Shown piece after piece: positions 1 through 63,746 of a stretch of 63,746 nucleotides of DNA (positions are counted from its first letter, which is position 1; every line of letters begins with the position of its first letter). The position numbers and the translations under genes were made by a program. The notes under the pieces were generated by a model. The model ran no database searches, was not told where the DNA came from, and saw nothing but the letters and a program-made list of their open reading frames with translations. Origin of the DNA: Devosia sp. (GTDB lineage Bacteria; Pseudomonadota; Alphaproteobacteria; Rhizobiales; Devosiaceae); assembly GCA_035433065.1 (NCBI GenBank), contig DAORUH010000001.1, positions 1 to 63,746 of the forward strand. Direction: 5' to 3'.

Positions 1-864
1 ACCGAGGAGAATTCGGCGGCGGTGGTCACCGGCCGGAACGCCAACGCCAGGGACGAACGGCTGAAGCAGGTGATGGAGGTCATCACCCGCAAGCTGCACG
101 AGGCGGTGAAAGAGATCGAGCCGACGCAGGATGAGTGGTTCGAAGCCATCATGTTCCTGACGAAGACCGGGCACCTTTCCAACGACTGGCGGCAGGAGTT
201 CATCCTGCTCTCCGACGTGCTCGGCGTCTCCATGCTGGTCGACGCGATCAACAACCGCAAACCCAGCGGCGCGAGCGAGAGCACGGTGCTCGGGCCGTTC
301 CATGTCGCCGATGCGCCCGAACTGCCGATGGGCGCCAACATCTGCCTCGACCACAAGGGCGAGGACATGGTGATCTCGGGCCGCATCCTCGATACCGCGG
401 GCAACCCCCTCGCCGATGCGGTGCTCGATGTCTGGCAGGCCAATGACGAGGGTTTCTACGACGTGCAGCAGAAGGGCATCCAGCCCGATTTCAACCTGCG
501 CGGCGTGTTCCGCACCGGCGCCGACGGCCGCTACTGGTTCCGCGCCGTCAAGCCAAAGTACTACCCCATCCCCGATGACGGCACGGTGGGCAAGCTCCTC
601 GGCGCGCTCGGCCGCCACCCCTATCGCCCGGCGCACCTGCACTTCATCCTCAAGGCCCCGGGCTTCGAGACGCTGACCACCCACATCTTCGATCCCGACG
701 ATCCCTACATCAACTCCGACGCCGTGTTCGGCGTGAAGGAGAGCCTCCTCGCCGAGTTCCGCCATGTCGATGACGCGGCGCGGGCCCGCGAGCTGGCGTT
801 CAAAACGCCGTTCTGGGAGGTCGAATACGACTTCGTGCTGGCGAGGGCCTCCGACCGGCGCTAG
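1..864 (+). CDS. Intradiol ring-cleavage dioxygenase (hydroxyquinol/catechol 1,2-dioxygenase family), 5'-truncated by window edge
   Basis: Frame open from base 1 (TEENSAAVVTGRN...). Motifs EFILLSDVLG, TVLGPF, VWQANDEGFYD, YYPIPDDG and RPAHLHF include the Tyr/His Fe(III) ligands. Confidence 0.9.
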   Translation, partial: TEENSAAVVTGRNANARDERLKQVMEVITRKLHEAVKEIEPTQDEWFEAIMFLTKTGHLSNDWRQEFILLSDVLGVSMLVDAINNRKPSGASESTVLGPFHVADAPELPMGANICLDHKGEDMVISGRILDTAGNPLADAVLDVWQANDEGFYDVQQKGIQPDFNLRGVFRTGADGRYWFRAVKPKYYPIPDDGTVGKLLGALGRHPYRPAHLHFILKAPGFETLTTHIFDPDDPYINSDAVFGVKESLLAEFRHVDDAARARELAFKTPFWEVEYDFVLARASDRR

Positions 865-909
865 TCCGTTGGCGCCATTTCCTGTGGCGAAATGACCGGG
901 CCTCGCAAC

Positions 910-935
910 GCGCCGCATATGCGCATATTCGGCGC
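910..935. promoter_or_regulatory. 26-bp near-perfect palindrome upstream of the D-amino-acid dehydrogenase gene (operator or hairpin)
   Basis: GCGCCGCATATGCGCATATTCGGCGC is self-complementary except for one base pair. Confidence 0.4.
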
Positions 936-976
936 ATGCGCGGCCGGTTGTGTCCGGCGGCTTGAGGGGCGATCCA

Positions 977-2191
977 ATGACATCTCGCGAAGTTGCCGTG
1001 GTCGGAGCCGGTGTCGTCGGCGTGGCCACGGCTTATGTCCTGGCGAGGGCCGGTCATCGCGTCACGCTGATCGATGCACGCAACGCCCCCGGCGAAGGTG
1101 TCAGCATGGGCAACGCGGCCCAGCTTTCCTGGGCCTATGGCGACGCCATGTCGTCGCCCTCGATGCTGCGCCATCTGCCGGCGATTTCGCTGGGCCGCGA
1201 TCCCGCCTTCAAGGTGCAGTGGCAGCTCGATCTCGATTTCCTCATCTGGGGCCTGCGCTTCGTGCTCAACGGCTCCGAGGCGAAGTGGTGGGCCAACACC
1301 GCCGCCGCCCTGGCGCTGGCCGATAAGTCGCGGCGCGAGTTCGACGCGCTCCGCGCCGAAGTCGACCTGCCGTTCTCCTACAGCGCCGCCGGCAAGCTGC
1401 ACCTCTACCCGACCCGCGAGGGGTTTGAGGCGGCGCGCAGCACCGTGGACCGGAAGGTCGCGCTCGGCATCGTCCAGCACATGATCGACCGCGAGGCGGC
1501 GACGCGGATCGAGCCGGGCCTTGCCGGCTATTCCGGCGACATCGCCGGCGTCATCCACACCCCGGGCGATGTGGTTGGCGATGCGAACGCCTTCTGCCGC
1601 GCCCTCACCGATTACATCGTGCGCCAGTACGGGGTGACGACGCTGTTCGGCCGCACCGTGTCGGGGATCACGCAGCGTGCCGGCAAGGTCGCCGCTGTGC
1701 GTTTCCTCGATCGGCCTGAACTGGCGGTGGATACCATCGTCGCGGCGACAGCGTCCTCGCGATCGCTGCTCAACGTCCTGCCCGAAGCACGTTCGGTGCG
1801 CCCGGTGCGCGGCTACTCGCTGACGGTGCAACGCCCCGACAGGGCGCCCAGAGTCAGCGTGACCGACGTGAAGCGCAAGCTCGCCTTCGCCTCGATCGGC
1901 GATCGCTTCCGTGTTGCCGGCCTCGCCGATATCGCCGCCCCGGGCAGCGGTTTCGATGACCGGCGTTTCGACGCTCTGCTGGCGGCGACCGAAAGCGTGT
2001 TCCCCGGCCTCTTCACGTCCACTCCTGAGGTGATGCGCTGGTCCGGCGAACGTCCGATGACGCCGTCATCGCTGCCCATCATCGGCCCCTCGAAGCGGAT
2101 CGATGGCCTGTTCGTCAACATTGGCCACGGCGGGCTCGGCTGGACCCTGTCGCTCGGCTCGGGGCGGCAGATCGCCGACCTCCTCGCCTGA
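977..2191 (+). CDS. FAD-dependent oxidoreductase, D-amino acid dehydrogenase (DadA-like) family
   Basis: GAGVVG Rossmann motif, SMGNAAQL, PVRGYSLT, WSGERPMTPSSLPIIG, GHGGLGWT. ATG at 977 follows GAGGGG. Confidence 0.88.
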   Translation: MTSREVAVVGAGVVGVATAYVLARAGHRVTLIDARNAPGEGVSMGNAAQLSWAYGDAMSSPSMLRHLPAISLGRDPAFKVQWQLDLDFLIWGLRFVLNGSEAKWWANTAAALALADKSRREFDALRAEVDLPFSYSAAGKLHLYPTREGFEAARSTVDRKVALGIVQHMIDREAATRIEPGLAGYSGDIAGVIHTPGDVVGDANAFCRALTDYIVRQYGVTTLFGRTVSGITQRAGKVAAVRFLDRPELAVDTIVAATASSRSLLNVLPEARSVRPVRGYSLTVQRPDRAPRVSVTDVKRKLAFASIGDRFRVAGLADIAAPGSGFDDRRFDALLAATESVFPGLFTSTPEVMRWSGERPMTPSSLPIIGPSKRIDGLFVNIGHGGLGWTLSLGSGRQIADLLA

Positions 2192-2206
2192 CGCGGTAGA
2201 GCTTGG

Positions 2207-2974
2207 TCAGGCGCTCAGTTCGCGCGAGATCGCCGCGGCGACCTCGGCGAGGCGGGTGCCGACCTTGGGCACCAGCAGGCGCGGCAGCCGCGATTTCGGC
2301 GCCGACAGGCTGATCGCCGCTATCGGGGTCTCGGTCTCGTCGACAATGGCGGCCCCGATGCAGGCCACGTCGTCATCGTTCTCTTCTACCTCGGTGGCAT
2401 AGCCCAGCCGGTGCGCCTGCCGGAGCAGCCGTTCGAGTGCGTCCGGCGCGACAACGGTGCGGCTCGTGCGCACCGCAAGCGAGCGGCTGAGTTCGGTCTT
2501 GCGGGTGGCTTCCGGCAGGTAGGAAAGCATCGCCTTGCCCAGCGCCGTCGAGTGCAGCGGATGCCGATCGCCGACGCGTCCCTGGACGCGCAGCATGTGC
2601 GTTCCCTCGACGATGTCGATGTAGATCACCACGCCGTCCTGCTGCAGCGCCAGGTTCACGGTTTCACCGTACTCGGTGACCAGCTGCTGCAGGTGCGGCC
2701 GCGCAATCATGCGCAGGCGGTGCAGGCTGCTGTCGGCCTTGGCGAGCGAGCGGAACTTTGAGCCGATGCTATAGGTATTGGTCTGCGTGTCGTGGTCGAC
2801 AAAGCCGGCTTCGACCAGCGTCTGCAGGTACCGGAAGGCCGATGTCTTGGGGAGCTTGAGTTCCTTGCACACCGCCGAAAGCGGCATCCCGGATGCGTTC
2901 TCAGCGACCAGCGTCAGTACCGCCAGCGCCTTCTGGGCCGGCTGTACAATGTAGCGCTTGGACGTCGTCGTCAT
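2207..2974 (-). CDS. IclR-family transcriptional regulator
   Basis: HTH LPKTSAFRYLQTL; effector-domain motifs ETVNLA, PLHSTALGKAML, ACIGAAI. Start set at ATG 2974. Confidence 0.92.
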   Translation of the reverse strand: MTTTSKRYIVQPAQKALAVLTLVAENASGMPLSAVCKELKLPKTSAFRYLQTLVEAGFVDHDTQTNTYSIGSKFRSLAKADSSLHRLRMIARPHLQQLVTEYGETVNLALQQDGVVIYIDIVEGTHMLRVQGRVGDRHPLHSTALGKAMLSYLPEATRKTELSRSLAVRTSRTVVAPDALERLLRQAHRLGYATEVEENDDDVACIGAAIVDETETPIAAISLSAPKSRLPRLLVPKVGTRLAEVAAAISRELSA

Positions 2975-3088
2975 ACAGCTTCCCCCGCCAGCCACCTGTT
3001 CCTCTGCGCGAAACGGTGGTTCCTTTACATGCATTCTGTACCGTGGTTCGGTTCATGGCAATAGTTTGAAGCGCCCAGGCAGGCTCAC

Positions 3089-4402
3089 GTGACCAAATCC
3101 TTTCTCAAGTTCGACGCATCCGCAGCCCAGGTGGCCGACGGCTCCCGCTTTGTCGCCGGTGGCGTCAACAGCAACTTCCGCGTGGGCATGGGCTACGGCC
3201 CGCTGGTGTTCGAAAAGGGCGATGGCCCGTACCTGCTCGATCTCGATGGCAACCGCCTGATCGACTACTACGGCGGCATGGGCGCGATGGTGCTCGGCCA
3301 CACGCCCGCGCCGGTCATCGCCGCGGTCACCGAACAGGTTCAGAACGGCATTCTCTATGCCGGTCAGTCGAAGCTTGAATACGAAGCGGCCGAACTGCTG
3401 TGCGGCCGCATCCCTTCTGCCGAGCGGGTCCGCTTCGGCTCCTCCGGGTCCGAGGTTGCGCAGGCCGCCATCCGTCTGGCGCGCGCCTCGACGGGTCGCC
3501 GCACGATCCTGAAGTTCGAGGGCCACTATCACGGCTGGTTCGACAACGTCCTGTGGTCGACGGCGCCCTCGCTGAACGCCGCCGGTCCCGACGATGCACC
3601 GGCGCTGGTCGCCGGCACGCCGGGCCAGCACGATGACGATCATGCCGGGCTCGAAGTCCTGCAGTGGAACGACCTTGAGGCGCTGCAGCGGCGTCTCGCC
3701 AAGGGCGACGTTGCCGGTGTCATCATGGAAGCCGCCATGTGCAACCAGGGCGCGATTTCACCGCTGCCCGGGTATCTGGAAGGCGCCAAGGAAGCCTGCA
3801 AGAAGCATGGCGCGGTGCTCATCTTCGACGAAGTCATCACCGGCTTCCGGCTCGCTGCCGGCGGTGCGCAGGAACGCTTCGGCGTTACGCCCGATCTGTC
3901 GATCTTCGCCAAGGCCATCGCCAACGGTCTGCCGGCCGCCGCTATCGTCGGCCGCGCCGATCTCATGGAACTGTTCGGCAAGGGCGTGCTGCATGGCGGC
4001 ACGTTCAACTCGCAGCCCGTGATCATGGCGGCGCTGCTGGCGACGCAGAAGGGCCTCACGCCCGAGCACTATCGCGACACCTCGGTGCGCGGCGTGCGGC
4101 TGCGCGACGGCATCCGCAGCGCGCTGTCTGCTGCCGGCATCACGGCGCAGGTCACCGGTTTCGAGCTGATGTTCCACATTGCCTTCGGCCTTACGGAACC
4201 GGCGCGGAACTATCGCGATCTCGCCCGGTCGGACAAGCACGGCTACAGCCTCTTCGCCCAGGCGCTGCTACGCCGCGGCGTGCGTGTGCTCGAGCGCGGT
4301 GCGTGGTTCGTGTCTGCCGCCCATGACGACGCCGTCATCGACCAGACGCTGGCGATCGTTGCCGAGGCCGCGGCCGAAGTGGCGCCGCAACTCGGCAAGT
4401 AA
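3089..4402 (+). CDS. Class III PLP aminotransferase (glutamate-1-semialdehyde aminomutase-like)
   Basis: SGSE, FEGHYHG, FDEVITGFR, FAKAIANG (PLP lysine), GGTFN. GTG start. Confidence 0.88.
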   Translation: MTKSFLKFDASAAQVADGSRFVAGGVNSNFRVGMGYGPLVFEKGDGPYLLDLDGNRLIDYYGGMGAMVLGHTPAPVIAAVTEQVQNGILYAGQSKLEYEAAELLCGRIPSAERVRFGSSGSEVAQAAIRLARASTGRRTILKFEGHYHGWFDNVLWSTAPSLNAAGPDDAPALVAGTPGQHDDDHAGLEVLQWNDLEALQRRLAKGDVAGVIMEAAMCNQGAISPLPGYLEGAKEACKKHGAVLIFDEVITGFRLAAGGAQERFGVTPDLSIFAKAIANGLPAAAIVGRADLMELFGKGVLHGGTFNSQPVIMAALLATQKGLTPEHYRDTSVRGVRLRDGIRSALSAAGITAQVTGFELMFHIAFGLTEPARNYRDLARSDKHGYSLFAQALLRRGVRVLERGAWFVSAAHDDAVIDQTLAIVAEAAAEVAPQLGK

Positions 4403-4479
4403 CTGCTGCATATGCCGGTGACGCAGGACCGTCCTTGAGGTATCCACCGGCGAGACAACACCGCACGGGGGCGAGGGAT

Positions 4480-5895
4480 ATGCGCAATTCGGACGACGTC
4501 TGGGACCTGATCGACAGCCAGCGCGAGGATTTCATCGCGCTGAGCGACCGTATCTGGGGCACGCCGGAGATCGCCTATTCCGAGTTCAAGTCGGTCGCCG
4601 AACACATCGCCATGCTGGAGCAGCAGGGTTTCCGCGTGATGCGTGACGTCGCCGGCATCCCCACGGCGGTCATCGGCGAGGCAGGCGAAGACGGTCCGGT
4701 CATCGCCATCCTCGGCGAGTATGACGCCCTTCCCGGCCTGTCGCAGGAAGCGGGCCTCGATGAGCCGAAGCCCGTGCTGGACGGCGGCCACGGCCACGGC
4801 TGCGGGCACAACTATCTCGGCTCCGCGGCCATGCTTGCCGCAGTGGGCGTGCGCGACTGGCTCAAGAAAAGCGGCATCAAGGGGCGCGTGCGCTACTACG
4901 GCTGCCCGGCCGAAGAGGGCGGGGCGGCCAAGTCGTTCATGGTCCGCGCCGGCGCCTTCGATGATGTCGACATCGCCATCAGCTGGCATCCGGATTCGTT
5001 CACGCGCGTCGCGCCGCCGCTGGCACTGGCCAATACGCGCGTCGATTTCACCTTCACCGGCCGCGCAGCCCACGCCGCCGCCTCGCCGCACCTCGGCCGT
5101 TCGGCGCTCGATGCCGTCGAACTCATGAACGTGGGAGTGAACTATCTGCGTGAGCACGTCCCCTCGGACAGCCGCATCCACTACGCCATGCTGGATTCGG
5201 GCGGCGTCGCGCCGAACGTGGTGCAGGCCCGCGCCGTCGTCCGCTACGCCATCCGCGCACCGGAACTTCCGGCCATGTTCGATCTCATCCGCCGCGTGAC
5301 CAAGGTCGCCGAAGGCGCGGCCCTGATGACCGAGACGCAGATGGAATCGCGCGTCGTCAGCGCCGTCTCCAACCTCCTCGCCAACGAGCCGCTCGAAGCG
5401 GCCATGGGGCGCGTCTTCGACCGCCTTGGTCCGGTGCAATTCGATGCTGCGGACCGCGAATACGCCGCGCGCATCCAGAAAACCCTGTCGCCCGACCACG
5501 TTCCGTCCTCCTATGCCTCGATCGGGATGGAACCGACCGACGCGCCGCTGTGCGATTTCGTCGTGCCGCGCGAAGGCGTTGGCAAGCCCATGGGGTCGAC
5601 CGACGTCGGCGACGTGAGCTGGGTCGTTCCCACGGTGCAGGCGCGTGTCGCGACCTTCGCCATCGGCACCCCGCTCCACACCTGGCAGGTCACGGCGCAG
5701 GGCAAGTCCCCGGCCGCGCACAAGGGTTTCGTGCACGCCGCCAAGGTGATGGCCTCGACGGCGATCGAAGCGCTGCTCGATCCCACGATCATCACGGCCG
5801 CCAAGGCGGACCTCAAGAAGCGCGCCGGTGCGGGCTACGTGTCGCCGCTGCCCGCCAACGTGCAGCCGCCGCTCAAGTTCACGTCCTCCAACTAG
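4480..5895 (+). CDS. M20 amidohydrolase, p-aminobenzoyl-glutamate hydrolase subunit B (AbgB)-like
   Basis: GEYDALPGL, GHGCGHN, CPAEEGG, SWHP, GSTDVGDVSW. ATG at 4480 follows GAGGG. Confidence 0.88.
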   Translation: MRNSDDVWDLIDSQREDFIALSDRIWGTPEIAYSEFKSVAEHIAMLEQQGFRVMRDVAGIPTAVIGEAGEDGPVIAILGEYDALPGLSQEAGLDEPKPVLDGGHGHGCGHNYLGSAAMLAAVGVRDWLKKSGIKGRVRYYGCPAEEGGAAKSFMVRAGAFDDVDIAISWHPDSFTRVAPPLALANTRVDFTFTGRAAHAAASPHLGRSALDAVELMNVGVNYLREHVPSDSRIHYAMLDSGGVAPNVVQARAVVRYAIRAPELPAMFDLIRRVTKVAEGAALMTETQMESRVVSAVSNLLANEPLEAAMGRVFDRLGPVQFDAADREYAARIQKTLSPDHVPSSYASIGMEPTDAPLCDFVVPREGVGKPMGSTDVGDVSWVVPTVQARVATFAIGTPLHTWQVTAQGKSPAAHKGFVHAAKVMASTAIEALLDPTIITAAKADLKKRAGAGYVSPLPANVQPPLKFTSSN

Positions 5896-5914
5896 GCCGG
5901 GGCGCAGTCCTGAA

Positions 5915-7264
5915 GTGACGACCGTTATCGAGGCCATCGCACACTGGTGCGCCACTCAACCCCGGTCCGGCGAAGCCGAACGCGCCGCGGCGCGCGATGC
6001 CATCGCCGATACCATCGCCTGCCTCTATGCCGGGCGCGCCGATGAGACGACCACCGCCGTCACCGCCGCCTTTGGCGGCCATGCCGGCGAGGCGCAGCGT
6101 TCGGTCCGCTGGGTCGGGCCGGGTCGCACCGCGCCGTCCCTTGCCGCGCTCGCCAACGGCACCGCCGCGCACGCGCTCGATTTCGACGACAACTTCACCC
6201 CCGGCATGAGCCACGCCTCTGCCGTCATCGTGCCGGCGCTGCTGGCGGTGGCCGACTGGGTCGGCGCCAGCGGCGAGCGCTTCGTCGATGCCTATCTTCT
6301 TGCCCTCCAGGCGCAGGATTTCGTCGGCAGCGGCGTGCGGCCCTCGCACTACACCGCCGGCTGGCACGGCACTTCCACCGTCGGCTCCATCGGCACCGCC
6401 ATCGGCACCGCGTACCTTCTCGGCCTCGATGAAGCCGGCATGGCGCGCGCCCTGTCGCTCGGTACCAGCATGGCCTCCGGCGGCAAGGGCCAGTTCGGTT
6501 CGCCCGTAAAACCCTTCCACGCCGGCATGGCCTCGCGCAATGCCGTCGAAGCCGCGCTGCTCGCCGCCGAGGGCCTCACCGGCCGCCTCGATATCCTCGA
6601 ACGCGACCAGGGTTTTCTCGAACTCTTCGGCGGCCCCACCCCGCCCGGCTACGATATCGACGCCATCGCGAACACTGCGACCAACGTCATCCTCGCCGCC
6701 GGCCTCGCGCCCAAGGCACACCCGTGCTGCGGTTCGACCCACAAGATCGTCGACGCGATCATCGACCTGATGAACGAGGAGAAGATCGACCCGGACACGG
6801 TCGCGTCGGTGAACGGCCATGTCGGCCCCGCCAACTACCGCAACCTGCCCTACACCAACCCGCAGGACGAGATGGAGGCGCGCTTCTCCATGCAATACTG
6901 CGCCGCGCTGGCGTTCCGGCAGGGCATCCTGAAGCTCTCCGACTTCACCCCCGGCGTGGTGCGTCAGAAAGCGGGCGATCCGCTGATGTCGCGCATCGGT
7001 ATGACGCACTATTCCGCCGCCGAGGAAGCTGCGTCCGGCAAGCAGCCGCACGTCCTCACCGTCACCCTCAGCGACGGCCGCAGCTTCACCCGCGAGCGCG
7101 ATTTCGCGCGCGGCATGATCGAAGATCCGTTCACCGATGCCCAGAAGCGGGCCAAGTTCATGGATTGCTGCGACGGCCTCGCCAATGCCGCCGGCCTCTA
7201 CGGGCAGCTGATGGCGCTCGACGCGGCCCGCGACCTCGCGTTCCTCGATCCCGTCTTTAACTGA
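5915..7264 (+). CDS. MmgE/PrpD family protein
   Basis: NGTAAHALDFDD, GWHGTS, KPFHAG, KAHPCCGSTH, ARFSMQY. GTG start inferred at 5915. Confidence 0.88.
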   Translation: MTTVIEAIAHWCATQPRSGEAERAAARDAIADTIACLYAGRADETTTAVTAAFGGHAGEAQRSVRWVGPGRTAPSLAALANGTAAHALDFDDNFTPGMSHASAVIVPALLAVADWVGASGERFVDAYLLALQAQDFVGSGVRPSHYTAGWHGTSTVGSIGTAIGTAYLLGLDEAGMARALSLGTSMASGGKGQFGSPVKPFHAGMASRNAVEAALLAAEGLTGRLDILERDQGFLELFGGPTPPGYDIDAIANTATNVILAAGLAPKAHPCCGSTHKIVDAIIDLMNEEKIDPDTVASVNGHVGPANYRNLPYTNPQDEMEARFSMQYCAALAFRQGILKLSDFTPGVVRQKAGDPLMSRIGMTHYSAAEEAASGKQPHVLTVTLSDGRSFTRERDFARGMIEDPFTDAQKRAKFMDCCDGLANAAGLYGQLMALDAARDLAFLDPVFN

Positions 7265-7274
7265 GACGTCCGTC

Positions 7275-8351
7275 TCATCGGGCGGCGCGGAAGTGCCGCC
7301 CCACCTCGGCGAACAGCCGCAGATCCGCCATCGAATCCTCAAGGCTCGTCTTGTTCGGCGTGCCGTTGACGACGCTGTCGCGGAACGCCTCAAGCTCGAT
7401 CCGGAAGGGGTCTTCGTAGATCGGCCCGATGATCTCCGTCCCCGTATCCGTGTCGCTCGACGTGGTGATCTCAAGCCGCGTCGGCAGGTTGCGGATATAG
7501 GGCGTGTCGTAGTTCAGCTTGAACTGCTGGCGCTGCGTCAGCACCTCGATGCCCGCATCGAACCGCGACACATCGTCGATCACCGCCTCGTAGAGCGCGG
7601 TGAAGTGCCCGTAGTCGAACAGCGCAATCACCGTCTCGCCATTGTGCTGCGTGGCATAGCGCACGCCCTTCGGCGCGCCGAGCAGGTCGCGCATGGCAGA
7701 GAAGCTGTGCGAACTCAGCCCCGTCAGCACCTGATACGCGCGCAGCGCATCCGGAGGGCAGTCCTCGCCCATCACCGTCTTCAGCATGGCCTGCGTCCGC
7801 GCGCGTCCCTCCGCGATCACCGCGGCCGGCACATCGTCAGCGCGGAACACATTGCGCGTCTGCGCCACGAAGAACGGCGCCTCGCGGATGATGTCGCGGA
7901 TGCGCACATGCCCGATCGTCTCGAGCGCCGGCAGCCGGCGCTTGAGCTCCGTGAACCCGCGCGAAAACCGCCGCATATAGCCCACGAACAACACCTGCCC
8001 GGGCCGCCGCGGCACCGACAGGATCGGCTCCAGTTGCGCCGCCGTAAGGCACGCCGGCTTTTCGATGAACACATGCTTGCCCGAGCGGATGGATTTTTCC
8101 AGCAGCTCCGCGTGCAGGTGATCCGGCGTCAGGATGAACACCGCATCCAGCGCCGGATCAGCGATCAGCGCATCGGCGCTCGCGTGCTTGGTGGGCACGC
8201 CATAGCGCTTGGCGATATGGTCGACGAGGCTCGGCGACACATCGGTGATCGCCGTGATCGCAAACCGCGTATCGTCCGCGAGCAGCGGCAGGTGCATCAG
8301 CTGCGCAACTTCACCCAGCCCGATCAGGCCAACCTTCAGCGGCGCGCTCAT
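7275..8351 (-). CDS. Gfo/Idh/MocA family oxidoreductase (inositol 2-dehydrogenase-like)
   Basis: GLIGLG, TPDHLH, HVFIEKP, VGYMRRF. Confidence 0.88.
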   Translation of the reverse strand: MSAPLKVGLIGLGEVAQLMHLPLLADDTRFAITAITDVSPSLVDHIAKRYGVPTKHASADALIADPALDAVFILTPDHLHAELLEKSIRSGKHVFIEKPACLTAAQLEPILSVPRRPGQVLFVGYMRRFSRGFTELKRRLPALETIGHVRIRDIIREAPFFVAQTRNVFRADDVPAAVIAEGRARTQAMLKTVMGEDCPPDALRAYQVLTGLSSHSFSAMRDLLGAPKGVRYATQHNGETVIALFDYGHFTALYEAVIDDVSRFDAGIEVLTQRQQFKLNYDTPYIRNLPTRLEITTSSDTDTGTEIIGPIYEDPFRIELEAFRDSVVNGTPNKTSLEDSMADLRLFAEVGRHFRAAR

Positions 8352-9208
8352 GCGTCGATCGCATTCATGTAAGCAAGGTTTCGCGCCGCGAGCGCCAGCG
8401 GCGTTTCCTTGGCCTGCTCGGCAATGTCCTGTTCCACCACGATCGGCCCGGTAAAGCCGTGCCGCTCAAGCAGCCGCATCACCGCCTGTATGTCCACGGC
8501 GCCATCTGGCAGCGGACACATGATGCCGGCGCGGAACGCCGCGTCCATCGACAGCGCCCCATCAAGCACCTTCGCCCGCACCGCCGGGTCAACATTCTTC
8601 AGGTGCATATAGGCAATCCGCGGGAACACCCGCTCCATATAGGCGAGCACATCCTGCCCCCAATAGGCATGGTGGCCGGTATCGAAACAGAGGTCGACGT
8701 CGGTCTCTTCCAGCAGCCGGTCGATCTGCGCTTCCTTCTCGACGGCCGTGCCCACATGCGGGTGAAAGCTCAGCTTCAGCCCATGCTCGCCTTCGACGAG
8801 ATCGATCGCCGCGCGCACCATGTCGGTCAGCCCCTGCCAGCCGTCCTCGTCGAGCACGCCCTGCTGGTCGGCCGGGTAGAAATTGCTCTCGTCCATGATG
8901 ACGAGATGCTTCGCCCCCAGCGATTTCAGCAGCCCGCTGAGTTCGGTCAGCGTGGTGAGCAGTTCGGGCTTGCTCGATGGGTCGCCGAAAAGGTGCACAT
9001 GCGTCGCCCCGATCATCGTCAGGTTGCGCCGCGCCAGTTCGTCCTTCAGCAGCCCCGCGTCCTTGGGCAGGAAGCCGAAGGGCCCGAGCTCGGTGCCGCG
9101 ATAGCCCGCCGCCGCGACCTCATCGAGGTATTGCTGCCAGGTGTAGGCGTTGCCGGTGGGATAATTGATGCCCCAGGAACAGGGGGCGTTGCCGATCAGC
9201 ATGGTCAT
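8348..9208 (-). CDS. TIM-barrel sugar isomerase/dehydratase, inosose dehydratase (IolE)-like
   Basis: NAPCSWG, GTELGP, FHPHVGT, FDTGH, HLKN, VEQD. Overlaps both neighbours, indicating translational coupling. Confidence 0.82.
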   Translation of the reverse strand: MTMLIGNAPCSWGINYPTGNAYTWQQYLDEVAAAGYRGTELGPFGFLPKDAGLLKDELARRNLTMIGATHVHLFGDPSSKPELLTTLTELSGLLKSLGAKHLVIMDESNFYPADQQGVLDEDGWQGLTDMVRAAIDLVEGEHGLKLSFHPHVGTAVEKEAQIDRLLEETDVDLCFDTGHHAYWGQDVLAYMERVFPRIAYMHLKNVDPAVRAKVLDGALSMDAAFRAGIMCPLPDGAVDIQAVMRLLERHGFTGPIVVEQDIAEQAKETPLALAARNLAYMNAIDA

Positions 9209-10608
9209 CACTCGATGTAGATGGGGTTACTCAGCGCCCGCCGGATGGGCTGGTTCTCAAGGTCGGCGCCCTTCAGCTGCCAGGGCAGTTCGCGCCCTTC
9301 GAGCGCACCGGTGAATTCGGCCACCAGCCGCTCGCGGCTCGCAACAGAGACAACTTCCGCCCGCACGAAAAGCTGCGGCGAGGAGGAGAGCCGCACCGCG
9401 GCCCGCCAGTCGTCGCCAGCAATCTCCGCCTCGGCAATCGTGCCCGTCGCGTCGATCAGCACCAGAAGGTCGCCTGCCGCGCCGCGCACCGTCACGTCCA
9501 CCGCGCTCGCCGCGGCAACGCTGCTGCCCATCGGCACATCGCCAACGGCGATTTCAAGATGTGGCCCGCTGGGGCTCTCGGTCACATACCCGCGCCCCGC
9601 CTTCATGGCTTGAAGCACGGCCTCCTCGGAAAGCTCCGGCAGCCACAGCACCGTGGTCGGCCGCGCCAGCACCAGCGGCCCCTCGGGCAGCAGCCGGTCG
9701 GGCTGGTGAAAATCCGAACCGCCGATGGCCGACAGCCGCATGCCGGAAGCCAGCCGCCGCTGGTAGCGCTCCAGCGACACCCAGTTCCACGCCATCCACG
9801 TCGATTGCCACACCTCCTGGCAATCGGCCTCGGGAAATTCGTAGTCCCACGGGATCGTCGGCTTGTCGTGGTTGATCGACAGCAGCCCGCCCTTTTCGTG
9901 CACCAGCCGCGCGAGCACATGCGCATCGGCGGGCCGCGTCATGCGGAAATCGATCCACGCATCGACGCCGTAGACATTGGCGTGCCCCACCGCGGTCGTC
10001 ACCTCCATCGCGCGGATGAACACGAGGTCCGGGCTCGATTGCGGATGAAAATAGCGCCGCTGCGTGATGGTGTTGTGGTCGGCAATGGCGAGGAAATCGA
10101 GCCCCGCCTGCTTTGCCGCCGCATGCAGCAGTTCCGGCGCGCCGCGCGCATCCGAATGATACGTGTGGCTGTGCAGGTCGCCCCGATACCACCCCGCCGC
10201 GCGCCGCACCGGAAAGGTCCGCGCAGGCTGTGGCAGCAGCGCCCGCGGCGCGCTGTCGAGCGCGATGGTCACCGTCGCGTCCGCGCCGGCCTCGGGCACC
10301 TTGTAGAGCCCGAGAATGGCATTCCAGCGGCCGGGCTGGATTTCGCCGTGCACATAGCCCGGCGTCGCGTCGTCCGTCGCAATGAAGAAGCTGTCCCGCG
10401 CGCCGCCGCTCCAGCCGCGAAAGCCTTCCGCCGTCGGATAGCCCGTATCGCGCGGGTCGAACGCGCCGAGGTCGATGATGCAGTCCTCGGCCTTGGCATA
10501 GGCCAGCGTCACATCGATCCGCGTCGTCCCCGCCGGCACATCGAACGGGATGTAGTAGTAGGGGTTGGCGGCCTGGTCGGCGCGGGTGACGTGGACGGTG
10601 ATCTGCAT
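9208..10608 (-). CDS. PHP-domain metallohydrolase (CehA/McbA family), probable phosphoesterase
   Basis: PHP motifs GDLHSHTYHSD, ADHN, EVTT, NHDK, GGSDFH. Confidence 0.82.
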   Translation of the reverse strand: MQITVHVTRADQAANPYYYIPFDVPAGTTRIDVTLAYAKAEDCIIDLGAFDPRDTGYPTAEGFRGWSGGARDSFFIATDDATPGYVHGEIQPGRWNAILGLYKVPEAGADATVTIALDSAPRALLPQPARTFPVRRAAGWYRGDLHSHTYHSDARGAPELLHAAAKQAGLDFLAIADHNTITQRRYFHPQSSPDLVFIRAMEVTTAVGHANVYGVDAWIDFRMTRPADAHVLARLVHEKGGLLSINHDKPTIPWDYEFPEADCQEVWQSTWMAWNWVSLERYQRRLASGMRLSAIGGSDFHQPDRLLPEGPLVLARPTTVLWLPELSEEAVLQAMKAGRGYVTESPSGPHLEIAVGDVPMGSSVAAASAVDVTVRGAAGDLLVLIDATGTIAEAEIAGDDWRAAVRLSSSPQLFVRAEVVSVASRERLVAEFTGALEGRELPWQLKGADLENQPIRRALSNPIYIE

Positions 10609-10610
10609 CG

Positions 10611-11714
10611 CTATTCGCCCGCCACCGGAATGCGCGTGCCGGTGCTGTCGAACAGGTGCACATGCTCGGGCGAAAAGCCCAGCGTTACGTCGCCGCTCAG
10701 TTCGCGATGATCGTCGGAAAAGATGCGGGCGGTCATCCGCGCGCCATCGCCGCGGTCGATGGTGACGAGGCTTTCGGGTCCCATGTTCTCGTTGGCAAAC
10801 AGCGGCGCGGTGATGGTATTGGCCCCGCCCGGCGCCGCGAGTCCGAGGTGCTCGGGCCTGATCCCCAGCGTCAGCTTCGGGCTGCCGGCCAGCGCCTTGC
10901 CGATCGCGTCGGTCATCGGCAGCGCGGCAACGCTCAGCCCCTCGGCGCTGAGCTGCAACCGCCCATCGCCCTGAACGGCGTCCACGGCAATCAGGTTCAT
11001 CGGCGGATTACCGACAAAGTTCGCGACAAACGTCGTGGCCGGCCGGCGATAAATCTCGATCGGCGAGGCGTATTGCACGATCCGGCCCTGATCCATCACC
11101 GCAATGCGGGTGGCGAGCGCCATGGCCTCGGCCTGGTCGTGCGTCACGTAGACGGCCGTCATCCCCATGTCGCGCTGCAGGTGGTTGAGAAAGCCCCGCG
11201 CCTCGAGCCTCAGCTTTGCATCGAGGTTCGAAAGCGGCTCGTCGAACAGGTAGACCCGAGCCGGATAGACCAGCGCCCGCGCCAACGAGGTGCGCTGCTG
11301 CTGCCCGCCCGAAATCTGGCTCGGCAGGCGGTCGAGCAGATGCCCGATCTTGAGCACGTCGGCCACTTCCTTGGCCCGCCCGTGCCGCTTCGCTACGGCC
11401 TCGCCGCGCACCTTCAGCGGATAGGCGATGTTGTCGGCAAGGTTCATGTGCGGATAGAGCGCATAGTCCTGAAACACCATGGCGATGTTCCGGTCCTTGG
11501 GGTGGAGGTGGGTGACGTCATCGCCCCCGATCAGCACCTGTCCCGAGGTGGGCGTTTCAAGCCCCGCGATCATCCGCAACGATGTGGTCTTGCCGCAGCC
11601 CGAAGGCCCGAGTAGGCACACGAACTCGCCATCGCCGATGGCAAAGCTCACATCGGTGACGGCCTTGAACTCGCCGAAGGCCTTGGTGACGTTCCTGAAC
11701 TCGACCGATGCCAT
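10611..11714 (-). CDS. Carbohydrate ABC transporter ATP-binding protein (MalK-like)
   Basis: Walker A GPSGCGKT, VFQDYALYPH, ISGGQQQR, DEPLSNLDAKLR. Confidence 0.95.
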   Translation of the reverse strand: MASVEFRNVTKAFGEFKAVTDVSFAIGDGEFVCLLGPSGCGKTTSLRMIAGLETPTSGQVLIGGDDVTHLHPKDRNIAMVFQDYALYPHMNLADNIAYPLKVRGEAVAKRHGRAKEVADVLKIGHLLDRLPSQISGGQQQRTSLARALVYPARVYLFDEPLSNLDAKLRLEARGFLNHLQRDMGMTAVYVTHDQAEAMALATRIAVMDQGRIVQYASPIEIYRRPATTFVANFVGNPPMNLIAVDAVQGDGRLQLSAEGLSVAALPMTDAIGKALAGSPKLTLGIRPEHLGLAAPGGANTITAPLFANENMGPESLVTIDRGDGARMTARIFSDDHRELSGDVTLGFSPEHVHLFDSTGTRIPVAGE

Positions 11715-11720
11715 GCTGGT

Positions 11721-12551
11721 TTACGCCTTGATGCCGCCGAAGAACCGGAAGCCGAACTTCCAGCTGACGAAGAGATAGAGAACGATCACCGGCAGCGAGT
11801 AGATCAGCGAATACGCTGCGAGCAGGGTGACGATGGGCGTGCCGGCTTCCGAATAGAACGAATAGATCGCGACCGATGCCGGCATGTTGCTGTCGCTACG
11901 GAGCAGGATGAAGGGGATGAGGAACGAGCCCCAGATGTTGACGAACCCCCACACTACGACGACCACGATGCCGGGCCGGATCACCGGCAGCGCCACGTCG
12001 AAGAACGCCTGCACCGGCGAAGCGCCCGCCACCATGGCGCTCTCCTCGTACGACTTCGGGATTGAGTCGATGAAATCGCGGAGGATGAACATGGCGGTGG
12101 GCAACAGCCCGCCCGCGAAGGTGAGGATCACCGCGATCTGCGTGTCCATCAGCCCCGCCGCCGAAACGATGAGGAAGATCGGCACCATCGCCGCCGAACC
12201 CGACACCACCGACGAGAACAGCAAGAGGATATAGGTCACCGCGCCCTTGCCGGGGATCGACGAGCGCGACAGCGCATAGGCCGCGAGCGTTGCCGCCGCG
12301 CCAAGCAGGATCACCCCGCCCACCGCCTGCAGCAGGCTGTTCCACAGCGCCTGCACGGCAAAGCCGTTGCCGAACACGGTGAGGAAGTTCGACAGCGTCC
12401 ACGGGTCGGGCACCGCAAGGCCGAGTTCGGCGCGGGCGTTGAACGGCGCGAAAATGAACCAGATCAGCGGCAGCGCGAAGATCGCGCCGATCAGCGCGGC
12501 GAGCGCCGAGAACGCCATGCGGCCGAGGAAAGCGGGGAGGGTGAGCTTCAT
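11721..12551 (-). CDS. Carbohydrate ABC transporter permease (MalG-like)
   Basis: Hydrophobic segments; EAA loop SIPKSYEESAMVAGAS. Confidence 0.93.
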   Translation of the reverse strand: MKLTLPAFLGRMAFSALAALIGAIFALPLIWFIFAPFNARAELGLAVPDPWTLSNFLTVFGNGFAVQALWNSLLQAVGGVILLGAAATLAAYALSRSSIPGKGAVTYILLLFSSVVSGSAAMVPIFLIVSAAGLMDTQIAVILTFAGGLLPTAMFILRDFIDSIPKSYEESAMVAGASPVQAFFDVALPVIRPGIVVVVVWGFVNIWGSFLIPFILLRSDSNMPASVAIYSFYSEAGTPIVTLLAAYSLIYSLPVIVLYLFVSWKFGFRFFGGIKA

Positions 12552-12555
12552 CGCG

Positions 12556-13497
12556 TCAGCCCGCCTTCTTCTTTCGCCCGATGCTCAGGTAGACGAGCGC
12601 GAAGGCGAGGTTGATGAGCATCATGATCACGCCGACCGCCGCGCCCTTGCCGAACTGGAAGTCATGGAAGGCGACGCGGTAATTGTAGATCGACACCAGC
12701 TCCGTCTTGTAGCTCGGCCCGCCATTGGTCAGCAGGAACGGCGTGAACGTGTTGAACGTCCACATGGTGATGAGGATGAGGTCGGTGACGATGTGCCCGC
12801 GGATCAGCGGCAGGCCGATGTCGCGGAATTTCTGCCACGACGATGCCCCGGCCACGTCCGCCGCCTGAAAATAGCTCGGCGGGATCGACGAGAAGGCCGA
12901 GTTGAACAGCATCATCGAGAAGGCCGCGCCGCGCCAGGTGTTGAACACGACGATCACCCAGAACGGCTGGTCGAGCAGGAAGTCCCCACGCGGCAGGCCG
13001 AGGCCCGTCAGGATCATGTTCAGCGTGCCGTTGTCGCGGTCGAGGAACGCGAACCAGGCAAAGCCGATCACCACTTCGGGCAGGATCCACGCGGCGATGA
13101 CAAAGGTTTCGGTGATGCGCTTCACCCACGCCGGCACCGTCTGGATCAGCCAGGCCAGCAGCAGCCCCAGCAGCGCCTGTCCGACCAGCGCCGAGGCCAG
13201 CACGAACTGCACTGTGAGGATCAGCGAAAAGCCGAACTGGCCGCGCTGGAAAAACGTCGCCGGGTCGAACAGCGTCAGGTAGTTCGCGAGCCCGACAAAT
13301 TCGGGGTTAAGCGCGGTCTTGCCGAGCAGCGTCCGGTTGGTGAACGAGACGAAGATGATCCAGAAGAACGGGATGATGACGAACACCGCCACCAGCAAAA
13401 ACGCCGGGCTGAGAAACAGCGCCCCGGCGCGCGTCGACAGCAGCGCAAAATTGCGTTGCTTCTTCGGGGGCGCTGCGGAGCTGGTTTCGGTGGTCAT
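12556..13497 (-). CDS. Carbohydrate ABC transporter permease (MalF-like)
   Basis: FVGLANY; EAA loop SIPPSYFQAADVAGAS. Start at ATG 13497. Confidence 0.93.
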   Translation of the reverse strand: MTTETSSAAPPKKQRNFALLSTRAGALFLSPAFLLVAVFVIIPFFWIIFVSFTNRTLLGKTALNPEFVGLANYLTLFDPATFFQRGQFGFSLILTVQFVLASALVGQALLGLLLAWLIQTVPAWVKRITETFVIAAWILPEVVIGFAWFAFLDRDNGTLNMILTGLGLPRGDFLLDQPFWVIVVFNTWRGAAFSMMLFNSAFSSIPPSYFQAADVAGASSWQKFRDIGLPLIRGHIVTDLILITMWTFNTFTPFLLTNGGPSYKTELVSIYNYRVAFHDFQFGKGAAVGVIMMLINLAFALVYLSIGRKKKAG

Positions 13498-13563
13498 CGG
13501 GCAATCTCGATGAGGGGCATGGCGCTCATGGCCGGGCTTGCGCCTCGGCGGCGCAGCGCCGCG

Positions 13564-13597
13564 AAAAAAGGAACCCGGCACCCCGAAAGGCGCCGGG
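13564..13597 (-). terminator. Intrinsic terminator-like hairpin with U-tract between the SBP and permease genes
   Basis: Minus strand reads CCCGGCGCC-loop-GGTGCCGGG followed by TTCCTTTTTT. Confidence 0.6.
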
Positions 13598-13609
13598 CAG
13601 GAGGAACCC

Positions 13610-14959
13610 TTAGAGCTTGCTGACCGTATTGGCCTCGCCGACGATGGCGATGACGGCGGTCTTGTACTGCGCCATCGCGGCTTCCGGCGTCAGTTCGCCC
13701 GACACCACCGCTTCGGTCATGCGCTGGATTTCCTGCGACACCGCGTTGTAGTTCGGGTCGTTCGGACGCGCCGTGGTGAGCGGCAGCAGCGTCTGGCTGG
13801 TTTCCGTCAGGAACGGGCTGTTGGGGATCGGCACGTCGGTCCGGGCCGTGATGCGCGGCTGGATCGCCTGGAAGGCCTCAAGCTGCGCCGGCTCGTTCAT
13901 GAACGACAGGAACGCCCAGGCTTCCTTCGGCGTATCCGTCGCCGGGTTGAGCACAAAGCCCGTGCCGCCCGAAATGGTGACGAAATCCTGCCCGCGGATG
14001 CCCTTGCCGGGCTCCTCGGCCGGCACCTTGGCCCAGCCCATGACCTGATCGCGATTGGCCACCGCGAATTCCGAGCCTTCCGGCGTCACCGAGCGATAGA
14101 AATAGTCGCCCTCGAACAGCAGCGCCGTCACCCCGTCGCGGAAGTTCGCGAACGAGCGGTTGCGGCCGTCCGCGAGCAGCTGGATGCGCTGGTCGCCGAG
14201 CTTTTCGTCGACATAGATGGTCTTGTAGAGATTGAGCGTGTCGAGAATGCCCTGGCTCGAAACGATGAACTTGCCGTCGGCATCGGTCACCGCCTCGCCC
14301 GTGCCGAGCAGCGCCAGCCAGTAGCCCTGCATGGTCGTCGCTTCGCCCATCGCCACGCCGGCATTGAGCTGGATCGGGAAGCTGTCCGGCTTCACCTTCT
14401 TGATGGCGCGGGCGGCGTCGAGCACGTCCTTCCACGATTTCGGCTGCCAGGTATCCGGGTCGATCCCGGCTTCCTTCAGCATGTCCTTGCGCGTGTAGAT
14501 CATGCGCACGTCGGTGCCGAGCGGAATGCCGTACTGCTTGCCCTTGTAGATCATCAGGGCGCGCGAACCCTCGGACAGCGCCGCCCAGCCGGTCCAGCTG
14601 TCGACCTCCGGTCCCGCGACCTCATCGAGCGGCTTCAGCAGCCCGCCCTCGACGAAGGAGGGGATCAGGAAGCCGTCGAAGGCCGACACGTCCGGGCCCG
14701 CGCCGGTCGAAAAATCGAGCGCCAGCTGCTGGGTGAGCTGCGCGTCCTCGCCGCCGAACTGGTTCAGCTTCACCTTGATGTCAGGGTGCGCCTTTTCGAA
14801 CGCCGGGATGACGCTGTTGGCGATCCATTCCGCCGTGCCGCTGTTGGTGCCGCCGACTACGCAGCGGCAGGTGACGTCGAGATCAACGGCGAAAGCTGGC
14901 GCGGCAAACGCCGTGGCGCCAAGAAAACCGAGCGCAAGTGCGCGCAGACGATTGCTCAT
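13610..14959 (-). CDS. Carbohydrate ABC transporter substrate-binding protein (family 1)
   Basis: Signal peptide MSNRLRALALGFLGATAFAAPAFA; GPDV, YGIPLGTD. RBS GGAGGT upstream of ATG 14959. Confidence 0.93.
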   Translation of the reverse strand: MSNRLRALALGFLGATAFAAPAFAVDLDVTCRCVVGGTNSGTAEWIANSVIPAFEKAHPDIKVKLNQFGGEDAQLTQQLALDFSTGAGPDVSAFDGFLIPSFVEGGLLKPLDEVAGPEVDSWTGWAALSEGSRALMIYKGKQYGIPLGTDVRMIYTRKDMLKEAGIDPDTWQPKSWKDVLDAARAIKKVKPDSFPIQLNAGVAMGEATTMQGYWLALLGTGEAVTDADGKFIVSSQGILDTLNLYKTIYVDEKLGDQRIQLLADGRNRSFANFRDGVTALLFEGDYFYRSVTPEGSEFAVANRDQVMGWAKVPAEEPGKGIRGQDFVTISGGTGFVLNPATDTPKEAWAFLSFMNEPAQLEAFQAIQPRITARTDVPIPNSPFLTETSQTLLPLTTARPNDPNYNAVSQEIQRMTEAVVSGELTPEAAMAQYKTAVIAIVGEANTVSKL

Positions 14960-15048
14960 CGCAAAAACCTCCCAAATGGTGGCCCCGGATTTGGTGGCCA
15001 GTGTTGGCCTGCCCACCCATCCTCCAGGTGCCGCAGACCGAGAAAGAA

Positions 15049-15062
15049 TGAACACGTTTTCA
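15049..15062. promoter_or_regulatory. LacI-type operator (copy 1) overlapping the ABC operon promoter
   Basis: TGAACACGTTTTCA with central CG. TTGACG (-35-like) lies on the minus strand at 15068-15073. Confidence 0.7.
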
Positions 15063-15212
15063 CTTGTCGTCAATGCAGGCGCGTCCGGCGGTCTCTCCGC
15101 CGTCGCGTCAGCAATGCTGACATTACCCATGTTTTGCGACGATCCTGTAACACCGGCTGACCCCGTGCGCCGGATCATCCGCTTGACAGTCGAGCCGTCA
15201 AAGGCAGAAAAA

Positions 15213-15226
15213 TGAACACGCTTTCA
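15213..15226. promoter_or_regulatory. LacI-type operator (copy 2) upstream of the LacI gene
   Basis: TGAACACGCTTTCA matches copy 1 at 13 of 14 bases. TTGACA at 15183-15188. Confidence 0.7.
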
Positions 15227-15253
15227 CCTTCGGGTGACCAGGGAGACATCGAT

Positions 15254-16294
15254 TTGACCGCGACTGAGTCGCATCCGGCAGGGCGGGCGACCGCCGAAAT
15301 GGTTGCCGCACGGGCCAATGTCTCGCGCGTGGCGGTGTCGCGCGCCTTCAACCCGCACACCTCGCTGAAGCCCGAAAAGCGCGCGCTGATCCTGCGTATC
15401 GCGCAGGAGCTGAACTACACGCCCGATCGCGCCGCCCGCGCGCTGGTGAGCGGCCGCACCCACCTCGTCGGCGTCATCGTCCCCGATGTGTGCAGCAACT
15501 GGGAGAGCCAGGAGATCGACGCGCTGACCACCGCGCTGCAGGATGAGGGCTTTGCCACCCTCTTGTTCAAGACCCGCACCGACTACAGCATGGATGAGCA
15601 ACTGCTCGCCTACATGCGCGGCTTCAACCCGGATTCGGTGATCGCCTTCGTGGAGAACGTGAAACCCGAAACCCTCGCCCGCTTCCTCGATCGCGCCGTG
15701 CCGATCTACGTCGATTACCCGCTGCCCGGCGCTGCCGGCCACCAACCGCCCGGCCCCATGCAGGACCGGCTGAACGTGCTGCAATACACCGGCATCAATC
15801 AGGCCGTGGCGCTGCTGCAGGGCTATGGTGTGAAGCGCATCGCCTATCTCGCCGGCTCCGACAAATCGCGCGCCAATTCCTCGCGCGAACGCACCCTGCG
15901 CCAGGTGATGGCCGAGCGCGGCCTCGGCGAGCCGGTGATCATGCCGGGCGACTACAGCTACGACACCGCCTACCGCTCGACCATCGACCTGTTCCGCGTC
16001 GGGCAGGGGGCCGACGCCGTGTTCGCCGCCAACGACGTCGGCGCCTTCGGCGTCATGGATGCCCTCCGCCACGAGCTGAACCTTTCCATCCCGAAAGACG
16101 TGAAGGTCGTCGGCTTCGACGACATCGCCCAGTCGCACTGGAAGAGCTACAACCTCACCACGGTCAAATTCGATCTCGACGAGCGCGTCCGCGCCCTCGT
16201 CCGGCTGATCCTCCGCCGCCTCAACGATCCGCAGGGCCCGGCGCTCGAAGAAACTCTCAACACCCGCCTCGTTGTCCGCGGCACCGTCGGCTGA
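15254..16294 (+). CDS. LacI-family transcriptional regulator
   Basis: HTH MVAARANVSRVAVSRAFN, YTPDRAARAL, VVGFDDI. TTG start at 15254 after GGAG preferred, because ATG 15212 overlaps the operator. Confidence 0.92.
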   Translation: MTATESHPAGRATAEMVAARANVSRVAVSRAFNPHTSLKPEKRALILRIAQELNYTPDRAARALVSGRTHLVGVIVPDVCSNWESQEIDALTTALQDEGFATLLFKTRTDYSMDEQLLAYMRGFNPDSVIAFVENVKPETLARFLDRAVPIYVDYPLPGAAGHQPPGPMQDRLNVLQYTGINQAVALLQGYGVKRIAYLAGSDKSRANSSRERTLRQVMAERGLGEPVIMPGDYSYDTAYRSTIDLFRVGQGADAVFAANDVGAFGVMDALRHELNLSIPKDVKVVGFDDIAQSHWKSYNLTTVKFDLDERVRALVRLILRRLNDPQGPALEETLNTRLVVRGTVG

Positions 16295-16299
16295 AATCC

Positions 16300-18234
16300 A
16301 TGACCGCCCCCACCATCCACCTCATCTACAAGACCCATCTCGACATCGGCTTCACCGATCACGCGGCCCGCGTGAGACGGCAGTATCACGAGCAGTTTAT
16401 CCCGCAGGCCATCGCCACCGGCGAGCACTTCTTTGCCGAAGACCCGGCGCACCCCGCCTTCATCTGGACGACCGGCGCATGGCTCATCTGGGATCACCTC
16501 AACACGCAGGATGCCGCCCGCGTCGCGCGCCTCGAACGCGCCATCGAGCGCGGCCTCATCGCCTGGCACGCGCTGCCCTTCACCACGCATACCGAGTTGA
16601 TGAATCCCGCACTGTTCCGCGCCGGCCTGTCCTATGCGCAAGAGCTCGACCGGCGCTTCAACCGCGAGACCATCGCGGCGAAAATGACCGATGTGCCCGG
16701 CCACACGCTGGGCATGGTGCCCATCCTCGCCGAGGCTGGCGTGCGGTTCCTCCACCTCGGCGTGAACACCGCGAGCCCGGTGCCCGACGTGCCGCCGATC
16801 TTTCGCTGGCGCGCGCCCGATGGCAGCGAAATCGTCGTCATGTATCAGGCCTCCTACGGCGACACCGATTTCCCCGCCGGGCCGGATATCGGGCTGAGTT
16901 TTGCCCACACCAGCGACAATATCGGCCCGCAAAGCGTGCCGCAGACGGCCGAGGCCCTGCGCCGCATCCACCACGAGAACCCCGGCGCCACCATCACCGC
17001 CTCGACCCTCGATGCCTTCGGCGCCGCCATGTGGGAGCGCCGCGAGGCCTTCCCCATCGTCGAGCACGAGATCGGCGACAGCTGGATTCACGGCACGGCG
17101 AGCGATCCGCACAAGCTCGCCCGCTTCCGCATGATGCAGCGCCTCCACGACGCATGGGAGCTGGAGCTGACGCCGCGCCGCCTCGCCTTCGGCAGGCAAC
17201 TGGCGCTGGTCGCGGAGCACACCTGGGGCGTCGACATCAAGAGCTACCTGCGCGACGAGACGGCCTTCGACCGCGAGCCCTTCGAGCGTCTCCGCGCGAC
17301 CGACCATCGCTTCGCCTACACCGAACAATCCTGGGCTGAGCAGCGCGCCTATATCGACGAGGCGCTCGGCGCGCTGCACGGCGGGGACCGCGCGCTGGCG
17401 GCGGGGGCACTGCGAGCGCTCGACGTGCCTCCCGCCGCCGCCCCAACTCCCGGCACGCAGCTCAGCGACGGCGGGTGGACGGCAGAACTCTCGCCCGAGA
17501 CCAGCGACATCGTCAGCATCACCGCCCCCTCCGGCCGCATCATCGCGGGCGAGGCTGGAAGCCTGTTCGGCTATCGCCACGAAAGCTACGATTGGGCGGG
17601 CCTGCAAACCCACCTCAATACCTACCTGCAGCACCGTGAAGAATGGGCCATCCTCGATCACGACAAGCCCGGCCTCGCCAACGCTCGCACCGCGCAACAG
17701 GCGGCCTTCGTCCCCACCCATGCCGGCATTGCTGACCGCCGAACAGCTGTCGCAACCATGTCCGAGACGGCCGTCTCACAACTGGGCGCGCCGCTCCGCG
17801 TCGATATCGCCATCAAGGCCGTCCACAACGAGCGGCTCGAACTGACGCTGGTCCTGCGCGGCAAGGCCGCCAATCGTATGCCCGAGGCCGGCTTCCTGAG
17901 CTTCACCCCGGCGACCGCCGGGAACTGGAGCCTCGAAAAGATGGGCCTCTGGCACAGATCCGATGCCATCGTGCGCCGCGGCGGCGGGCAGTTGCAGGCC
18001 GTCACCGCCGTGCGCACGGGCGAGGGCGACACGAGCCTCACGCTCGAACTGCTCGACGCGGCGCTGGTGGCTCCGGCTACGTCGCCCTTCATGCCGTTCC
18101 AGCCCGAGGTGCCGGATTTCTCGCGCGGTGTCCGGGTCAACCTCTACAACAACAAATGGGGCACCAATTTCCCCATGTGGTGGGAGGGCGACGTGCTGTT
18201 CCGCTTCATCCTGGAGCTCCGCGCCTCCGGCTAG
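16300..18234 (+). CDS. DUF5054-type putative glycoside hydrolase (GH38-like N-terminal domain)
   Basis: KTHLDIGFTD (HxD), MTDVPGHT, EIGDSWIHG, EHTWGVD, NLYNNKWGTNFPMW. Confidence 0.78.
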   Translation: MTAPTIHLIYKTHLDIGFTDHAARVRRQYHEQFIPQAIATGEHFFAEDPAHPAFIWTTGAWLIWDHLNTQDAARVARLERAIERGLIAWHALPFTTHTELMNPALFRAGLSYAQELDRRFNRETIAAKMTDVPGHTLGMVPILAEAGVRFLHLGVNTASPVPDVPPIFRWRAPDGSEIVVMYQASYGDTDFPAGPDIGLSFAHTSDNIGPQSVPQTAEALRRIHHENPGATITASTLDAFGAAMWERREAFPIVEHEIGDSWIHGTASDPHKLARFRMMQRLHDAWELELTPRRLAFGRQLALVAEHTWGVDIKSYLRDETAFDREPFERLRATDHRFAYTEQSWAEQRAYIDEALGALHGGDRALAAGALRALDVPPAAAPTPGTQLSDGGWTAELSPETSDIVSITAPSGRIIAGEAGSLFGYRHESYDWAGLQTHLNTYLQHREEWAILDHDKPGLANARTAQQAAFVPTHAGIADRRTAVATMSETAVSQLGAPLRVDIAIKAVHNERLELTLVLRGKAANRMPEAGFLSFTPATAGNWSLEKMGLWHRSDAIVRRGGGQLQAVTAVRTGEGDTSLTLELLDAALVAPATSPFMPFQPEVPDFSRGVRVNLYNNKWGTNFPMWWEGDVLFRFILELRASG

Positions 18235-18281
18235 AAGTGGCCGCTGCACCGGCCAAAACCGATATTCCTCCCAACCTCGGA

Positions 18282-18296
18282 ATAGCTCAAACTTAT
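18282..18296 (+). promoter_or_regulatory. LysR-type T-N11-A box upstream of the aroE-ABC operon
   Basis: ATAGCTCAAACTTAT is the exact reverse complement of 28234-28248. Confidence 0.75.
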
Positions 18297-18425
18297 GGCT
18301 GGCCCGCCAGATTGAAATGGTTGCACCGCTGGTGCTCTGCCAGCCTCCATGGGTTGGCTGGGGGGCCAGGGGAGGATGTCTGGCGTGTGTGCCGTGCACT
18401 GTGGTGCGCCCGGAAAGGGCGCTGA

Positions 18426-19274
18426 ATGAGCCGCCGGAACAAGGCATTCGTGATGGGCCACCCCATCGCGCATTCGCGCTCGCCGCTGATGCACGGCCAC
18501 TGGCTCAAGACCCTGGGCATCACCGGCTCCTATGAGCGGCTCGATGTCGCTCCCGCCGATATCGACACCTTCTTTGCCGGCTTTCGTGATGCCGGTTGGG
18601 TCGGCGGCAATGTCACTGTCCCGCACAAGTCCGCCGTTATCCCGCATCTCGCCGGCCTCGACGCCGCCGCGGAAGCGATGGGCGCGGTCAACACCATTTA
18701 CTGGGATGGCGACGACCTTGTCGGCGGCAATGCCGATGGCATCGGCTTCACCCACAATCTCGATGACCGCGCGCCGGGCTGGGATGCCGGGGCGCGCCGC
18801 GCCGTGGTGATCGGGGCAGGCGGGGCGGCGCGTGCCGCCACTTATGCGCTGCTCGAGCGTGGGCTCGATGTGGCGCTGTGCAACCGCACCGTCGCTCGGG
18901 CCGAACAACTGGCGGCCCGTTTCGGCAAACGCGTCACCGCCCACGGCACCGACGCCTTGCCGAGTCTCATGGCCGATGCCGACCTTCTGGCGCAGACGAC
19001 AAGCCAGGGGATGATCGGCCAGCCGCCGCTCACGCTGGACCTCGCGCCGCTGAAGCCCGGGGCGGTGGTCTGCGACATTGTCTATGTGCCGCTCGACACG
19101 GATCTCCTGAAAGCTGCCCGCCAGCGCGGACACCGCACGGTCGATGGCCTCGGCATGCTGATGCATCAGGCGGTCGTCGGCTTTACCCACTGGTTCGGCC
19201 AGACTCCGGTGGTGACCGATGAGCTCAGGAAGATCCTGACCGACGACATCAAGGCGAAGACGCCGGGGGCATGA
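18426..19274 (+). CDS. aroE: Shikimate dehydrogenase (AroE type, NADP fingerprint)
   Basis: GHPIAHSRSP, NVTVPHK, GAVNT, GAGGAARA, NRT, DIVYVP, DGLGMLMHQA. Confidence 0.9.
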   Translation: MSRRNKAFVMGHPIAHSRSPLMHGHWLKTLGITGSYERLDVAPADIDTFFAGFRDAGWVGGNVTVPHKSAVIPHLAGLDAAAEAMGAVNTIYWDGDDLVGGNADGIGFTHNLDDRAPGWDAGARRAVVIGAGGAARAATYALLERGLDVALCNRTVARAEQLAARFGKRVTAHGTDALPSLMADADLLAQTTSQGMIGQPPLTLDLAPLKPGAVVCDIVYVPLDTDLLKAARQRGHRTVDGLGMLMHQAVVGFTHWFGQTPVVTDELRKILTDDIKAKTPGA

Positions 19275-19376
19275 AGACCTGCCGCGCCGCACGCATAGCC
19301 TGACGCACGACCCGGCCGCACCCCGTGCGCAACCGGAAATCAACGCCCCAACGCGGGTGACATGGGAGGAGACCTG

Positions 19377-20522
19377 ATGATGAGAAGAACAGTGGCAACG
19401 CTGGCCATCGCTTCGGTGGCCGCACTGATGAGCCTGCCGTCGGCCCTGCTGGCGCAGGAAACGGTGAAAATCCCGTGCCTGTGCGAAGCCTCTGGCGCCG
19501 CCGCGGTGTCGGGCACCAATCTGAGCGACGGTGCGCATCTCGCCATCGAGGAGATCAACGCCGCGGGTGGCATCCTCGGCAAGCAGATCGAAATGGTGAA
19601 CTACGACACCCAGTCCGATCCGCAGGTGTCGCGCGCCCTCATGCAGAAGGCCATCGACGACGGCGCCTATGCGGTCGTCGGCACGGTGTTCTCGGGCTCC
19701 ACTATCGTCAACATGCTGGTGTCGCAGCAGGCCGGCGTGCCGCAGTTCACCGGCTCCGAGGCCCCCAATATCACCGCGCAGGGCAACCCCTACATCTTCC
19801 GCACCGCTTCGAGCGCCGCCAAGGGCGTGCCCAGCCTCACCCCGTACTTCAAGGACACGCTGAAGGCGGACAAGGTGGCCGTCGCCTGGGTCAACAACGA
19901 GTTCGGCAAGGGCGGCCACGATGTCTTCGTGGGCGAGATGGAAAAGGCTGGCATCGAGATCGTCGCTGACGTGTCGAGCGAGCAGGGCCAGGCCGATTTC
20001 GCCGCCGACATTTCCAAGATCAAGGAATCCGGCGCCAAGGCCGTGTTCGTCTATCTCAACGAGGAAGAGTCGGCGCGCCTTCTGCGTGAGGCAAAGAAGC
20101 AGGGCCTGTCTATCCCGCTGGTTGGCGAAGTGACGCTCACCGGCCAGAAGGTGATCGAGCTCGCGGGCGATGCCGCCAATGGCGCCTACGCCCATGTGGG
20201 CCTCACCACCGGCGCCGATGTGCCCTCGATCCGCGAATTCGCCGACAAGTTCAATGCCAGGTACAACCGCACGACCGACCACAACGGCATCAAGGGCTAC
20301 ATCGCGGTCTACGCGATCAAGTACCTGACCGAGCTCGTCGGCGGCTTCGACCGCGAAGCGCTCGCCAAGAAGGCGCACGGTCTCACGCTCGACGTCGCGA
20401 CCTATCCGGGTATGCTCCTGACCACGTCATGGGACGACAAGGGTGAGCTTTCGCGCGAAAGCTTCATGACCCAGGTCGTTGACGGCAAGCAGGTCGTGAT
20501 CGGCACCGTTCCGGCCAACTGA
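19377..20522 (+). CDS. HAAT (LivJ-like) ABC transporter substrate-binding protein
   Basis: Signal peptide; AIEEINAAGGILG, NPYIFRT, NNEFGKGG. RBS GGAGG. Confidence 0.92.
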   Translation: MMRRTVATLAIASVAALMSLPSALLAQETVKIPCLCEASGAAAVSGTNLSDGAHLAIEEINAAGGILGKQIEMVNYDTQSDPQVSRALMQKAIDDGAYAVVGTVFSGSTIVNMLVSQQAGVPQFTGSEAPNITAQGNPYIFRTASSAAKGVPSLTPYFKDTLKADKVAVAWVNNEFGKGGHDVFVGEMEKAGIEIVADVSSEQGQADFAADISKIKESGAKAVFVYLNEEESARLLREAKKQGLSIPLVGEVTLTGQKVIELAGDAANGAYAHVGLTTGADVPSIREFADKFNARYNRTTDHNGIKGYIAVYAIKYLTELVGGFDREALAKKAHGLTLDVATYPGMLLTTSWDDKGELSRESFMTQVVDGKQVVIGTVPAN

Positions 20523-20576
20523 TACCGGGTGGCGCCCTCGCCCGGGGGCGCCACTCCACCAACCCCGGAGACGGCC

Positions 20577-21455
20577 TTGTCGCAGTTCCTGCAGGTGCTT
20601 CTATCCGGGCTTGCCACCGGCTCCATCTACGCCCTCGCCGCCATCGGCTTCACGCTGCTCTGGCAGGCGGCGCAGACGGTGAACTTCGCCCAGGGCGAGT
20701 TCGTCATGCTGCCGGCCTTCTTCGTCCTCTTCGCCATCAAGGTGTTGTCCTTCCCCCTCTGGCTGGCGCTGCTGTTCGGGCTGCTGCTGGCCGTCCTGCT
20801 GCTTGGCCTGCTGTTCAAGAAAATCATCGCCGAGCCGATGCAGGGCAATCTCGGCCTGCCGCTGGTCATCGCCACGATGGCCCTCGCCATCCTGATGAAG
20901 GAGAGCACCAAGATGTTCTTCGGGGCCGAGGCGCAGCCCTTCCCCGAACTGTTCCCTGCCGACACCATGAACGTGCTGGGCGCGATCGTCTCGGTGCAGG
21001 ACCTGCTCAACCTCGCGACCTCGCTGCTCTGCGTCGTGGCGCTCTCGATGTTCCTCAACCGCACCCGCACCGGCCGCTGCATGCAGGCCACGGCGCAGAA
21101 CCCCGCTGTCGCCGAAATCCTCGGCGTCAACATCAAGCGCATGGTGCTCTACACCTTCCTCATCAACGCCGCCCTTGCCGCGCTCGCCTCCTTCCTCATC
21201 TCGCCGCTCTATCTGGCAAAGTTCTCCAACGGCGAGACGTTGGGCATCGTGGCCTTCATCGCGGCCATCATCGGCGGCTTCAACCAGATCCGCGGCGCGC
21301 TGGTGGGCGGCCTGCTGATCGGCGTGCTCGACAACCTCGTCGCCACCTACGTCACCGCCGAGTACCGCGCCGCCGTGCCGCTGGTCCTGCTCATCGCCAT
21401 CATCCTGTGGCGGCCGCAGGGCCTGCTCGGCACGTCCGAAGGAAGAAAAGTCTGA
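20577..21455 (+). CDS. HAAT ABC transporter permease (LivH-like)
   Basis: GSIYALAAIG, NFAQGEF, RPQGLLG. TTG start after GGAG. Confidence 0.92.
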   Translation: MSQFLQVLLSGLATGSIYALAAIGFTLLWQAAQTVNFAQGEFVMLPAFFVLFAIKVLSFPLWLALLFGLLLAVLLLGLLFKKIIAEPMQGNLGLPLVIATMALAILMKESTKMFFGAEAQPFPELFPADTMNVLGAIVSVQDLLNLATSLLCVVALSMFLNRTRTGRCMQATAQNPAVAEILGVNIKRMVLYTFLINAALAALASFLISPLYLAKFSNGETLGIVAFIAAIIGGFNQIRGALVGGLLIGVLDNLVATYVTAEYRAAVPLVLLIAIILWRPQGLLGTSEGRKV

Positions 21456-22432
21456 TGCGCGCCTGGATCAAGCCGCTCGCCCTCATCATCGGGCTTGCGC
21501 TGCTCGCGGTCGCGCCGATCGGGCAGGGCAATTACGTCATCCACATCCTCTGCTCGTGGCTGATCTTCACCATCGCCGCGATGGGCCTCAACCTCACCCT
21601 CGGCTATGCCGGGCAGATTTCGCTGGCGCAGGCCTCGTTCATGGCCATCGGCGCCTACGCGACCGCGCTTATCACCCTCGCCGGCCTGCCGTGGATTCTC
21701 GGCCTCGCCAGCTCGATCGTCCTCTGCCTCGCCGTCGGCCTCGCGCTCGGCTTCCCGGCGCTGCGCGTGCAGGGGCACTTCCTCGCCTTCGTGACGCTGG
21801 CGTTCAACACGCTGGTCTTCCTCGTCGCCCGCAACGAGGACTGGCTCACCGGCGGCTCCTACGGCCTCGTCGGCATGCCCCGGCCCAATTTCTTCGGCTT
21901 CGATACCGGCCGGCAGCTGCACTTTTACTACTTCGTGCTCATCGTCTTCATCCTCTCGGCGCTGGTGATGTGGGGCATTGTCCGCTCGCCCTGGGGCCGC
22001 GCCTTCAAGGCCCTGCGCGAAAACCCGATCCGCGCCGAAAGCCTCGGGCTGGATACCCGCACGCTCACGCTCCTCGCCTTCGCCATCGGCTCGGCCTATG
22101 GCGGCATCGCCGGCGCGCTGATGACGCCACTGGTGCAGTTCATCGAACCGGGCACCTTCGCGCTCGGCCACTCGCTGCGCATCCTCTTGATGGTCGTCGT
22201 CGGCGGCGCGGGCTTCTTCTTCGGCCCGCTGCTCGGCGCCGCGGTGGTGATCCTCCTGCCCGAATTCATGCGCTTCACCGAAGGCTACTACCTCATCATC
22301 TACGCCGCCGCCGTCATCGTCCTGATGGTCCTCTGCCCGTCCGGCCTCATCGGGCTGGGCCGCCGCATCGCCGCCCGCTTCCGCCCGCGCACCGAAGCCC
22401 GCGCCGATCTCAAGGAAGGGGCGCAGCTGTGA
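21455..22432 (+). CDS. HAAT ABC transporter permease (LivM-like)
   Basis: GYAGQISLAQ, LTGGSYG, SPWGRAFKALRENP. TGATG coupling with the upstream gene. Confidence 0.92.
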   Translation: MRAWIKPLALIIGLALLAVAPIGQGNYVIHILCSWLIFTIAAMGLNLTLGYAGQISLAQASFMAIGAYATALITLAGLPWILGLASSIVLCLAVGLALGFPALRVQGHFLAFVTLAFNTLVFLVARNEDWLTGGSYGLVGMPRPNFFGFDTGRQLHFYYFVLIVFILSALVMWGIVRSPWGRAFKALRENPIRAESLGLDTRTLTLLAFAIGSAYGGIAGALMTPLVQFIEPGTFALGHSLRILLMVVVGGAGFFFGPLLGAAVVILLPEFMRFTEGYYLIIYAAAVIVLMVLCPSGLIGLGRRIAARFRPRTEARADLKEGAQL

Positions 22433-23190
22433 GCCCCCCGGATGCCGTTCTCGCCGTCACCGATATCGTAAAGCACTTCGGCGCCATCCGCGCCGTCGAT
22501 GGGGTGAGCTTCGATGTCCGCCGTGGGGAAATCCTCGGCCTCATCGGACCCAACGGCTCGGGCAAATCCACCCTCTTCAACTGCATCCTCGGCCAGCTGA
22601 CGCCCACCGGCGGCCGCGTCGAGGTGAAGGGCCAGCCGGTCTCCGGCAAGCGCGCCAACCAGCTGAGCCGGCTCGGCGTCGGCCGCACCTTCCAGCAGCT
22701 TTCCGTCTTCCCGCAGATGACCGTCCTCGACAACATCATCCTCGCCGGCCAGGAGCATCGCGGCACGCTGATCGGCCGGCTGTTCGGCAAGCCCGACGCC
22801 GGCCTCACCGCCGCAGCCGACCAGATGATCGCCTTCTTCCGCTTGACCCACCTGCGCGACCAGATGGCGGGCTCGCTCTCCTACGGCCAGCAGAAGCTCG
22901 TCGATGCCGCGATGGCCTTCATGGCCGGCCCCGATCTGGTGCTGCTCGACGAGCCGGCGGGCGGGGTGAATCTCACCATGCTCGGCGCCCTGCGCGAGCG
23001 GCTGATCGCCTACAACCGCGAGCACGGCACGACCTTCGTCGTCATCGAGCACAACATGGAATTCGTGATGTCGCTGTGCACGCGCATCATCGTGCTCGCC
23101 GAGGGCAAAATCATCGCCGAGGGCACGCCCGGCGAGATCCGCAACAACCAGCTGGTGATCGACGCCTATCTCGGAGGCGGCCATGCTTGA
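22429..23190 (+). CDS. HAAT ABC transporter ATP-binding protein (LivG-like)
   Basis: GPNGSGKST, LSYGQQK, LLDEPAGG, IEHNM. GTG start overlaps the previous stop codon. Confidence 0.92.
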   Translation: MSPPDAVLAVTDIVKHFGAIRAVDGVSFDVRRGEILGLIGPNGSGKSTLFNCILGQLTPTGGRVEVKGQPVSGKRANQLSRLGVGRTFQQLSVFPQMTVLDNIILAGQEHRGTLIGRLFGKPDAGLTAAADQMIAFFRLTHLRDQMAGSLSYGQQKLVDAAMAFMAGPDLVLLDEPAGGVNLTMLGALRERLIAYNREHGTTFVVIEHNMEFVMSLCTRIIVLAEGKIIAEGTPGEIRNNQLVIDAYLGGGHA

Positions 23191-23908
23191 GATCCGCGAT
23201 CTGTTCGGCGGCTACGGCAAGATCACCATCCTCAACGGCGTGAGCTGCACCATCCCGCGCGGCTCGATCACCACCGTCATCGGCCCGAACGGCGCCGGCA
23301 AGTCCACCGTGTTCAAGGCCATCTTCGGCCTCCTCGCCATCCAGTCCGGAAAAATCCTGCTCGAAGGCGAGGACGTGACCGGCCTGCCACCCGCGAAGAT
23401 GATCGCGCGCGGCGTCACCTATGTGCCGCAGGGCCGCAACGTCATCCCGCAGCTTTCGGTCTGGCACAATCTCGAACTGGGCGGCGTCACCGCGCATGAT
23501 CAGAAGCAGGTGCGCCGCCGCATCGATCAGGTGATGGAGCAGTTCCCCATGCTGCGCGAGCGCCAGCACCAGAAGGCCATCGAGCTCTCCGGCGGCCAGC
23601 AGAAGCAGCTCGAAGTCGCCCGCGCCCTGCTGCTCGATCCAAAACTCATCCTCGTCGACGAGCCCTCCATCGGCCTCTCGCCCAACCTCGTGCAGGAGGT
23701 GTTCGCGACGCTGCAGCGCCTGCGCGACAATGGCGTCACCGTGCTGATGATCGAGCAGAACGCCAAGGCGGCGCTGAAGATTTCCGACTACGGCCTCGTC
23801 CTCGAACTCGGCCAGACCCGCATGCACGACCGGGCGGACACGTTGCTCAACGATCCGCGCGTCGGCCGCCTGTTCCTCGGCGGCTCGGTCGAGCCCGCCG
23901 CCACCTGA
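23183..23908 (+). CDS. HAAT ABC transporter ATP-binding protein (LivF-like)
   Basis: GPNGAGKST, LSGGQQKQ, DEPSIGLSP, IEQNA. Confidence 0.93.
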   Translation: MLEIRDLFGGYGKITILNGVSCTIPRGSITTVIGPNGAGKSTVFKAIFGLLAIQSGKILLEGEDVTGLPPAKMIARGVTYVPQGRNVIPQLSVWHNLELGGVTAHDQKQVRRRIDQVMEQFPMLRERQHQKAIELSGGQQKQLEVARALLLDPKLILVDEPSIGLSPNLVQEVFATLQRLRDNGVTVLMIEQNAKAALKISDYGLVLELGQTRMHDRADTLLNDPRVGRLFLGGSVEPAAT

Positions 23909-24747
23909 TGGCCCCCATCCGCCTCGGCATCGTCGGCGACAATGTCGCCCACTCGCAGTCCCCTTCCTTCCACACGCTGGCCGGCCGCCACGCCGGTATC
24001 GACGTGCGGTTCGATCTGATCGAACCCGCCCGCTGGGGCCTCGATTTCGAGGCGGTGATCGCCCGCTGCCGGCGCGAAAACTATGCCGGGCTCAACATCA
24101 CCTATCCCTACAAGGAACGCGTGCTGGCGCTCCTCACCGACGCCGATTCCGACGTTGCGCGGATGGGCTCGTGCAACACCGTGCTGTTTCGCGGCTGGCG
24201 GCTCAGCGGCCACAACACCGACCACACCGGCTTCATGGCCGCCTTCCGCCACGGCTTCGGCCGCCCGCCCGGCACCGCGCTCGTCGTCGGCGCCGGCGGC
24301 GTCGGCCGCGCCGTGGTGCTCGGGCTCGGCAAGCTCGGCGCCAGCCGCATCCTCCTCGCCGACACCGACCGGCTCCGCGCCAAAGCCGTCGCCGCCGATC
24401 TCGCGCCGCACCTCAAATGTCCCATTGAAGTCGTGAGCAACGCCGACGAGGCCGCGCGCCACGCCGATGGCATCGTCAACTGCACGCCGCTTGGCTCAGT
24501 GGGGCACGAAGGCTCGCCCGTGCGAGACGAGAGTCTTACCGGCAAAGCCTGGGCCTTCGATGTCGTCTATGCGTCCGGCGGCACCGCCTTCGGCCAGCAG
24601 GCGGCGCGTGCCGGTGTGCCATTCGCCGGCGGCTATGAGCTGCTGTTCCATCAGGGGCTCGATGTGTTCGAGCTGTTCACCGGCCACACGGTTGCCGATC
24701 CCAAAAAGCTCCGCGCCGAACTGCAGGCGATGGGCGCCACGGCCTAG
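23908..24747 (+). CDS. Shikimate/quinate dehydrogenase family protein (probably NAD-dependent)
   Basis: SQSP, GLNITYPYK, CNTV, GHNTDHTGF, GAGGVGRA. Acidic ADTD replaces NRT. Confidence 0.86.
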   Translation: MAPIRLGIVGDNVAHSQSPSFHTLAGRHAGIDVRFDLIEPARWGLDFEAVIARCRRENYAGLNITYPYKERVLALLTDADSDVARMGSCNTVLFRGWRLSGHNTDHTGFMAAFRHGFGRPPGTALVVGAGGVGRAVVLGLGKLGASRILLADTDRLRAKAVAADLAPHLKCPIEVVSNADEAARHADGIVNCTPLGSVGHEGSPVRDESLTGKAWAFDVVYASGGTAFGQQAARAGVPFAGGYELLFHQGLDVFELFTGHTVADPKKLRAELQAMGATA

Positions 24748-25799
24748 GGAAACACGGTTCCCTCGAACAGCTTCCGCGCCGTCCGCAGCGTCCCCGCCCC
24801 AACAATCTCGCCCGCCGCATCGCGCTCGATCAGCACTTCCGTCGCCCCACTCGGGTGCTCGATGGCAAAGCGCCTGCCGTCCTCCGGTAGCTTCGCGAGC
24901 CCCGCCGCGGGCGAGTCCTCGAACAGGCACGCGGTTGCCACCGTCACCGCGGCCAGAACGCCGATCGAGGCATGGCACCGGTGGGGAATAAAGCTGCGGG
25001 TCGAGATCGCGCCGCCACCAAGTGCCGCCGAAACCAGCGTCATTTTTGGCACCGACTTTTCGGTCACATCGCCAAGGTTCATCAGCGGCCCGGCCTTCAG
25101 CCGGATGCTCTCAAGCCGCGCCTTCAGCGCCGCATTGGCATCGAGCGCCTCGCGCGTCTCGGTGCCGGTCACGCCAACGTCAGTGGCGCGCAGGATCACG
25201 CAGGGCATGCCGTTGTCGATCAGCGTCACGGTGATCCCGTCGATCACGTCGCGCGCCCGGCCCGTCGGCAGCAGCGCGCCGCACATCGATCCGGCAATGT
25301 TCTGGAACAGCAGCGGCACCGGCGCATGCGTCCCCGGCACGCCGTCGATTGACGCCGCGCCCTCATAGGTCACCACGCCGCCCGGCGTCGAAACCTCAGC
25401 CTCAGCCACCTCGCCGGTGTTGAGCATATGGATGCGCACCGGCGTCGTGCCGTCCCGCGCCGCAACCAGCCCCTGCTCGATGGCGAACGGCCCGACGCCC
25501 GCCAGCATGTTGCCGCAGGCCTGCGCGTCGCTCACCAGCGGCTGGTCCACGAACACCTGCAGGAACAGGTAATCCACATCGGCATCCGGCCGCGACGGCG
25601 GGCCGACAATCGCCACCTTCGATGTCAGCGGGTCGGCCCCGCCCATCCCGTCTATCTGCCGCACATCGGGCGAACCCATCACCCGCAGCAACATGCGGTC
25701 ACGCTCCGCCACATCGGCGGGCAGGGCGCCCGCCAGAAAGAACGCGCCCTTCGACGTTCCCCCGCGCATCCATGTGCAGGGGATGCCGCCGCTAGACAT
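24744..25799 (-). CDS. galD: 4-oxalomesaconate tautomerase (PrpF/FldA family)
   Basis: [54 protein letters not shown]. Lies next to galB/galC. Confidence 0.9.
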
Positions 25800-26463
25800 A
25801 CTTCAGGCCCTTTTTGGCCAGGTCCTCGCGCATGCCATACATGTCGAGGCCAAGCTCCCCGGCCGCCAGCCGCGCGCGCTTGCCGGCCTCGGCCGCGAGC
25901 CGCTTGTTGGCGGCGGCAAGCACCGCTGCGGCGTCTTCGCGCCGCACCACGCACACGCCATCATCGTCGGCCACGATCACGTCGCCCGCCTTGATCGCCG
26001 CCCCGGCGCAGACGATCGGCACGTTCACCGAGCCCAGCGTTTCCTTCACCGTGCCCTGCGCCGAAACCGCCTTCGACCACACCGGAAAACCCATCGCCGT
26101 CAGGTCGCGCACGTCACGCACACCTGCGTCGATGACCAGCCCGCGGCACCCGCGCGCCATCGCCGAAGTGGCGAGCAGGTCGCCAAAATAGCCGTTGTCA
26201 CAGGGTGAGGTCGGCGCAACGACGAGGATGTCGCCGTCACGCAATTGCTCGATGGCGACATGCAGCATCCAGTTGTCGCCGGGCGGCACCGAAATGGTCA
26301 CCGCCGAACCGGCAATCTGCGCCCCGGCATAGATCGGGCGCATATGGCTCGCCAGCATGCCGATGCGCCCCTGCGCCTCGTGCACCGTGGCAACGCCGGC
26401 ATGCGCGAGCCCGGCTATGGTCGCGCTGTCGGCGCGCTCGATGTTCTGAACCACGACGCCCAT
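25792..26463 (-). CDS. galC: 4-carboxy-4-hydroxy-2-oxoadipate aldolase / oxaloacetate decarboxylase (GalC/LigK)
   Basis: [53 protein letters not shown]. Confidence 0.92.
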
Positions 26464-27417
26464 TCAACTTTCCTTCTTCTTCGGCGGCGTGCCGTGGGTG
26501 TGGAAGGTTTCGATGGTCTTCAGCCCCCAGGCCTGCCCCTTCTTGCGTTCGGCCTCGGTCCATACGACCGGCTCCCAGTCCGGCGCAAGCACCAGCCGCG
26601 CGCCCGAATTGGCCAGTTCCACGCGGTTGCCGGCGGGCTCCCAGACATAGAGGAAGAATGTTCCCTGGATGGCGTGCTTGTGCGGGCCCTGCTCGATATG
26701 CACGCCATTCTCGAGGAAGATATCGGCGGCGCGGATGATGTCTTCGCGGCTGTCGGTCGCGTAGGTGACGTGGTGCAGCCGCCCGCGCATCCCGCCATGT
26801 TCCTCGGTGCAGGCGAGGTCATAGCCCTTGTTGTTGATGGTGAACCAGCAACCGCCGAGCCGCCCGTTGTCGAGCTGGATCATCTCGGTCACGCGCGAGC
26901 CGAGGCAGGTTTCCATGAACTCACGGAACTCGCTCACGTCGTCGGCGAGGAGGTTGAGGTGGTCGAGCCGCCGCGGCGCTGCCCCGTGGTAGCGCTGGGC
27001 GAGGTTCTTGAGGGCAGGGCGCTCGCCTTGCGGCGGCACATAGCGGTGCGTGTCCCAGTAGATTTCGAACACGTGCCCGAACGGGTCTTCGAAGCGGAAC
27101 GCCCGCCCGTGCCCGAGGTCGCCTTCCACCCAGCCCAGTGTCTTGAAGCGGCTTGCCTCGATGGCAAGCACGCGCCGCATCAGCGCCTCTTCGGAACTCG
27201 CGCGATAGGCCACGTGCCCGATGCCGGTCGTATAATGCCGCGTCAGCTTCAGCGTATGGAACTCATAGTCGTCCCAGGCGCGCAGATACGCCGAGGTCTC
27301 GTCCTCGCCCGACAGCGTCAGCCCATAGACGAGGGTGAAGAAGTCGAGGCTCTCGTCGTACCTGTCGGTGTACATCTCGACATGGGCAAGGTGCGCGATG
27401 TCGAAGCAAAGGGGCAT
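26464..27417 (-). CDS. Type I (VOC-fold) extradiol dioxygenase, catechol 2,3-dioxygenase family
   Basis: YLRAWDDYEFHTL, RLDHLN, LHHVTY, HKHAIQGTFFLYVWEPAGNRVE (Fe(II) His/His/Glu ligands and catalytic Tyr). Confidence 0.88.
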   Translation of the reverse strand: MPLCFDIAHLAHVEMYTDRYDESLDFFTLVYGLTLSGEDETSAYLRAWDDYEFHTLKLTRHYTTGIGHVAYRASSEEALMRRVLAIEASRFKTLGWVEGDLGHGRAFRFEDPFGHVFEIYWDTHRYVPPQGERPALKNLAQRYHGAAPRRLDHLNLLADDVSEFREFMETCLGSRVTEMIQLDNGRLGGCWFTINNKGYDLACTEEHGGMRGRLHHVTYATDSREDIIRAADIFLENGVHIEQGPHKHAIQGTFFLYVWEPAGNRVELANSGARLVLAPDWEPVVWTEAERKKGQAWGLKTIETFHTHGTPPKKKES

Positions 27418-28151
27418 CAGAGTTCGTCCACTGTCCGCGGGAAGACCGACTGGAACCCTTCAGCATATTTCGCGGCGCGTCCACCCGATTGCCCGCCGGA
27501 ATTGCGCTGGAAGTGGTTGGCGCGGTTCTGCGCCAGCCGCGTGTAATACTCCCACAGGTGCTCCTGGCCCTCCATGCATTCGATGGCGGCGCGCTTCTTG
27601 TCCCACACGCCGGTGATGTCGAGGAAGGTGTCGGGCTTCCAGCCCATCTGCTCGGTCTGGTGCGGCTCGAACAGATAGAGCTGCGGCGCGCCCAGCACCT
27701 TTTCGCCCGGCTTGTGCCCCCAGGCCTGCGCGATGCTGCGCGTTTCGAGCGCCACCTCGGTCGCATACATGTGGTCGGTATTGTACGGGTCGTAGTGCGA
27801 GTGGCTGAGCATGAAGGCCGGCTGCACGGCGCGGATCACATCCACCAGCCGGAACTTGTCCGCATCGCTCATGCGTAATGGGTAATCGCCGAGGTCGAAG
27901 CTGATGAGGTCGTGCACGTCGAGCGCCTTGGCGGCCCGTTCGGCCTCGTCGCGGCGCGCCGACTTCACCTTGTCGATGGTCATGCCGGGGAGCTTCCAGA
28001 GTTTGGCGGATTCGCCCCGCTCGCCGAACGACAGGCAGACCACCGTCACCTTGTAGCCAAGCGCCGCATGGTGGGCGATCGCCCCGCCGCAGCGCCAGAC
28101 GAAATCGGCCGCATGCGCGCTGATGACGAGAGCGGTTTTGCTGTCCGGCAT
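27417..28151 (-). CDS. galB: 4-oxalomesaconate hydratase (PIG-L fold)
   Basis: SAHAADFVWRCGG, SFGERGESAKLW, DPYNTDH, FEPHQTEQ, QEHLWEYY. Confidence 0.88.
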   Translation of the reverse strand: MPDSKTALVISAHAADFVWRCGGAIAHHAALGYKVTVVCLSFGERGESAKLWKLPGMTIDKVKSARRDEAERAAKALDVHDLISFDLGDYPLRMSDADKFRLVDVIRAVQPAFMLSHSHYDPYNTDHMYATEVALETRSIAQAWGHKPGEKVLGAPQLYLFEPHQTEQMGWKPDTFLDITGVWDKKRAAIECMEGQEHLWEYYTRLAQNRANHFQRNSGGQSGGRAAKYAEGFQSVFPRTVDEL

Positions 28152-28233
28152 GGTTCCTCGCAAACGCACGGATTGACCCCGCGATCTCGCCGTATCGGAC
28201 GGGACTTGCCAATTCGAAAGGCGGGCCCTGGCG

Positions 28234-28248
28234 ATAAGTTTGAGCTAT
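28234..28248 (-). promoter_or_regulatory. LysR-type T-N11-A box in the galB/LysR divergent region
   Basis: Minus strand reads ATAGCTCAAACTTAT, identical to 18282-18296. Confidence 0.75.
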
Positions 28249-28272
28249 ACCGGCTGGTCTGGAGCACACGGA

Positions 28273-29508
28273 ATGGCAATAGTTGCAACGAGGCCGGAAA
28301 CCCGGCGCCGCCGGAAAAATGGGGGAGTTCTGGTCCTGATCGCCACGCTGCGCCATCTGCGCGTCTTTTCGGCCGTCGCCCAGACCGGCTCGGTCACCCG
28401 CGCCGCCGAGATTTGCCATGTCTCGCAGCCGGCGGTGACGCAGGCCATCGGCAAGCTCGAACGCGAGGCCGGTGGGCCGCTGTTCCAGCGCACGCCGCAG
28501 GGCCTCTTCCTCACTGCCACCGGCACGGCGCTGGCGGCCCGTGTCGATCGCGCCTTCGGCATGCTCGATCCGGTGCTCACCGAACTCGCGCCGCGCCTCC
28601 GCCTCACGGCCACGGCCGCACAACTTCACGCCCTCGTCGCCATGTGCGAAACCGAAAACTTCACCCTCGCCGCCCGCCGCATGGGCCTCGCCCAGCCGAC
28701 GGTGCATCGCGCCGTCACCCAGCTTGAGCAGGAAGCGGCGCGCCCCCTGTTCGAGCGCACCTCCTACGGCATGATCGCGACCCGGCCCGCGCTGGCGCTC
28801 GCGCAGGCGGCGCAACTGGCCTTTGCCGAACTGGAGCAGGGCGAGGCCGATCTTGCCGAATTCGCCGGCCGCGAGGTTGGCCGCATCGTCATCGGCGCAC
28901 TGCCGCTGTCGCGCTCCTATCTCCTCGCGCGCACCATCGCCCGCTTCCGCAAGCGCCGCCCCACGCTGCCCGTCCGTGTCCTCGATGGTCCCTACAACGA
29001 TCTGATGCAGGGCCTCCGCCGCGGCGAGGTCGATCTCATCATCGGCGCGCTGCGCGACCCCGCCCCCATCGGCGATATCGAGCAGCAGCCGCTGTTCGAC
29101 GATGGCCTCGTCGTCGTCGCCCGCCGCGACCACCCGCTGATCGGCGGCCCGCCGCCCACCCTCGCCGATCTCGCGCGCTACCCGTGGGTGGTCCCCATCG
29201 AACTTGCCCCCACCCGACGCTATTTCGACCGCCTCTTCGCCCCGCTCGGCGACGCCGCGCCGAAAAGCCTCGTCGAGACCGGCTCCATCGTCCTGATGCG
29301 TGAACTGCTGCGCGTGTCCGACCATGTCGGCTGCATCTCGCGGCTGCAGATCGCCGCCGAGATCGACCATGGCCACATCGCCGAAGTCCCCTTCGCGCTC
29401 GAAGGCTCGTCGCGCCCCATCGGCCTCACCATCCGCTCCGGCTGGGTGCCGACCCGCGCGCAGGCCGAGTTCCTCGATGACCTGAGGGCCGTCGCTACGT
29501 CGCCATGA
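28273..29508 (+). CDS. galR: LysR-family regulator with two tandem HTH domains (GalR-like)
   Basis: Two LysR HTHs (GSVTRAAEICHVSQPAVTQAI and ENFTLAARRMGLAQPTVHRAV). Divergent from galB. Start uncertain: ATG 28273, or CTG 28336 after GGGGGAG. Confidence 0.85.
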   Translation: MAIVATRPETRRRRKNGGVLVLIATLRHLRVFSAVAQTGSVTRAAEICHVSQPAVTQAIGKLEREAGGPLFQRTPQGLFLTATGTALAARVDRAFGMLDPVLTELAPRLRLTATAAQLHALVAMCETENFTLAARRMGLAQPTVHRAVTQLEQEAARPLFERTSYGMIATRPALALAQAAQLAFAELEQGEADLAEFAGREVGRIVIGALPLSRSYLLARTIARFRKRRPTLPVRVLDGPYNDLMQGLRRGEVDLIIGALRDPAPIGDIEQQPLFDDGLVVVARRDHPLIGGPPPTLADLARYPWVVPIELAPTRRYFDRLFAPLGDAAPKSLVETGSIVLMRELLRVSDHVGCISRLQIAAEIDHGHIAEVPFALEGSSRPIGLTIRSGWVPTRAQAEFLDDLRAVATSP

Positions 29509-30220
29509 AACCGCCGTCGACCGGCAGCGTCACCCCGTTGACCATCGCCGCGGCGTCCGACAGCAGGAACAGCACGACCTCCGCCACTTCCTCGGGCGTC
29601 CCGAACGCGCCGCGCGGCGTCCGCGACAGCATCGGCGCCGATTTCACCGGATCGGTCCACGCCACCGCCGCCAGCGCGGTGAGCGTCACCCCCGGGTTCA
29701 CCGCGTTGACCCGGATACCGTGCGGCCCCAGCTCGTTCGTCATCACCCGCGTCAACCCATCCACCCCGCCCTTGCTGGCGCTGTAGGAGGCGTGGTTGAA
29801 AAACCCGTTGAACGCCGCAATCGACGACACATTGACGATCGCGCCCCCGCCGCCCGCCGCGATCCGGTGCTTGGCGTAGACCTGCGAGACGATCAGCGTC
29901 GCCCGCACGTTCACCGCCTGCACCGTGTCAAAGCTCTCGACCTTGGTCTCGAGGAACGGCTCGAGAACGTTGATCCCCGCGCAGTTGACGAGATAATCCG
30001 CCGGCATCGCGGCCTCCGCCGCCGCCCGCGCCGCCGCCGCGTCCGACAGGTCCACCGCGATCGTCCGCGCCCCGGTCTCGGCCGCGAGTTCCGTGAGGTC
30101 CTGCGCCGTCCGCGCCAGCGCCACGATCTGCGCCCCCCGCTTCGCCCCCAGCACGGCGATGGCGCGGCCAATCCCCTTGCCCGCGCCCGTCACCACGATG
30201 GTCCGGCCGGCCAGCGACAT
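29495..30220 (-). CDS. SDR oxidoreductase (L-xylulose reductase-like)
   Basis: TGAGKGIG, VNCAG, NVSS, YSASKGG, NPGVTLT, PVDGG. Confidence 0.9.
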   Translation of the reverse strand: MSLAGRTIVVTGAGKGIGRAIAVLGAKRGAQIVALARTAQDLTELAAETGARTIAVDLSDAAAARAAAEAAMPADYLVNCAGINVLEPFLETKVESFDTVQAVNVRATLIVSQVYAKHRIAAGGGGAIVNVSSIAAFNGFFNHASYSASKGGVDGLTRVMTNELGPHGIRVNAVNPGVTLTALAAVAWTDPVKSAPMLSRTPRGAFGTPEEVAEVVLFLLSDAAAMVNGVTLPVDGGFMAT

Positions 30221-31077
30221 CAGCCGGTGAGCCCGTACTGCTCGGCCTTGTTGCGCAGGAACGGCAGGCCCTTGTCCATCACCTCTTCCATGCTGTCCGC
30301 CACCGGCCGCCACACCGCGAGCCCGTAGGCGAATTCGGGCGGCATGTTGATGAAACTCTCCATCGCCAGCCCGCCCTTGAACTTGATGGCCGCGAGCGCC
30401 GCAAAAATCTCGTTCCACGGGATATTGCCGTAGCCCGGCGTGCCGCGATCGCTCTCCGACAGATGGATGTATTTGAGCAGATCGCCGCAGGCGAGAATGC
30501 CGTTGGCCGCGCCCTTTTCCTCGATGTTCATGTGGTAGGTATCGAGGTGCATGAAGATGTTGTCCGCCCCGATCCGCTCGATCAGCTCCACGCCCTGCTG
30601 CGCCGTATTGAGCAGGTGGTTCTCGTAGCGGTTGAGCGGCTCGATGCCGAGCTGGATCCCCTTCGTTTTCGCGTGCTTGGCCGCCGCCGCGAGCGCCCGC
30701 GTGAGATTGTCGTACTCGCCCGGCGTCGGCGGCAATCCGGTGCGCTCGCCGAGCCCGCCGAAGATCGCACCCGACAGCGCCTTGCCGCCGAATTCGGCGG
30801 TCTTGTCGATGGCGAGCGTCAGGAACTCGATCGCCGCATCCGGCCGCACCGAGGCCCAGGCGCGCTCCGGCAGGCCGAGCGAACCCACCGCCTCGAGCCC
30901 GTTCTGTTCGAGCAGGCGCTTCGTATGCGCCGCGTCGATGGTTGTCGGATCGGGCATCGCGATCTCGACGAAATCGAGCTTGTAGTGGACGGCGGACCTG
31001 ATGGCCCGCTCGGCCGCTTCAGGCGTCCATTTCATCGCCCAGATGCTCGTATGGATGCCAAACCCGCTGACCGGCAT
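30220..31077 (-). CDS. Ketose 3-epimerase family (D-psicose/D-tagatose/L-ribulose 3-epimerase)
   Basis: EPLNRYE, LDTYHMNIEE, IHLSESDRG and MESF carry the metal and catalytic residues. RBS AAGGAG. Confidence 0.85.
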   Translation of the reverse strand: MPVSGFGIHTSIWAMKWTPEAAERAIRSAVHYKLDFVEIAMPDPTTIDAAHTKRLLEQNGLEAVGSLGLPERAWASVRPDAAIEFLTLAIDKTAEFGGKALSGAIFGGLGERTGLPPTPGEYDNLTRALAAAAKHAKTKGIQLGIEPLNRYENHLLNTAQQGVELIERIGADNIFMHLDTYHMNIEEKGAANGILACGDLLKYIHLSESDRGTPGYGNIPWNEIFAALAAIKFKGGLAMESFINMPPEFAYGLAVWRPVADSMEEVMDKGLPFLRNKAEQYGLTG

Positions 31078-31142
31078 TCTATGCTCCTTCAGAGAAAGTT
31101 GCGGGGCGCCGAAACGCCCCGCGCGATACACCACAGGCGAAA

Positions 31143-32249
31143 TCAGAAGTCGAATTCGCCGATGTTTTCCTTGGTGAAAATGAACGGCGCGCCGAGCAGG
31201 ATTTCGGAGCCGTTGATGACCTGCAGCTTGCCGAGCTTGCCGGCCTCGACATCGGTGGCGCCCGGCGCCAGCGTGCCATCAGCGGCAGCGCGGAGCACGA
31301 AGGCCGCGGCATAGCCGAGGTCCACCGGGTTCCACAGCACCACGGACTTCACGCAGTCGGCTTCCACATACGGCTTCATCGCGTTCGGCGTGGCGAGCCC
31401 GACCACGGCGATCTTGCCGCACTTGCCGGCCTGCGTCACGGCGTCGGCCGAAGCCGGGGTCGCGACCGAGGTCATGCCGAGGATGCCCTTCAGCTCATCG
31501 CCATATTTGTTGATGAGCGTGTTGGCCTGGTTGAAGCTGAGGATATTGTCCTCCTGCGCTTCCACCGTTTCGAGCCACTTGAGCTTCGGGTGGCAGGCCG
31601 CGGCATAGGCGCCCATCTCGGCAATCCAGCGCGCCTGGTTGGGCGTGGTGAAGGTCGAGGTGACGATGGCGAACGAGGCTTCCTCGCCCGATTCCTTGGC
31701 GAGGCTGTCGATCATCGCCTTGGCGATGCCGTTGAACTCCGCCTGGTTGACGAACCACTGGCGCGCGTCGGGCTGCGAGTTGGCGTCATAGCCCACGACA
31801 TTGATGCCGGCGGCCAGCGCCTTCTTCAGCACCGGGGCGATGGCGACCGGGTCGTTGGCGGCGAACAGGATGCCGTCGACGCCCTGCGTGATGTAGTTGT
31901 CGATCACGGTGATCTGGTCGTCGATATTGGCTTCCGTCGGCCCGTCCGTCGTGGCCTTCATGTTGCCCATTTCGGCGGCGGCCGCGGCGATGCCCTTCGA
32001 GGTCGCATCGAAGTAGCCAATGCCGATCAGCTTGGGCACGTCGACGACGGTGATTTCCTTGCCCTTGCGGTCGGGCGGGTTGGTCGGCACGCCGCCGTCA
32101 TAGGCCTTGGCCACCGGCGTTGCCGGGGTGCCGTCGCAGGCGAGTGGACTGGTCGGCAGGTCGTCGCCGCCGGTCCAGGCGGTCTGCGCCTGAACGAGGC
32201 TGGTCGACAGGCTGAGGGCGGTAACCACCGCCAATGTCGTGCGAAGCAT
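31143..32249 (-). CDS. Monosaccharide ABC substrate-binding protein (RhaS/LsrB-like)
   Basis: Signal peptide; VPKLIGIGYF, TPNQARW, VLWNPVDLGY. RBS AAGGAGG. Confidence 0.9.
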   Translation of the reverse strand: MLRTTLAVVTALSLSTSLVQAQTAWTGGDDLPTSPLACDGTPATPVAKAYDGGVPTNPPDRKGKEITVVDVPKLIGIGYFDATSKGIAAAAAEMGNMKATTDGPTEANIDDQITVIDNYITQGVDGILFAANDPVAIAPVLKKALAAGINVVGYDANSQPDARQWFVNQAEFNGIAKAMIDSLAKESGEEASFAIVTSTFTTPNQARWIAEMGAYAAACHPKLKWLETVEAQEDNILSFNQANTLINKYGDELKGILGMTSVATPASADAVTQAGKCGKIAVVGLATPNAMKPYVEADCVKSVVLWNPVDLGYAAAFVLRAAADGTLAPGATDVEAGKLGKLQVINGSEILLGAPFIFTKENIGEFDF

Positions 32250-32306
32250 AGTCTCTCCTCCTTGTAGCGCCGGCCGTCGTTGACGGCATTCGGCCGGCAG
32301 AATGAT

Positions 32307-33251
32307 TCAGCGGGTGCCGCCCCGGTAAACCAGATTAGAGATGAGGATCGTGAGGATCAGCGCTGCGCCGATCAGCACGATGGTTCCGTCGCTTTTGACA
32401 CCGGCCAGCGACAGGCCGTTCTTGAGCGCCTGAATGAGGATGAGGCCCAGCACGGTACCGATGATGGTGCCGCGCCCCCCGAAGATCGAGGTGCCGCCCA
32501 AAACCACCGCGGTGATGGCGTCGAGCTCGATGCCGGTGCCCATGTCCGACCGCGTGGTCGAAACGCGCGAGACGAAGATGACGGCCGCCAGCGCCGCCGC
32601 AAAGCCCGAGGCCGAATAGATGGCGATCTTGATCCAGTCGACCCTGAGCCCCGAAAACCGCGCCGCCGTTTCGTTCGACCCGATGGCATAGGTGGCCCGG
32701 CCCCAGGTCGTCATGCCGAGGATGATGGCCGCGACAATGGTGACGATGACCAGCAGCCAGAGCTGCGTCGGCACGCCGAAGACGTTGCCCTGCCCGAGCA
32801 CATAGAACCACTCCGGATAGCCGCGCACCGAGCGGGCCTCCGACACGCCTTCGGCGATGCCGCGATAGAGCGCCAGCGTGCCCAGCGTCGCGATCAGCGG
32901 CGGCACGCGAAACCGGGTGATGATCAGCCCGTTGACGAACCCGGCAAAGGTGCCCACGCACAGCGCAAGGAAGATCGCGAGTTCGAGCGGCAGGCCGAGG
33001 TTCTTCCAGAACACCCCGAGCAAAATTGCCGTCATGCCGAGGATCGAGCCCACCGACAGGTCGATGCCGCCGGTGATGATGACGAAGGTCATCACGATGG
33101 CGATGAGCCCCACCTCGGTCATCAGCCGGCCCTGGTTGAGCAGGTTGTCGAGCGTGAAGAACTTGTCCGATTGTGCCGAGAGCACAACCAGCGCAATCAC
33201 CACAAACAGCCCGAGGATGGTCTCGTGCCGAATCAGCTTGTTCCAGGTCAT
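32307..33251 (-). CDS. Monosaccharide ABC transporter permease
   Basis: TGGIDLSVGS, IATLGT, ELDAITAVVLGGTSIFGGRG. Start at ATG 33251. Confidence 0.92.
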   Translation of the reverse strand: MTWNKLIRHETILGLFVVIALVVLSAQSDKFFTLDNLLNQGRLMTEVGLIAIVMTFVIITGGIDLSVGSILGMTAILLGVFWKNLGLPLELAIFLALCVGTFAGFVNGLIITRFRVPPLIATLGTLALYRGIAEGVSEARSVRGYPEWFYVLGQGNVFGVPTQLWLLVIVTIVAAIILGMTTWGRATYAIGSNETAARFSGLRVDWIKIAIYSASGFAAALAAVIFVSRVSTTRSDMGTGIELDAITAVVLGGTSIFGGRGTIIGTVLGLILIQALKNGLSLAGVKSDGTIVLIGAALILTILISNLVYRGGTR

Positions 33252-34246
33252 CGTCCGGCTCCCCGCATTTCGCGGTTTCGCCGCATCATGTCGATGAGCA
33301 CGGTGATGAGGATCAGCGCGCCGATCACCGCGCGCAGCCAGTAGGCCGAAACGTTGATGAAGATCAGCGCCGAGCCGATGGCCGAAAAGAGGATCGCGGC
33401 GAGCGTAGAGCCGATGACCGTGCCGGTGCCCCCGAGGATCGACACCCCGCCGATCACCGCCGCGGTGATGATGGTGAGTTCGAGGTTCGGCGGCACCGTC
33501 GACTGGATGATTTTCAGCTGCGTCGCGAACAGGATGGTCGCCAGCCCCGCGAAGGCGCCGTGGATCGCAAACACCTGCACGATCCGCCGCTCGATCGGAA
33601 TGCCCGCGGCGCGTGCCGCTTCCGGGTTGCCGCCGATGGCGTAGAGCGACCGGCCGAACGCCGTGTAGCGCATCCACAGGAACGCCGCGATGGTGAGCAC
33701 GATCATCATCCACACCGGCACCGGCACATCGAGGAATCGCCGCTGCGCCAGGAGGAACTCGGGGGGCAGGTTGTTGATCCAGGCGCCGCCCGTCACCGAC
33801 ACGAGCCCGCCCCTGAGGATCGACAGCATGCCCAGCGTCACCACGATCGCGGGGATCTTGCCATAGGCCACCAGCATGCCGACGATGGTGTTGACCGCCA
33901 TGCCGACAAAGATCGGCGCCACCCACGCCACCCAGATCGGCGCGCCCGAAATCGCGATGTTGCCGGCAACCGTTGCCAGCACGCCGATCAGCGCGCCCAC
34001 CGACACGTCGATATTGCCGGTGATGATGATCATCGACATGCCGATGGCGGCAACCGCGATATAGGCGTTGCCCGAAATGATGGTGTTGAGATTGTTGGCC
34101 CCGAGGAAGCGCGGGTTGACCGCCGACACAACGGCGAACAGCACGAGGATGGCGCAGGCAATGACGATCTCCTGCCCGTAGGCGGAGATGAAGCGGGTCA
34201 GGGCGCTGCGGTGCGGGCGAAAGGCCGGGGCGGCTTCGACGCTCAT
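33248..34246 (-). CDS. Monosaccharide ABC transporter permease
   Basis: GNIDVSVG, YAIGGNPEAA, AAVIGGVSILGGTG. Confidence 0.92.
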   Translation of the reverse strand: MSVEAAPAFRPHRSALTRFISAYGQEIVIACAILVLFAVVSAVNPRFLGANNLNTIISGNAYIAVAAIGMSMIIITGNIDVSVGALIGVLATVAGNIAISGAPIWVAWVAPIFVGMAVNTIVGMLVAYGKIPAIVVTLGMLSILRGGLVSVTGGAWINNLPPEFLLAQRRFLDVPVPVWMMIVLTIAAFLWMRYTAFGRSLYAIGGNPEAARAAGIPIERRIVQVFAIHGAFAGLATILFATQLKIIQSTVPPNLELTIITAAVIGGVSILGGTGTVIGSTLAAILFSAIGSALIFINVSAYWLRAVIGALILITVLIDMMRRNREMRGAGR

Positions 34247-35757
34247 TCGGCCGCCTCATGCTGGGTCGCCTGCGTCATTGCCGCGCCGACGGATTCGGGC
34301 GTGGCATGCTCGCGGTCGATGGTCGCCATCAACTGGCCGCCATGCATCACCATCACCCGGTCGCTCATGCCGAGGATTTCCGGCAGCTCGCTCGAAATCA
34401 TCAGGATCGCCATGCCCTCTCCCGCCAGCCGCGCCATCAGCGCGTGGATTTCGGCCTTCGCGCCCACATCGATGCCGCGCGTCGGTTCATCCATGATGAG
34501 GATGCGCGGCTCGGTCTCGAGCCACTTGCCCAGCACCACCTTCTGCTGGTTGCCGCCCGACAGTTGCCCGACGATCTGCGACGGCCCGCGGGCGCGCACC
34601 CCGAGCTTGGTGATCGAGTCCGCGGCGCGCCTGAGTTCCGTGCCGACATTGATGAAGATGCCGTTGGCGACGTTGTGGAGCGAAGCCATCGAGTTGTTCT
34701 GCGCAATGCTCATCGGCCTGACGAGCCCCTGCAGGCCCCGGTCCTCCGGCACATAGGCGATGCCGAGATTGCGCGCCTGCTTGGGGGATCTGATCGTCAC
34801 CGCCTTGCCGTCGAGCGTGATGGTGCCCGACGTCGCCGGGGTGATGCCGAAAATCGTCAGCGCCAGTTCCGTGCGGCCCGAGCCGACGAGCCCGGCAAGG
34901 CCGAGGATTTCGCCGCGCCGCAGCTCGAACGAAATGTCCCGCACGCGCGCTCCAAAACTCAGGTGCTCCACCTTGAGCAGCACCTCGCCGATCTTCGGCT
35001 CGCCGCGCGGGAACAGGTGGGCAATATCGCGCCCCACCATCATCGCCACCAGCGATTGTTCGGTCACTTCGGCGATCGGCTTGGTGCTGATCAGCGCCCC
35101 GTCGCGCAGTACCGTCACGCGGTCGGCCAGCTCGAAGATTTCGGGCAGCTTGTGGCTGACATAGATGATGCCGACACCGCGCTCGCGCAGCCGTTTCACC
35201 ACGGCGATGAGGCGGCGGATATCGGCATCGGCCAGCGCCGCCGTCGGCTCGTCCATGATCAGGATTTTTGCATCCTGGCTCAGCGCCTTGGCGATTTCGA
35301 CGCGCTGGCGGTTGGCCACCGAGAGCGTCCCGACCTTGGCGTCAACATCGAGATCGGGGCTGTCGAGGGAGTCGAGCAGTTGCCGCGCCCGGCGGCGCAT
35401 CTGCGTCCAGTCGAGGAGGCCCGCGCCGGTACGCGGCGCGTTGCCGAGGAACACGTTCTCGGCCACCGTCAGTTCGGGAAACAGCAGCAGTTCCTGATAG
35501 ACGGTCGCCACCCCGCCGCGCCGCGCCTCCTTGGGCGATACGGCCGTATGCACGGTGTCCCCGAGCCGGATCGTGCCGCTATCGGGCGCATGTACGCCCG
35601 CGATGATCTTGATGAGGGTGGATTTGCCGGCGCCGTTCTCGCCGAGCAGCGCATGCACCTCGCCGGCGCGCACATCGAAATTGATGTCCCGAAGGACCGA
35701 TATCCCCGCGAACGACTTTGAGACGTTCTCAAGCTGGACGGGGATGGCCGCGCTCAT
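34243..35757 (-). CDS. Monosaccharide ABC transporter ATP-binding protein (two NBDs, RbsA-like)
   Basis: GENGAGKST, DEPTAAL, GLVGSGRTE, LSGGNQQKV, DEPTRGIDVGAK. Confidence 0.94.
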   Translation of the reverse strand: MSAAIPVQLENVSKSFAGISVLRDINFDVRAGEVHALLGENGAGKSTLIKIIAGVHAPDSGTIRLGDTVHTAVSPKEARRGGVATVYQELLLFPELTVAENVFLGNAPRTGAGLLDWTQMRRRARQLLDSLDSPDLDVDAKVGTLSVANRQRVEIAKALSQDAKILIMDEPTAALADADIRRLIAVVKRLRERGVGIIYVSHKLPEIFELADRVTVLRDGALISTKPIAEVTEQSLVAMMVGRDIAHLFPRGEPKIGEVLLKVEHLSFGARVRDISFELRRGEILGLAGLVGSGRTELALTIFGITPATSGTITLDGKAVTIRSPKQARNLGIAYVPEDRGLQGLVRPMSIAQNNSMASLHNVANGIFINVGTELRRAADSITKLGVRARGPSQIVGQLSGGNQQKVVLGKWLETEPRILIMDEPTRGIDVGAKAEIHALMARLAGEGMAILMISSELPEILGMSDRVMVMHGGQLMATIDREHATPESVGAAMTQATQHEAAE

Positions 35758-35976
35758 AGAAGCGCCCACCGGCTACGAACGTCGACAACGCCGTTGAAAC
35801 CGGCCACCGCAACGCCTCCCGCCTTCCACCTCGTTGGGTGGCCCGCACGCTGGCTTAGTGCTTGCACCGCCGCGCGCTTTTTCGCTTCAGGCAGTCAAGC
35901 ACGCGCGCTCGTCGATCGTCAACGCATGTACGTACGTCAGCCCTTGAGCACTAGGCTATCGACCCATCGGGGGCTC

Positions 35977-36013
35977 CACCCACCGGCGTGCGCCGGAATG
36001 ACGGCGGTGGGTG
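35977..36013. repeat. Intergenic inverted repeat / REP-like half element downstream of the amidohydrolase gene
   Basis: CACCCACCG...CGGTGGGTG flanks CCGGCG-TG-CGCCGG-AATGAC. Confidence 0.45.
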
Positions 36014-36022
36014 TGCCCTATC

Positions 36023-37252
36023 TCAGCCCTTCAGCACGCGGCCGCCGCGCATGATCATCGACATATGCTTGCCGTCGCCGGCCAGCAGCATGATGTCCTC
36101 AAGCGGGTTGCCATCGACAACGATCAGGTCCGCCTGCGCGCCCTTCGCAATGACACCGATCTCGCCCTTGAGGCGGCAGAGGTCCGCGCCCACGACCGTC
36201 GCCGAGCGGATGATCTCGGCCGGCGTCAGCACCTTGGCCAGCAGCTCAAATTCCATGCAGTGGTACTTGCGCAACCCGCCCAGCAGGTCCGAGCCGAAGG
36301 CCATCGGCAGGCCCGCGTCGCGCATGATCGCCAGCGACTTGAGCCCGCCCGAGCGCACCACCTCGATCTTCTCGAACTCGACCGGCCCCAGCCCCAGTTC
36401 CTTGCCGTCGAGCCACAGCGCATCATAGGCCACCAGCGTCGGCACGGCGATGCAGCCCTTTTCCGCCGCCAGCTTCGCGGTTTCGGGCGTGATCAGGTTG
36501 CAGTGTTCGAGCGAGTGCACGCCCAGTTCGACGCAGCGGCGAATGGCCCTGTCGGTATAGACATGCGCCGACACATACAGGCCCGCGTTCTCGGCCTCTT
36601 CGACCATGGCGAGGATTTCCTCGCGCGAGTACTGGATCGAGTGGATCGGGTCGTTCGGCGACGACACGCCGCCATTCGCCATCACCTTGATGAAGTTGGC
36701 GCCTTCCTTGATCATCTTGCGGCACGCAAAGCGCACCTCATCGACGCCATCGGCGATATAGCCCATCGACCCCAGCCGGTCCGACATCATGCCCGGCCGG
36801 TCGTCGGTGCGTTTGCGCAAATCCGCATGGCCGCCGGTGGTCGTCAGCCCCTTGCCGCAGATGATGATCCGCGGCCCGTCGATCAGCCCGTCCTCGACCC
36901 CGCGTACAAGTCCGTAGTCGGCGCCGCCAAGGTCGCGGATCGTTGTAAATCCGCGTTGAACCATCGCTTGCATCACCCTGGCCGAACGCAAGGCTGCAAG
37001 GGACGCTGGGGCAATCATATTCGCCCAAAGGTCGAGACTGTCAGCCACAACATGGGTATGACAGTCGATCAGCCCCGGCATCAAAACCCGCCCGCCGAGG
37101 TCGATTTCCCGCGCCCCCGCCGGCGCCGCAATCCCGCTCCCGACCTCGGCAATCCGGCCATCCTTGACCAGCACCGCCTGCCCATCCCGGGTCACCCCCG
37201 CCTCGGCATCCAGCACACGGGCATTGGTGAAGAGAATAATATCGTTCATCAT
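36023..37252 (-). CDS. Amidohydrolase superfamily metal-dependent hydrolase (prolidase/carboxypeptidase-like subgroup)
   Basis: MPGLIDCHTH, GFTTIRDLGG, IKVMANGG, SAHVY, SLEHCN, FGSDL, ADLIVVDGNPL. Confidence 0.9.
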   Translation of the reverse strand: MMNDIILFTNARVLDAEAGVTRDGQAVLVKDGRIAEVGSGIAAPAGAREIDLGGRVLMPGLIDCHTHVVADSLDLWANMIAPASLAALRSARVMQAMVQRGFTTIRDLGGADYGLVRGVEDGLIDGPRIIICGKGLTTTGGHADLRKRTDDRPGMMSDRLGSMGYIADGVDEVRFACRKMIKEGANFIKVMANGGVSSPNDPIHSIQYSREEILAMVEEAENAGLYVSAHVYTDRAIRRCVELGVHSLEHCNLITPETAKLAAEKGCIAVPTLVAYDALWLDGKELGLGPVEFEKIEVVRSGGLKSLAIMRDAGLPMAFGSDLLGGLRKYHCMEFELLAKVLTPAEIIRSATVVGADLCRLKGEIGVIAKGAQADLIVVDGNPLEDIMLLAGDGKHMSMIMRGGRVLKG

Positions 37253-37259
37253 CAACTCT

Positions 37260-38234
37260 TTAGCGGTGGTGGCAGGCCACGAACTGGCCGTCTTCGCGCG
37301 GCGTCAGTGCCGGCTCGGTGGTCTTGCAGACATCCGTCGCGAGCGGGCACCGCGTATGAAACGGGCACCCGGACGGCTTGTTGATCGCGCTCGGCACATC
37401 ATCGTTCCGCGCCGAGAACGTATGCCGCTGCCGCGGATCCAGCGTCGGCGCCGACCGCATCAGCATCTCCGTATACGGATGCAGCGGCCGCTCGAAAATC
37501 GTCGTTTTCCCAGCAATTTCAACGATCTTGCCAAGATACATCACCGCTACCCGGTGCGAGATATGCTCCACCACACCCAGGTCATGCGAGATGAACAGGA
37601 ACGACACTCCAAGGTCCCGCTGCAGGTCCGCGAGCAGGTTAAGTATCTGAGCCTGCACGGAAACATCCAGCGCCGACACCGGCTCATCGCACACGATGAT
37701 GTCCGGCTTCAGCGCCAGCGCCCGCGCAATCCCGATCCTCTGCCGCTGCCCACCCGAGAACTGATGCGGAAAATTGTCAGCCTGATCAGGCCTTAAGCCG
37801 ACGCGCGCCATCAACCGCGTCACCTCGGCATCCCGCTCCGCAGGCGTCCCGATGCCATGAATATCCAGCGGCGCCCGGATCGCCTCCCGCACCCGGTGCC
37901 GCGGATTCAGCGACGAAAACGGGTCCTGAAATACAATCTGCATCCGCCGCCGGTAGTCCTTCAGCGCGGCACGGCCAAAACTGCGGATTTCCTGCCCATC
38001 AAACCGCACCCGCCCGCCAGTCGGCTTCACCAGCCCCATGAGCGCAAGCCCCGTCGTCGACTTCCCGCAGCCCGATTCCCCAACAAGACTAAGGGTTTCG
38101 CCCTTCCCGAGCGAAAAGCTGACCCCATCAACGGCCTTCACCGTCCCCGTCTCGCGCTGCAGCACCCCGCCACGGACGGGGAAGTGAACCTCAAGATTCT
38201 CAACGGAAAGCAGTGGTGCGGTCGCGTCAGACAT
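37260..38234 (-). CDS. Peptide/nickel ABC transporter ATP-binding protein (OppF-like)
   Basis: [36 protein letters not shown]. Confidence 0.94.
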   Translation of the reverse strand: MSDATAPLLSVENLEVHFPVRGGVLQRETGTVKAVDGVSFSLGKGETLSLVGESGCGKSTTGLALMGLVKPTGGRVRFDGQEIRSFGRAALKDYRRRMQIVFQDPFSSLNPRHRVREAIRAPLDIHGIGTPAERDAEVTRLMARVGLRPDQADNFPHQFSGGQRQRIGIARALALKPDIIVCDEPVSALDVSVQAQILNLLADLQRDLGVSFLFISHDLGVVEHISHRVAVMYLGKIVEIAGKTTIFERPLHPYTEMLMRSAPTLDPRQRHTFSARNDDVPSAINKPSGCPFHTRCPLATDVCKTTEPALTPREDGQFVACHHR

Positions 38235-39231
38235 CGACGTGCTCCCAGCAGGCCGCAAAGTGGCCGGGACGCTTTTCCTCAAACGGCGGCCGCTCCTCGA
38301 AACACCGCGCCGAAGCGCGCGGGCAGCGTGGCGCAAAGGCACAGCCTTTGGGCAAATCCCACGGCGGCGGCACGGTGCCGGTGATATCCACCAGCCGCTC
38401 GCCGCTCGGCCGCCCGGCTACTGGTCGCGGAATCGCGCCCATCAGGCCGAGCGTGTAGGGATGAATTGGGTTGTCGAAGAGGTCGTAGACCGAGGCTTCC
38501 TCGACCCGTCGCCCCGCATACATCACCACCACCCGGTCCGCGACTTCGGCCACAACGCCGAGATCGTGGGTAATCAGGATCAGCGCCGTCCCCATCCGCT
38601 CCTGCAGGTCGGAGATAAGCCCCAGAATCTGCGCCTGGATGGTGACGTCGAGCGCCGTAGTCGGTTCATCCGCCACGAGAATCTTCGGATCGCAGGCCAG
38701 CGCGAGCGCGATCATGGCGCGCTGTCGCTGACCGCCGGAAAGCTCGTGCGGGAACTGCTTCGCCCGCCGCTTCGGATCCGGCATCTGCACCATGTGCAGC
38801 ACCTCAATGGCCCGCTCCATTGCCGCGCGGTGGCCGATCTTGCGGTGCTGACGAACGGATTCGGCAATCTGCTCGCCGATCGTCAGCACCGGATTTAGGG
38901 CGGTCAGCGGCTCCTGGAAGATCATGGCGATCTGCTCGCCGCGCATGTCTTCGACGCGCCGCTGGCTCATGGCGAGGAAATCCTCGCCATTGATGCGTAT
39001 GCTGCCGCCGGTGACGCTTGCCGCCTCGGGCAGCAGGCGCAGCAGCGACAGCGCCGTCATGGATTTGCCGCAGCCCGATTCACCAACGATGCAAAGCGTC
39101 TCGCCGGGCCGGACGGAAAGCGCCATCTCGGCCACGACGGGATAGGAGCCGTGGTCGCCGCGGATGCGGACCTCGAGGTCCGACACCGAGATTGCGGGCG
39201 CTTCCGACGCTTTGAGGGCTGCTGCGGTCAT
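38227..39231 (-). CDS. Peptide/nickel ABC transporter ATP-binding protein (OppD-like)
   Basis: [42 protein letters not shown]. Confidence 0.94.
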
Positions 39232-39234
39232 GCC

Positions 39235-40185
39235 TTACGAGAACTCCGCCCCGTCGAGATTGCCGACCATGTAGCCATAGTCGCCAGCCTCCACGAGGTT
39301 CCGCGTCAGATGCTGCATGATCATGATGCCGTTCTCGAACGGCGTCGGGATCTCCTCTATCGTCTCGAAATCGTAGGGGCTGACGACACGGCCGAGCAGC
39401 TGGCCGCCCTTGATGACCTCGCCATTGTCCGGCGACAGCCGCTCGAGCCACCCGCCATGCTTGGGGCGGATACCGGCAAGTTCGCGCACCGTGATCTGCT
39501 TCGGCGGCGCCTGCACGTCGCCCTCGATGGCGCCGAGATAGCGCAGCTGGTTCATCATGCCGTCGACGGTGCGCTTCACGTACGGACCCTGGTCGACGAT
39601 GCCGCCGCCGAGTTCGATCGTCGTCACCTTCATTTCCGGCCGCTTGTCGATGGTCACCGTCTTGGTCGTGCCATTGTAGACCGTGCCGGTCTTGCCCACC
39701 GTCGGACGGTAGAGGACCTTCGAGCCGAAGGCGCGCGCCAGTCCCTCGTCGCTCCAGATGTAGACGTAGTCGACCGTCGGCCGGTCCGTGCCGGAATGCA
39801 GGTCGATATTGGCGTCGAGCTTGTCGAAGTACTGCGTCGCCAGCGCATGGGCGAGCTGCTGGGTGTAGTTGCCGCGGTCGTCGCCCGGGAATTCGCGGTT
39901 GAGGTTCAGCTCATCGAGCGGCGTGAAGCGGTGGTTCACCGCAAAGGCGCGCGGGTTGGCCACCGGCAGCAGCAGGATGCGGCCCTTGAGCTTCACGTCC
40001 TTGAGGATACGGAACAGATCGACGATCGCCTGCGAGCCAGCGTTCTCGTTACCATGGATGGACGCCGAAATGCCGATGGTCGGGCCGTCAGTCTCGCCCA
40101 CCAACTCGTGGATGAAGAGCAGCGCACCGCTGCCATCCGCGTGGGTGGTGAACTTGTGCCGGATCTTGTTGATCGCCTTGACCAT
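39235..40185 (-). CDS. Succinylglutamate desuccinylase/aspartoacylase (M14, AstE/AspA; DoeB-like) deacylase
   Basis: Zinc motifs IHGNE, NLNREFPG, IDLHSG; ELGG. ATG at 40185 follows AAGGA. Confidence 0.86.
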   Translation of the reverse strand: MVKAINKIRHKFTTHADGSGALLFIHELVGETDGPTIGISASIHGNENAGSQAIVDLFRILKDVKLKGRILLLPVANPRAFAVNHRFTPLDELNLNREFPGDDRGNYTQQLAHALATQYFDKLDANIDLHSGTDRPTVDYVYIWSDEGLARAFGSKVLYRPTVGKTGTVYNGTTKTVTIDKRPEMKVTTIELGGGIVDQGPYVKRTVDGMMNQLRYLGAIEGDVQAPPKQITVRELAGIRPKHGGWLERLSPDNGEVIKGGQLLGRVVSPYDFETIEEIPTPFENGIMIMQHLTRNLVEAGDYGYMVGNLDGAEFS

Positions 40186-40214
40186 GGTCGTTGTCCTTTG
40201 AGTCTCAGTAGGTG

Positions 40215-41066
40215 TTATTTCTTGCCCCCGACGCGCGTCAGCTGGCGCGGATCGAGGATGTCGCGCAGCCCATCGCCGAGCAGATTGAAGCCGAGCACAG
40301 TGAGCATGATCGTCGCGCCCGCGATGATCGACATCCACGGTTCGTCGCGGATGAACTTCGTGCCGTAGGAGAGCGTCCAGCCCCAGGTCGGGGTCGGCGG
40401 CGGCAGGCCGAAGCCGAGGAAGCTCATCGCGGATTCGATGATCACCGCGGTCCCCAGGCCCAGCGAGGCGAGAACGACGATCGGGCCGAGTGCATTGGGC
40501 AGGATTTCGCGGAACAGGATGCGCGGAGCGCTGGCGCCGAGCGCCCGTGCCGCCTGCACGTAGTTCTGTTCTCGCAGCACCAGCGTCGTGGCCCGCACGA
40601 CGCGCGCGTACTCCGTCCAGGTGACGGCGATGATCGCCGCGGAAATATTGATGATGCCCGGCCCAAGCACTGCAACGATGGCCAGCGTGAGAACGATGGC
40701 GGGGAAACCGAGGAACACGTCGGTAATCCGCATCAGGAGCATGTCGACCCAGCGGCCGAAATAGCCTGCTGCCAGGCCAACCGTTGTGCCGATGAGAGCC
40801 GCTACCGTTACCGAAAGAATGCCGATCGAGAGCGAGACGCGCGCCCCGTAGATCAACCTCGACCAAAGGTCGCGTCCGAGGTTGTCGGTGCCCAGCCAGT
40901 GCACGGCAGAGGGCAGCGAGAAGCGGTTGCGCATGTCCGGTTGATCGACACCGTGTGTCGCGAGCCAGGGCGCGAACACCGCGAGACAGACCAGCGTCAG
41001 GATGATGATCGCGCCGATGACGAGCGAGGGATTGCGAAGAGGTTTGGGAATGCGCATCGCCGTCAC
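40215..41066 (-). CDS. Peptide ABC transporter permease (OppC/DppC-like)
   Basis: HWLGTDNLGRD, YVQAARALGAS, SFLGFG, FNLLGDGLRD. Confidence 0.94.
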   Translation of the reverse strand: MTAMRIPKPLRNPSLVIGAIIILTLVCLAVFAPWLATHGVDQPDMRNRFSLPSAVHWLGTDNLGRDLWSRLIYGARVSLSIGILSVTVAALIGTTVGLAAGYFGRWVDMLLMRITDVFLGFPAIVLTLAIVAVLGPGIINISAAIIAVTWTEYARVVRATTLVLREQNYVQAARALGASAPRILFREILPNALGPIVVLASLGLGTAVIIESAMSFLGFGLPPPTPTWGWTLSYGTKFIRDEPWMSIIAGATIMLTVLGFNLLGDGLRDILDPRQLTRVGGKK

Positions 41067-42043
41067 CCGAGCCGAACCCGCGGGTCGACCGCGGCATAGA
41101 GGAGGTCAACGACGAGGTTCACCAGCGCAAAGATCAGCGCGAAGGTGAGCACGATGCCCTGGATCAGCGGCAGGTCGCGCTGCGACACCGCGGCGAAGGT
41201 GAGCTGCCCAAGACCCGGCCAGGCAAAGATCATCTCCACCAGCACGGCTCCGCCGAGCAGCGCCCCGAACCGCAGGCCGATGACGCTGAGAACCGGCAGC
41301 AGGGCGTTGCGCAGAGCATGACGCACCACGACGCGCGGCTGGCGCAGGCCCTTGGCATAGGCGGTACGCACAAAGTCCTCGCGCAGAACCTCAAGCATCG
41401 AGGTGCGCACCAGGCGCGAGATGATGGCGGCGGAGTTCACCGCAAGCGCGAAGGCAGGGAGGATGATGTGCGTGATCGAATCCCAGAGCACCTGTGGCCG
41501 CCCGGCAAGCGCCGCGCCGACCGCTTCGATCAACGGTACGCCCCGCCCGATCGCCGGGAGCCAGCCGAGCGTCACGGCGAAGAGGAGCATCAGCAGCAGT
41601 CCCAGCCAGTACACGGGCATCGAAACGCCGAGCTGCGCCAGCAGCATCGCCGCCGTATCAATGATCGAGCCCTGTCGGATGGCGGCGAGCACACCCAGCG
41701 TCACACCGATAAGCGTCGCGAGCAGCAGCGCAACCACTGCAAGTTCGATGGTCGCCCCGATGCGCCCGGCAATGATCTCGCTGACGGGCGCGCTCTGGAA
41801 CAGCGAGTAGCCCATGTCACCATGCAGAAGCTGCCAGAAGTAGCCGCCGAGCCTAACGTACCAGGGGTCGTCGAGACCCATGGTGCGGCGGAGGTTGGCG
41901 ATCATTTCAGGCGAAGCTTCGGGCCCGAGCAGAACCGCGGCCGGGTCGCCCGGGACGAGCAGCAACAATCCAAACGTAACCACCACCATGCCGATGGCCA
42001 TCGGGATAAGCAGCAGCAGCCGGCGAATGACATAGGCGATCAA
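41063..42043 (-). CDS. Peptide ABC transporter permease (OppB/DppB-like)
   Basis: PGDPA, DFVRTAYAKGL, HALRNALLP, FAWPGLG, DPRVR. Confidence 0.94.
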   Translation of the reverse strand: MIAYVIRRLLLLIPMAIGMVVVTFGLLLLVPGDPAAVLLGPEASPEMIANLRRTMGLDDPWYVRLGGYFWQLLHGDMGYSLFQSAPVSEIIAGRIGATIELAVVALLLATLIGVTLGVLAAIRQGSIIDTAAMLLAQLGVSMPVYWLGLLLMLLFAVTLGWLPAIGRGVPLIEAVGAALAGRPQVLWDSITHIILPAFALAVNSAAIISRLVRTSMLEVLREDFVRTAYAKGLRQPRVVVRHALRNALLPVLSVIGLRFGALLGGAVLVEMIFAWPGLGQLTFAAVSQRDLPLIQGIVLTFALIFALVNLVVDLLYAAVDPRVRLG

Positions 42044-42079
42044 CGGGCCGGCTCCTTTCGGCGGATGATGGCTGGCGGC

Positions 42080-43252
42080 TTAGGCAATGACGATCTCGTC
42101 GATCCGGCGCGGATACTTGGTCATGCTGTCGGGACCGTTCTCGGTGATGAGGACGGTGTCGGCGATGCGGTAGCCGGCAAAACCGGGAATGGTGATGGAC
42201 GGCTCGCTCGAAGCGATCATGCCGGCCTCGAGAATGGTCTGGTCGCCCGCTTCGATCCACGGCGGCTCATGGAACATGATGCCCATGCCGTGGCCGACGC
42301 GGTGGAAGGCGTTGTCCTTCATGCCCTGCTTTTCGATGTAGGCCTGGGCGAGGTTGTCGGATGAGGCGCAGGTGTTCCCTGCGATCAGCGCCGCGGTGCC
42401 GATGCGTTGTGCCTCGAAGGCAACGGCATAGTGGCCGGCCTGTTCCTTCGTCGGTTCGCCGATAAAGAAGGTGCGCTCGCTCTCGGCGGCCCGGCCACCG
42501 ACGCGGCAGCCCAGCGACAGGATGAGGCTCTCGCCACGCTTTACCGGATTGCCCGTCGGCATGCCGTGCGGGAAGGCCGAGCGCTCGCCCGAATAGACGA
42601 GGCCCGAGGCAAGTCCTGCCACCAGCATGAGGTCGTCGTGCTCGTCGAACATGATGTTCATCGCGTGGCGCGACACGAAGGACTCGATCTCGACCTCGGT
42701 CGGCAGGTCGCCGCCCTTCCGCATGGCGTCGGCAATGAGACCAACGCCAGCCTTCACCATGGCGTCCGAAATGCGCGCCGCTTCACGATGCAGCACGACT
42801 TCCTCGGGATATTTGCGGAGCCGCATCTGCTGGACGATTGCCGAGGGCTGCACCCTGGCGTTGGGGAAGGCGGTCCCGATCTGCGCCACGCGACCGAAGG
42901 CGATGCCGTAGCTGTGAGCGACGGTTCCGATCTGGCCCGGCACGGCGCGCGCCAGCACATCGAAGGGGCGGTCGACGCCCGGAAACTCAAAATAGATCAC
43001 CGGCTCCGCAGCAATCGTCTGATGCGCGGCATGCGTCTCTTCGAGACGCGGCAGCAGCAGGAAGGCGCGTTCCTGGGTGATCGCGAAAACCACCGGGCGC
43101 TCGGTCGTATAGTGCGAGAAGCCGGTCGTGTAGATGACGTCGTCATTGGAATCGAGCAACAGCAGGTCGACCCCGGTCGCCGCCATGTGGGCGCGGATGT
43201 CGGCGTGGACCTTTGCGTAGAAATCCGCACTGAGGCGCTGGGTAAACGTCAT
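42080..43252 (-). CDS. M24 (pita-bread fold) hydrolase, creatinase/Xaa-Pro peptidase family
   Basis: RLRKYPEE, FPHG, ERTFFIG, HRVGHGMG, HEPP, EPSI, GYRIADTV. Confidence 0.88.
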   Translation of the reverse strand: MTFTQRLSADFYAKVHADIRAHMAATGVDLLLLDSNDDVIYTTGFSHYTTERPVVFAITQERAFLLLPRLEETHAAHQTIAAEPVIYFEFPGVDRPFDVLARAVPGQIGTVAHSYGIAFGRVAQIGTAFPNARVQPSAIVQQMRLRKYPEEVVLHREAARISDAMVKAGVGLIADAMRKGGDLPTEVEIESFVSRHAMNIMFDEHDDLMLVAGLASGLVYSGERSAFPHGMPTGNPVKRGESLILSLGCRVGGRAAESERTFFIGEPTKEQAGHYAVAFEAQRIGTAALIAGNTCASSDNLAQAYIEKQGMKDNAFHRVGHGMGIMFHEPPWIEAGDQTILEAGMIASSEPSITIPGFAGYRIADTVLITENGPDSMTKYPRRIDEIVIA

Positions 43253-43327
43253 CAAAGAATTCCTTGAAAGAAGATGCGGCCGATGCCGGGAGGAAATTGG
43301 CACCGGCCGCCAGTGGTCAGGAAACGG

Positions 43328-44863
43328 TTACTTTTCCATGCCGATCAGGCCGCGGAACGTGCCACGCGGCGTGGCCTTCACTTCGACGGGGAAGTCCTTC
43401 TTGTAGAAGAGCTGGTAGCCCTGATCGGAGATGATGAAGTAAGGAAGGTCGCTGGCGAGAATGGTTGCTGCGGCCTGGTAAGCCTTGGTCCGAGCGGCCT
43501 GGTCCAGCGACGAGCGGCCTTCCTGCAGCAGCTTGTCGACTTCCGGGTTGGAATAACCGCCCCAGTTGGTCGAGCCGCCTGTCGAAAGCTGGCCGAACAG
43601 CAGCCGGTCGGGATCGACGATGTTGAGCCAGCCGAGCAGCGCGATCTGGTGCATGCTCTTCTGTACGTAGTTGGTCGAAAACGACGGCCAGTCGCTGATC
43701 TGTACCTGTGCATCGACGCCTGCCGACTGCATCAGGGCCTGGGTCAGTTCGACGGCCTGCACGCGGTTCGGGTCTTCGCTGTGGGTCGACAGTGTGACCG
43801 TCAGCTTCTTGCCGTCCTTGTCGAGGATGCCGTCGCCGTCGCTGTCCTTCCAGCCCAGTTCGTTGAACTTTGCCACCGCGCCTTCGATGCTGAAGGTCGG
43901 CTGCTTGATGTCGGCCGAATAGGCCCAGGACGACGGCAGGATGATCGAAGTCGCGACCTGATCCACGCCCTGGTAGATGTCGTTCACGATCGAGTTCTGG
44001 TCGATCAGCATCGAGAACGCCTGACGCATGCCAGCGTCGGCGAGCAGCGGGTCCTTGGTATTGTAGTTGATGTAGGTGACGCCAAGGCCGGCCATGATGG
44101 CATAGCCGAAGCGGTCGTCAGCGGCCAGACGCTTGATGTCATTGGGCGACAGCGGCGACTGGATGACGTCGAGATCGCCGGCCTCGAAGGCCTGCGCGCG
44201 GGCCGAGTTGTCGCCGATGATCTTGATGGTGACGCCGGCGACTTCCGGAGTGCCCGCCCAGTAGGTCGGGCTGGCCTTCAGCACGATCTCGCTGCCGCGG
44301 TTCCAACTGGCGAGCGTCATCGGGCCGGCGCCGATCGGGGTGGTCGCCGGATCCTTGCCGCCCTCGGCAGCAGCCTTCGAGACGATGCCCTTGTCGAGGT
44401 AGCTGAGGAGCGGTGCGTAGGGCGCCGACAGGCTGAACTTCACCGTCAGCGGATCGACCGCTTCGATCTTGGCGATCGGGCTGTAGAGCGCGCGGTCGGG
44501 GGCGTTGAAGTCGGGGTTGATGACGCTCTCGAACGTATAGACGACGTCATCGGCGGTGAGCGGGGTGCCGTCGGAGAACTTCAGGTCCGGTCGCAGCTTG
44601 AAGACATAGGTCTGCGGATCGGGAGATTCCCAGCTCTCGGCGAGATCGGGGACGGCCTCGAGGCCCGGCGTAAGGTGCACGAGACCGGCATAGATCAGGT
44701 CGACAGTTCGCGAGGCGGTGGTGTCACGCATCAGCCGCGGGTCGAGCGTTCCGGCATCGACGTCCGTGCCGATCACGATCGTTTTGTCCTGGGCGAACCC
44801 AGCTGAGGCCGGCATCAGCGCAAGGCCGACGACGGCGGTCGTCAACATAAGGAGCTTTTTCAT
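43328..44863 (-). CDS. Peptide/nickel ABC substrate-binding protein (family 5)
   Basis: Signal peptide; LDP, PDLAESW, FSDGTPLTADDV, IGAGP. Confidence 0.93.
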   Translation of the reverse strand: MKKLLMLTTAVVGLALMPASAGFAQDKTIVIGTDVDAGTLDPRLMRDTTASRTVDLIYAGLVHLTPGLEAVPDLAESWESPDPQTYVFKLRPDLKFSDGTPLTADDVVYTFESVINPDFNAPDRALYSPIAKIEAVDPLTVKFSLSAPYAPLLSYLDKGIVSKAAAEGGKDPATTPIGAGPMTLASWNRGSEIVLKASPTYWAGTPEVAGVTIKIIGDNSARAQAFEAGDLDVIQSPLSPNDIKRLAADDRFGYAIMAGLGVTYINYNTKDPLLADAGMRQAFSMLIDQNSIVNDIYQGVDQVATSIILPSSWAYSADIKQPTFSIEGAVAKFNELGWKDSDGDGILDKDGKKLTVTLSTHSEDPNRVQAVELTQALMQSAGVDAQVQISDWPSFSTNYVQKSMHQIALLGWLNIVDPDRLLFGQLSTGGSTNWGGYSNPEVDKLLQEGRSSLDQAARTKAYQAAATILASDLPYFIISDQGYQLFYKKDFPVEVKATPRGTFRGLIGMEK

Positions 44864-44913
44864 TCCCGTTCCCTTCGTGGATGATAGAAAAAACATGTGC
44901 CGGAGTGACGGTT

Positions 44914-45954
44914 TCACTTCTTGGCGGCACGCTTGCTTGGGGTATGCGCCGATACGGACGGACGGGTCTCGTTCTCGGCGATCTTGTCGCGTCGCAGGTC
45001 CGCCAGGTACGGAACCAGCACGGTTTCGAGCATGCCCGGATCGGGAGCGTGCCGGTACTCGAAGCAGGGCACACCCGGCTGTACGAGCTCGGCGACGTGA
45101 TCGGCGCCCGAGGCATAAATCACTACGTCGCAGCCGGCGATGGTCTCGGCGAGATCGGGGGCAGACAGCCAGGCGACCTTGATATCGGCGACGTGCGGCG
45201 CAAACTCGCGCACGCTCGGGCGCATGATGGCTATGTAGTCCTGAAAGTAGCTCACTGCGGCGACGCGGGTGCGCGGATCGAGCGCGGCAAGCGCCGTGCG
45301 GGTGCGCTCGGAGGGTATGAACCTGAGGCCCAGAACCTGCGCCTCTGACACCAGCGCCTTCACCTCCGCCTCACGGTTGAGGAAGGTGACGACCACGTCG
45401 GCCTCATTGGCGATCTGTCGTGATTCGGCAGAGACGCGCAGCGCGTCGATGGTGATCAGGTGGACTTTGTCATTGTTTGCGAGCACCGGCCTGATGCGCG
45501 CGACGTAGTCGCGGCCCGGCCCCTCGAAGATGGCAACGAATACTATGTTGAGGCCGGCGCGGGGGCGGCGCAGCAGCGCCTGCGCATTAATCATCGAGGT
45601 CAGCGCAAGTGTCGAAACGCCGAGCTTTTCGGCCTTGCCGATGAGTACTTCGATATCGGCACGCAGTGCCGAGACAGGAAGGGCATCGCTGCCACGCTTG
45701 TCCGGGTTGGTGACGGCGAAGGCCCCAAGCCCGTGCCGCATCTCCACCATGCCCTCGTCACGCAGGCGTTGGTACACCTGTGCGACCGTCATCGGCGCGA
45801 TGCCGAGCTGGGTGGCGAGCTGGCGCACCGACTGCAGCCTGCTGCCATTGGGGATGCCGCCGAACGACAGAGCATAGCTCAATAGCCCGTGGAGCTGCGT
45901 GCCGACCGGCACGGGGAGGGACTTGTCGATGCTGTTGGCGTCGATAGGGAACAC
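44914..45954 (-). CDS. GntR-family regulator (YtrA-like HTH plus extra C-terminal domain)
   Basis: GSRLQSVRQLATQLGIAPMTVAQVYQRLRDEG. GTG start inferred at 45954. Confidence 0.85.
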   Translation of the reverse strand: MFPIDANSIDKSLPVPVGTQLHGLLSYALSFGGIPNGSRLQSVRQLATQLGIAPMTVAQVYQRLRDEGMVEMRHGLGAFAVTNPDKRGSDALPVSALRADIEVLIGKAEKLGVSTLALTSMINAQALLRRPRAGLNIVFVAIFEGPGRDYVARIRPVLANNDKVHLITIDALRVSAESRQIANEADVVVTFLNREAEVKALVSEAQVLGLRFIPSERTRTALAALDPRTRVAAVSYFQDYIAIMRPSVREFAPHVADIKVAWLSAPDLAETIAGCDVVIYASGADHVAELVQPGVPCFEYRHAPDPGMLETVLVPYLADLRRDKIAENETRPSVSAHTPSKRAAKK

Positions 45955-45976
45955 GTGTTCTAGTCCAGCGGTACAC
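45955..45976. promoter_or_regulatory. 22-bp imperfect palindrome (YtrA-type GntR operator candidate)
   Basis: GTGTTCTA-N6-CGGTACAC abuts the inferred GntR start codon. Confidence 0.5.
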
Positions 45977-46163
45977 TCAAACCGTATTCGTCCCGAGGAG
46001 CGATGGCAACAGCACGTGTGCAGATTGCATGCAGGTATTGGCAAGTGCCTGCTTTGCGTGCAACAAATATGCTGAACCGCCGCCAACTCTGGCGATCGTG
46101 CAGGGATCTGGCCGAAGTTTTCCCGCCCCGAACCCCGGCGTGAGGTCGTGCGTGCCTGGAGCG

Positions 46164-46185
46164 GTGTACTAACGACGTAGGTCAA
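46164..46185. promoter_or_regulatory. Second candidate GntR operator upstream of the divergent DUF885-like gene
   Basis: GTGTACTA-N6-TAGGTCAA. Confidence 0.4.
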
Positions 46186-46232
46186 CACCTGTGCCGCAGC
46201 GGCGCTGCGGCCCGGAGAGAGTAACTCTATCT

Positions 46233-47399
46233 ATGCAGCTTGGTCTCGAACTCGCCCGTCTCACTGCGGGCCTCGACAAACTCTACCGCGAGGTGCCGCG
46301 GACGAGCAGTTTTCTCGATCGCGAGGGGCTGATTCCGGTCGCCGTGGCGCAGGTTGAGCCTTACGCATTCTCGTCCTACGGCGAGGTGCGGGAGCGGCTT
46401 CTATCGCTGCAGGCACGCGTTCCGGGGGAGGCGCAGAGCGAACTACGCCGGGCCTATCTGCTTGAAATGATTGATTCACTTCTTGCACTTCTCGATACTT
46501 TCGAGGATCGGCAGATTTCGTATGCCGAGCGGCTGCGGCGGCAGATGCGGATCGATACGCAGACGGTCGGCGACGATATTCTCGATGGTTACCGGGCGAC
46601 GATCCGGGGCAGCCTGGATGAGATGGGGTATCGCGGCGGCTCGCTGACTGAGGATGTGGCGCGGTTTGAGAAGGACAGCGTGATTCCGGCCGACAAGGTG
46701 CTGGAGGCGATGGCGGAGTACACGCGCGAGGCGCGGCGGCGGACGTCCGAGATGATGTACCTGATGAACGACGAGTGGATTGAGCCGGTGCCGCTCGAGA
46801 ACGTGCCGTTCACCGCCTATTGCGATTTTCCGGCGCGCAAGATGCGGCTGAATCTCAAGTTTCCGTTTACGCGGTCGGACGTCAAGCACCTTGCCTGCCA
46901 TGAGGCGTTTCCGGGGCATCTGGTGCATCTGGCTTTGCGCCAACGCTATGTTGCAGAAGGGAAAATGCCGCTCGATGGGGCGCAGGTCGTCACAAGTTCG
47001 GCCTCCAGTGCGCTGTTCGAGGGGATTGCCGATAACGGGTGGTTCTTCCTCGACTGGATCAATACGCCTGAGGACGTGGCGGGGATGACGCTGGTGCGGC
47101 TGCGGTCGGCGCTCCGGTGCAATGCGGCGTGGATGCTGCATGTCGAGGGGCGGTCGCCGGAAGAGGTGGCGCCGATCATCGCACAGGCCGGATATCAGGA
47201 CGTTGCGACGGCTGCGGGGCGCATCGGGTTCCTGCGGCATGGGCTCAGGGCGCCGTTTGTCTATGGGTACTGGTGCGGCGATACGTCAACGCATGCGGTG
47301 TGGGAAAAGGTGCCGAAAGAGCGGCGGAGGGAGTTTTGGGACTACCTCTACGGCAACATGCATACTCCGACGACGCTCAGGGAGTTCTGGCGAATATGA
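46233..47399 (+). CDS. Hypothetical zinc metallohydrolase, DUF885-like
   Basis: HEAFPGHLVH with downstream FEGIA resembles the DUF885 HExxPGH...EG motif. Confidence 0.7.
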   Translation: MQLGLELARLTAGLDKLYREVPRTSSFLDREGLIPVAVAQVEPYAFSSYGEVRERLLSLQARVPGEAQSELRRAYLLEMIDSLLALLDTFEDRQISYAERLRRQMRIDTQTVGDDILDGYRATIRGSLDEMGYRGGSLTEDVARFEKDSVIPADKVLEAMAEYTREARRRTSEMMYLMNDEWIEPVPLENVPFTAYCDFPARKMRLNLKFPFTRSDVKHLACHEAFPGHLVHLALRQRYVAEGKMPLDGAQVVTSSASSALFEGIADNGWFFLDWINTPEDVAGMTLVRLRSALRCNAAWMLHVEGRSPEEVAPIIAQAGYQDVATAAGRIGFLRHGLRAPFVYGYWCGDTSTHAVWEKVPKERRREFWDYLYGNMHTPTTLREFWRI

Positions 47400-47899
47400 T
47401 TGCCGCAGCCCAGTGGGAAGACTTGCTCCGGACCATAGCCGGACCGGAGCCGGTCCAAGGCGCGTTCGAACAGGTTGCGGCGCTGATCGGTGAGCTGATC
47501 GGCAGCAAATGCACGACGGCGACGGTGTTCGATATTCCGGGCGGGAAACTGCGCCGGGTGTTCACCCAGAACGCGGCGGCGTATCCGGTCGGCGGGTTCA
47601 AGGACATCCCGGACAACAAGTGGACGCAGATCCTGCTCGTCGAAAAGCGGATCTATACGGCGCTCACCATCGAGGCGATTGCCGAGGACTTCTTTGACTG
47701 GAAGGTGATCCAGTCGCTCGGCTGCGAGTCGATCGCCAACCTTCCGGTGGTGGTCGGCGGCGAGGTGATCGGGGCGCTGAACCTGCTCAACGAAGCCGGG
47801 CACTACACGCCCGAGCGGCTGGCGCGGGTGGGAGAAATCCTGCCGTTCGCCACCATCGCCTTCCTCCTCGCGCATCGCGAGGCGGCGCGCGCCGCCTGA
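47396..47899 (+). CDS. Stand-alone GAF-domain protein
   Basis: AAYPVGGFK, SIANLPVVVGGEVIGALNLL. ATGA overlap with the upstream gene. Confidence 0.8.
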   Translation: MIAAAQWEDLLRTIAGPEPVQGAFEQVAALIGELIGSKCTTATVFDIPGGKLRRVFTQNAAAYPVGGFKDIPDNKWTQILLVEKRIYTALTIEAIAEDFFDWKVIQSLGCESIANLPVVVGGEVIGALNLLNEAGHYTPERLARVGEILPFATIAFLLAHREAARAA

Positions 47900-47902
47900 C
47901 CG

Positions 47903-48592
47903 CTAGCGCTTTGCCCGGCTGCGGTCGCCGACCGGGCGGACGGGTGGGGCGGGCGGGAGCAGGTCGCGGATGTCGGCGAACGGGTAGACCGGCTCGAAGC
48001 GATAGGCTTCGGCGGCGCTGCCCGGCGCGGCATTGGTTTGTGCGGCACGGAAGGCCGCGAGCTGCCCGGCCATGGTGATGAAGCGCTCGGGGTCCTGCGA
48101 GGCGTGCTCGCGGATCGCGGCGGCCTTCAGCACGGTGTGGGCTGTGGTGTCGATGTAGTGCGTGGGCTGAAAGCCGACGCCCATGATCGTGTCGGCCCAC
48201 AGCACCGGGGCGTGGAAGCTCGACGCGATGCGCACCGCGTCGCTGAGCGCGCGATGGTCGGCGTGATAGTCGTTGGGCGCGTGCGTGACGATGAGGTCGG
48301 GCTGCGTATTGGCGATGAGGGTCTTGAGCGCCGCGATCAGCTTTGCATCGGCGGTGAGTTCGCCATCGGGGAAGCCGAGGAAGTGCGGGGTGACTTCGAG
48401 GTGGGCGGCGGCCGCGGTGGCCTCGGCCTTGCGTTTGCGGGCGAGGGTGGCGGGGCTGGCTTTGCCGCCCCTGCTGCCGTCGGTGGCGATGGCAAAGCTC
48501 AGGGTTGCGCCGTTTTGCTTGAAGGCAGCGAGGGCGCCGAACATGTAGATCTCGATGTCGTCGGGATGGGCGCCGATGGCGAGGATGTTCAT
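47903..48592 (-). CDS. PIG-L/LmbE family N-deacetylase
   Basis: AIGAHPDDIE, TDGSRG, DYHADH, HASQ. Confidence 0.88.
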   Translation of the reverse strand: MNILAIGAHPDDIEIYMFGALAAFKQNGATLSFAIATDGSRGGKASPATLARKRKAEATAAAAHLEVTPHFLGFPDGELTADAKLIAALKTLIANTQPDLIVTHAPNDYHADHRALSDAVRIASSFHAPVLWADTIMGVGFQPTHYIDTTAHTVLKAAAIREHASQDPERFITMAGQLAAFRAAQTNAAPGSAAEAYRFEPVYPFADIRDLLPPAPPVRPVGDRSRAKR

Positions 48593-48647
48593 GTGTGGTC
48601 CACTGTTGCGGCGGGCTGGGCGTGGCTCGGGCATCGTGCCTGAAACT

Positions 48648-48713
48648 CACCCCACCCTAGCTTTGCTACGGCCCTGGGGCCTAGCGGCGCTACCCTCCCC
48701 GCAAGGGGGAGGG
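48648..48713. repeat. Alphaproteobacterial palindromic intergenic repeat (partial)
   Basis: CACCCCACCC...CCCTCCCC-GCAAG-GGGGAGGG hairpin; shares the CCCTCCCC/GGGGAGGG core with 60277-60414. Confidence 0.55.
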
Positions 48714-48725
48714 CAAGAGGGGCAC

Positions 48726-50006
48726 CTAGCTTGCTCCCTGGTCCAGGAACTCGATGACCATTGCCGCGGTCCAAGTGAAGCGGCCGCCGCCGCAGGGGTC
48801 GCCGGATATTGGGTCGTAGTATTCGGCGAAGCCGGATTGGGTGATGAGGTCGAGGCTGGAGCGGATGATCTGGCTGGCGACGGTGCCTTCGCCGCTGGCG
48901 TTGAGGCCGTCGGCGATCATGTAGTTCATCACCAGCCACGCCGGGCCGCGCCAGTAGCGCTTGGCTTCGAAGCGCGGGTCGTGCGGGTTTTCGGAGGGGA
49001 CGAGGTAGCGCACGTCGGTGGCCCAGCGCTCGATGGTGCGGGCGATCTCGTAGGCGCGTTCGGAGGGAACCGGGGCAAAGACCGGCAGGATGCCGCCGAT
49101 CGAGGCGTTCTGGATCAAGGCGCCGGTGATGCGGTCGCGGCAGAGATACTGGCCGTCCTCGTCGCTCCACAGCGTTTCGAGCGCCGCCAGCCCGTCCTCG
49201 GCGCGGGCGCGGTTGGCGTTGGCGATGTCCATTTCGTCGAGTTCGTGGGCGAGCACGGCGAGATCGGCGCAGGAGCGGATGAGGATGGCATTGAAGCCGG
49301 GGTCGATGACCTGGAAGGGCGAGGCGTCGTGCAGCTTCGAGTTGTCCCAGCCGAGCGAGCGGAAGTGCTGCACCAGCCACAGGTAGCGGTCGTACTGCTC
49401 CTTGGTGGGGCGGTGCGCGGGGTCGGCGTGCTGGGTGTCGCGGCGGGTGTAGGGCTCGACGCCATCGGTGGGGACGCGCTCGAAGGCTTCGTCCCAGTCG
49501 ATGGAGTTGTCGCGGCCCGATTCCCAGGGATGCAGGATCGCGACGAGCCCCTCACCATGCGGGTCGCGCATCTCGTAGAACCAGCGGTGCCACGCATCGA
49601 TCTTCGGCAGCAGTTTGCGGACCCGCTCGGTGGCCAGCGCCCGGTCCTTCGCCCGGTCGTAGAGGCGCTTGACGGCAAAGCCGGCGACGGGCGGCTGGGT
49701 GATGCCGGAAGTGGCGGTGGGGCGGCCGGTGGCCCACACGTCGGGACCGGGGAAATAGCCGTCGGAATAGACGTGAAAGACGATGTGCGGGACCATGCCA
49801 TCGGGCCACTGGTGCTCGAACAGCGTCTCGATCTCGGTCCAGGCGCGGGCTTCGTCGTAGTGGGACTGGCCGAGCGCGGTGAGACAGGAGTCCCAGTTCC
49901 ACTGGAAGGGATAGAGGCCCTTGGTGGGGACCGTGTAGGTGCCCTGATCGTTCTCCTTGAGCACGTCGAGTGCGAGACTGCGGAGTTCTGCGGGAGCAAG
50001 GGTCAT
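48726..50006 (-). CDS. GH63-type (alpha/alpha)6 glycoside hydrolase, glucosyl/mannosylglycerate hydrolase (MGH1)-like, paralog 1
   Basis: YPFQWNWDS, SGITQPP, HPWESGRDNS, YWRGPAW, FAEYYDP, FTWTAA. Confidence 0.88.
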   Translation of the reverse strand: MTLAPAELRSLALDVLKENDQGTYTVPTKGLYPFQWNWDSCLTALGQSHYDEARAWTEIETLFEHQWPDGMVPHIVFHVYSDGYFPGPDVWATGRPTATSGITQPPVAGFAVKRLYDRAKDRALATERVRKLLPKIDAWHRWFYEMRDPHGEGLVAILHPWESGRDNSIDWDEAFERVPTDGVEPYTRRDTQHADPAHRPTKEQYDRYLWLVQHFRSLGWDNSKLHDASPFQVIDPGFNAILIRSCADLAVLAHELDEMDIANANRARAEDGLAALETLWSDEDGQYLCRDRITGALIQNASIGGILPVFAPVPSERAYEIARTIERWATDVRYLVPSENPHDPRFEAKRYWRGPAWLVMNYMIADGLNASGEGTVASQIIRSSLDLITQSGFAEYYDPISGDPCGGGRFTWTAAMVIEFLDQGAS

Positions 50007-50683
50007 TTGGGGAACCTGTCACGGGAGGGAGTGGCGCCGGCGAAGGCTTCGGCGATCCTGGCCTGGCCTTCTGCATTGGGATGGACGTGGTCGTCGGAAA
50101 TGAGGGCGTCGCCGCCCTCGGCGGTCATGCGTTCATTGACCGGCGCATAGAAGGTGCCGAAGTCGCGGGCGAGCTTTTCGACGGTGCGCGCGTGGCGCTG
50201 GAACTCGGCGCGCGACTGGCCGGTAAAGCCTTCGCTGCCGACGGAAAAGCCGATGTCGGGGAGATACGCTGGTGAGCCGAGGACGATGGCGCCGGGTTCG
50301 TAGCCGGCAGCGAAGAGGCTCATCAGGATGTGCCGGTAGTCGCGCACGAAGCCGTCATGGTTGAAGGTTTCCGGCGCGCCGGTGTAGCGGGCGTCGTTGA
50401 AGCCGTAGAGGATGGCGATGACATCGGCGCGGTGGGGGCCGAGCAGGTCGGCCTCGAAGCGATCGACACCGTTGCCGGGGCGCGGCGCACCGGTGTGCAT
50501 CGGCGAGTTCTGCAGCGTGGTGCCGCTGAGCCCCCGGTTGCTGAGCGCGGCGCCGAGATCGGCGGCGAGAATGTTGGACCAGCGGGCGTCGGGCGGCGCG
50601 ATGTGCGTGGCTTCGGTGATCGAGTCCCCGAAGGTGGCCAGCGATCGCGCCCGGCCGCGCCAGTGATCGGCGAATGTGGTCAT
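50003..50683 (-). CDS. SGNH/GDSL hydrolase (esterase)
   Basis: Blocks FGDSIT, RGLSG, YGFND, DHVHPN. 4-bp overlaps with both GH63 genes. Confidence 0.88.
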   Translation of the reverse strand: MTTFADHWRGRARSLATFGDSITEATHIAPPDARWSNILAADLGAALSNRGLSGTTLQNSPMHTGAPRPGNGVDRFEADLLGPHRADVIAILYGFNDARYTGAPETFNHDGFVRDYRHILMSLFAAGYEPGAIVLGSPAYLPDIGFSVGSEGFTGQSRAEFQRHARTVEKLARDFGTFYAPVNERMTAEGGDALISDDHVHPNAEGQARIAEAFAGATPSRDRFPK

Positions 50684-51957
50684 GCGTGCGCCTTGCTGCG
50701 TGCCCCGAGGAATTCGAGCACCATTGCCGCCGTCCAGGAAAAGCGGCCGCCGCCGAGCGGCGAGCCGTCGACCGGATCGTAATACTCGGCAAAGCCGGAT
50801 TTTTCGATGAGCGCAAGGCTGTCGTCGGCGATGCGGGTGGCGAGGGCGGTTTCGCCGGCAAGGCGCAGGCCATCGGCGACGAGGTAGTTGCACACGTGCC
50901 AGATGGGGCCGCGCCAGTAGCGCCGGACGTCGAAGCGGCTGTCCCGCGGGTCGTGGCTGGGAACGAGGTAGCGCACATGCTCGCCGATGGCGCGGATGGT
51001 GCCGGCTATGGCGGCGGCGCGCTGGCGGGGGATCGGCGCGAAAACCGGGATCAGCCCGCCGATGGAGGGGCTGTCGAGCCGTTTTGAGGCCGTGCGGTCA
51101 TACGGCAAGTACTGCTGCGCGGGCTCCGACCACAGCCGTTCGAGCGCGGGCAGGGCACGCGTCGCCCAGGCGCGATTGCGCCCGGCGATGGCGGGCTCGT
51201 TCAGTGCATCGGCCAGCGCCGCCGTCTCGATGCAGGAGCGGATGAGGATGGCGTTGAAGCCCGGATCGACGATCTGGAACGGCGAGGCGTCGTGGGTTTT
51301 GGTCGAGTCCCAGCCGAGGGAGCGAAAGTGCTGCACCAGCCACAGATAGCGGTCGTAATGCGCCTTGGTGGGCCGGGTCGAGGGGTCCGCGTGCTTGGTG
51401 TCGTTGCGCGTATAGGGCGCGATGCCGTCGGTGGGGACGCGCTCGAACGCCTCGTCCCAATCGACGCTGTTGTCGCGCGATTCCCACGGATGGATGATGG
51501 CCACCAGCGCATCGCCTTGCGGATCGCGCGTGCGGTAGAACCAGTCGTGGTAGCGATCGAGTTTTGCGAGCAGGTTTCGGGCGCGGTCCGCGAAGGCGGG
51601 GCCGCCGCGCCGGAACAGTTCGTGCACGGCAAAGCCGGCGATAGGCGGCTGCGTGATGCCCGAGGTGGGCACGGCGCGGCCGCTGCCCCACACATCGGGC
51701 CCGGGAAAATAGGTCGGCGCGGCCTCGTGGAACACCATGTGCGGGACCATGCCGTCATCCCACTGGTGGGCGAACAGCGTCTCGATCTCGGTGAAGGCGC
51801 GGTCGATGTCGAAATGCGACTGGCCGAGCGCGGTGAAGCACGAGTCCCAGTTCCACTGGAACGGGTAGAGGCCCTTGGTGGGCACGTTGTAGGTGCCGCG
51901 ATCGTTCTCGCGGAGAACCGCGATGGCGTCAGCTTGGGTGTGGGCGCGTTCGTTCAC
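50680..51957 (-). CDS. GH63-type glycoside hydrolase, MGH1-like, paralog 2
   Basis: YPFQWNWDS, SGITQPP, HPWESRDNS, YWRGPIW, FAEYYDP, FSWTAA. Confidence 0.87.
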   Translation of the reverse strand: MNERAHTQADAIAVLRENDRGTYNVPTKGLYPFQWNWDSCFTALGQSHFDIDRAFTEIETLFAHQWDDGMVPHMVFHEAAPTYFPGPDVWGSGRAVPTSGITQPPIAGFAVHELFRRGGPAFADRARNLLAKLDRYHDWFYRTRDPQGDALVAIIHPWESRDNSVDWDEAFERVPTDGIAPYTRNDTKHADPSTRPTKAHYDRYLWLVQHFRSLGWDSTKTHDASPFQIVDPGFNAILIRSCIETAALADALNEPAIAGRNRAWATRALPALERLWSEPAQQYLPYDRTASKRLDSPSIGGLIPVFAPIPRQRAAAIAGTIRAIGEHVRYLVPSHDPRDSRFDVRRYWRGPIWHVCNYLVADGLRLAGETALATRIADDSLALIEKSGFAEYYDPVDGSPLGGGRFSWTAAMVLEFLGARSKAHA

Positions 51958-53006
51958 GTGGATTCCCGGACGGCGTTGGAGGTTGTGGGGTCGAACCAGC
52001 GGATGCGGTCGGTTTTCGGTACGAGGCTCAGCTCATCGCCGGGGCTGACCTTGAGGTCGGAATCGAGCACGGCGCGGAACAGCGCGCCGTTCACCTCGGA
52101 GGTGACGAGCGTGTGCGCGCCGAGCGGCTCGATGACGCGCGCCGTGGCCTTGAGGCCGCCGGGCGCGATGGTGAGGTCTTCGGGGCGGATGGCGAATTCG
52201 AGCTTGTCGCCGGCGTGCTGCGGGCCATCGAGGGTGAGGCCGGCGACCTGCCAGCGGCCATCGGCGCTGCGGGTCGCGGGGATGAAGTTCATCGGCGGGT
52301 TGCCGATGAAACTGCCGACGAACCGGGCGGCGGGATTGCGATAGACCTCGACGGGCGAGGCGGCCTGCACGATGCGCCCGCCATTCATCACCGAGATGCG
52401 GTCGGCGAGCGACATGGCCTCGACCTGGTCATGGGTGACGTAGATGGTGGTGGTCTTTGAGTTGGCGAGGACGCCCTTGAGCTCGGCGCGCATTTCGAGC
52501 CGCAGCAGCGCATCGAGATTGCTGAGGGGTTCGTCCATCAGGATGACGTCGGGCTCCATGGCGAGGGCGCGGGCGACGGCGACGCGCTGGCGCTGGCCGC
52601 CGGAGAGCTGGCCCGAGTAGCGCTTGAGCAACTGCTCGATATGCATGAGCTCGGCGGTGCGGGTGACGCGGCGCGTGATCTCGTCCTGCGGGAGCTTTTT
52701 CATGCGCAGCCCGAAGGCGATGTTCTCGAACACCGTGAGGTGCGGGAACACCGCATAGTTCTGGAACACCATGGCGATGCCGCGGGCACGCGGCGGCAGA
52801 TGATCGACGCGGCGGTCGCCGATCCACACCTCACCCTCGGTGGGCGTTTCGAGGCCGGCGATGATGCGCAGGAGCGTGGTCTTGCCGCAGCCCGACGCGC
52901 CGAGCAGGACCATGAATTCCTGATCGGCAATGGTGAGATCGATCGAGTGCAGCGCCTTGAACGCGCCGAAGCTTTTGGCGACGCCTTTGATCTTTATCTC
53001 GGCCAT
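51954..53006 (-). CDS. Carbohydrate ABC transporter ATP-binding protein
   Basis: [37 protein letters not shown] at 53006 follows GGAGG. Confidence 0.94.
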   Translation of the reverse strand: MAEIKIKGVAKSFGAFKALHSIDLTIADQEFMVLLGASGCGKTTLLRIIAGLETPTEGEVWIGDRRVDHLPPRARGIAMVFQNYAVFPHLTVFENIAFGLRMKKLPQDEITRRVTRTAELMHIEQLLKRYSGQLSGGQRQRVAVARALAMEPDVILMDEPLSNLDALLRLEMRAELKGVLANSKTTTIYVTHDQVEAMSLADRISVMNGGRIVQAASPVEVYRNPAARFVGSFIGNPPMNFIPATRSADGRWQVAGLTLDGPQHAGDKLEFAIRPEDLTIAPGGLKATARVIEPLGAHTLVTSEVNGALFRAVLDSDLKVSPGDELSLVPKTDRIRWFDPTTSNAVREST

Positions 53007-53076
53007 GCGGTCCTCCCCGTGGGGCGTTTCATTTCCACCCGGTCGGCTGGGAGAGATGGGTGGGTGGCAAGAGGGT

Positions 53077-53925
53077 TCATCGGTTGGCAATCCCCCACAT
53101 GGCGAACATGTATTTGCGGACGGCGAAGATGAAGATCAGCGCCGGGATCACCAGCGCCGCGCCGCCGGCAAATCGCAGGTGCAGCGGCGAGACAGAGAGG
53201 CTCTGGAGGAGGAAGGCCGTCAGCGTGCGGTTCTGCACGGTGAGCACCGAGGCGGCGAACACTTCGTTCCACGAGATGGTGAAGGCAAAGATCGCGGACG
53301 CGGTGATGCCGGGCAGGACCAGCGGCAGCACCACCTTCTGGAACGCCTGCAGGCGGTTGCAGCCGAGCGTCCATGCGGCCTCCTCGAGTTCGACCGGAAT
53401 GCCGGAAAAGATCGAGAAGGTGATCAGCACGGCGAAGGGGATGGCGAGCGTCGTGTGGACGAGCGCGAGGCCGATGGGGGTATCGTCGAGGCCGATGCGG
53501 ATGAACATCACCGCGATGGGCAGCGCGAGGAGCGGCAGCGGGAAGGCGCGCGTCATCAGCACCAGCATGCGGAACGTCGCCTTGCCGGGGAACTCGAAGC
53601 GGGTCAGCGCATACCCGGCGGGCGCGCCGATGGCGATCGAGAGGATCATCGTCAGCACGGCGACGAGTACCGAGTTCCACAGCGCCCACAGCACGCCCGA
53701 AAAGCCGAGGAAGAACTGGATGGAGCCGAAGTTGAAGCTCGGCACGCCGGTCTTGGGGAAGGCGGTGACCTCCTGCGGCGAGGACAGCGTGTTCACCAGC
53801 AGCAGGTAGATCGGCACCAGCACCCAGGCGCAGAGCAGCACGACGCCGGCCCAGAACAGGAACTTTCCGGCGGCCGTGACCTCGGAGACCTTTCGCGGGG
53901 CGTCGGCGGTGGTGGCGGTGCTCAT
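53077..53925 (-). CDS. Carbohydrate ABC transporter permease (MalG-like)
   Basis: EAA loop IPVELEEAAWTLG; SWNE. Confidence 0.93.
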   Translation of the reverse strand: MSTATTADAPRKVSEVTAAGKFLFWAGVVLLCAWVLVPIYLLLVNTLSSPQEVTAFPKTGVPSFNFGSIQFFLGFSGVLWALWNSVLVAVLTMILSIAIGAPAGYALTRFEFPGKATFRMLVLMTRAFPLPLLALPIAVMFIRIGLDDTPIGLALVHTTLAIPFAVLITFSIFSGIPVELEEAAWTLGCNRLQAFQKVVLPLVLPGITASAIFAFTISWNEVFAASVLTVQNRTLTAFLLQSLSVSPLHLRFAGGAALVIPALIFIFAVRKYMFAMWGIANR

Positions 53926-54767
53926 AGCGTCGCTCCCTTGGGGGTGCGCAGGACCCTCAGGAACACCAGCGTCGAAGCGATCGAGATGGCGAGGATCACC
54001 AGCGCATAGGCGGCCGCGACGTTGCGATCCTGCAGCGCGAACTGCCAGTTGAAGGTTTCACCCACCAGCACCGGCAGCGTCGTGCCGCCGAGCGCGACGA
54101 CCACCGCGAACACCTCGAAGGCGGCGATGGTGCGCAGGATCAGCGCCGTCTGCAGCGAGGGCCGCAGCATCGGCAGCGTGACCTTGAAGAAACGGTGCCA
54201 GGGGCCGGCGCCGAACACCTCGGCGGCCTCGTAATATTCCTTGGGGATGAGGCCCATGCCGGAGACGAGGATCACCATGACGATGGCGGTGGCGCGCCAG
54301 AGCTCAGCGAGGATCACCGCAATGAAGATCACCCAGAGGTTCTGGTAGCCGAGAAAGAGGATTGGGCGGTCGATGATGTGGAGGCCGACGAGCAGCGAGT
54401 TGAGGAAGCCCGACTGCTCGAAGATGGCGAGCCAGATGATGCCCGCGGCGAGGTCGGAGAGGCCGAGCGGGATGGTGAAGATGTAGAGGATGGAGTTGCG
54501 GCTGCGATCGAGCTTGGCGACTACGGTCGCCATGGTGAGGGCCATCACCAGTTGCAGCGGCACGACGATGGCGGCGAGCAGGATGGTGTTCCAGAAGGTC
54601 GGCCAGAACTTCCAGTTCGAGGTCATGGTCTGGAAGTGCTGCATGGTGAACCCGCCCTCGGTGGTGAAGGCGAGCACGGCGATCTGGAGGAACGGGTAGA
54701 GGAAGAACACGCACAGGAACAGCGTCGCCGGGGCGAGCAGCAGATAGGGCAGCGCTTTGGGGTTCAT
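53922..54767 (-). CDS. Carbohydrate ABC transporter permease (MalF-like)
   Basis: EAA loop IPKEYYEAAEVFGA; VTLPMLRP. Confidence 0.93.
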   Translation of the reverse strand: MNPKALPYLLLAPATLFLCVFFLYPFLQIAVLAFTTEGGFTMQHFQTMTSNWKFWPTFWNTILLAAIVVPLQLVMALTMATVVAKLDRSRNSILYIFTIPLGLSDLAAGIIWLAIFEQSGFLNSLLVGLHIIDRPILFLGYQNLWVIFIAVILAELWRATAIVMVILVSGMGLIPKEYYEAAEVFGAGPWHRFFKVTLPMLRPSLQTALILRTIAAFEVFAVVVALGGTTLPVLVGETFNWQFALQDRNVAAAYALVILAISIASTLVFLRVLRTPKGATL

Positions 54768-54833
54768 GCTGGTGTTCCCGCGGGGGAAAGGATGCCGCCC
54801 GGAGCGTGGGCCCCGGACGGCGGGGGAGGTTCC

Positions 54834-56102
54834 TTATTCGACCGGGCAGGGGCCCTCGGACGGGGCATCGGGGAGCCAGCAGGGGGCCTTGGTGTCGGTC
54901 ATGATCTGGCGCAGCGTGTTGGCCTGTTCGTCGAGCACCTGGCGGACCGGCTGGCCGCCGAGGATGATGCGCTCGAAGGTGTCGATATAGACCTGGTTGA
55001 ACTGGCCGCCCTTGTCGCCGAGCCCGACCGGGAGCAGCGAGGGCAGCGCGTCGGCGGCGCTGGTCATCGCCGTCACCGCCGGGCCGAGCGCCTGCGCCGA
55101 TTTCGGCAGGTCAGCGGGGAGCGGCGCGTCGGTGGTCGGGAAGAAGGTGGTGGCGACGAGCGTGGCCACCTGCTGCTCCGGCTGCATCATGTACTTGACC
55201 AGTTCCTTGGAATTCGCCACGTCCGGCGCGCCTTTGGGCACGGCGAGACCGGCGAGCACCGGCATGAAGGCGCGGCCTTTCGGGCCGGCCGGGGCCGGGA
55301 AGGCGACGAAGTCATCGGGCTTCTGGTTGAAGGCTTCGCCCAGCCGGGCGATGTGATCGAAGGCGATCCACACGTCGCCGGTCAGCAGCGGCTCCTGCAT
55401 GAAGTCGTAGTTGGTGGACGCGGGGTTGGTGTACTGCCAGAGTTCCTTGAACTTGTTCCACGCCTCCTCGGCTTCGGCCGAGCGGAACTTCGTCACCTGC
55501 GAGCCGGTATAGGCGGGGAGCAGGAACCCCTGGAAGAAGCGGTGCTTGAGGCCCTTGGGGCCGGCGGGGAAGCCGAACTTCGGTCCGCCGGTGGCTTCAG
55601 CGGTGGCCTTGGCCCAGGCAATCACCTGATCGTAGGTCAGCGCGTTGATATCGGCGCCTGCGGGCAGGTATTGCAGCGCCTGCTTGTTGGCGGCCATGAC
55701 GTAGGTGGCCTGCATCCACGGCAGGTACTTCTGTTCGGTGGTGCCGAGCTTGCCCAGTTCCATGAAGGCGGGGCTGACCTTGATGCCGGTCAGGTCGACG
55801 TCAGAGAGGTCGGCCCAGTTGTCGGCATAGGTGGAGAGATCGCCGTGCAGCGCGCCGACCACGCCGATCGTGCCCTTGCCGGCATCGCGTTCGGCCTGGA
55901 TGCGGGTGATGAACGGACCCGGTTCCTGCGGCTGGAAATCGACGCCGCCGGGGAAGTTGGCGAGTACGCCCTCGCGCATCTTCTGCTGCTCTTCAACCGG
56001 CGCCGCCTGGCTTGACCAGAACAGCACCTGCGCACTGGCGGTTCCCGCCATCAGCGCCAGCGCGAGGGTCGTCCCCGCGACCAGTTTCAATGAACGTCGC
56101 AT
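54834..56102 (-). CDS. Carbohydrate ABC substrate-binding protein
   Basis: Signal peptide MRRSLKLVAGTTLALALMAGTASA; PWMQATY, PAPAGPKG. RBS GGGAGG. Confidence 0.92.
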   Translation of the reverse strand: MRRSLKLVAGTTLALALMAGTASAQVLFWSSQAAPVEEQQKMREGVLANFPGGVDFQPQEPGPFITRIQAERDAGKGTIGVVGALHGDLSTYADNWADLSDVDLTGIKVSPAFMELGKLGTTEQKYLPWMQATYVMAANKQALQYLPAGADINALTYDQVIAWAKATAEATGGPKFGFPAGPKGLKHRFFQGFLLPAYTGSQVTKFRSAEAEEAWNKFKELWQYTNPASTNYDFMQEPLLTGDVWIAFDHIARLGEAFNQKPDDFVAFPAPAGPKGRAFMPVLAGLAVPKGAPDVANSKELVKYMMQPEQQVATLVATTFFPTTDAPLPADLPKSAQALGPAVTAMTSAADALPSLLPVGLGDKGGQFNQVYIDTFERIILGGQPVRQVLDEQANTLRQIMTDTKAPCWLPDAPSEGPCPVE

Positions 56103-56124
56103 GCAAGTCCTCCCTTGTTGTTTG

Positions 56125-57177
56125 TTAGTTGCGTCTGGTCGTCCTCGTCTCCGGTGCCGGGCCGTGGCTGGCCCTTGAGACAAATGCGGGCTGGATCAAC
56201 TTGTTCCGTGGTTCGCCCGGCCGTTGTTCGATGATTTCGACCACCAGTTGCCCGATATCGCGGGACGCCTGCTGGATCAGCGCATCGAAAGTGGTGAGCC
56301 CCGGCGGCGCGTAGGCCGAGGCGAGGATGTTGTCGAAACCGACGACAGAGAGGTCGCCGGGGATGGAAAGCCCGGCGCGCGTCGCCTCTTCCATGACGGT
56401 GAGCGCCAGATCGTCGAACAGTCCGATGATGGCCGTCGGCCGCTCCGGAGCAGCCAGCATGCGGTTGATCGCTTCGATGCGCGCCGGGCGGTCGAAGCGC
56501 GGAGCGGTCGCCACGTCGAGGCGGACATCGGGGTCGCCGCGTCTGGCGATCGCATCGGCAAGCCCGTCCTGCCGGCGATGCCGGAAGGTCATGGGCTCGG
56601 AAATGGTGACGAGGCCGAAATGCCGGTGCCCGAGCGCATAGAGCATCTCGAAGGCCTCGGCGAAGGCGCGGGCGCCGTCGGTATCGATCCAGTTGTAGCT
56701 GGTGCTGTCGTCGATCAGCTGGCCATGCGCGACGAACGGCACGCCGCGCTCGGTGAGGTAGCGCACGCGCTCGTCGGTTTCGGCGATGCGGGTGACCACG
56801 ACGCCGTCGCAGCGGCCGGATTCGACAAGGTGCCGCAAGACCTTGAGTTCGGTTTCACCCTCGGGGGCGGTGGCGAGAATCAGGTGCGAGCCGCGCGACA
56901 CGAGGCCCTCGCCAAGCCCGGTGACGAATTCGCCGAGGAACGAGTCGACCAGATGCGGGCCGCGAATGGGGAGCACGAGGCCGACGAAGCCGGAGCGGCC
57001 GGAGACGAGCGCCCGGGCGGCGGTGTTAGGCACATAGCCGTATTTCCGGGCCGCCTCCGCGACGCGCTCGCGCGTCTTCAGCGCAATGGCGGGATCGCCC
57101 GAAAGGGCCCGTGAAACCGTGGTGATGGAGACGTCGAGCCGGCCAGCCAGCTCTTTGAGCGTCTTCGCGCCTGACAT
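56125..57177 (-). CDS. LacI-family transcriptional regulator
   Basis: TLKELAGRLDVSITTVSRAL, YVPNTAARAL, SVVGFDN. RBS GGGGAGG before ATG 57177. Confidence 0.93.
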   Translation of the reverse strand: MSGAKTLKELAGRLDVSITTVSRALSGDPAIALKTRERVAEAARKYGYVPNTAARALVSGRSGFVGLVLPIRGPHLVDSFLGEFVTGLGEGLVSRGSHLILATAPEGETELKVLRHLVESGRCDGVVVTRIAETDERVRYLTERGVPFVAHGQLIDDSTSYNWIDTDGARAFAEAFEMLYALGHRHFGLVTISEPMTFRHRRQDGLADAIARRGDPDVRLDVATAPRFDRPARIEAINRMLAAPERPTAIIGLFDDLALTVMEEATRAGLSIPGDLSVVGFDNILASAYAPPGLTTFDALIQQASRDIGQLVVEIIEQRPGEPRNKLIQPAFVSRASHGPAPETRTTRRN

Positions 57178-57201
57178 CGTTCCTCCCCGAACGAGTGCAG
57201 T

Positions 57202-57236
57202 TTTGAACGTTTGCAGTCGAATTGCAAACGTTTCAA
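57202..57236. promoter_or_regulatory. Tandem LacI-type operators
   Basis: TTTGAACGTTTGCA (57202-57215) and TGCAAACGTTTCAA (57223-57236), both with an AACGTT core, directly upstream of the LacI gene. Confidence 0.72.
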
Positions 57237-57292
57237 ATTGAAAGCGCGAATTGAGGAAGGAGTCAAATGTGAATTGTTGGGGGGCACGCCTG

Positions 57293-57320
57293 CGTGGGTT
57301 CGACAAGCTCACCACGAAGG
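57293..57320. repeat. Fragment of a Rhizobiales-type intergenic repeat
   Basis: CGTGGGTTCGACAAGCTCACCACG resembles a GTTCGACAAGCTCACC repeat recalled from related genomes; not verified by search. Confidence 0.35.
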
Positions 57321-57675
57321 CTACTGGGGCAGCGAGCGTGCTGAGTTCTTCGTGGTGGGCGGGGTGGGGTGCGCGCGCCCAGCGGCGTCCATTCGCCACC
57401 GCGGGACCCGGCACCGACCCAATCGCAACCTGCGTACCAGTCTCGGTCGTCATGGCCGCGTGAATACCGGCGAGCATTGCAGAGTACTTCTGTCTCCCCG
57501 TGCGGCGTTTTGGGGCATTCCCCCCAAGCGGGTGGCGATGCTTCAATGACTGTTGGGGAATTCTGAAATGTTGCGGCGGATGTCGTTGTCCGGCCGTTGG
57601 TGATCGATTGGTCGTGCTTCGGCGAAGATTGATACACTGGTCGTAGCAATCGTTTCGCTTGAGGGAATCCGGCCG

Positions 57676-58611
57676 TTGCATCTGACGTTCAGGCAGCTGA
57701 AGTATTTTGTCGAAGTGGTCGAGGCGGGCAGCATTACGCGCGCCGCGGAGCGGCTGCATGTGACTTCGACGGCGCTCAGCCTGCAGGTGAAGGAAATCGA
57801 GGATCAGTTCAGCGTCACTCTTTTGCGGCGGCACTCGCGCGGCATCGAGATGACGCCGCAGGGAGCTGACCTCTATGAGCGTGCGCTGAAAATTCTGGGG
57901 CTGGTCGACGAGGCCTCGCAGGCGCTGTCGGGGGACACGCGGATCGCCAACCTGCGGCTGGGCGCGCCGCCCTCGATCGCGCGGCTGATCGGGGTTGAGG
58001 CGACGCTCGGCGCGGCAAGCTGGCCGGGCGGGGTCTCGGTGGATGTGACCGAGGGCTGGACCGTCGATCTCGAGGCGCGCCTGCGGTCGGGCGAACTGGA
58101 TGCGGTGGTCGGCTATGAGCTGAGCCCGTCCGCCGCCGTGGTGGTGACGGACATTGTCGATGATGTTTTCGTGTTCATCGCCGAGCGGGGACTTGCGGGC
58201 GGCACGGGGCCGATCGCGCTCAAGGACGTGCTCGATTCCCAGCTGGTGTTCTACGGCGAGCAGAGCGTCAGCTATCGCGGCGTGCGCAGCGCGGCGCTCG
58301 CGGCGGGGCTGGAACTGGGCAGCCACCGGCACCTCTATTCCATCAATGTCTGGCGCTCGGTGCTGGCGCGGGGCCTCGCCACGACCATCGGCTCGATTGC
58401 CGCCGTCAACGATGAATACCGGCGCGGCGAAGTCATCATCCGCGAGATCGAGGGGCATCCGATTCGCAGCCGCATCGGCATCGCCATCCGGGCGGATATT
58501 GCCGGCCAGCCGCATGTCGTGGCCTTCACCGATTTCATCCGGCGCCTCGTGGTCGATGGCTTGCGCCACGATTGGGCAGGCCTGCGGGACATGCAGCCGC
58601 CCGAGCGGTAA
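57676..58611 (+). CDS. LysR-family transcriptional regulator
   Basis: RQLKYFVEVVEAGSITRAAERLHVTSTALSLQVKEIE, RHSRGIEMT. TTG start after GAGGG. Confidence 0.9.
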   Translation: MHLTFRQLKYFVEVVEAGSITRAAERLHVTSTALSLQVKEIEDQFSVTLLRRHSRGIEMTPQGADLYERALKILGLVDEASQALSGDTRIANLRLGAPPSIARLIGVEATLGAASWPGGVSVDVTEGWTVDLEARLRSGELDAVVGYELSPSAAVVVTDIVDDVFVFIAERGLAGGTGPIALKDVLDSQLVFYGEQSVSYRGVRSAALAAGLELGSHRHLYSINVWRSVLARGLATTIGSIAAVNDEYRRGEVIIREIEGHPIRSRIGIAIRADIAGQPHVVAFTDFIRRLVVDGLRHDWAGLRDMQPPER

Positions 58612-58750
58612 GCGCCCTGCGCTGTTTGGACCCGGGATTCCCGCATTTTCCCGGTGCAGTTTCGTCTCCGGCCCCGTAAATTGGGGGTTGGCGCTGTCCG
58701 GGCCGGTTCTTCGGCTGCCTGCGCCCAAGAAATCCGAGTGGAGAACATTC

Positions 58751-60265
58751 ATGCATTGGACAAACCCCAAGACCCTTCTGGCTGGCCTCGCGGTCGCGGC
58801 CCTCATGGGCGGCGTTGCGCTGCCGGCCCATGCGGCGAGCCTGCGCATGGCCTGGTCGCAGGACGCGACCGGCCTCGACCCGCACAAGCAGACCGCGTTT
58901 TCCTCGCTGCGCCTGCTCGAGCTGATCTATGAGCCGCTGGTGCGGCTGAGCCCCACGCTGGAAGTGGTTCCGGCCATTGCCGACAGCTGGGCGTTCTCGG
59001 ACGACGGCCTGACCCTGACCTTCAAGCTCAACGCCAATGCCAAGTTCAGCGACGGCAAGCCGGTGACCTCGGAAGACGTGAAGGCCTCCTTCACGCGCCT
59101 GCTCGATGAAGCGACGGCCGCTGCCGCGCGCTCCAACTTCCTCTCCATCGCCTCGATCGAGACGCCCGATCCGGCGACCGTCGTGTTCAAGCTGAGCCAG
59201 CCGGACGCGCCGCTCCTCGTCGCGATGGCGACGATCAACGCCGCGATCGTGCCGGCCAGCGCCATCGCCGCCGGCACTGTCGAGACGACGGCGCTCGGTT
59301 CGGGCCCGTTCAAGCTCGATACGTGGGAGCCCAACAGCCGCGAAGTGCTGAGCGCCAATGCCGACTGGGCTGGCGGCAAGGTGGCGATCGACGGCATCAC
59401 CATTTCGGTGCTGCCGGACGAAACCGCGATCCTCGCATCGCTGCGTGCCGGGCAGACCGACTTTGCGCTGCTCAACGACCCGCTGGTCGCGACGCTCGTT
59501 CCCAATGAGCCGAACCTGCAGCTCAACCGCATGCCGGGTCTTGCCTACAACGTGCTGCAGCTCAACCCGGCACGCAAGCCGATGGATGACCTCAAGGTCC
59601 GCCAGGCGATCTCGTGCGCCGTCGACCGCCAGGACGTTCTTGACGCGGCGCTCGTCGGTGAAGGCAAGGTGACGGGTCCGCTGACCATGCCGGCCTACGC
59701 CTCCGATCCCTCGACGCTGTTCTGCTATACGCAGGACCTCGCCAAGGCGAAGGAGCTGATGGCTGCCTCGAGCTCGCCCGCGGGCTTTACCGCCAAGGTG
59801 ATCGCCGCGACCGGCGAGCCGCCGGTGGCCGCGTCGGAGGCGCAGGTGCTGCAGGCCCAGCTTGCCGAAATCGGCGTCAAGCTCGAGATCGAGCTGATGG
59901 AACTCAACGTCTATGTCGACCGCTGGCTCGCCGGTGACTTCGACATGGCGGTGGCGCAGAACGGCGGCCGTCCGGACCCGTATCCGATGTACAACCGCTA
60001 CTTCACCAAGGACGGCAACCTGCAGAAGGTGTCGAACTTCGTGGACGACGAGCTCGACAGCCTGCTCCAGCAGGGCCGCATCGAGACCGACGTGGCAAAG
60101 CGCAAGGAGATCTTCCAGAAGTTCGAGGCACGGCTCGCCGAGCTGTCGCCGTGGATCTGGCTGTCGACCTCCAACACCTACACTGCCCAGCTCAAGACCG
60201 TGCACGGTTTTGAAGCGTCGCCGACCGGCACGCTGTTCGGGCTGAGCGCCGTGACGATCGACTGA
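58751..60265 (+). CDS. Peptide/nickel ABC substrate-binding protein (family 5)
   Basis: Signal peptide; LDPH, YEPLV, FSDGKPVTSEDVKAS, GSGPF. ATG at 58751 follows GGAG. Confidence 0.93.
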   Translation: MHWTNPKTLLAGLAVAALMGGVALPAHAASLRMAWSQDATGLDPHKQTAFSSLRLLELIYEPLVRLSPTLEVVPAIADSWAFSDDGLTLTFKLNANAKFSDGKPVTSEDVKASFTRLLDEATAAAARSNFLSIASIETPDPATVVFKLSQPDAPLLVAMATINAAIVPASAIAAGTVETTALGSGPFKLDTWEPNSREVLSANADWAGGKVAIDGITISVLPDETAILASLRAGQTDFALLNDPLVATLVPNEPNLQLNRMPGLAYNVLQLNPARKPMDDLKVRQAISCAVDRQDVLDAALVGEGKVTGPLTMPAYASDPSTLFCYTQDLAKAKELMAASSSPAGFTAKVIAATGEPPVAASEAQVLQAQLAEIGVKLEIELMELNVYVDRWLAGDFDMAVAQNGGRPDPYPMYNRYFTKDGNLQKVSNFVDDELDSLLQQGRIETDVAKRKEIFQKFEARLAELSPWIWLSTSNTYTAQLKTVHGFEASPTGTLFGLSAVTID

Positions 60266-60276
60266 TTGCAGCGGGT

Positions 60277-60414
60277 TTCCTCCCCTGTCGCCTTGCGACG
60301 GGGGAGGGGGACCATGCGAAGCATGGTGGAGGGGGCGGCCACGGGCACCGAGCCTGGCCCCGCCCCCTCCACCGCCGTTCGGCGGTCCCCCTCCCCCGCT
60401 TCGCGGGAGAGGAA
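60277..60414. repeat. ~138-bp palindromic intergenic element (CIR/REP/MITE-like)
   Basis: Nested inverted repeats: TTCCTCCCC...GGGAGAGGAA ends, GGGGAGGGGGACC/GGTCCCCCTCCCC and GGTGGAGGGGGCGG/CCGCCCCCTCCACC, plus small internal hairpins. Confidence 0.7.
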
Positions 60415-60435
60415 CCCGACTGAGAGACCTTTTGC

Positions 60436-61398
60436 ATGAATTATCTCACGCAGCGGCTGCTGACCTTTCCGCTGATCCTGCTTGGCGTTTCCATCCTCGT
60501 GTTCGTCGCCATCCGGCTGGTGCCGGGTGATGCGATCACGGCCATGCTCGGCACCGAAGCCGGGCTGTTGACACCGGTGCAGCGCGCGGCGCTGGCCGAG
60601 TACTTTGGCATCGACCAACCCATCTACATTCAGTACTGGCGCTGGCTCACGGGCCTGCTGTTCGAGGGCAATCTCGGCATCTCGGCGACGTTTGGCCGGC
60701 CGGTGCTGCCGATCATTCTCGAACGCTTCCCGCTGACGCTGGAACTGGCGGTGCTGGCGATGATCATCGCGCTCGCCACCGGCGTGCCGGCCGGTGTGTT
60801 CGCCGCGACGCACAACGAGAAGCTGAGCGACCTCGGGGTGCGCATCTTTGCGATGATCGGGCAATCGACGCCGAGCTTCGTGTTCGGCCTCATCATCATC
60901 TACGTGCTGTCGGTGTACTTCGGGTACCTGCCCGCGATGGGGACGTTCACGCCGCTGTTCGTCGACCCGCTTGCCAATCTCAGCCAATTGATCTTTCCGG
61001 CGCTGACGCTGGGGCTCGCCTTTGCGGCATCGGTGACGCGCATTTCGCGCTCGGCCATGCTCGATGTGCTGAGCGACGACTATGTGCGCACGGCGCGCTC
61101 CAAGGGCGCTTCGGCCCGCAGCGTCGTGTGGCGCCATGCGCTGCCCAATGCGCTGATCCCGGTGGTGACGCTGAGCGGCGTCGAGTTCGGGTATCTGCTC
61201 GGCGGCGCCGTGATCGTCGAGGAAATCTTCGCGCTGCCCGGCATCGGCCGGCTGGTGCTCGATGCCATCAACCAGCGCGACTATGCGCTCGTGCAGGGTA
61301 CCGTGCTGTTCATTGCCTTCAACTTCCTCATCGTGAACCTGATCGTCGACCTGCTCTATGCGGCGCTCGATCCGCGTATCCGGCTGGGAGGCAAGTGA
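60436..61398 (+). CDS. Peptide ABC transporter permease (DppB-like)
   Basis: PGDA, DYVRTARSKG, HALPNALIP, FALPGIG, DPRIR. Confidence 0.94.
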   Translation: MNYLTQRLLTFPLILLGVSILVFVAIRLVPGDAITAMLGTEAGLLTPVQRAALAEYFGIDQPIYIQYWRWLTGLLFEGNLGISATFGRPVLPIILERFPLTLELAVLAMIIALATGVPAGVFAATHNEKLSDLGVRIFAMIGQSTPSFVFGLIIIYVLSVYFGYLPAMGTFTPLFVDPLANLSQLIFPALTLGLAFAASVTRISRSAMLDVLSDDYVRTARSKGASARSVVWRHALPNALIPVVTLSGVEFGYLLGGAVIVEEIFALPGIGRLVLDAINQRDYALVQGTVLFIAFNFLIVNLIVDLLYAALDPRIRLGGK

Positions 61399-62233
61399 TG
61401 CACATCCTTGCCGCCATCGCGAAGCATCCGAGCGGCCGCATCGGCGCCGCCATTATCCTCGTCTACATCATCGCCGCGGTGCTGGGCGCGCTGGGGCTGA
61501 CGCCGCACGATCCGCTGCAGCAGTTCCGCATCGACCGGCTGAAGCCGCCGAGCGCCACCTACTGGATGGGCACGGACCTGCTCGGCCGCGACACGGCCAG
61601 CCGGCTGATGCTGGGCATCGGCCAGAGTTTTACCATCGCCTTTGCCTCGGTGGCGCTCGCAACGCTGGCAGGCACCATCATCGGGCTGTTCGCGGCGTGG
61701 TGGGGGCACCTGTGGGACGGCGTGCTGATGCGCATCATGGACGTGCTGCTGGCGTTCCCCGCCATCCTCCTCGCCATGCTGATCGTCGCGATTGCCGGGC
61801 CGGGCACGATGACCTCGGTTGCCGCAATCGCCATTGTCTACACGCCGATCTTTGCGCGCGTGGTGCGCGGGCCGGCGCTGTCGCTGAAGCGGCGCGATTT
61901 CGTCGATGCGGCGCGCACCTTCGGCAGCTCGCAGGGCTATATCCTGACGCGGCACCTGCTGCTCAACCTCGTCGCGCCGCTGACCGTGCAGGTGACGCTG
62001 GCGCTGGCCTGGGCGCTGCTGACAGAAGCGGGCCTGAGCTTCCTCGGGCTCGGCACGCAACCGCCCGCGCCCTCGCTCGGCGTGATGCTGAGTGACAGCA
62101 AGAACCTGATGACGCAGGCGCCCTGGCTGATGCTGTTCCCGGGGCTCACCATCATGCTGGGCATTCTCGGCTTCAACCTGTTCGGGGACGCATTGCGCGA
62201 TATTCTTGATCCGCGGACGAAGGGGAGGTCGGC

Positions 62234-62237
<4 letters not shown>
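61398..62237 (+). CDS. Peptide ABC transporter permease (DppC-like)
   Basis: WMGTDLLGRD, FVDAARTFG, SFLGLG, FNLFGDALRD. TGATG coupling. Confidence 0.94.

Positions 62238-63746
<1,509 letters not shown>

Follow-up and report, generated by a model that had tools for sequence, protein, structure and literature searches.

The window, by which we mean the whole 63,746-nt stretch of a Devosia contig analyzed here, carries two facing operons whose stop codons overlap in a CTAG at 24744-24747, shared between aroE2 on the plus strand and galD on the minus strand. Every ORF lies where a sequence-only reading of this DNA had placed it, and the convergent arrangement and gene content that it described (aroE, a HAAT-type ABC system and a second aroE facing galB, a VOC-fold dioxygenase, galC and galD, with a two-HTH LysR alongside) are upheld by profile and structure matches. 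The layout is not an artifact of assembly: contigs from other runs match it without a difference across the box-aroE1-SBP segment (X2), the aroE2/galD junction (X5), and the VOC-galB-box-LysR segment (X2). The genome is 3.0 Mb in size and 81% complete. The right-hand operon with its regulator is common, whereas the left-hand operon is rarer.

A shared GalR-type operator and its probable regulator

The earlier reading had also placed one 15-bp box ahead of both operons, and we find identical copies of ATAGCTCAAACTTAT at 18282-18296 on the plus strand, ahead of aroE1, and at 28234-28248 on the minus strand, 83 nt upstream of galB, where GAATTGGCA follows. The box has the form of a GalR-type operator (ATAGC-N4-ACTTAT, containing T-N11-A), its copies sit in a 22-nt inverted pair of 91% identity, and the genome contains only these two when up to 2 mismatches are allowed. 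A shared stretch of 15 nt or more occurred in 1 of 1,500 random pairs of equal-sized regions. About 15 nt after the aroE1 box lies a second promoter element, GAAATGG, that resembles the GAATTGG of galB promoters, and similar boxes are present approximately 80 to 100 nt upstream of galB or the VOC gene in 28 related loci. Box scoring ranks the two window sites first and second genome-wide; the aroE1 box, at 17.8, falls under the training range (≥20.1) and near two unrelated genomic sites (16.8 and 16.2). Scores of at least 12 were reached in only 3 of 16 aroE1 upstream regions, namely, the window, L092 and, weakly, L094. Scans for sigma-70 sites found no promoter.

Divergent from galB lies a LysR-type regulator resembling GalR and FldY (28273..29508, plus strand; the start is uncertain among TTG at 28240, ATG at 28273 and CTG at 28330). 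It contains two HTH_1 stretches and is 42% identical to FldY and 32 to 34% identical to the galB-divergent LysR of Pantoea. Both promoters are very probably driven by this regulator, and the conserved operator and second element at both promoters support the co-regulation proposed earlier; the two operons likely form one real regulon. Acinetobacter offers a precedent in its pca-qui system, in which one regulator serves the aromatic lower pathway and also governs a hydroaromatic upper pathway. The arrangement also recalls the gal genes of Pseudomonas putida KT2440 (GalA, GalB, GalC, GalD, GalT, GalP, and GalR; PMC9942251, PMC9649394), which include orthologous GalB, GalC, and GalD and a LysR divergent from galB and in which, as predicted for the window, one regulator drives two promoters through a T-N11-A box. 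The window differs from that cluster in having a VOC protein in place of the LigB-type GalA, a HAAT ABC system in place of the MFS transporter and porin, and two shikimate dehydrogenases in a second operon. The effector of P. putida GalR is 4-oxalomesaconate (PMC9942251), and by analogy the upper operon of the window would be induced by a product of the lower one. The conserved operator is a ready tool for mapping such regulons.

The gal operon and a candidate VOC-fold gallate dioxygenase

Four minus-strand genes make up the right-hand operon. The outermost, galB (27417..28151, with an ORF extendable to 28169), encodes a PIG-L family 4-oxalomesaconate hydratase (match to 5CGZ, E value of 1.5e-93), galC/ligK (25792..26463) encodes a 4-carboxy-4-hydroxy-2-oxoadipate aldolase (TIGR02798, 378 against a cutoff of 304.5), and galD (24744..25799) encodes a 4-oxalomesaconate tautomerase (NF033377, 526 against 440). 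Between galB and galC lies a VOC-fold type I extradiol dioxygenase (26464..27417; PF00903) that is likely gallate cleaving. Its score with the catechol 2,3-dioxygenase model TIGR03211 (282.7) is under the cutoff of 320.2, and its fold matches 3LM4 with a Z score of 29.2 and an rmsd of 3.1 over 302 residues. In common with type I extradiol dioxygenases (AphC 7Q2A, 3LM4, LapB 3HPV, HPCD, and 9WGJ, the last labeled "Catechol 1,2-dioxygenase"), it has the VOC fold, the His-His-Glu metal triad, Tyr257, and His246; the ligands H153, H216, and E267 occur in 120 of 120 homologues, and H246 and Y257 are kept. Unlike AphC, 3LM4, and LapB, which have His at the aligned position, it has Tyr199, a residue that is Tyr in all 120 homologues and in 9WGJ, and its neighbors are oxalomesaconate genes rather than those of a catechol meta-pathway. 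We take position 199 to be that of the active-site His acid/base, H199 in XylE and H200 in HPCD.

Among 80 VOC loci, GalC together with GalB or LigJ is present in 64 and LigB in 1; LigI-like genes occur in 10, DUF1932 dehydrogenases occur in 45, and a true LigC occurs in none. We considered DUF1932 as a substitute for LigC and rejected it, since it adjoins real LigC in two loci (L147 and L229). The VOC gene occupies a galA-like position in Pantoea, and on a walnut Agrobacterium plasmid a tannase gene lies directly behind the VOC operon. As had been noted from the sequence, the window cluster lacks a dehydroshikimate dehydratase, LigAB/GalA, LigC, and LigI; PF02900 and a LigB query matched nothing in the 81%-complete genome, and LigI, LigC, and Amidohydro_2 likewise found no match there beyond weak Gfo/Idh/MocA similarities (27 to 35%). 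The Sphingobium lig/fld system of protocatechuate 4,5-cleavage shares LigK/GalC, FldA/GalD, and the FldY-like LysR with the window, but its LigAB, LigC, LigI, and LigJ are all missing from the cluster. The earlier view of the VOC protein as the ring-cleaving enzyme that feeds GalD, GalB, and GalC gains support from the gal neighbors, the Pantoea position, and the tannase adjacency, and there is good reason to expect that it cleaves gallate in place of GalA. A literature search, largely of open-access papers and hence a weak negative, turned up no publication that describes PDB 9WGJ or a gallate dioxygenase from this VOC clade.

Two shikimate dehydrogenases and a HAAT-type importer

The left-hand operon begins with aroE1 (18426..19274, plus strand), an extra NADP-type AroE shikimate dehydrogenase that scores 361.6 against the NF001312 equivalog cutoff of 295. 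Its active-site residues are canonical and conserved across its clade (S17, S19, T64, K68, N89, D104, Y220, and Q248, with the NRT motif). It is not the housekeeping gene: the single-copy maf-aroE-coaE-dnaQ copy, to which it is 50% identical, is on contig C64, and a quick IQ-TREE analysis places the aroE1 clade apart from housekeeping AroE with 98% SH-aLRT support. The clade is sparsely distributed. A class-wide sample yielded no further member in 400, a plasmid search returned three matches only (45 to 52% identity), and the clade is absent from 48 of 50 and 26 of 29 VOC-gal genomes in two samples and present in 2 of the 80 VOC loci. Where it occurs, it is tied to gal genes or a GalR box in five lineages. 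A member is co-operonic with galB-galC in G248, where the VOC gene is split into two ORFs; another is divergent from a VOC gene alone, with no importer (L031); and two lie directly downstream of VOC-galC-galD (G525 and G646). L092 is an independent case in which the end of a GalR-like LysR gene, an amidohydrolase gene, a box (score of 23.3), aroE1, and an SBP gene occur together. All seven whole genomes found with the clade carry the VOC gene, a count that is not unbiased because two of them (G483 and G492) were found via VOC. In one genus, 29 of 131 genomes are VOC positive and include all 3 aroE1-clade carriers (P = 0.010, or 0.049 when two close kin are counted once). Several cassettes include their own QsuB (L033, L089, L097, L098, L132, L198, and L200), and several lack a nearby gal gene (L097, L098, L129, L194, and L200); QsuB was found in 4 of 5 other aroE1 genomes tested, and a lactonase-family amidohydrolase accompanies most cassettes. 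L090, which looks chimeric and has a spurious aroE label, was left out of these counts.

The second dehydrogenase, aroE2 (23908..24747, plus strand), is QsuD-like, with Corynebacterium glutamicum 3JYO as its best PDB match, and is predicted to be NAD dependent from an Asp in place of the NRT motif. Its substrate motifs are intact, it scores 204 against a cutoff of 235 for NF009201 and 129 against 515 for NF010631, and its nearest relatives are at most 52% identical. Twenty loci of its family contain QsuB (10 loci), a TRAP SBP (13), and AroQ (9) and no nearby gal genes; no aroE2 orthologue occurs in the 80 VOC loci. The proposed link of aroE paralogues to galBCD-VOC is thus recurrent for the aroE1 clade, while a conserved two-aroE arrangement, seen in 0 of 80 VOC loci, is not.

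Between the dehydrogenases lie genes for a HAAT-family ABC substrate-binding protein (19362..20522, likely starting at 19377) and, by profile match, LivH-type (20529..21455, start uncertain) and LivM-type (21455..22432) permeases and LivG-type (22429..23190) and LivF-type (23183..23908) ATPases, all on the plus strand. The SBP family usually stands beside shikimate dehydrogenases and QsuB, the latter being nearby in 33 of 94 loci. A tannase gene adjoins a 79% identical SBP relative (L091), and the same ABC family adjoins a LigC-galR-galBCD cluster in L147. A single-sequence structure model of the SBP (pLDDT of 37.7) is too low in confidence for ligand inference. From the QsuB association of its family, we lean toward a hydroaromatic ligand. 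The usual QsuB neighbors of the importer and aroE2 families, joined by TRAP SBP and AroQ genes near the latter, indicate that both derive from quinate/shikimate catabolism, yet here they occur without QsuB. The QsuD-like dehydrogenase and QsuB-associated importer family are shared with QsuBCD-type catabolism in C. glutamicum, whereas the dehydratase of a classical quinate/shikimate operon is absent from the whole window, and the left-hand operon has a GalR-type operator instead of the TetR gene found on C32.

The proposed route and its rivals

In the route that we favor, uptake of shikimate or quinate likely falls to the ABC system and oxidation of the imported acid likely to the NAD-type AroE2, after which the NADP-type AroE1 would convert 3-dehydroshikimate to gallate. 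Ring cleavage of gallate to 4-oxalomesaconate is likely the work of the VOC dioxygenase, and GalD, GalB, and GalC, whose names come from family matches, would carry the product through to pyruvate and oxaloacetate; quinate use would also require the AroQ encoded on contig C32. The contested step is the one assigned to AroE1. The sequence-only reading treated AroE oxidation of 3-dehydroshikimate to gallate as established, which overstates a slow and partly or mainly nonenzymatic conversion (PMC4892741, PMC6797610). For Escherichia coli AroE at pH 9, a 20-h reaction with 4 mM shikimate was reported to yield 94 μM gallate (PMC3057006). With a classical grapevine SDH, the gallate formed from 3-dehydroshikimate did not exceed that of the no-enzyme control (PMC4892741), 3-dehydroshikimate yields both gallate and protocatechuate spontaneously (PMC4892741), and in tea gallate arose mainly nonenzymatically (PMC6797610). 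The gallate-forming SDHs (E. coli AroE and walnut SDH [PMC3057006] and grapevine VvSDH3/4 [PMC4892741]) share with AroE1 the NADP-type AroE fold and catalytic Lys/Asp, but theirs are biosynthetic or pH 9 side activities. The substitutions of plant groups III and IV (N406S, T407C/N, and T422V) are absent from the aroE1 clade, a plant signature that may not transfer to bacteria; the clade retains N89 (120 of 120), T90 (115), and T103 (111), with Ala103 in the window protein. Our literature search, with the same mostly open-access coverage and hence a weak negative, found no bacterial shikimate catabolism via gallate. That AroE1 forms gallate fast enough to be useful is somewhat less likely than not.

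That the cluster encodes no dehydratase had been read as a pointer to the gallate route. Contig C32 carries a TetR-SDH-TRAP-aroQ-qsuB operon whose QsuB/QuiC-like dehydratase scores 700 bits (under the cutoff of 1,200), and C54 carries pcaQDCHGB; because the classical route is complete elsewhere in the genome, the absence from the cluster does not force a route through gallate, which would run beside the QsuB-to-protocatechuate route and not in its place.

These classical genes lend weight to a somewhat unlikely alternative, co-catabolism, in which gallate is the inducer of both operons, AroE1 and AroE2 are shikimate/quinate dehydrogenases of the ordinary kind whose dehydroshikimate drains through QsuB into the pca pathway, and the gal operon handles only gallate from tannins, from galloyl-quinate or galloyl-shikimate esters, or arising spontaneously from accumulated dehydroshikimate. 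The canonical AroE1 active site, the QsuB genes within many aroE1 cassettes, the spontaneous chemistry (PMC4892741), and the tannase genes beside a VOC operon and the 79% SBP relative all fit co-catabolism, which leaves unexplained the importer-less aroE1-VOC pair in L031 and aroE1 within the galB-galC operon of G248; tannase and PobA queries had no match in this genome at its 81% completeness. Unlikely, too, is that the ABC system was repurposed to import gallate, with AroE1 working in gallate metabolism (where it might, for instance, salvage gallate for aromatic amino acids by reducing its keto tautomer to shikimate or dehydroshikimate) or acting on a hydroaromatic analogue. Gallate has the 3,4,5-trihydroxy-carboxylate pattern of shikimate, the ABC system is the sole transporter of a regulon whose gal-bearing VOC counterparts carry a transporter in at least 43 of 67 loci, its family adjoins the L147 gal cluster, and induction by a gallate product would be consistent; against this, the SBP family travels mostly with shikimate dehydrogenases and QsuB, and recruiting a QsuD-like AroE2 would be of little use for gallate alone.

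It is quite improbable that the VOC enzyme instead cleaves protocatechuate at the 4,5 position or 3-O-methylgallate, with shikimate passing through protocatechuate (by QsuB) and 2-pyrone-4,6-dicarboxylate to oxalomesaconate and with DUF1932 dehydrogenases and LigI-like lactonases assisting on the way. The LigI-like and DUF1932 genes of the VOC loci and the amidohydrolase of most aroE1 cassettes would suit such a path, which has to contend with the absence of true LigC from all 80 loci, the unmatched LigI, LigC, and Amidohydro_2 queries in this genome, the DUF1932 genes that adjoin real LigC, and pcaHG, which already takes protocatechuate. That the operons are unrelated and side by side by chance is very improbable: aroE2 lacks close relatives and no other locus showed the two-AroE layout, but an identical operator and second element stand at both promoters and the aroE1-gal link recurs in other lineages.

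For the favored route from shikimate through gallate and VOC cleavage to oxalomesaconate, co-regulation, the VOC assignment, and the hydroaromatic ligand have held up, while two-aroE conservation and the dehydratase argument have not, and we regard the route as a whole as plausible at somewhat less than an even chance. A broader proposal is more tentative and, we consider, unlikely to hold in full: that the aroE1 clade is a dedicated 3-dehydroshikimate dehydrogenase that forms gallate and conserves NADPH and that, with the Tyr-for-His VOC enzyme, it makes up a second, previously undescribed catabolic route for shikimate and quinate that bypasses protocatechuate, ends in pyruvate and oxaloacetate, and was assembled under GalR control several times in Alphaproteobacteria. 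An efficient AroE1 would settle the contested enzymatic formation of gallate by shikimate dehydrogenases with a bacterial enzyme selected for the job, would supply microbial gallate production with a step that needs no oxygen and yields NADPH, and would amount to a second route of hydroaromatic catabolism. Independently of AroE1, the VOC clade, labeled in databases as catechol 2,3-dioxygenase or VOC protein, is probably a gallate dioxygenase with a fold unlike that of GalA/DesB and an unusual active-site Tyr, and its family is very common (6,122 proteins at an E value of 1e-30 or better, more distant clades included).

Cluster architecture and a shared operator

A check of ORF positions confirmed the two convergent operons and divergent regulator described by the sequence-only reading. 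The left operon (+ strand) begins with the shikimate dehydrogenase (SDH) gene aroE1 (18426-19274), continues through genes for a HAAT substrate-binding protein (SBP), two permeases and two ATPases, and ends with a second SDH gene, aroE2 (23908-24747); the right operon (- strand) comprises galB, the gene for a VOC-fold extradiol dioxygenase (VOC), galC and galD, after which lies a divergent LysR gene encoding two HTH domains. The reported stop codon overlap is also there, with CTAG at 24744-24747 common to aroE2 and galD. The source assembly, probably of Hyphomicrobiales to judge by its closest homologues, is 3.0 Mb and 81% complete, and contigs from other runs, every one labelled activated sludge metagenome, were identical over three stretches (box-aroE1-SBP, the aroE2/galD junction and VOC-galB-LysR). 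Genes immediately 5' of the cluster (13610-18234; sugar ABC genes, a LacI regulator and a DUF5054 protein) are probably unrelated to it, since they are not present in any relative locus. The window also encodes an intradiol dioxygenase at the contig start (22-864; Dioxygenase_N and _C, hydroxyquinol/catechol 1,2-dioxygenase-like) and a second PIG-L deacetylase with two similar genes (47903-51957), of which the one scanned is an MGH1-like glycoside hydrolase.

The same 15-bp box does lie upstream of both operons: the genome holds just two copies of ATAGCTCAAACTTAT at two or fewer mismatches, at 18282 (+) and 28234-28248 (-), and 1 of 1500 random region pairs had at least 15 nt in common. Many related loci carry variants of the form ATAGC-N4-ACTTAT immediately 5' of their galB or VOC gene. 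The training set of 28 related-locus variants was chosen for likeness to the window's box, so that only their position is independent evidence; in the resulting genome-wide ranking the window sites came first and second (22.7 and 17.8), with the aroE1 site below the training range (at least 20.1) and the next two genome sites not far lower (16.8 and 16.2). GAATTG or AAATTG follows the box by about 15-17 nt in most training sites, and both window promoters carry a similar element. The LysR shares 42% identity with an annotated FldY protein, and P. putida GalR (PMC9942251) controls two promoters and responds to 4-oxalomesaconate, a parallel to the one box at two promoters here. The shared box and promoter element, the FldY-like LysR and the GalR precedent together suggest that both operons are likely co-regulated.

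A rare AroE clade and its gal neighbourhoods

The housekeeping aroE is located on another contig of the source genome (C64), which excludes aroE1 from that role, and a quick tree sets aroE1 apart in a clade of its own (98% SH-aLRT), for which at least 119 relatives at 62-73% are known. It has a canonical substrate site and NRT motif, and the plant group III/IV substitutions are missing from its clade. The clade is rare, being found in 2 of 401 genomes of the order (the window's own counted), 0 of 400 further genomes of the class, 3 of 173 genomes of one genus, and 2 of 50 VOC genomes (50 of the best 80 VOC loci).

A neighbourhood survey had been proposed for two aroE paralogs with galBCD and VOC; the aroE1 link recurs, in five tree lineages, but the two-AroE layout did not turn up again, and an aroE2 orthologue occurs in none of the best 80 of 415 VOC loci, so that this arrangement is not a conserved part of VOC clusters. 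Besides the window, the lineages are genome G248, where DUF1932-galB-galC-aroE1-SBP-ABC form an uninterrupted series, the VOC gene is divergent yet split, and the SBP is of a different subclade; locus L031, where aroE1 and VOC form a divergent pair without an importer; L092, with a GalR-like end, amidohydrolase, box, aroE1 and SBP (a weak box is present in its sister locus, L094); and genomes G525/G646, with VOC-galC-galD, amidohydrolase, LysR, RifI-like SDH, qsuB, aroE1 and ABC genes. No gal gene lies near aroE1 in L097, L098, L129, L194 or L200, and for L089, L096, L110, L111 and L132 the sequence does not extend far enough to judge.

VOC is present somewhere in all 7 whole genomes with the aroE1 clade, 2 of them located through VOC itself. 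For the carriers in the genus sample, where the VOC baseline is 29/131, p is 0.010, rising to 0.049 once close kin are merged; such kin lack independence. The clade thus looks like an accessory to the gal-VOC pathway, but not vice versa: most VOC genomes lack it. We note a recurrent cassette (L033:12779-18483, L097, L098, L129, L194, L198 and L200) of amidohydrolase, LysR, SDH, often QsuB (the dehydroshikimate dehydratase of the classical route), aroE1 and ABC genes. Its amidohydrolase belongs to the lactonase family, nearest 2FFI and LigI, and its SDH is closest to 4K28, which we take to be RifI-like; the cassette may act on a lactone or an epimer of quinate or shikimate. L033 belongs to Rhizobium acaciae 1AS11, in which both modules are present.

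The dioxygenase, the importer and AroE2

Among the best 80 of 415 GTDB VOC loci, galC is found in 67, galD in 64 and galB in 59, and galC together with a GalB or LigJ hydratase in 64; LigB occurs in 1, a LigI-like gene in 10, a tannase in 1 and true LigC in none (two weak matches). The same loci carry a DUF1932 NAD(P)-dependent oxidoreductase in 45 cases, usually between LysR and galB (e.g. L016:3327-4235); it is absent from the window cluster, with a 35% homologue elsewhere in the genome (G000 C51:5536-6342). In Pantoea the regulator is followed by an aromatic-acid MFS gene and then the VOC gene, in the place that galT-galA hold in P. putida. Agrobacterium plasmids from walnut and grapevine carry VOC; in the walnut record (L227:14246-19617, CP048549.1) the order is galB-VOC-ligK-galD, with a tannase gene directly after galD and several esterase genes.

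VOC retains the metal triad, and Tyr199 is present in 120 of 120 homologues, whereas AphC, 3LM4 and LapB have at that position a His that we take to be the catalytic base. Gallate is likeliest as substrate, judging from these gene contents, because its cleavage yields oxalomesaconate directly, with no need of LigC or LigI. The closest solved relative, PDB 9WGJ (353.7 bits, 323 aa, same Tyr), is labelled catechol 1,2-dioxygenase; a literature search found no paper for it, nor one on a VOC dioxygenase swapped into the gal pathway. AromaDeg classes gallate dioxygenases in the LigB superfamily (PMC4250580).

By the neighbours of their relatives, the importer and AroE2 derive from classical quinate/shikimate catabolism. 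Of 94 SBP-family loci, 56 from metagenomes and 38 from genomes, 33 contain QsuB and 2 contain gal genes. Every aroE2 relative found is at or below 52%; in 20 of 29 loci, fetched via relative P0244, QsuB occurs in 10, TRAP SBP in 13, AroQ in 9 and gal or VOC genes in none. The importer's ABC family also adjoins a LigC-like gene, DUF1932, a GalR-like LysR and galBCD, with the box (L147:312-10094). A 79% SBP relative (L091:3192-11155) adjoins a tannase-like hydrolase and two genes read from sequence only, one hmgA-like and the other seemingly a cytochrome P450-reductase fusion. A uvrA-like sequence fused to livG (L090:3469-4482) marks a probably chimeric contig.

Weighing the routes to and from gallate

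The analysis establishes gene identities, operator and neighbourhoods, and all activities are inferred. On that footing we tentatively put first a regulon of GalR type: shikimate or quinate would be imported and oxidised, AroE1 would take dehydroshikimate to gallate, and VOC with the oxalomesaconate lower pathway (GalDBC) would complete its breakdown. It leads because aroE1 and VOC occur as a minimal pair and because galB, galC and aroE1 share an operon. Counting against it are the classical operons, QsuB in other aroE1 genomes (4 of 5 tested), slow or non-enzymatic gallate formation, and the missing plant substitutions. The source genome has a complete classical quinate/shikimate operon (C32:6563-13608, L222: TetR, SDH over the NF009201 cut-off, TRAP, AroQ and QsuB/QuiC-like dehydratase) and a pcaQ-pcaD-pcaC-pcaH-pcaG-pcaB cluster (C54:338-5078, L223), and shikimate or quinate can therefore already pass through protocatechuate. 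Published work reports that E. coli AroE at pH 9, supplied with 4 mM shikimate, gave 94 uM gallate over 20 h (PMC3057006); it also reports enzyme-free gallate and protocatechuate from 3-dehydroshikimate in grapevine, where only VvSDH3 and VvSDH4 exceeded the no-enzyme control (PMC4892741), and mainly non-enzymatic gallate formation in tea (PMC6797610).

Co-catabolism, with dehydroshikimate leaving by this classical exit, is a doubtful reading that ranks close behind. The ABC system may instead import gallate, with AroE1 acting on the gallate side, a third reading that we consider unlikely. That VOC cleaves protocatechuate or methylgallate is improbable, and chance neighbourhood is very improbable. 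The gal lower pathway has been described before, and the VOC swap occurs widely. A literature search found no paper linking such an AroE clade to the gallate pathway, and this tie, together with the conserved operator, is the new part of the finding.

What the first reader, a model, noticed from the sequence alone, without database searches (positions are those of the whole stretch)
18282..18320. Identical 15-bp LysR box and conserved promoter layout in two operons 10 kb apart
Seen: ATAGCTCAAACTTAT occurs at 18282-18296 (+) and 28248-28234 (-). Similarity continues downstream in transcription direction: ggctGGCCCGCCagattGAAATGG versus cgccagGGCCCGCCtttcGAATTGG, at near-identical spacing. The box fits the LysR T-N11-A rule. 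Inference: the GalR-like protein activates both promoters. This is the strongest sequence evidence tying the aroE/ABC operon to the gal genes.
Basis: seen in the sequence. Interest (0 to 1): 0.7.

Follow-up and report, generated by a model that had tools for sequence, protein, structure and literature searches.

The report
Gallate regulator box controls captured transporter
The same 15-base box sits in front of a set of genes that likely break down the plant acid gallate and in front of a transporter operon 10 kb away, and it matches a motif found before such genes in many related bacteria, so one known type of regulator (GalR/LigR) likely switches on both; this is mostly ordinary gene control, with the twist that the transporter operon was likely recruited from quinate/shikimate use.

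Summary
Confirmed. ATAGCTCAAACTTAT occurs at 18282 (+) and 28248 (-) and nowhere else in the 3.0-Mb genome within 2 mismatches. A matrix built only from 32 galB-side promoters of other genomes (ATAGC-N6-TTAT, 14 bases, then an AT-rich element at the -35) scores the two sites 42.4 and 39.0 bits; the next site scores 17.4. A pattern from it occurs in 33 of 35 genomes with this regulator and 2 of 20 same-genus genomes without it. It resembles the footprinted LigR site. So the adjacent two-HTH LysR protein likely activates both promoters; binding is untested. Corrections: T-N11-A alone is uninformative (201,690 matches), and GGCCCGCC is 2 bases out of register in an unconserved spacer; the conserved second element is the AT-rich one. 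Second boxes usually precede a transporter (13 of 16 chosen cases). This transporter family elsewhere travels with quinate/shikimate genes (19 of 24 loci). One other genome put it behind a visibly duplicated galB promoter. Verdict: a GalR/LigR-type regulon with a recruited input module whose substrate is unproven.

The parts
18282..18296 (+). Predicted GalR recognition site (ATAGC-N6-TTAT) of the aroE1-livKHMGF-aroE2 promoter
   Evidence: 39.0 bits for the bipartite site on a matrix from other genomes
18311..18323 (+). Conserved AT-rich element (likely activation site) running into a predicted -35 (18318-18323)
   Evidence: positions 30-39 conserved in 32 promoters; this part scores 14.2 bits; the -35 label is inferred
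18341..18346 (+). Predicted weak -10 (CAGCCT)
   Evidence: A at motif position 61 in 22 and T at position 65 in 21 of the 31 training rows with letters there; the strict sigma-70 scan found no promoter
18376..18429 (+). 17-codon leader ORF whose stop overlaps the aroE1 start; possibly a decayed galB 5' end
   Evidence: starts 94 bases after the box versus 97 for galB; no significant sequence likeness to galB
18426..19274 (+). aroE1, AroE-type shikimate dehydrogenase paralog (NRT motif; likely NADP)
   Evidence: NF001312 361.6 bits, cut-off 295; housekeeping aroE lies on C64; S17, S19, K68, N89, D104, Q248 kept
19362..23908 (+). livKHMGF-type ABC importer; clade elsewhere linked to quinate/shikimate genes
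   Evidence: 19 of 24 other loci have an SDH gene within 6.5 kb, 13 of 24 a quiC-like gene within 10 kb
23908..24747 (+). aroE2, quinate/shikimate dehydrogenase-like (likely NAD)
   Evidence: best PDB match 3JYO quinate/shikimate dehydrogenase, E 6e-35; below all curated NCBIfam cut-offs
24744..25799 (-). galD, 4-oxalomesaconate tautomerase
   Evidence: NF033377 526.1 bits, cut-off 440
25792..26463 (-). [quoted passage not shown]
   Evidence: TIGR02798 378.4 bits, cut-off 304.5
26464..27417 (-). Type I (VOC) extradiol dioxygenase, likely the gallate ring-cleaving enzyme in place of GalA
   Evidence: TIGR03211 282.7 bits, below the 320.2 cut-off; PDB 9WGJ E 1e-104; an ortholog sits in galB-dioxygenase-galC-galD-tannase order on an Agrobacterium plasmid
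27417..28151 (-). galB, 4-oxalomesaconate hydratase (PIG-L family)
   Evidence: PDB 5CGZ 4-oxalomesaconate hydratase, E 1.5e-93
28184..28189 (-). Predicted weak -10 of the galB promoter (CGAGAT)
   Evidence: position inferred; fits poorly; the strict scan found no promoter
28207..28219 (-). Conserved AT-rich element (likely activation site) and predicted -35 (TTGGCA) of the galB promoter
   Evidence: 14.6 bits
28234..28248 (-). Predicted GalR recognition site of the galB operon, in the galB/galR divergent region
   Evidence: 42.4 bits
28336..29508 (+). GalR/LigR-type LysR regulator with two helix-turn-helix domains; likely CTG start at 28336 (longer frame from ATG 28273)
   Evidence: PF00126 matched twice; the two HTHs are 40% identical; 41.5% to Sphingobium FldY over 378 residues; start alignment

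Best explanation
Both copies of the 15-mer are likely binding sites for the two-HTH LysR protein encoded beside galB, which would activate two facing operons: galB-dioxygenase-galC-galD, predicted to break gallate down through 4-oxalomesaconate (OMA), and aroE1-livKHMGF-aroE2, predicted to import and oxidise quinate/shikimate-type acids. Shown in sequence: each promoter has ATAGC-N6-TTAT, then 14 free bases, then an AT-rich element, in the register conserved across relatives. Inferred: the box is the high-affinity site centred near -64; the AT-rich element is the activation site next to a weak -35; OMA is the effector, as for Pseudomonas GalR; and the galB-side box also tunes the divergent galR gene. 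Also inferred: the transporter operon was brought under this control by a copied galB promoter, as is visible in genome G341. The likely logic is that the OMA signal also opens uptake of related plant acids, which go on either to this genome's QuiC/PcaHG route or, by a second AroE oxidation, to gallate.
For: A matrix from other genomes only ranks the two sites first and second in the genome with a 21-bit gap to the third. The pattern is in 33 of 35 regulator-bearing genomes and 2 of 20 controls (the training promoters come largely from these genomes, and kin are not independent). Footprinted LigR sites carry TT-N-GC-N6-TTAT at about -51 to -85 (PMC12710314); a Sphingobium ligR cluster shows near variants of the same two-part layout before both flanking operons. 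P. putida GalR activates both a catabolic and a transport operon, with OMA as likely effector (PMC9942251, PMC12314914). 13 of 16 second boxes that I chose from other genomes precede a transporter. A tannase lies behind a weaker box in G137 (20.7 bits) and after galD on a walnut Agrobacterium plasmid. In G341 a 37.5-bit box, a copied galB promoter and a decayed galB start precede an SDH gene and the same transporter clade (local score 141 versus shuffle mean 23.5, 0 of 1000). Its same-genus relative G399 has the regulator but keeps the older module with no box. G403 has galB-galC-aroE1-livKHMGF in one run of genes.
Against: No binding, transcript or start-site data. The -10 elements are poor and the strict scan finds no promoter. 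The transporter has no close solved relative (best E 6e-27), so its substrate rests on gene neighbourhood. Only 2 of 24 other loci of the clade lie near galB/C/D, and the automated test found 0 of 24 with a box upstream; G341 is added only across a contig break joined by a 141-base overlap. G403 has no box and no match to this regulator. Four close aroE1 relatives (63-68%) in another family have no gal genes or box in the stretches read. Duplication in this genome is weakly supported: the promoter core ranks 1 of 39 against its own galB promoter (z 3.1), partly because the box was picked for being identical, but the longer window ranks 5 of 39, and the region after the -35 is no more alike than shuffles. 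The left half-site differs from LigR's and from the predicted P. putida site.
Confidence: 0.8

Rival explanations
1. Same regulation, but the ABC importer carries gallate (or a related aromatic acid) itself and fills the usual transporter slot of the regulon; the two dehydrogenases are passengers from the module's past.
For: 13 of 16 chosen second boxes precede a transporter, and no TRAP or 4EVS-like binding protein of the kinds that fill that slot elsewhere was found in this genome (best hit 28% for the TRAP query, none listed for the other). aroE1 departs from near-invariant residues (A103 where 111 of 119 relatives have T; Q190 where 116 have N).
Against: The binding protein is not of the clade found beside gal genes elsewhere: that clade matches PDB 4EVS/4F06 at E 1e-122, this one at E 4e-9 (that those entries bind aromatic acids is recalled). 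Its own clade travels with SDH and quiC. Both SDH frames are intact, with G+C at third codon positions of 0.82 and 0.86.
Confidence: 0.3
2. The aroE-side box is a leftover of a promoter duplication or rearrangement and no longer matters; the operon is read from elsewhere or not at all.
For: Identity at all 15 positions is more than function needs: about 0.6% by column frequencies, 6 of 496 between-genome pairs, 2 of 22 within-genome pairs including this one. The arrangement was seen in no other genome of the genus (1 of 63 has the regulator, 1 of 63 the transporter, different genomes).
Against: The conserved positions (box and AT-rich element, in register) are kept while the spacer, upstream DNA and leader have diverged, which is the pattern that selection leaves. 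G341 shows a parallel capture.
Confidence: 0.1
3. Another LysR protein, such as the PcaQ-like regulator on contig C54, binds the boxes.
For: The regulator's closest curated family is PcaQ (229 bits, below the 303.8 cut-off), and a distant paralog lies beside pcaHG on C54. Some transporter relatives have a different LysR palindrome, ATAAC-N5-GTTAT.
Against: The pattern tracks the two-HTH regulator, not the genus: 2 of 20 same-genus genomes without it match, and those two matches look like noise. No strong site lies on C54 or C32.
Confidence: 0.04
4. The 15-mer is a chance match, a dispersed repeat or an assembly artefact.
For: The window has 173 repeated 15-mers.
Against: Two copies only in 3.0 Mb, both intergenic and upstream of an operon; conserved in relatives; covered without a differing letter by contigs of another study.
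Confidence: 0.01

Closest known systems
Pseudomonas putida KT2440 and Pseudomonas sp. NGC7 GalR regulon (galBCD, galTAP)
   Same: LysR gene divergent from galB; galB, galC, galD present; two promoters, one catabolic and one with a transporter; predicted recognition site ATA-N9-AT (ATAAANAAANNGNAT; NGC7 ATAAGTAAAAAGTAT) with a second site near the -35 (PMC12314914, PMC9942251; passages).
   Different: Half-sites here are ATAGC and TTAT. The dioxygenase is a type I VOC enzyme inside the galB operon, not GalA. The transporter is a liv-type ABC system flanked by two shikimate dehydrogenases, not GalT/GalP. PMC9942251 states that no GalR site had been characterised experimentally.
LigR of Novosphingobium aromaticivorans and Sphingobium SYK-6 (FldY clade)
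   Same: Two sites before two flanking operons of the OMA lower pathway; footprint consensus TT-N-GC-N6-TTAT about -51 to -85 (PMC12710314, passages and section 9); 41.5% identity to a Sphingobium FldY whose cluster has the ligK-ligR layout.
   Different: First base A rather than T (ATAGC versus TTNGC). Hydratase is GalB, not LigJ. No ligAB, ligC or ligI ortholog was found in this 81%-complete genome.
Quinate/shikimate uptake modules of Alphaproteobacteria (SDH-livKHMGF-quiC), e.g. Rhizobium sp. TCK and R. leguminosarum CB782 plasmids
   Same: Same transporter clade (binding protein 47-77% identical) directly behind a shikimate dehydrogenase gene.
   Different: There the module sits with a one-HTH LysR, IclR or TetR-like gene and often quiC, without this box. 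Here quiC is on another contig (C32) and a second SDH closes the operon. The substrate of these modules is itself inferred from neighbours; one search found no paper testing it.
Rhodococcus opacus PD630 type I catechol 2,3-dioxygenase AHK27425.1
   Same: A type I extradiol dioxygenase shown to consume gallate (PMC8442903, section 6); the window enzyme has motifs at matching spacing (about H153, H216, E267).
   Different: I could not compare the two sequences directly. The paper proposes 2,3-cleavage to a semialdehyde, whereas the galBCD context here requires cleavage to OMA.

Membership tests
LysR-type operator | T-N11-A core with imperfect dyad symmetry | tested here: met
   ATA-N9-TAT in both copies; feature as described in PMC11495319 (passages); weak on its own
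LysR-type operator | Second, less symmetric site between the recognition site and the -35 | tested here: met
   conserved AT-rich element at positions 30-39 in 32 promoters and both window sites; that it binds protein is inferred
LysR-type operator | Centre about 65 bases upstream of the transcription start | tested here: inconclusive
   about -64 if the weak xAxxxT at positions 60-65 is the -10; no start-site data; strict scans empty
GalR/LigR regulon | LysR regulator of about 390-400 residues with two HTH domains (recalled for P. putida GalR) | tested here: met
   two PF00126 matches, HTH1 versus HTH2 40% identical, full-length match to FldY; P. putida GalR itself was not available for comparison
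GalR/LigR regulon | Regulator divergent from OMA lower-pathway genes | tested here: met
   galB, galC, galD assigned by PDB 5CGZ and NCBIfam cut-offs
GalR/LigR regulon | Operator with GC-N6-TTAT as in LigR footprints | tested here: met
   GC-TCAAAC-TTAT; differs at the first base from TT-N-GC
GalR/LigR regulon | Direct binding and effector-dependent activation (OMA) | not testable with these tools
   needs EMSA, footprint or reporter
P. putida gal pathway in the strict sense | GalA/LigAB-type (type II) dioxygenase and GalT/GalP transport | tested here: not met
   no LigA or LigB hit in the genome at E 1e-12 (genome 81% complete); VOC dioxygenase and ABC importer instead
AroE-type shikimate dehydrogenase (aroE1) | Curated score and catalytic Lys/Asp, substrate Ser/Asn/Gln, NRT cofactor motif | tested here: met
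   361.6 bits over 295; residues kept, with T103A and N190Q changes; residue roles recalled
Dispersed repeat (REP/MITE-like) | Many copies across the genome | tested here: not met
   2 copies, none other within 2 mismatches

The most novel reading that the evidence does not exclude
The box marks a catabolic route from shikimate/quinate to gallate: the ABC importer brings in the hydroaromatic acid, AroE2 and AroE1 oxidise it through 3-dehydroshikimate to gallate (a side reaction reported for E. coli AroE in PMC3057006), and a VOC-fold gallate dioxygenase with GalBCD finishes it. The module was tied to the OMA pathway at least three times: here, by promoter duplication in G341, and by operon fusion in G403. 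That would be a bacterial route that bypasses protocatechuate, and a case of regulon growth by promoter copying caught in the act.
Probability: 0.17. Interest if true: 0.72.

Novelty: new member of a known kind. Interest (0 to 1): 0.36.

Why it matters
It gives a sharp, testable operator consensus for GalR-clade regulators of Alphaproteobacteria, where Pseudomonas GalR sites are only predicted. The motif works as a probe for regulon members (TRAP and ABC importers, tannase, a flavin monooxygenase) and points to a VOC-fold enzyme as the likely gallate dioxygenase of rhizobia and agrobacteria. It also shows how a regulon can gain an operon by copying a promoter. If the shikimate-to-gallate reading holds, it adds a route to aromatic catabolism; if not, this is ordinary LysR control.

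Tried and rejected
T-N11-A as evidence: rejected, 201,690 genome matches. GGCCCGCC as a functional element: rejected, though 8-base shared words are rare among spacer pairs (3 of 496), so it may be a trace of common origin. Further regulon members in this genome: none; a third ATAGC-N6-TTAT on C26 lacks the second element, and the genome is 81% complete. Strict sigma-70 scans found no promoter at either site. aroE1 as a gal-specific clade: not supported, 4 of 4 relatives found in a 300-genome family search are unlinked; 4 weaker hits are housekeeping-like or unlinked; plasmid search empty; of 54 metagenome loci one (L177) was a close relative with quiC and the transporter and no box. The leader ORF as a galB remnant: spacing fits, sequence does not. 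Expression: no RNA holder listed. The SYK-6 LigR footprint paper was not held. Literature searches found no paper on this motif in rhizobia, on an SDH/ABC operon under GalR, or on this transporter; the library lacks most subscription journals. Earlier findings of this scan: none shown. No structure or complex prediction was run.

Full report
Observation. ATAGCTCAAACTTAT lies at 18282-18296 (+) and 28248-28234 (-). It has no other match within 3 mismatches in the window (chance mean 0.15; 1 of 100 shuffles reached 2) and none within 2 mismatches in the 3.0-Mb, 81%-complete genome. Of 173 repeated 15-mers in the window it is the only one with fewer than 7 G+C. Contigs from a run of another study cover both sites and their downstream genes without a differing letter. 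The holders of this DNA are activated-sludge metagenomes.

Anatomy. The two boxes head two operons that face each other. On the + strand: aroE1, a liv-type ABC importer of five genes, and aroE2. On the - strand: galB (PDB 5CGZ, E 1.5e-93), a type I extradiol dioxygenase, galC and galD. Divergent from galB is a LysR gene with two HTH domains, 41.5% identical to a Sphingobium FldY. Its likely start is CTG 28336: 12 of 36 homologs have ATG or GTG at that codon, one more has CTG, and a G-rich ribosome site lies 8 bases upstream. The genome has a separate housekeeping aroE (C64), a quinate cluster with quiC (C32) and pcaHG (C54); no ligAB, ligI, pobA or tannase B hit and only weak ligC hits were found.

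The motif in other genomes. Homologs of the regulator were found in 23 of 200 genomes of the family, 14 of 400 of the order and 8 close loci of a GTDB scan. I aligned the 32 boxes that a plain ATA-N9-TAT search found before galB or the first catabolic gene; loci whose box deviates from that core (L007, L071, L082, L083) or that are near copies (L003, L106) were left out of training. Positions 1-5 (ATAGC) and 12-15 (TTAT) are the same in 32 of 32 (six of these nine by the selection itself). Positions 16-29 are free. Positions 30-39 are conserved again (T37 in 32, A35 in 29, G39 in 27). A weak xAxxxT follows at 60-65. Read as -35 at 37-42 and -10 at 60-65, the box centre falls near -64, the usual place of a LysR recognition site. 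A matrix from these 32 scores the window's sites 42.4 and 39.0 bits (training range 23.7-45.3); the next genome site scores 17.4 and the best reversed-genome site 14.9. A fixed pattern matched 33 of 35 regulator-bearing genomes and 2 of 20 same-genus genomes lacking it; of the two further genomes in that call, G341 matched and G403 did not. Training and test overlap and kin are not independent; held-out cases are two Agrobacterium plasmids (39-45 bits), an Azospirillum plasmid (27.6) and G341 (41.8, 37.5). A Sphingobium ligR cluster scored poorly (best 6.7 bits) because its left half-site differs, but near variants of the two-part layout stand before both of its operons.

The T-N11-A rule matches 201,690 places. 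GGCCCGCC is 2 bases out of register and lies in the free spacer. The AT-rich element, in exact register, is the second conserved part.

Known systems. Footprinted LigR sites in Novosphingobium and SYK-6 share TT-N-GC-N6-TTAT at about -51 to -85 (PMC12710314; passages and section 9). For Pseudomonas GalR, sites are predicted, two operons are activated, and OMA is the likely effector (PMC9942251 and PMC12314914; passages). General LysR site layout is from passages of PMC11495319. A type I dioxygenase of Rhodococcus opacus consumes gallate (PMC8442903; passages and section 6). E. coli AroE forms gallate from shikimate in vitro (PMC3057006; passages). The SYK-6 paper was not held, and the two-HTH nature of P. 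putida GalR is recalled.

What second boxes control. Of 16 second promoters that I chose from strong hits in other genomes, 6 precede a TRAP importer, 6 another liv-type importer, 2 a flavin monooxygenase, 1 the dioxygenase and 1 an SDH-liv operon. Left out were weaker or unpaired sites, among them one before a tannase B gene (20.7 bits), one before an MFS-like gene, one before DUF1932-galR and one before a sugar-type ABC operon. A box before a transporter is thus the normal state, as with galTAP. Orthologs of the dioxygenase (84%) lie on plasmids of walnut and grapevine agrobacteria in the order galB-dioxygenase-galC-galD, followed by a tannase or esterase gene, which supports gallate as substrate.

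The unusual part. This transporter is not the clade usually beside gal genes. Of 24 other loci of its own clade, 19 have an SDH gene, 13 a quiC-like gene, 2 galB/C/D, and 0 a box within 1.8 kb upstream on the same contig. One of those two, G341, hides a box across a contig break: the end of C78 overlaps the start of C1 by 141 identical bases and the two halves of one SDH meet there. Upstream lie a 37.5-bit box, a copy of the galB promoter and a decayed galB start (local score 141; 0 of 1000 shuffles), in the place where related modules, including same-genus G399, have an epimerase-like gene. The other, G403, has DUF1932-galB-galC-aroE1-livKHMGF under a one-HTH LysR with no box. For the window itself, origin by duplication is plausible but not shown: identity at all 15 bases has a prior of about 0.6-1.2%, the core ranks 1 of 39 against its own galB promoter, and a 17-codon ORF starts 94 bases after the box against 97 for galB, yet the longer region ranks 5 of 39 and is no more alike than shuffles after the -35. 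Against a dedicated pathway, four close aroE1 relatives are unlinked to gal genes.

Mechanism and verdict. The regulator likely binds both boxes and, with OMA, activates both operons (about 0.85 for joint control, 0.8 for the account as a whole). For the module's cargo my rough odds are: quinate/shikimate passed to QuiC/PcaHG 0.35, gallate or a similar aromatic 0.3, shikimate converted to gallate 0.17, relic or other 0.18. This is a new member of the GalR/LigR kind with a swapped dioxygenase and a recruited input operon. Searches found no description of this arrangement in the held library. Interest 0.36.

Noticed in passing
window 28321-28338 (+): The regulator probably starts at a CTG codon (28336) behind GGGGGAG; the codon aligns with ATG/GTG starts of 12 of 36 homologs, and one other homolog (L008) has CTG there.
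   Followed up: partly
window 18376-18429 (+): A 17-codon ORF whose stop overlaps the aroE1 start, at nearly the galB start distance from the box; a stem-loop overlaps the predicted -10 region.
   Followed up: partly
L269 about 7886-8400 (G341:C78) and L151 1-10094 (G341:C1): Duplicated galB promoter plus decayed galB start inserted before an SDH-livKHMGF operon, replacing an epimerase-like gene; contigs overlap by 141 bases.
   Followed up: yes
window 26464-27417 (-); L248 12001-12963; L249 12001-12963: A VOC-fold dioxygenase stands where GalA would be; orthologs are on walnut and grapevine Agrobacterium plasmids next to tannase/esterase genes, and its closest PDB entry (9WGJ) is labelled catechol 1,2-dioxygenase.
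   Followed up: partly
L067 8627-9550; L249 5388-6272; L267 8187-9107: A DUF1932 NAD(P)-binding protein lies in most gal/lig clusters, often just before or after the regulator, but is missing from this window's cluster (a 38% homolog is on C51).
   Followed up: no
window 18426-19274 (+): AroE1 has Ala103 and Gln190 where 111 and 116 of 119 close relatives have Thr and Asn.
   Followed up: partly
L157 10888; L158 9429; L169 4242; L171 3783: A different LysR-like palindrome, ATAAC-N5-GTTAT, precedes SDH-liv-quiC modules of the same transporter clade in four other genomes.
   Followed up: no
L148 15732-16654 (G403): The dioxygenase homolog beside the galB-galC-aroE1-liv operon matches in two pieces in different frames or ORFs; it may be split or hold a sequencing error.
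   Followed up: no
L081, L082, L083, L105, L109, L237, L243: The same box heads clusters where galB/C/D sit with ligAB, ligI, ligC and often pobA, so this regulator clade also serves protocatechuate 4,5-cleavage with GalB in place of LigJ.
   Followed up: partly
window 16300-18234 (+): A DUF5054 protein with its LacI regulator ends 47 bases before the first box on the same strand, with no terminator found in 18150-18500, so read-through into aroE1 is possible.
   Followed up: no
window 24744-24747: The two facing operons end with overlapping stop codons of aroE2 and galD and no spacer.
   Followed up: no
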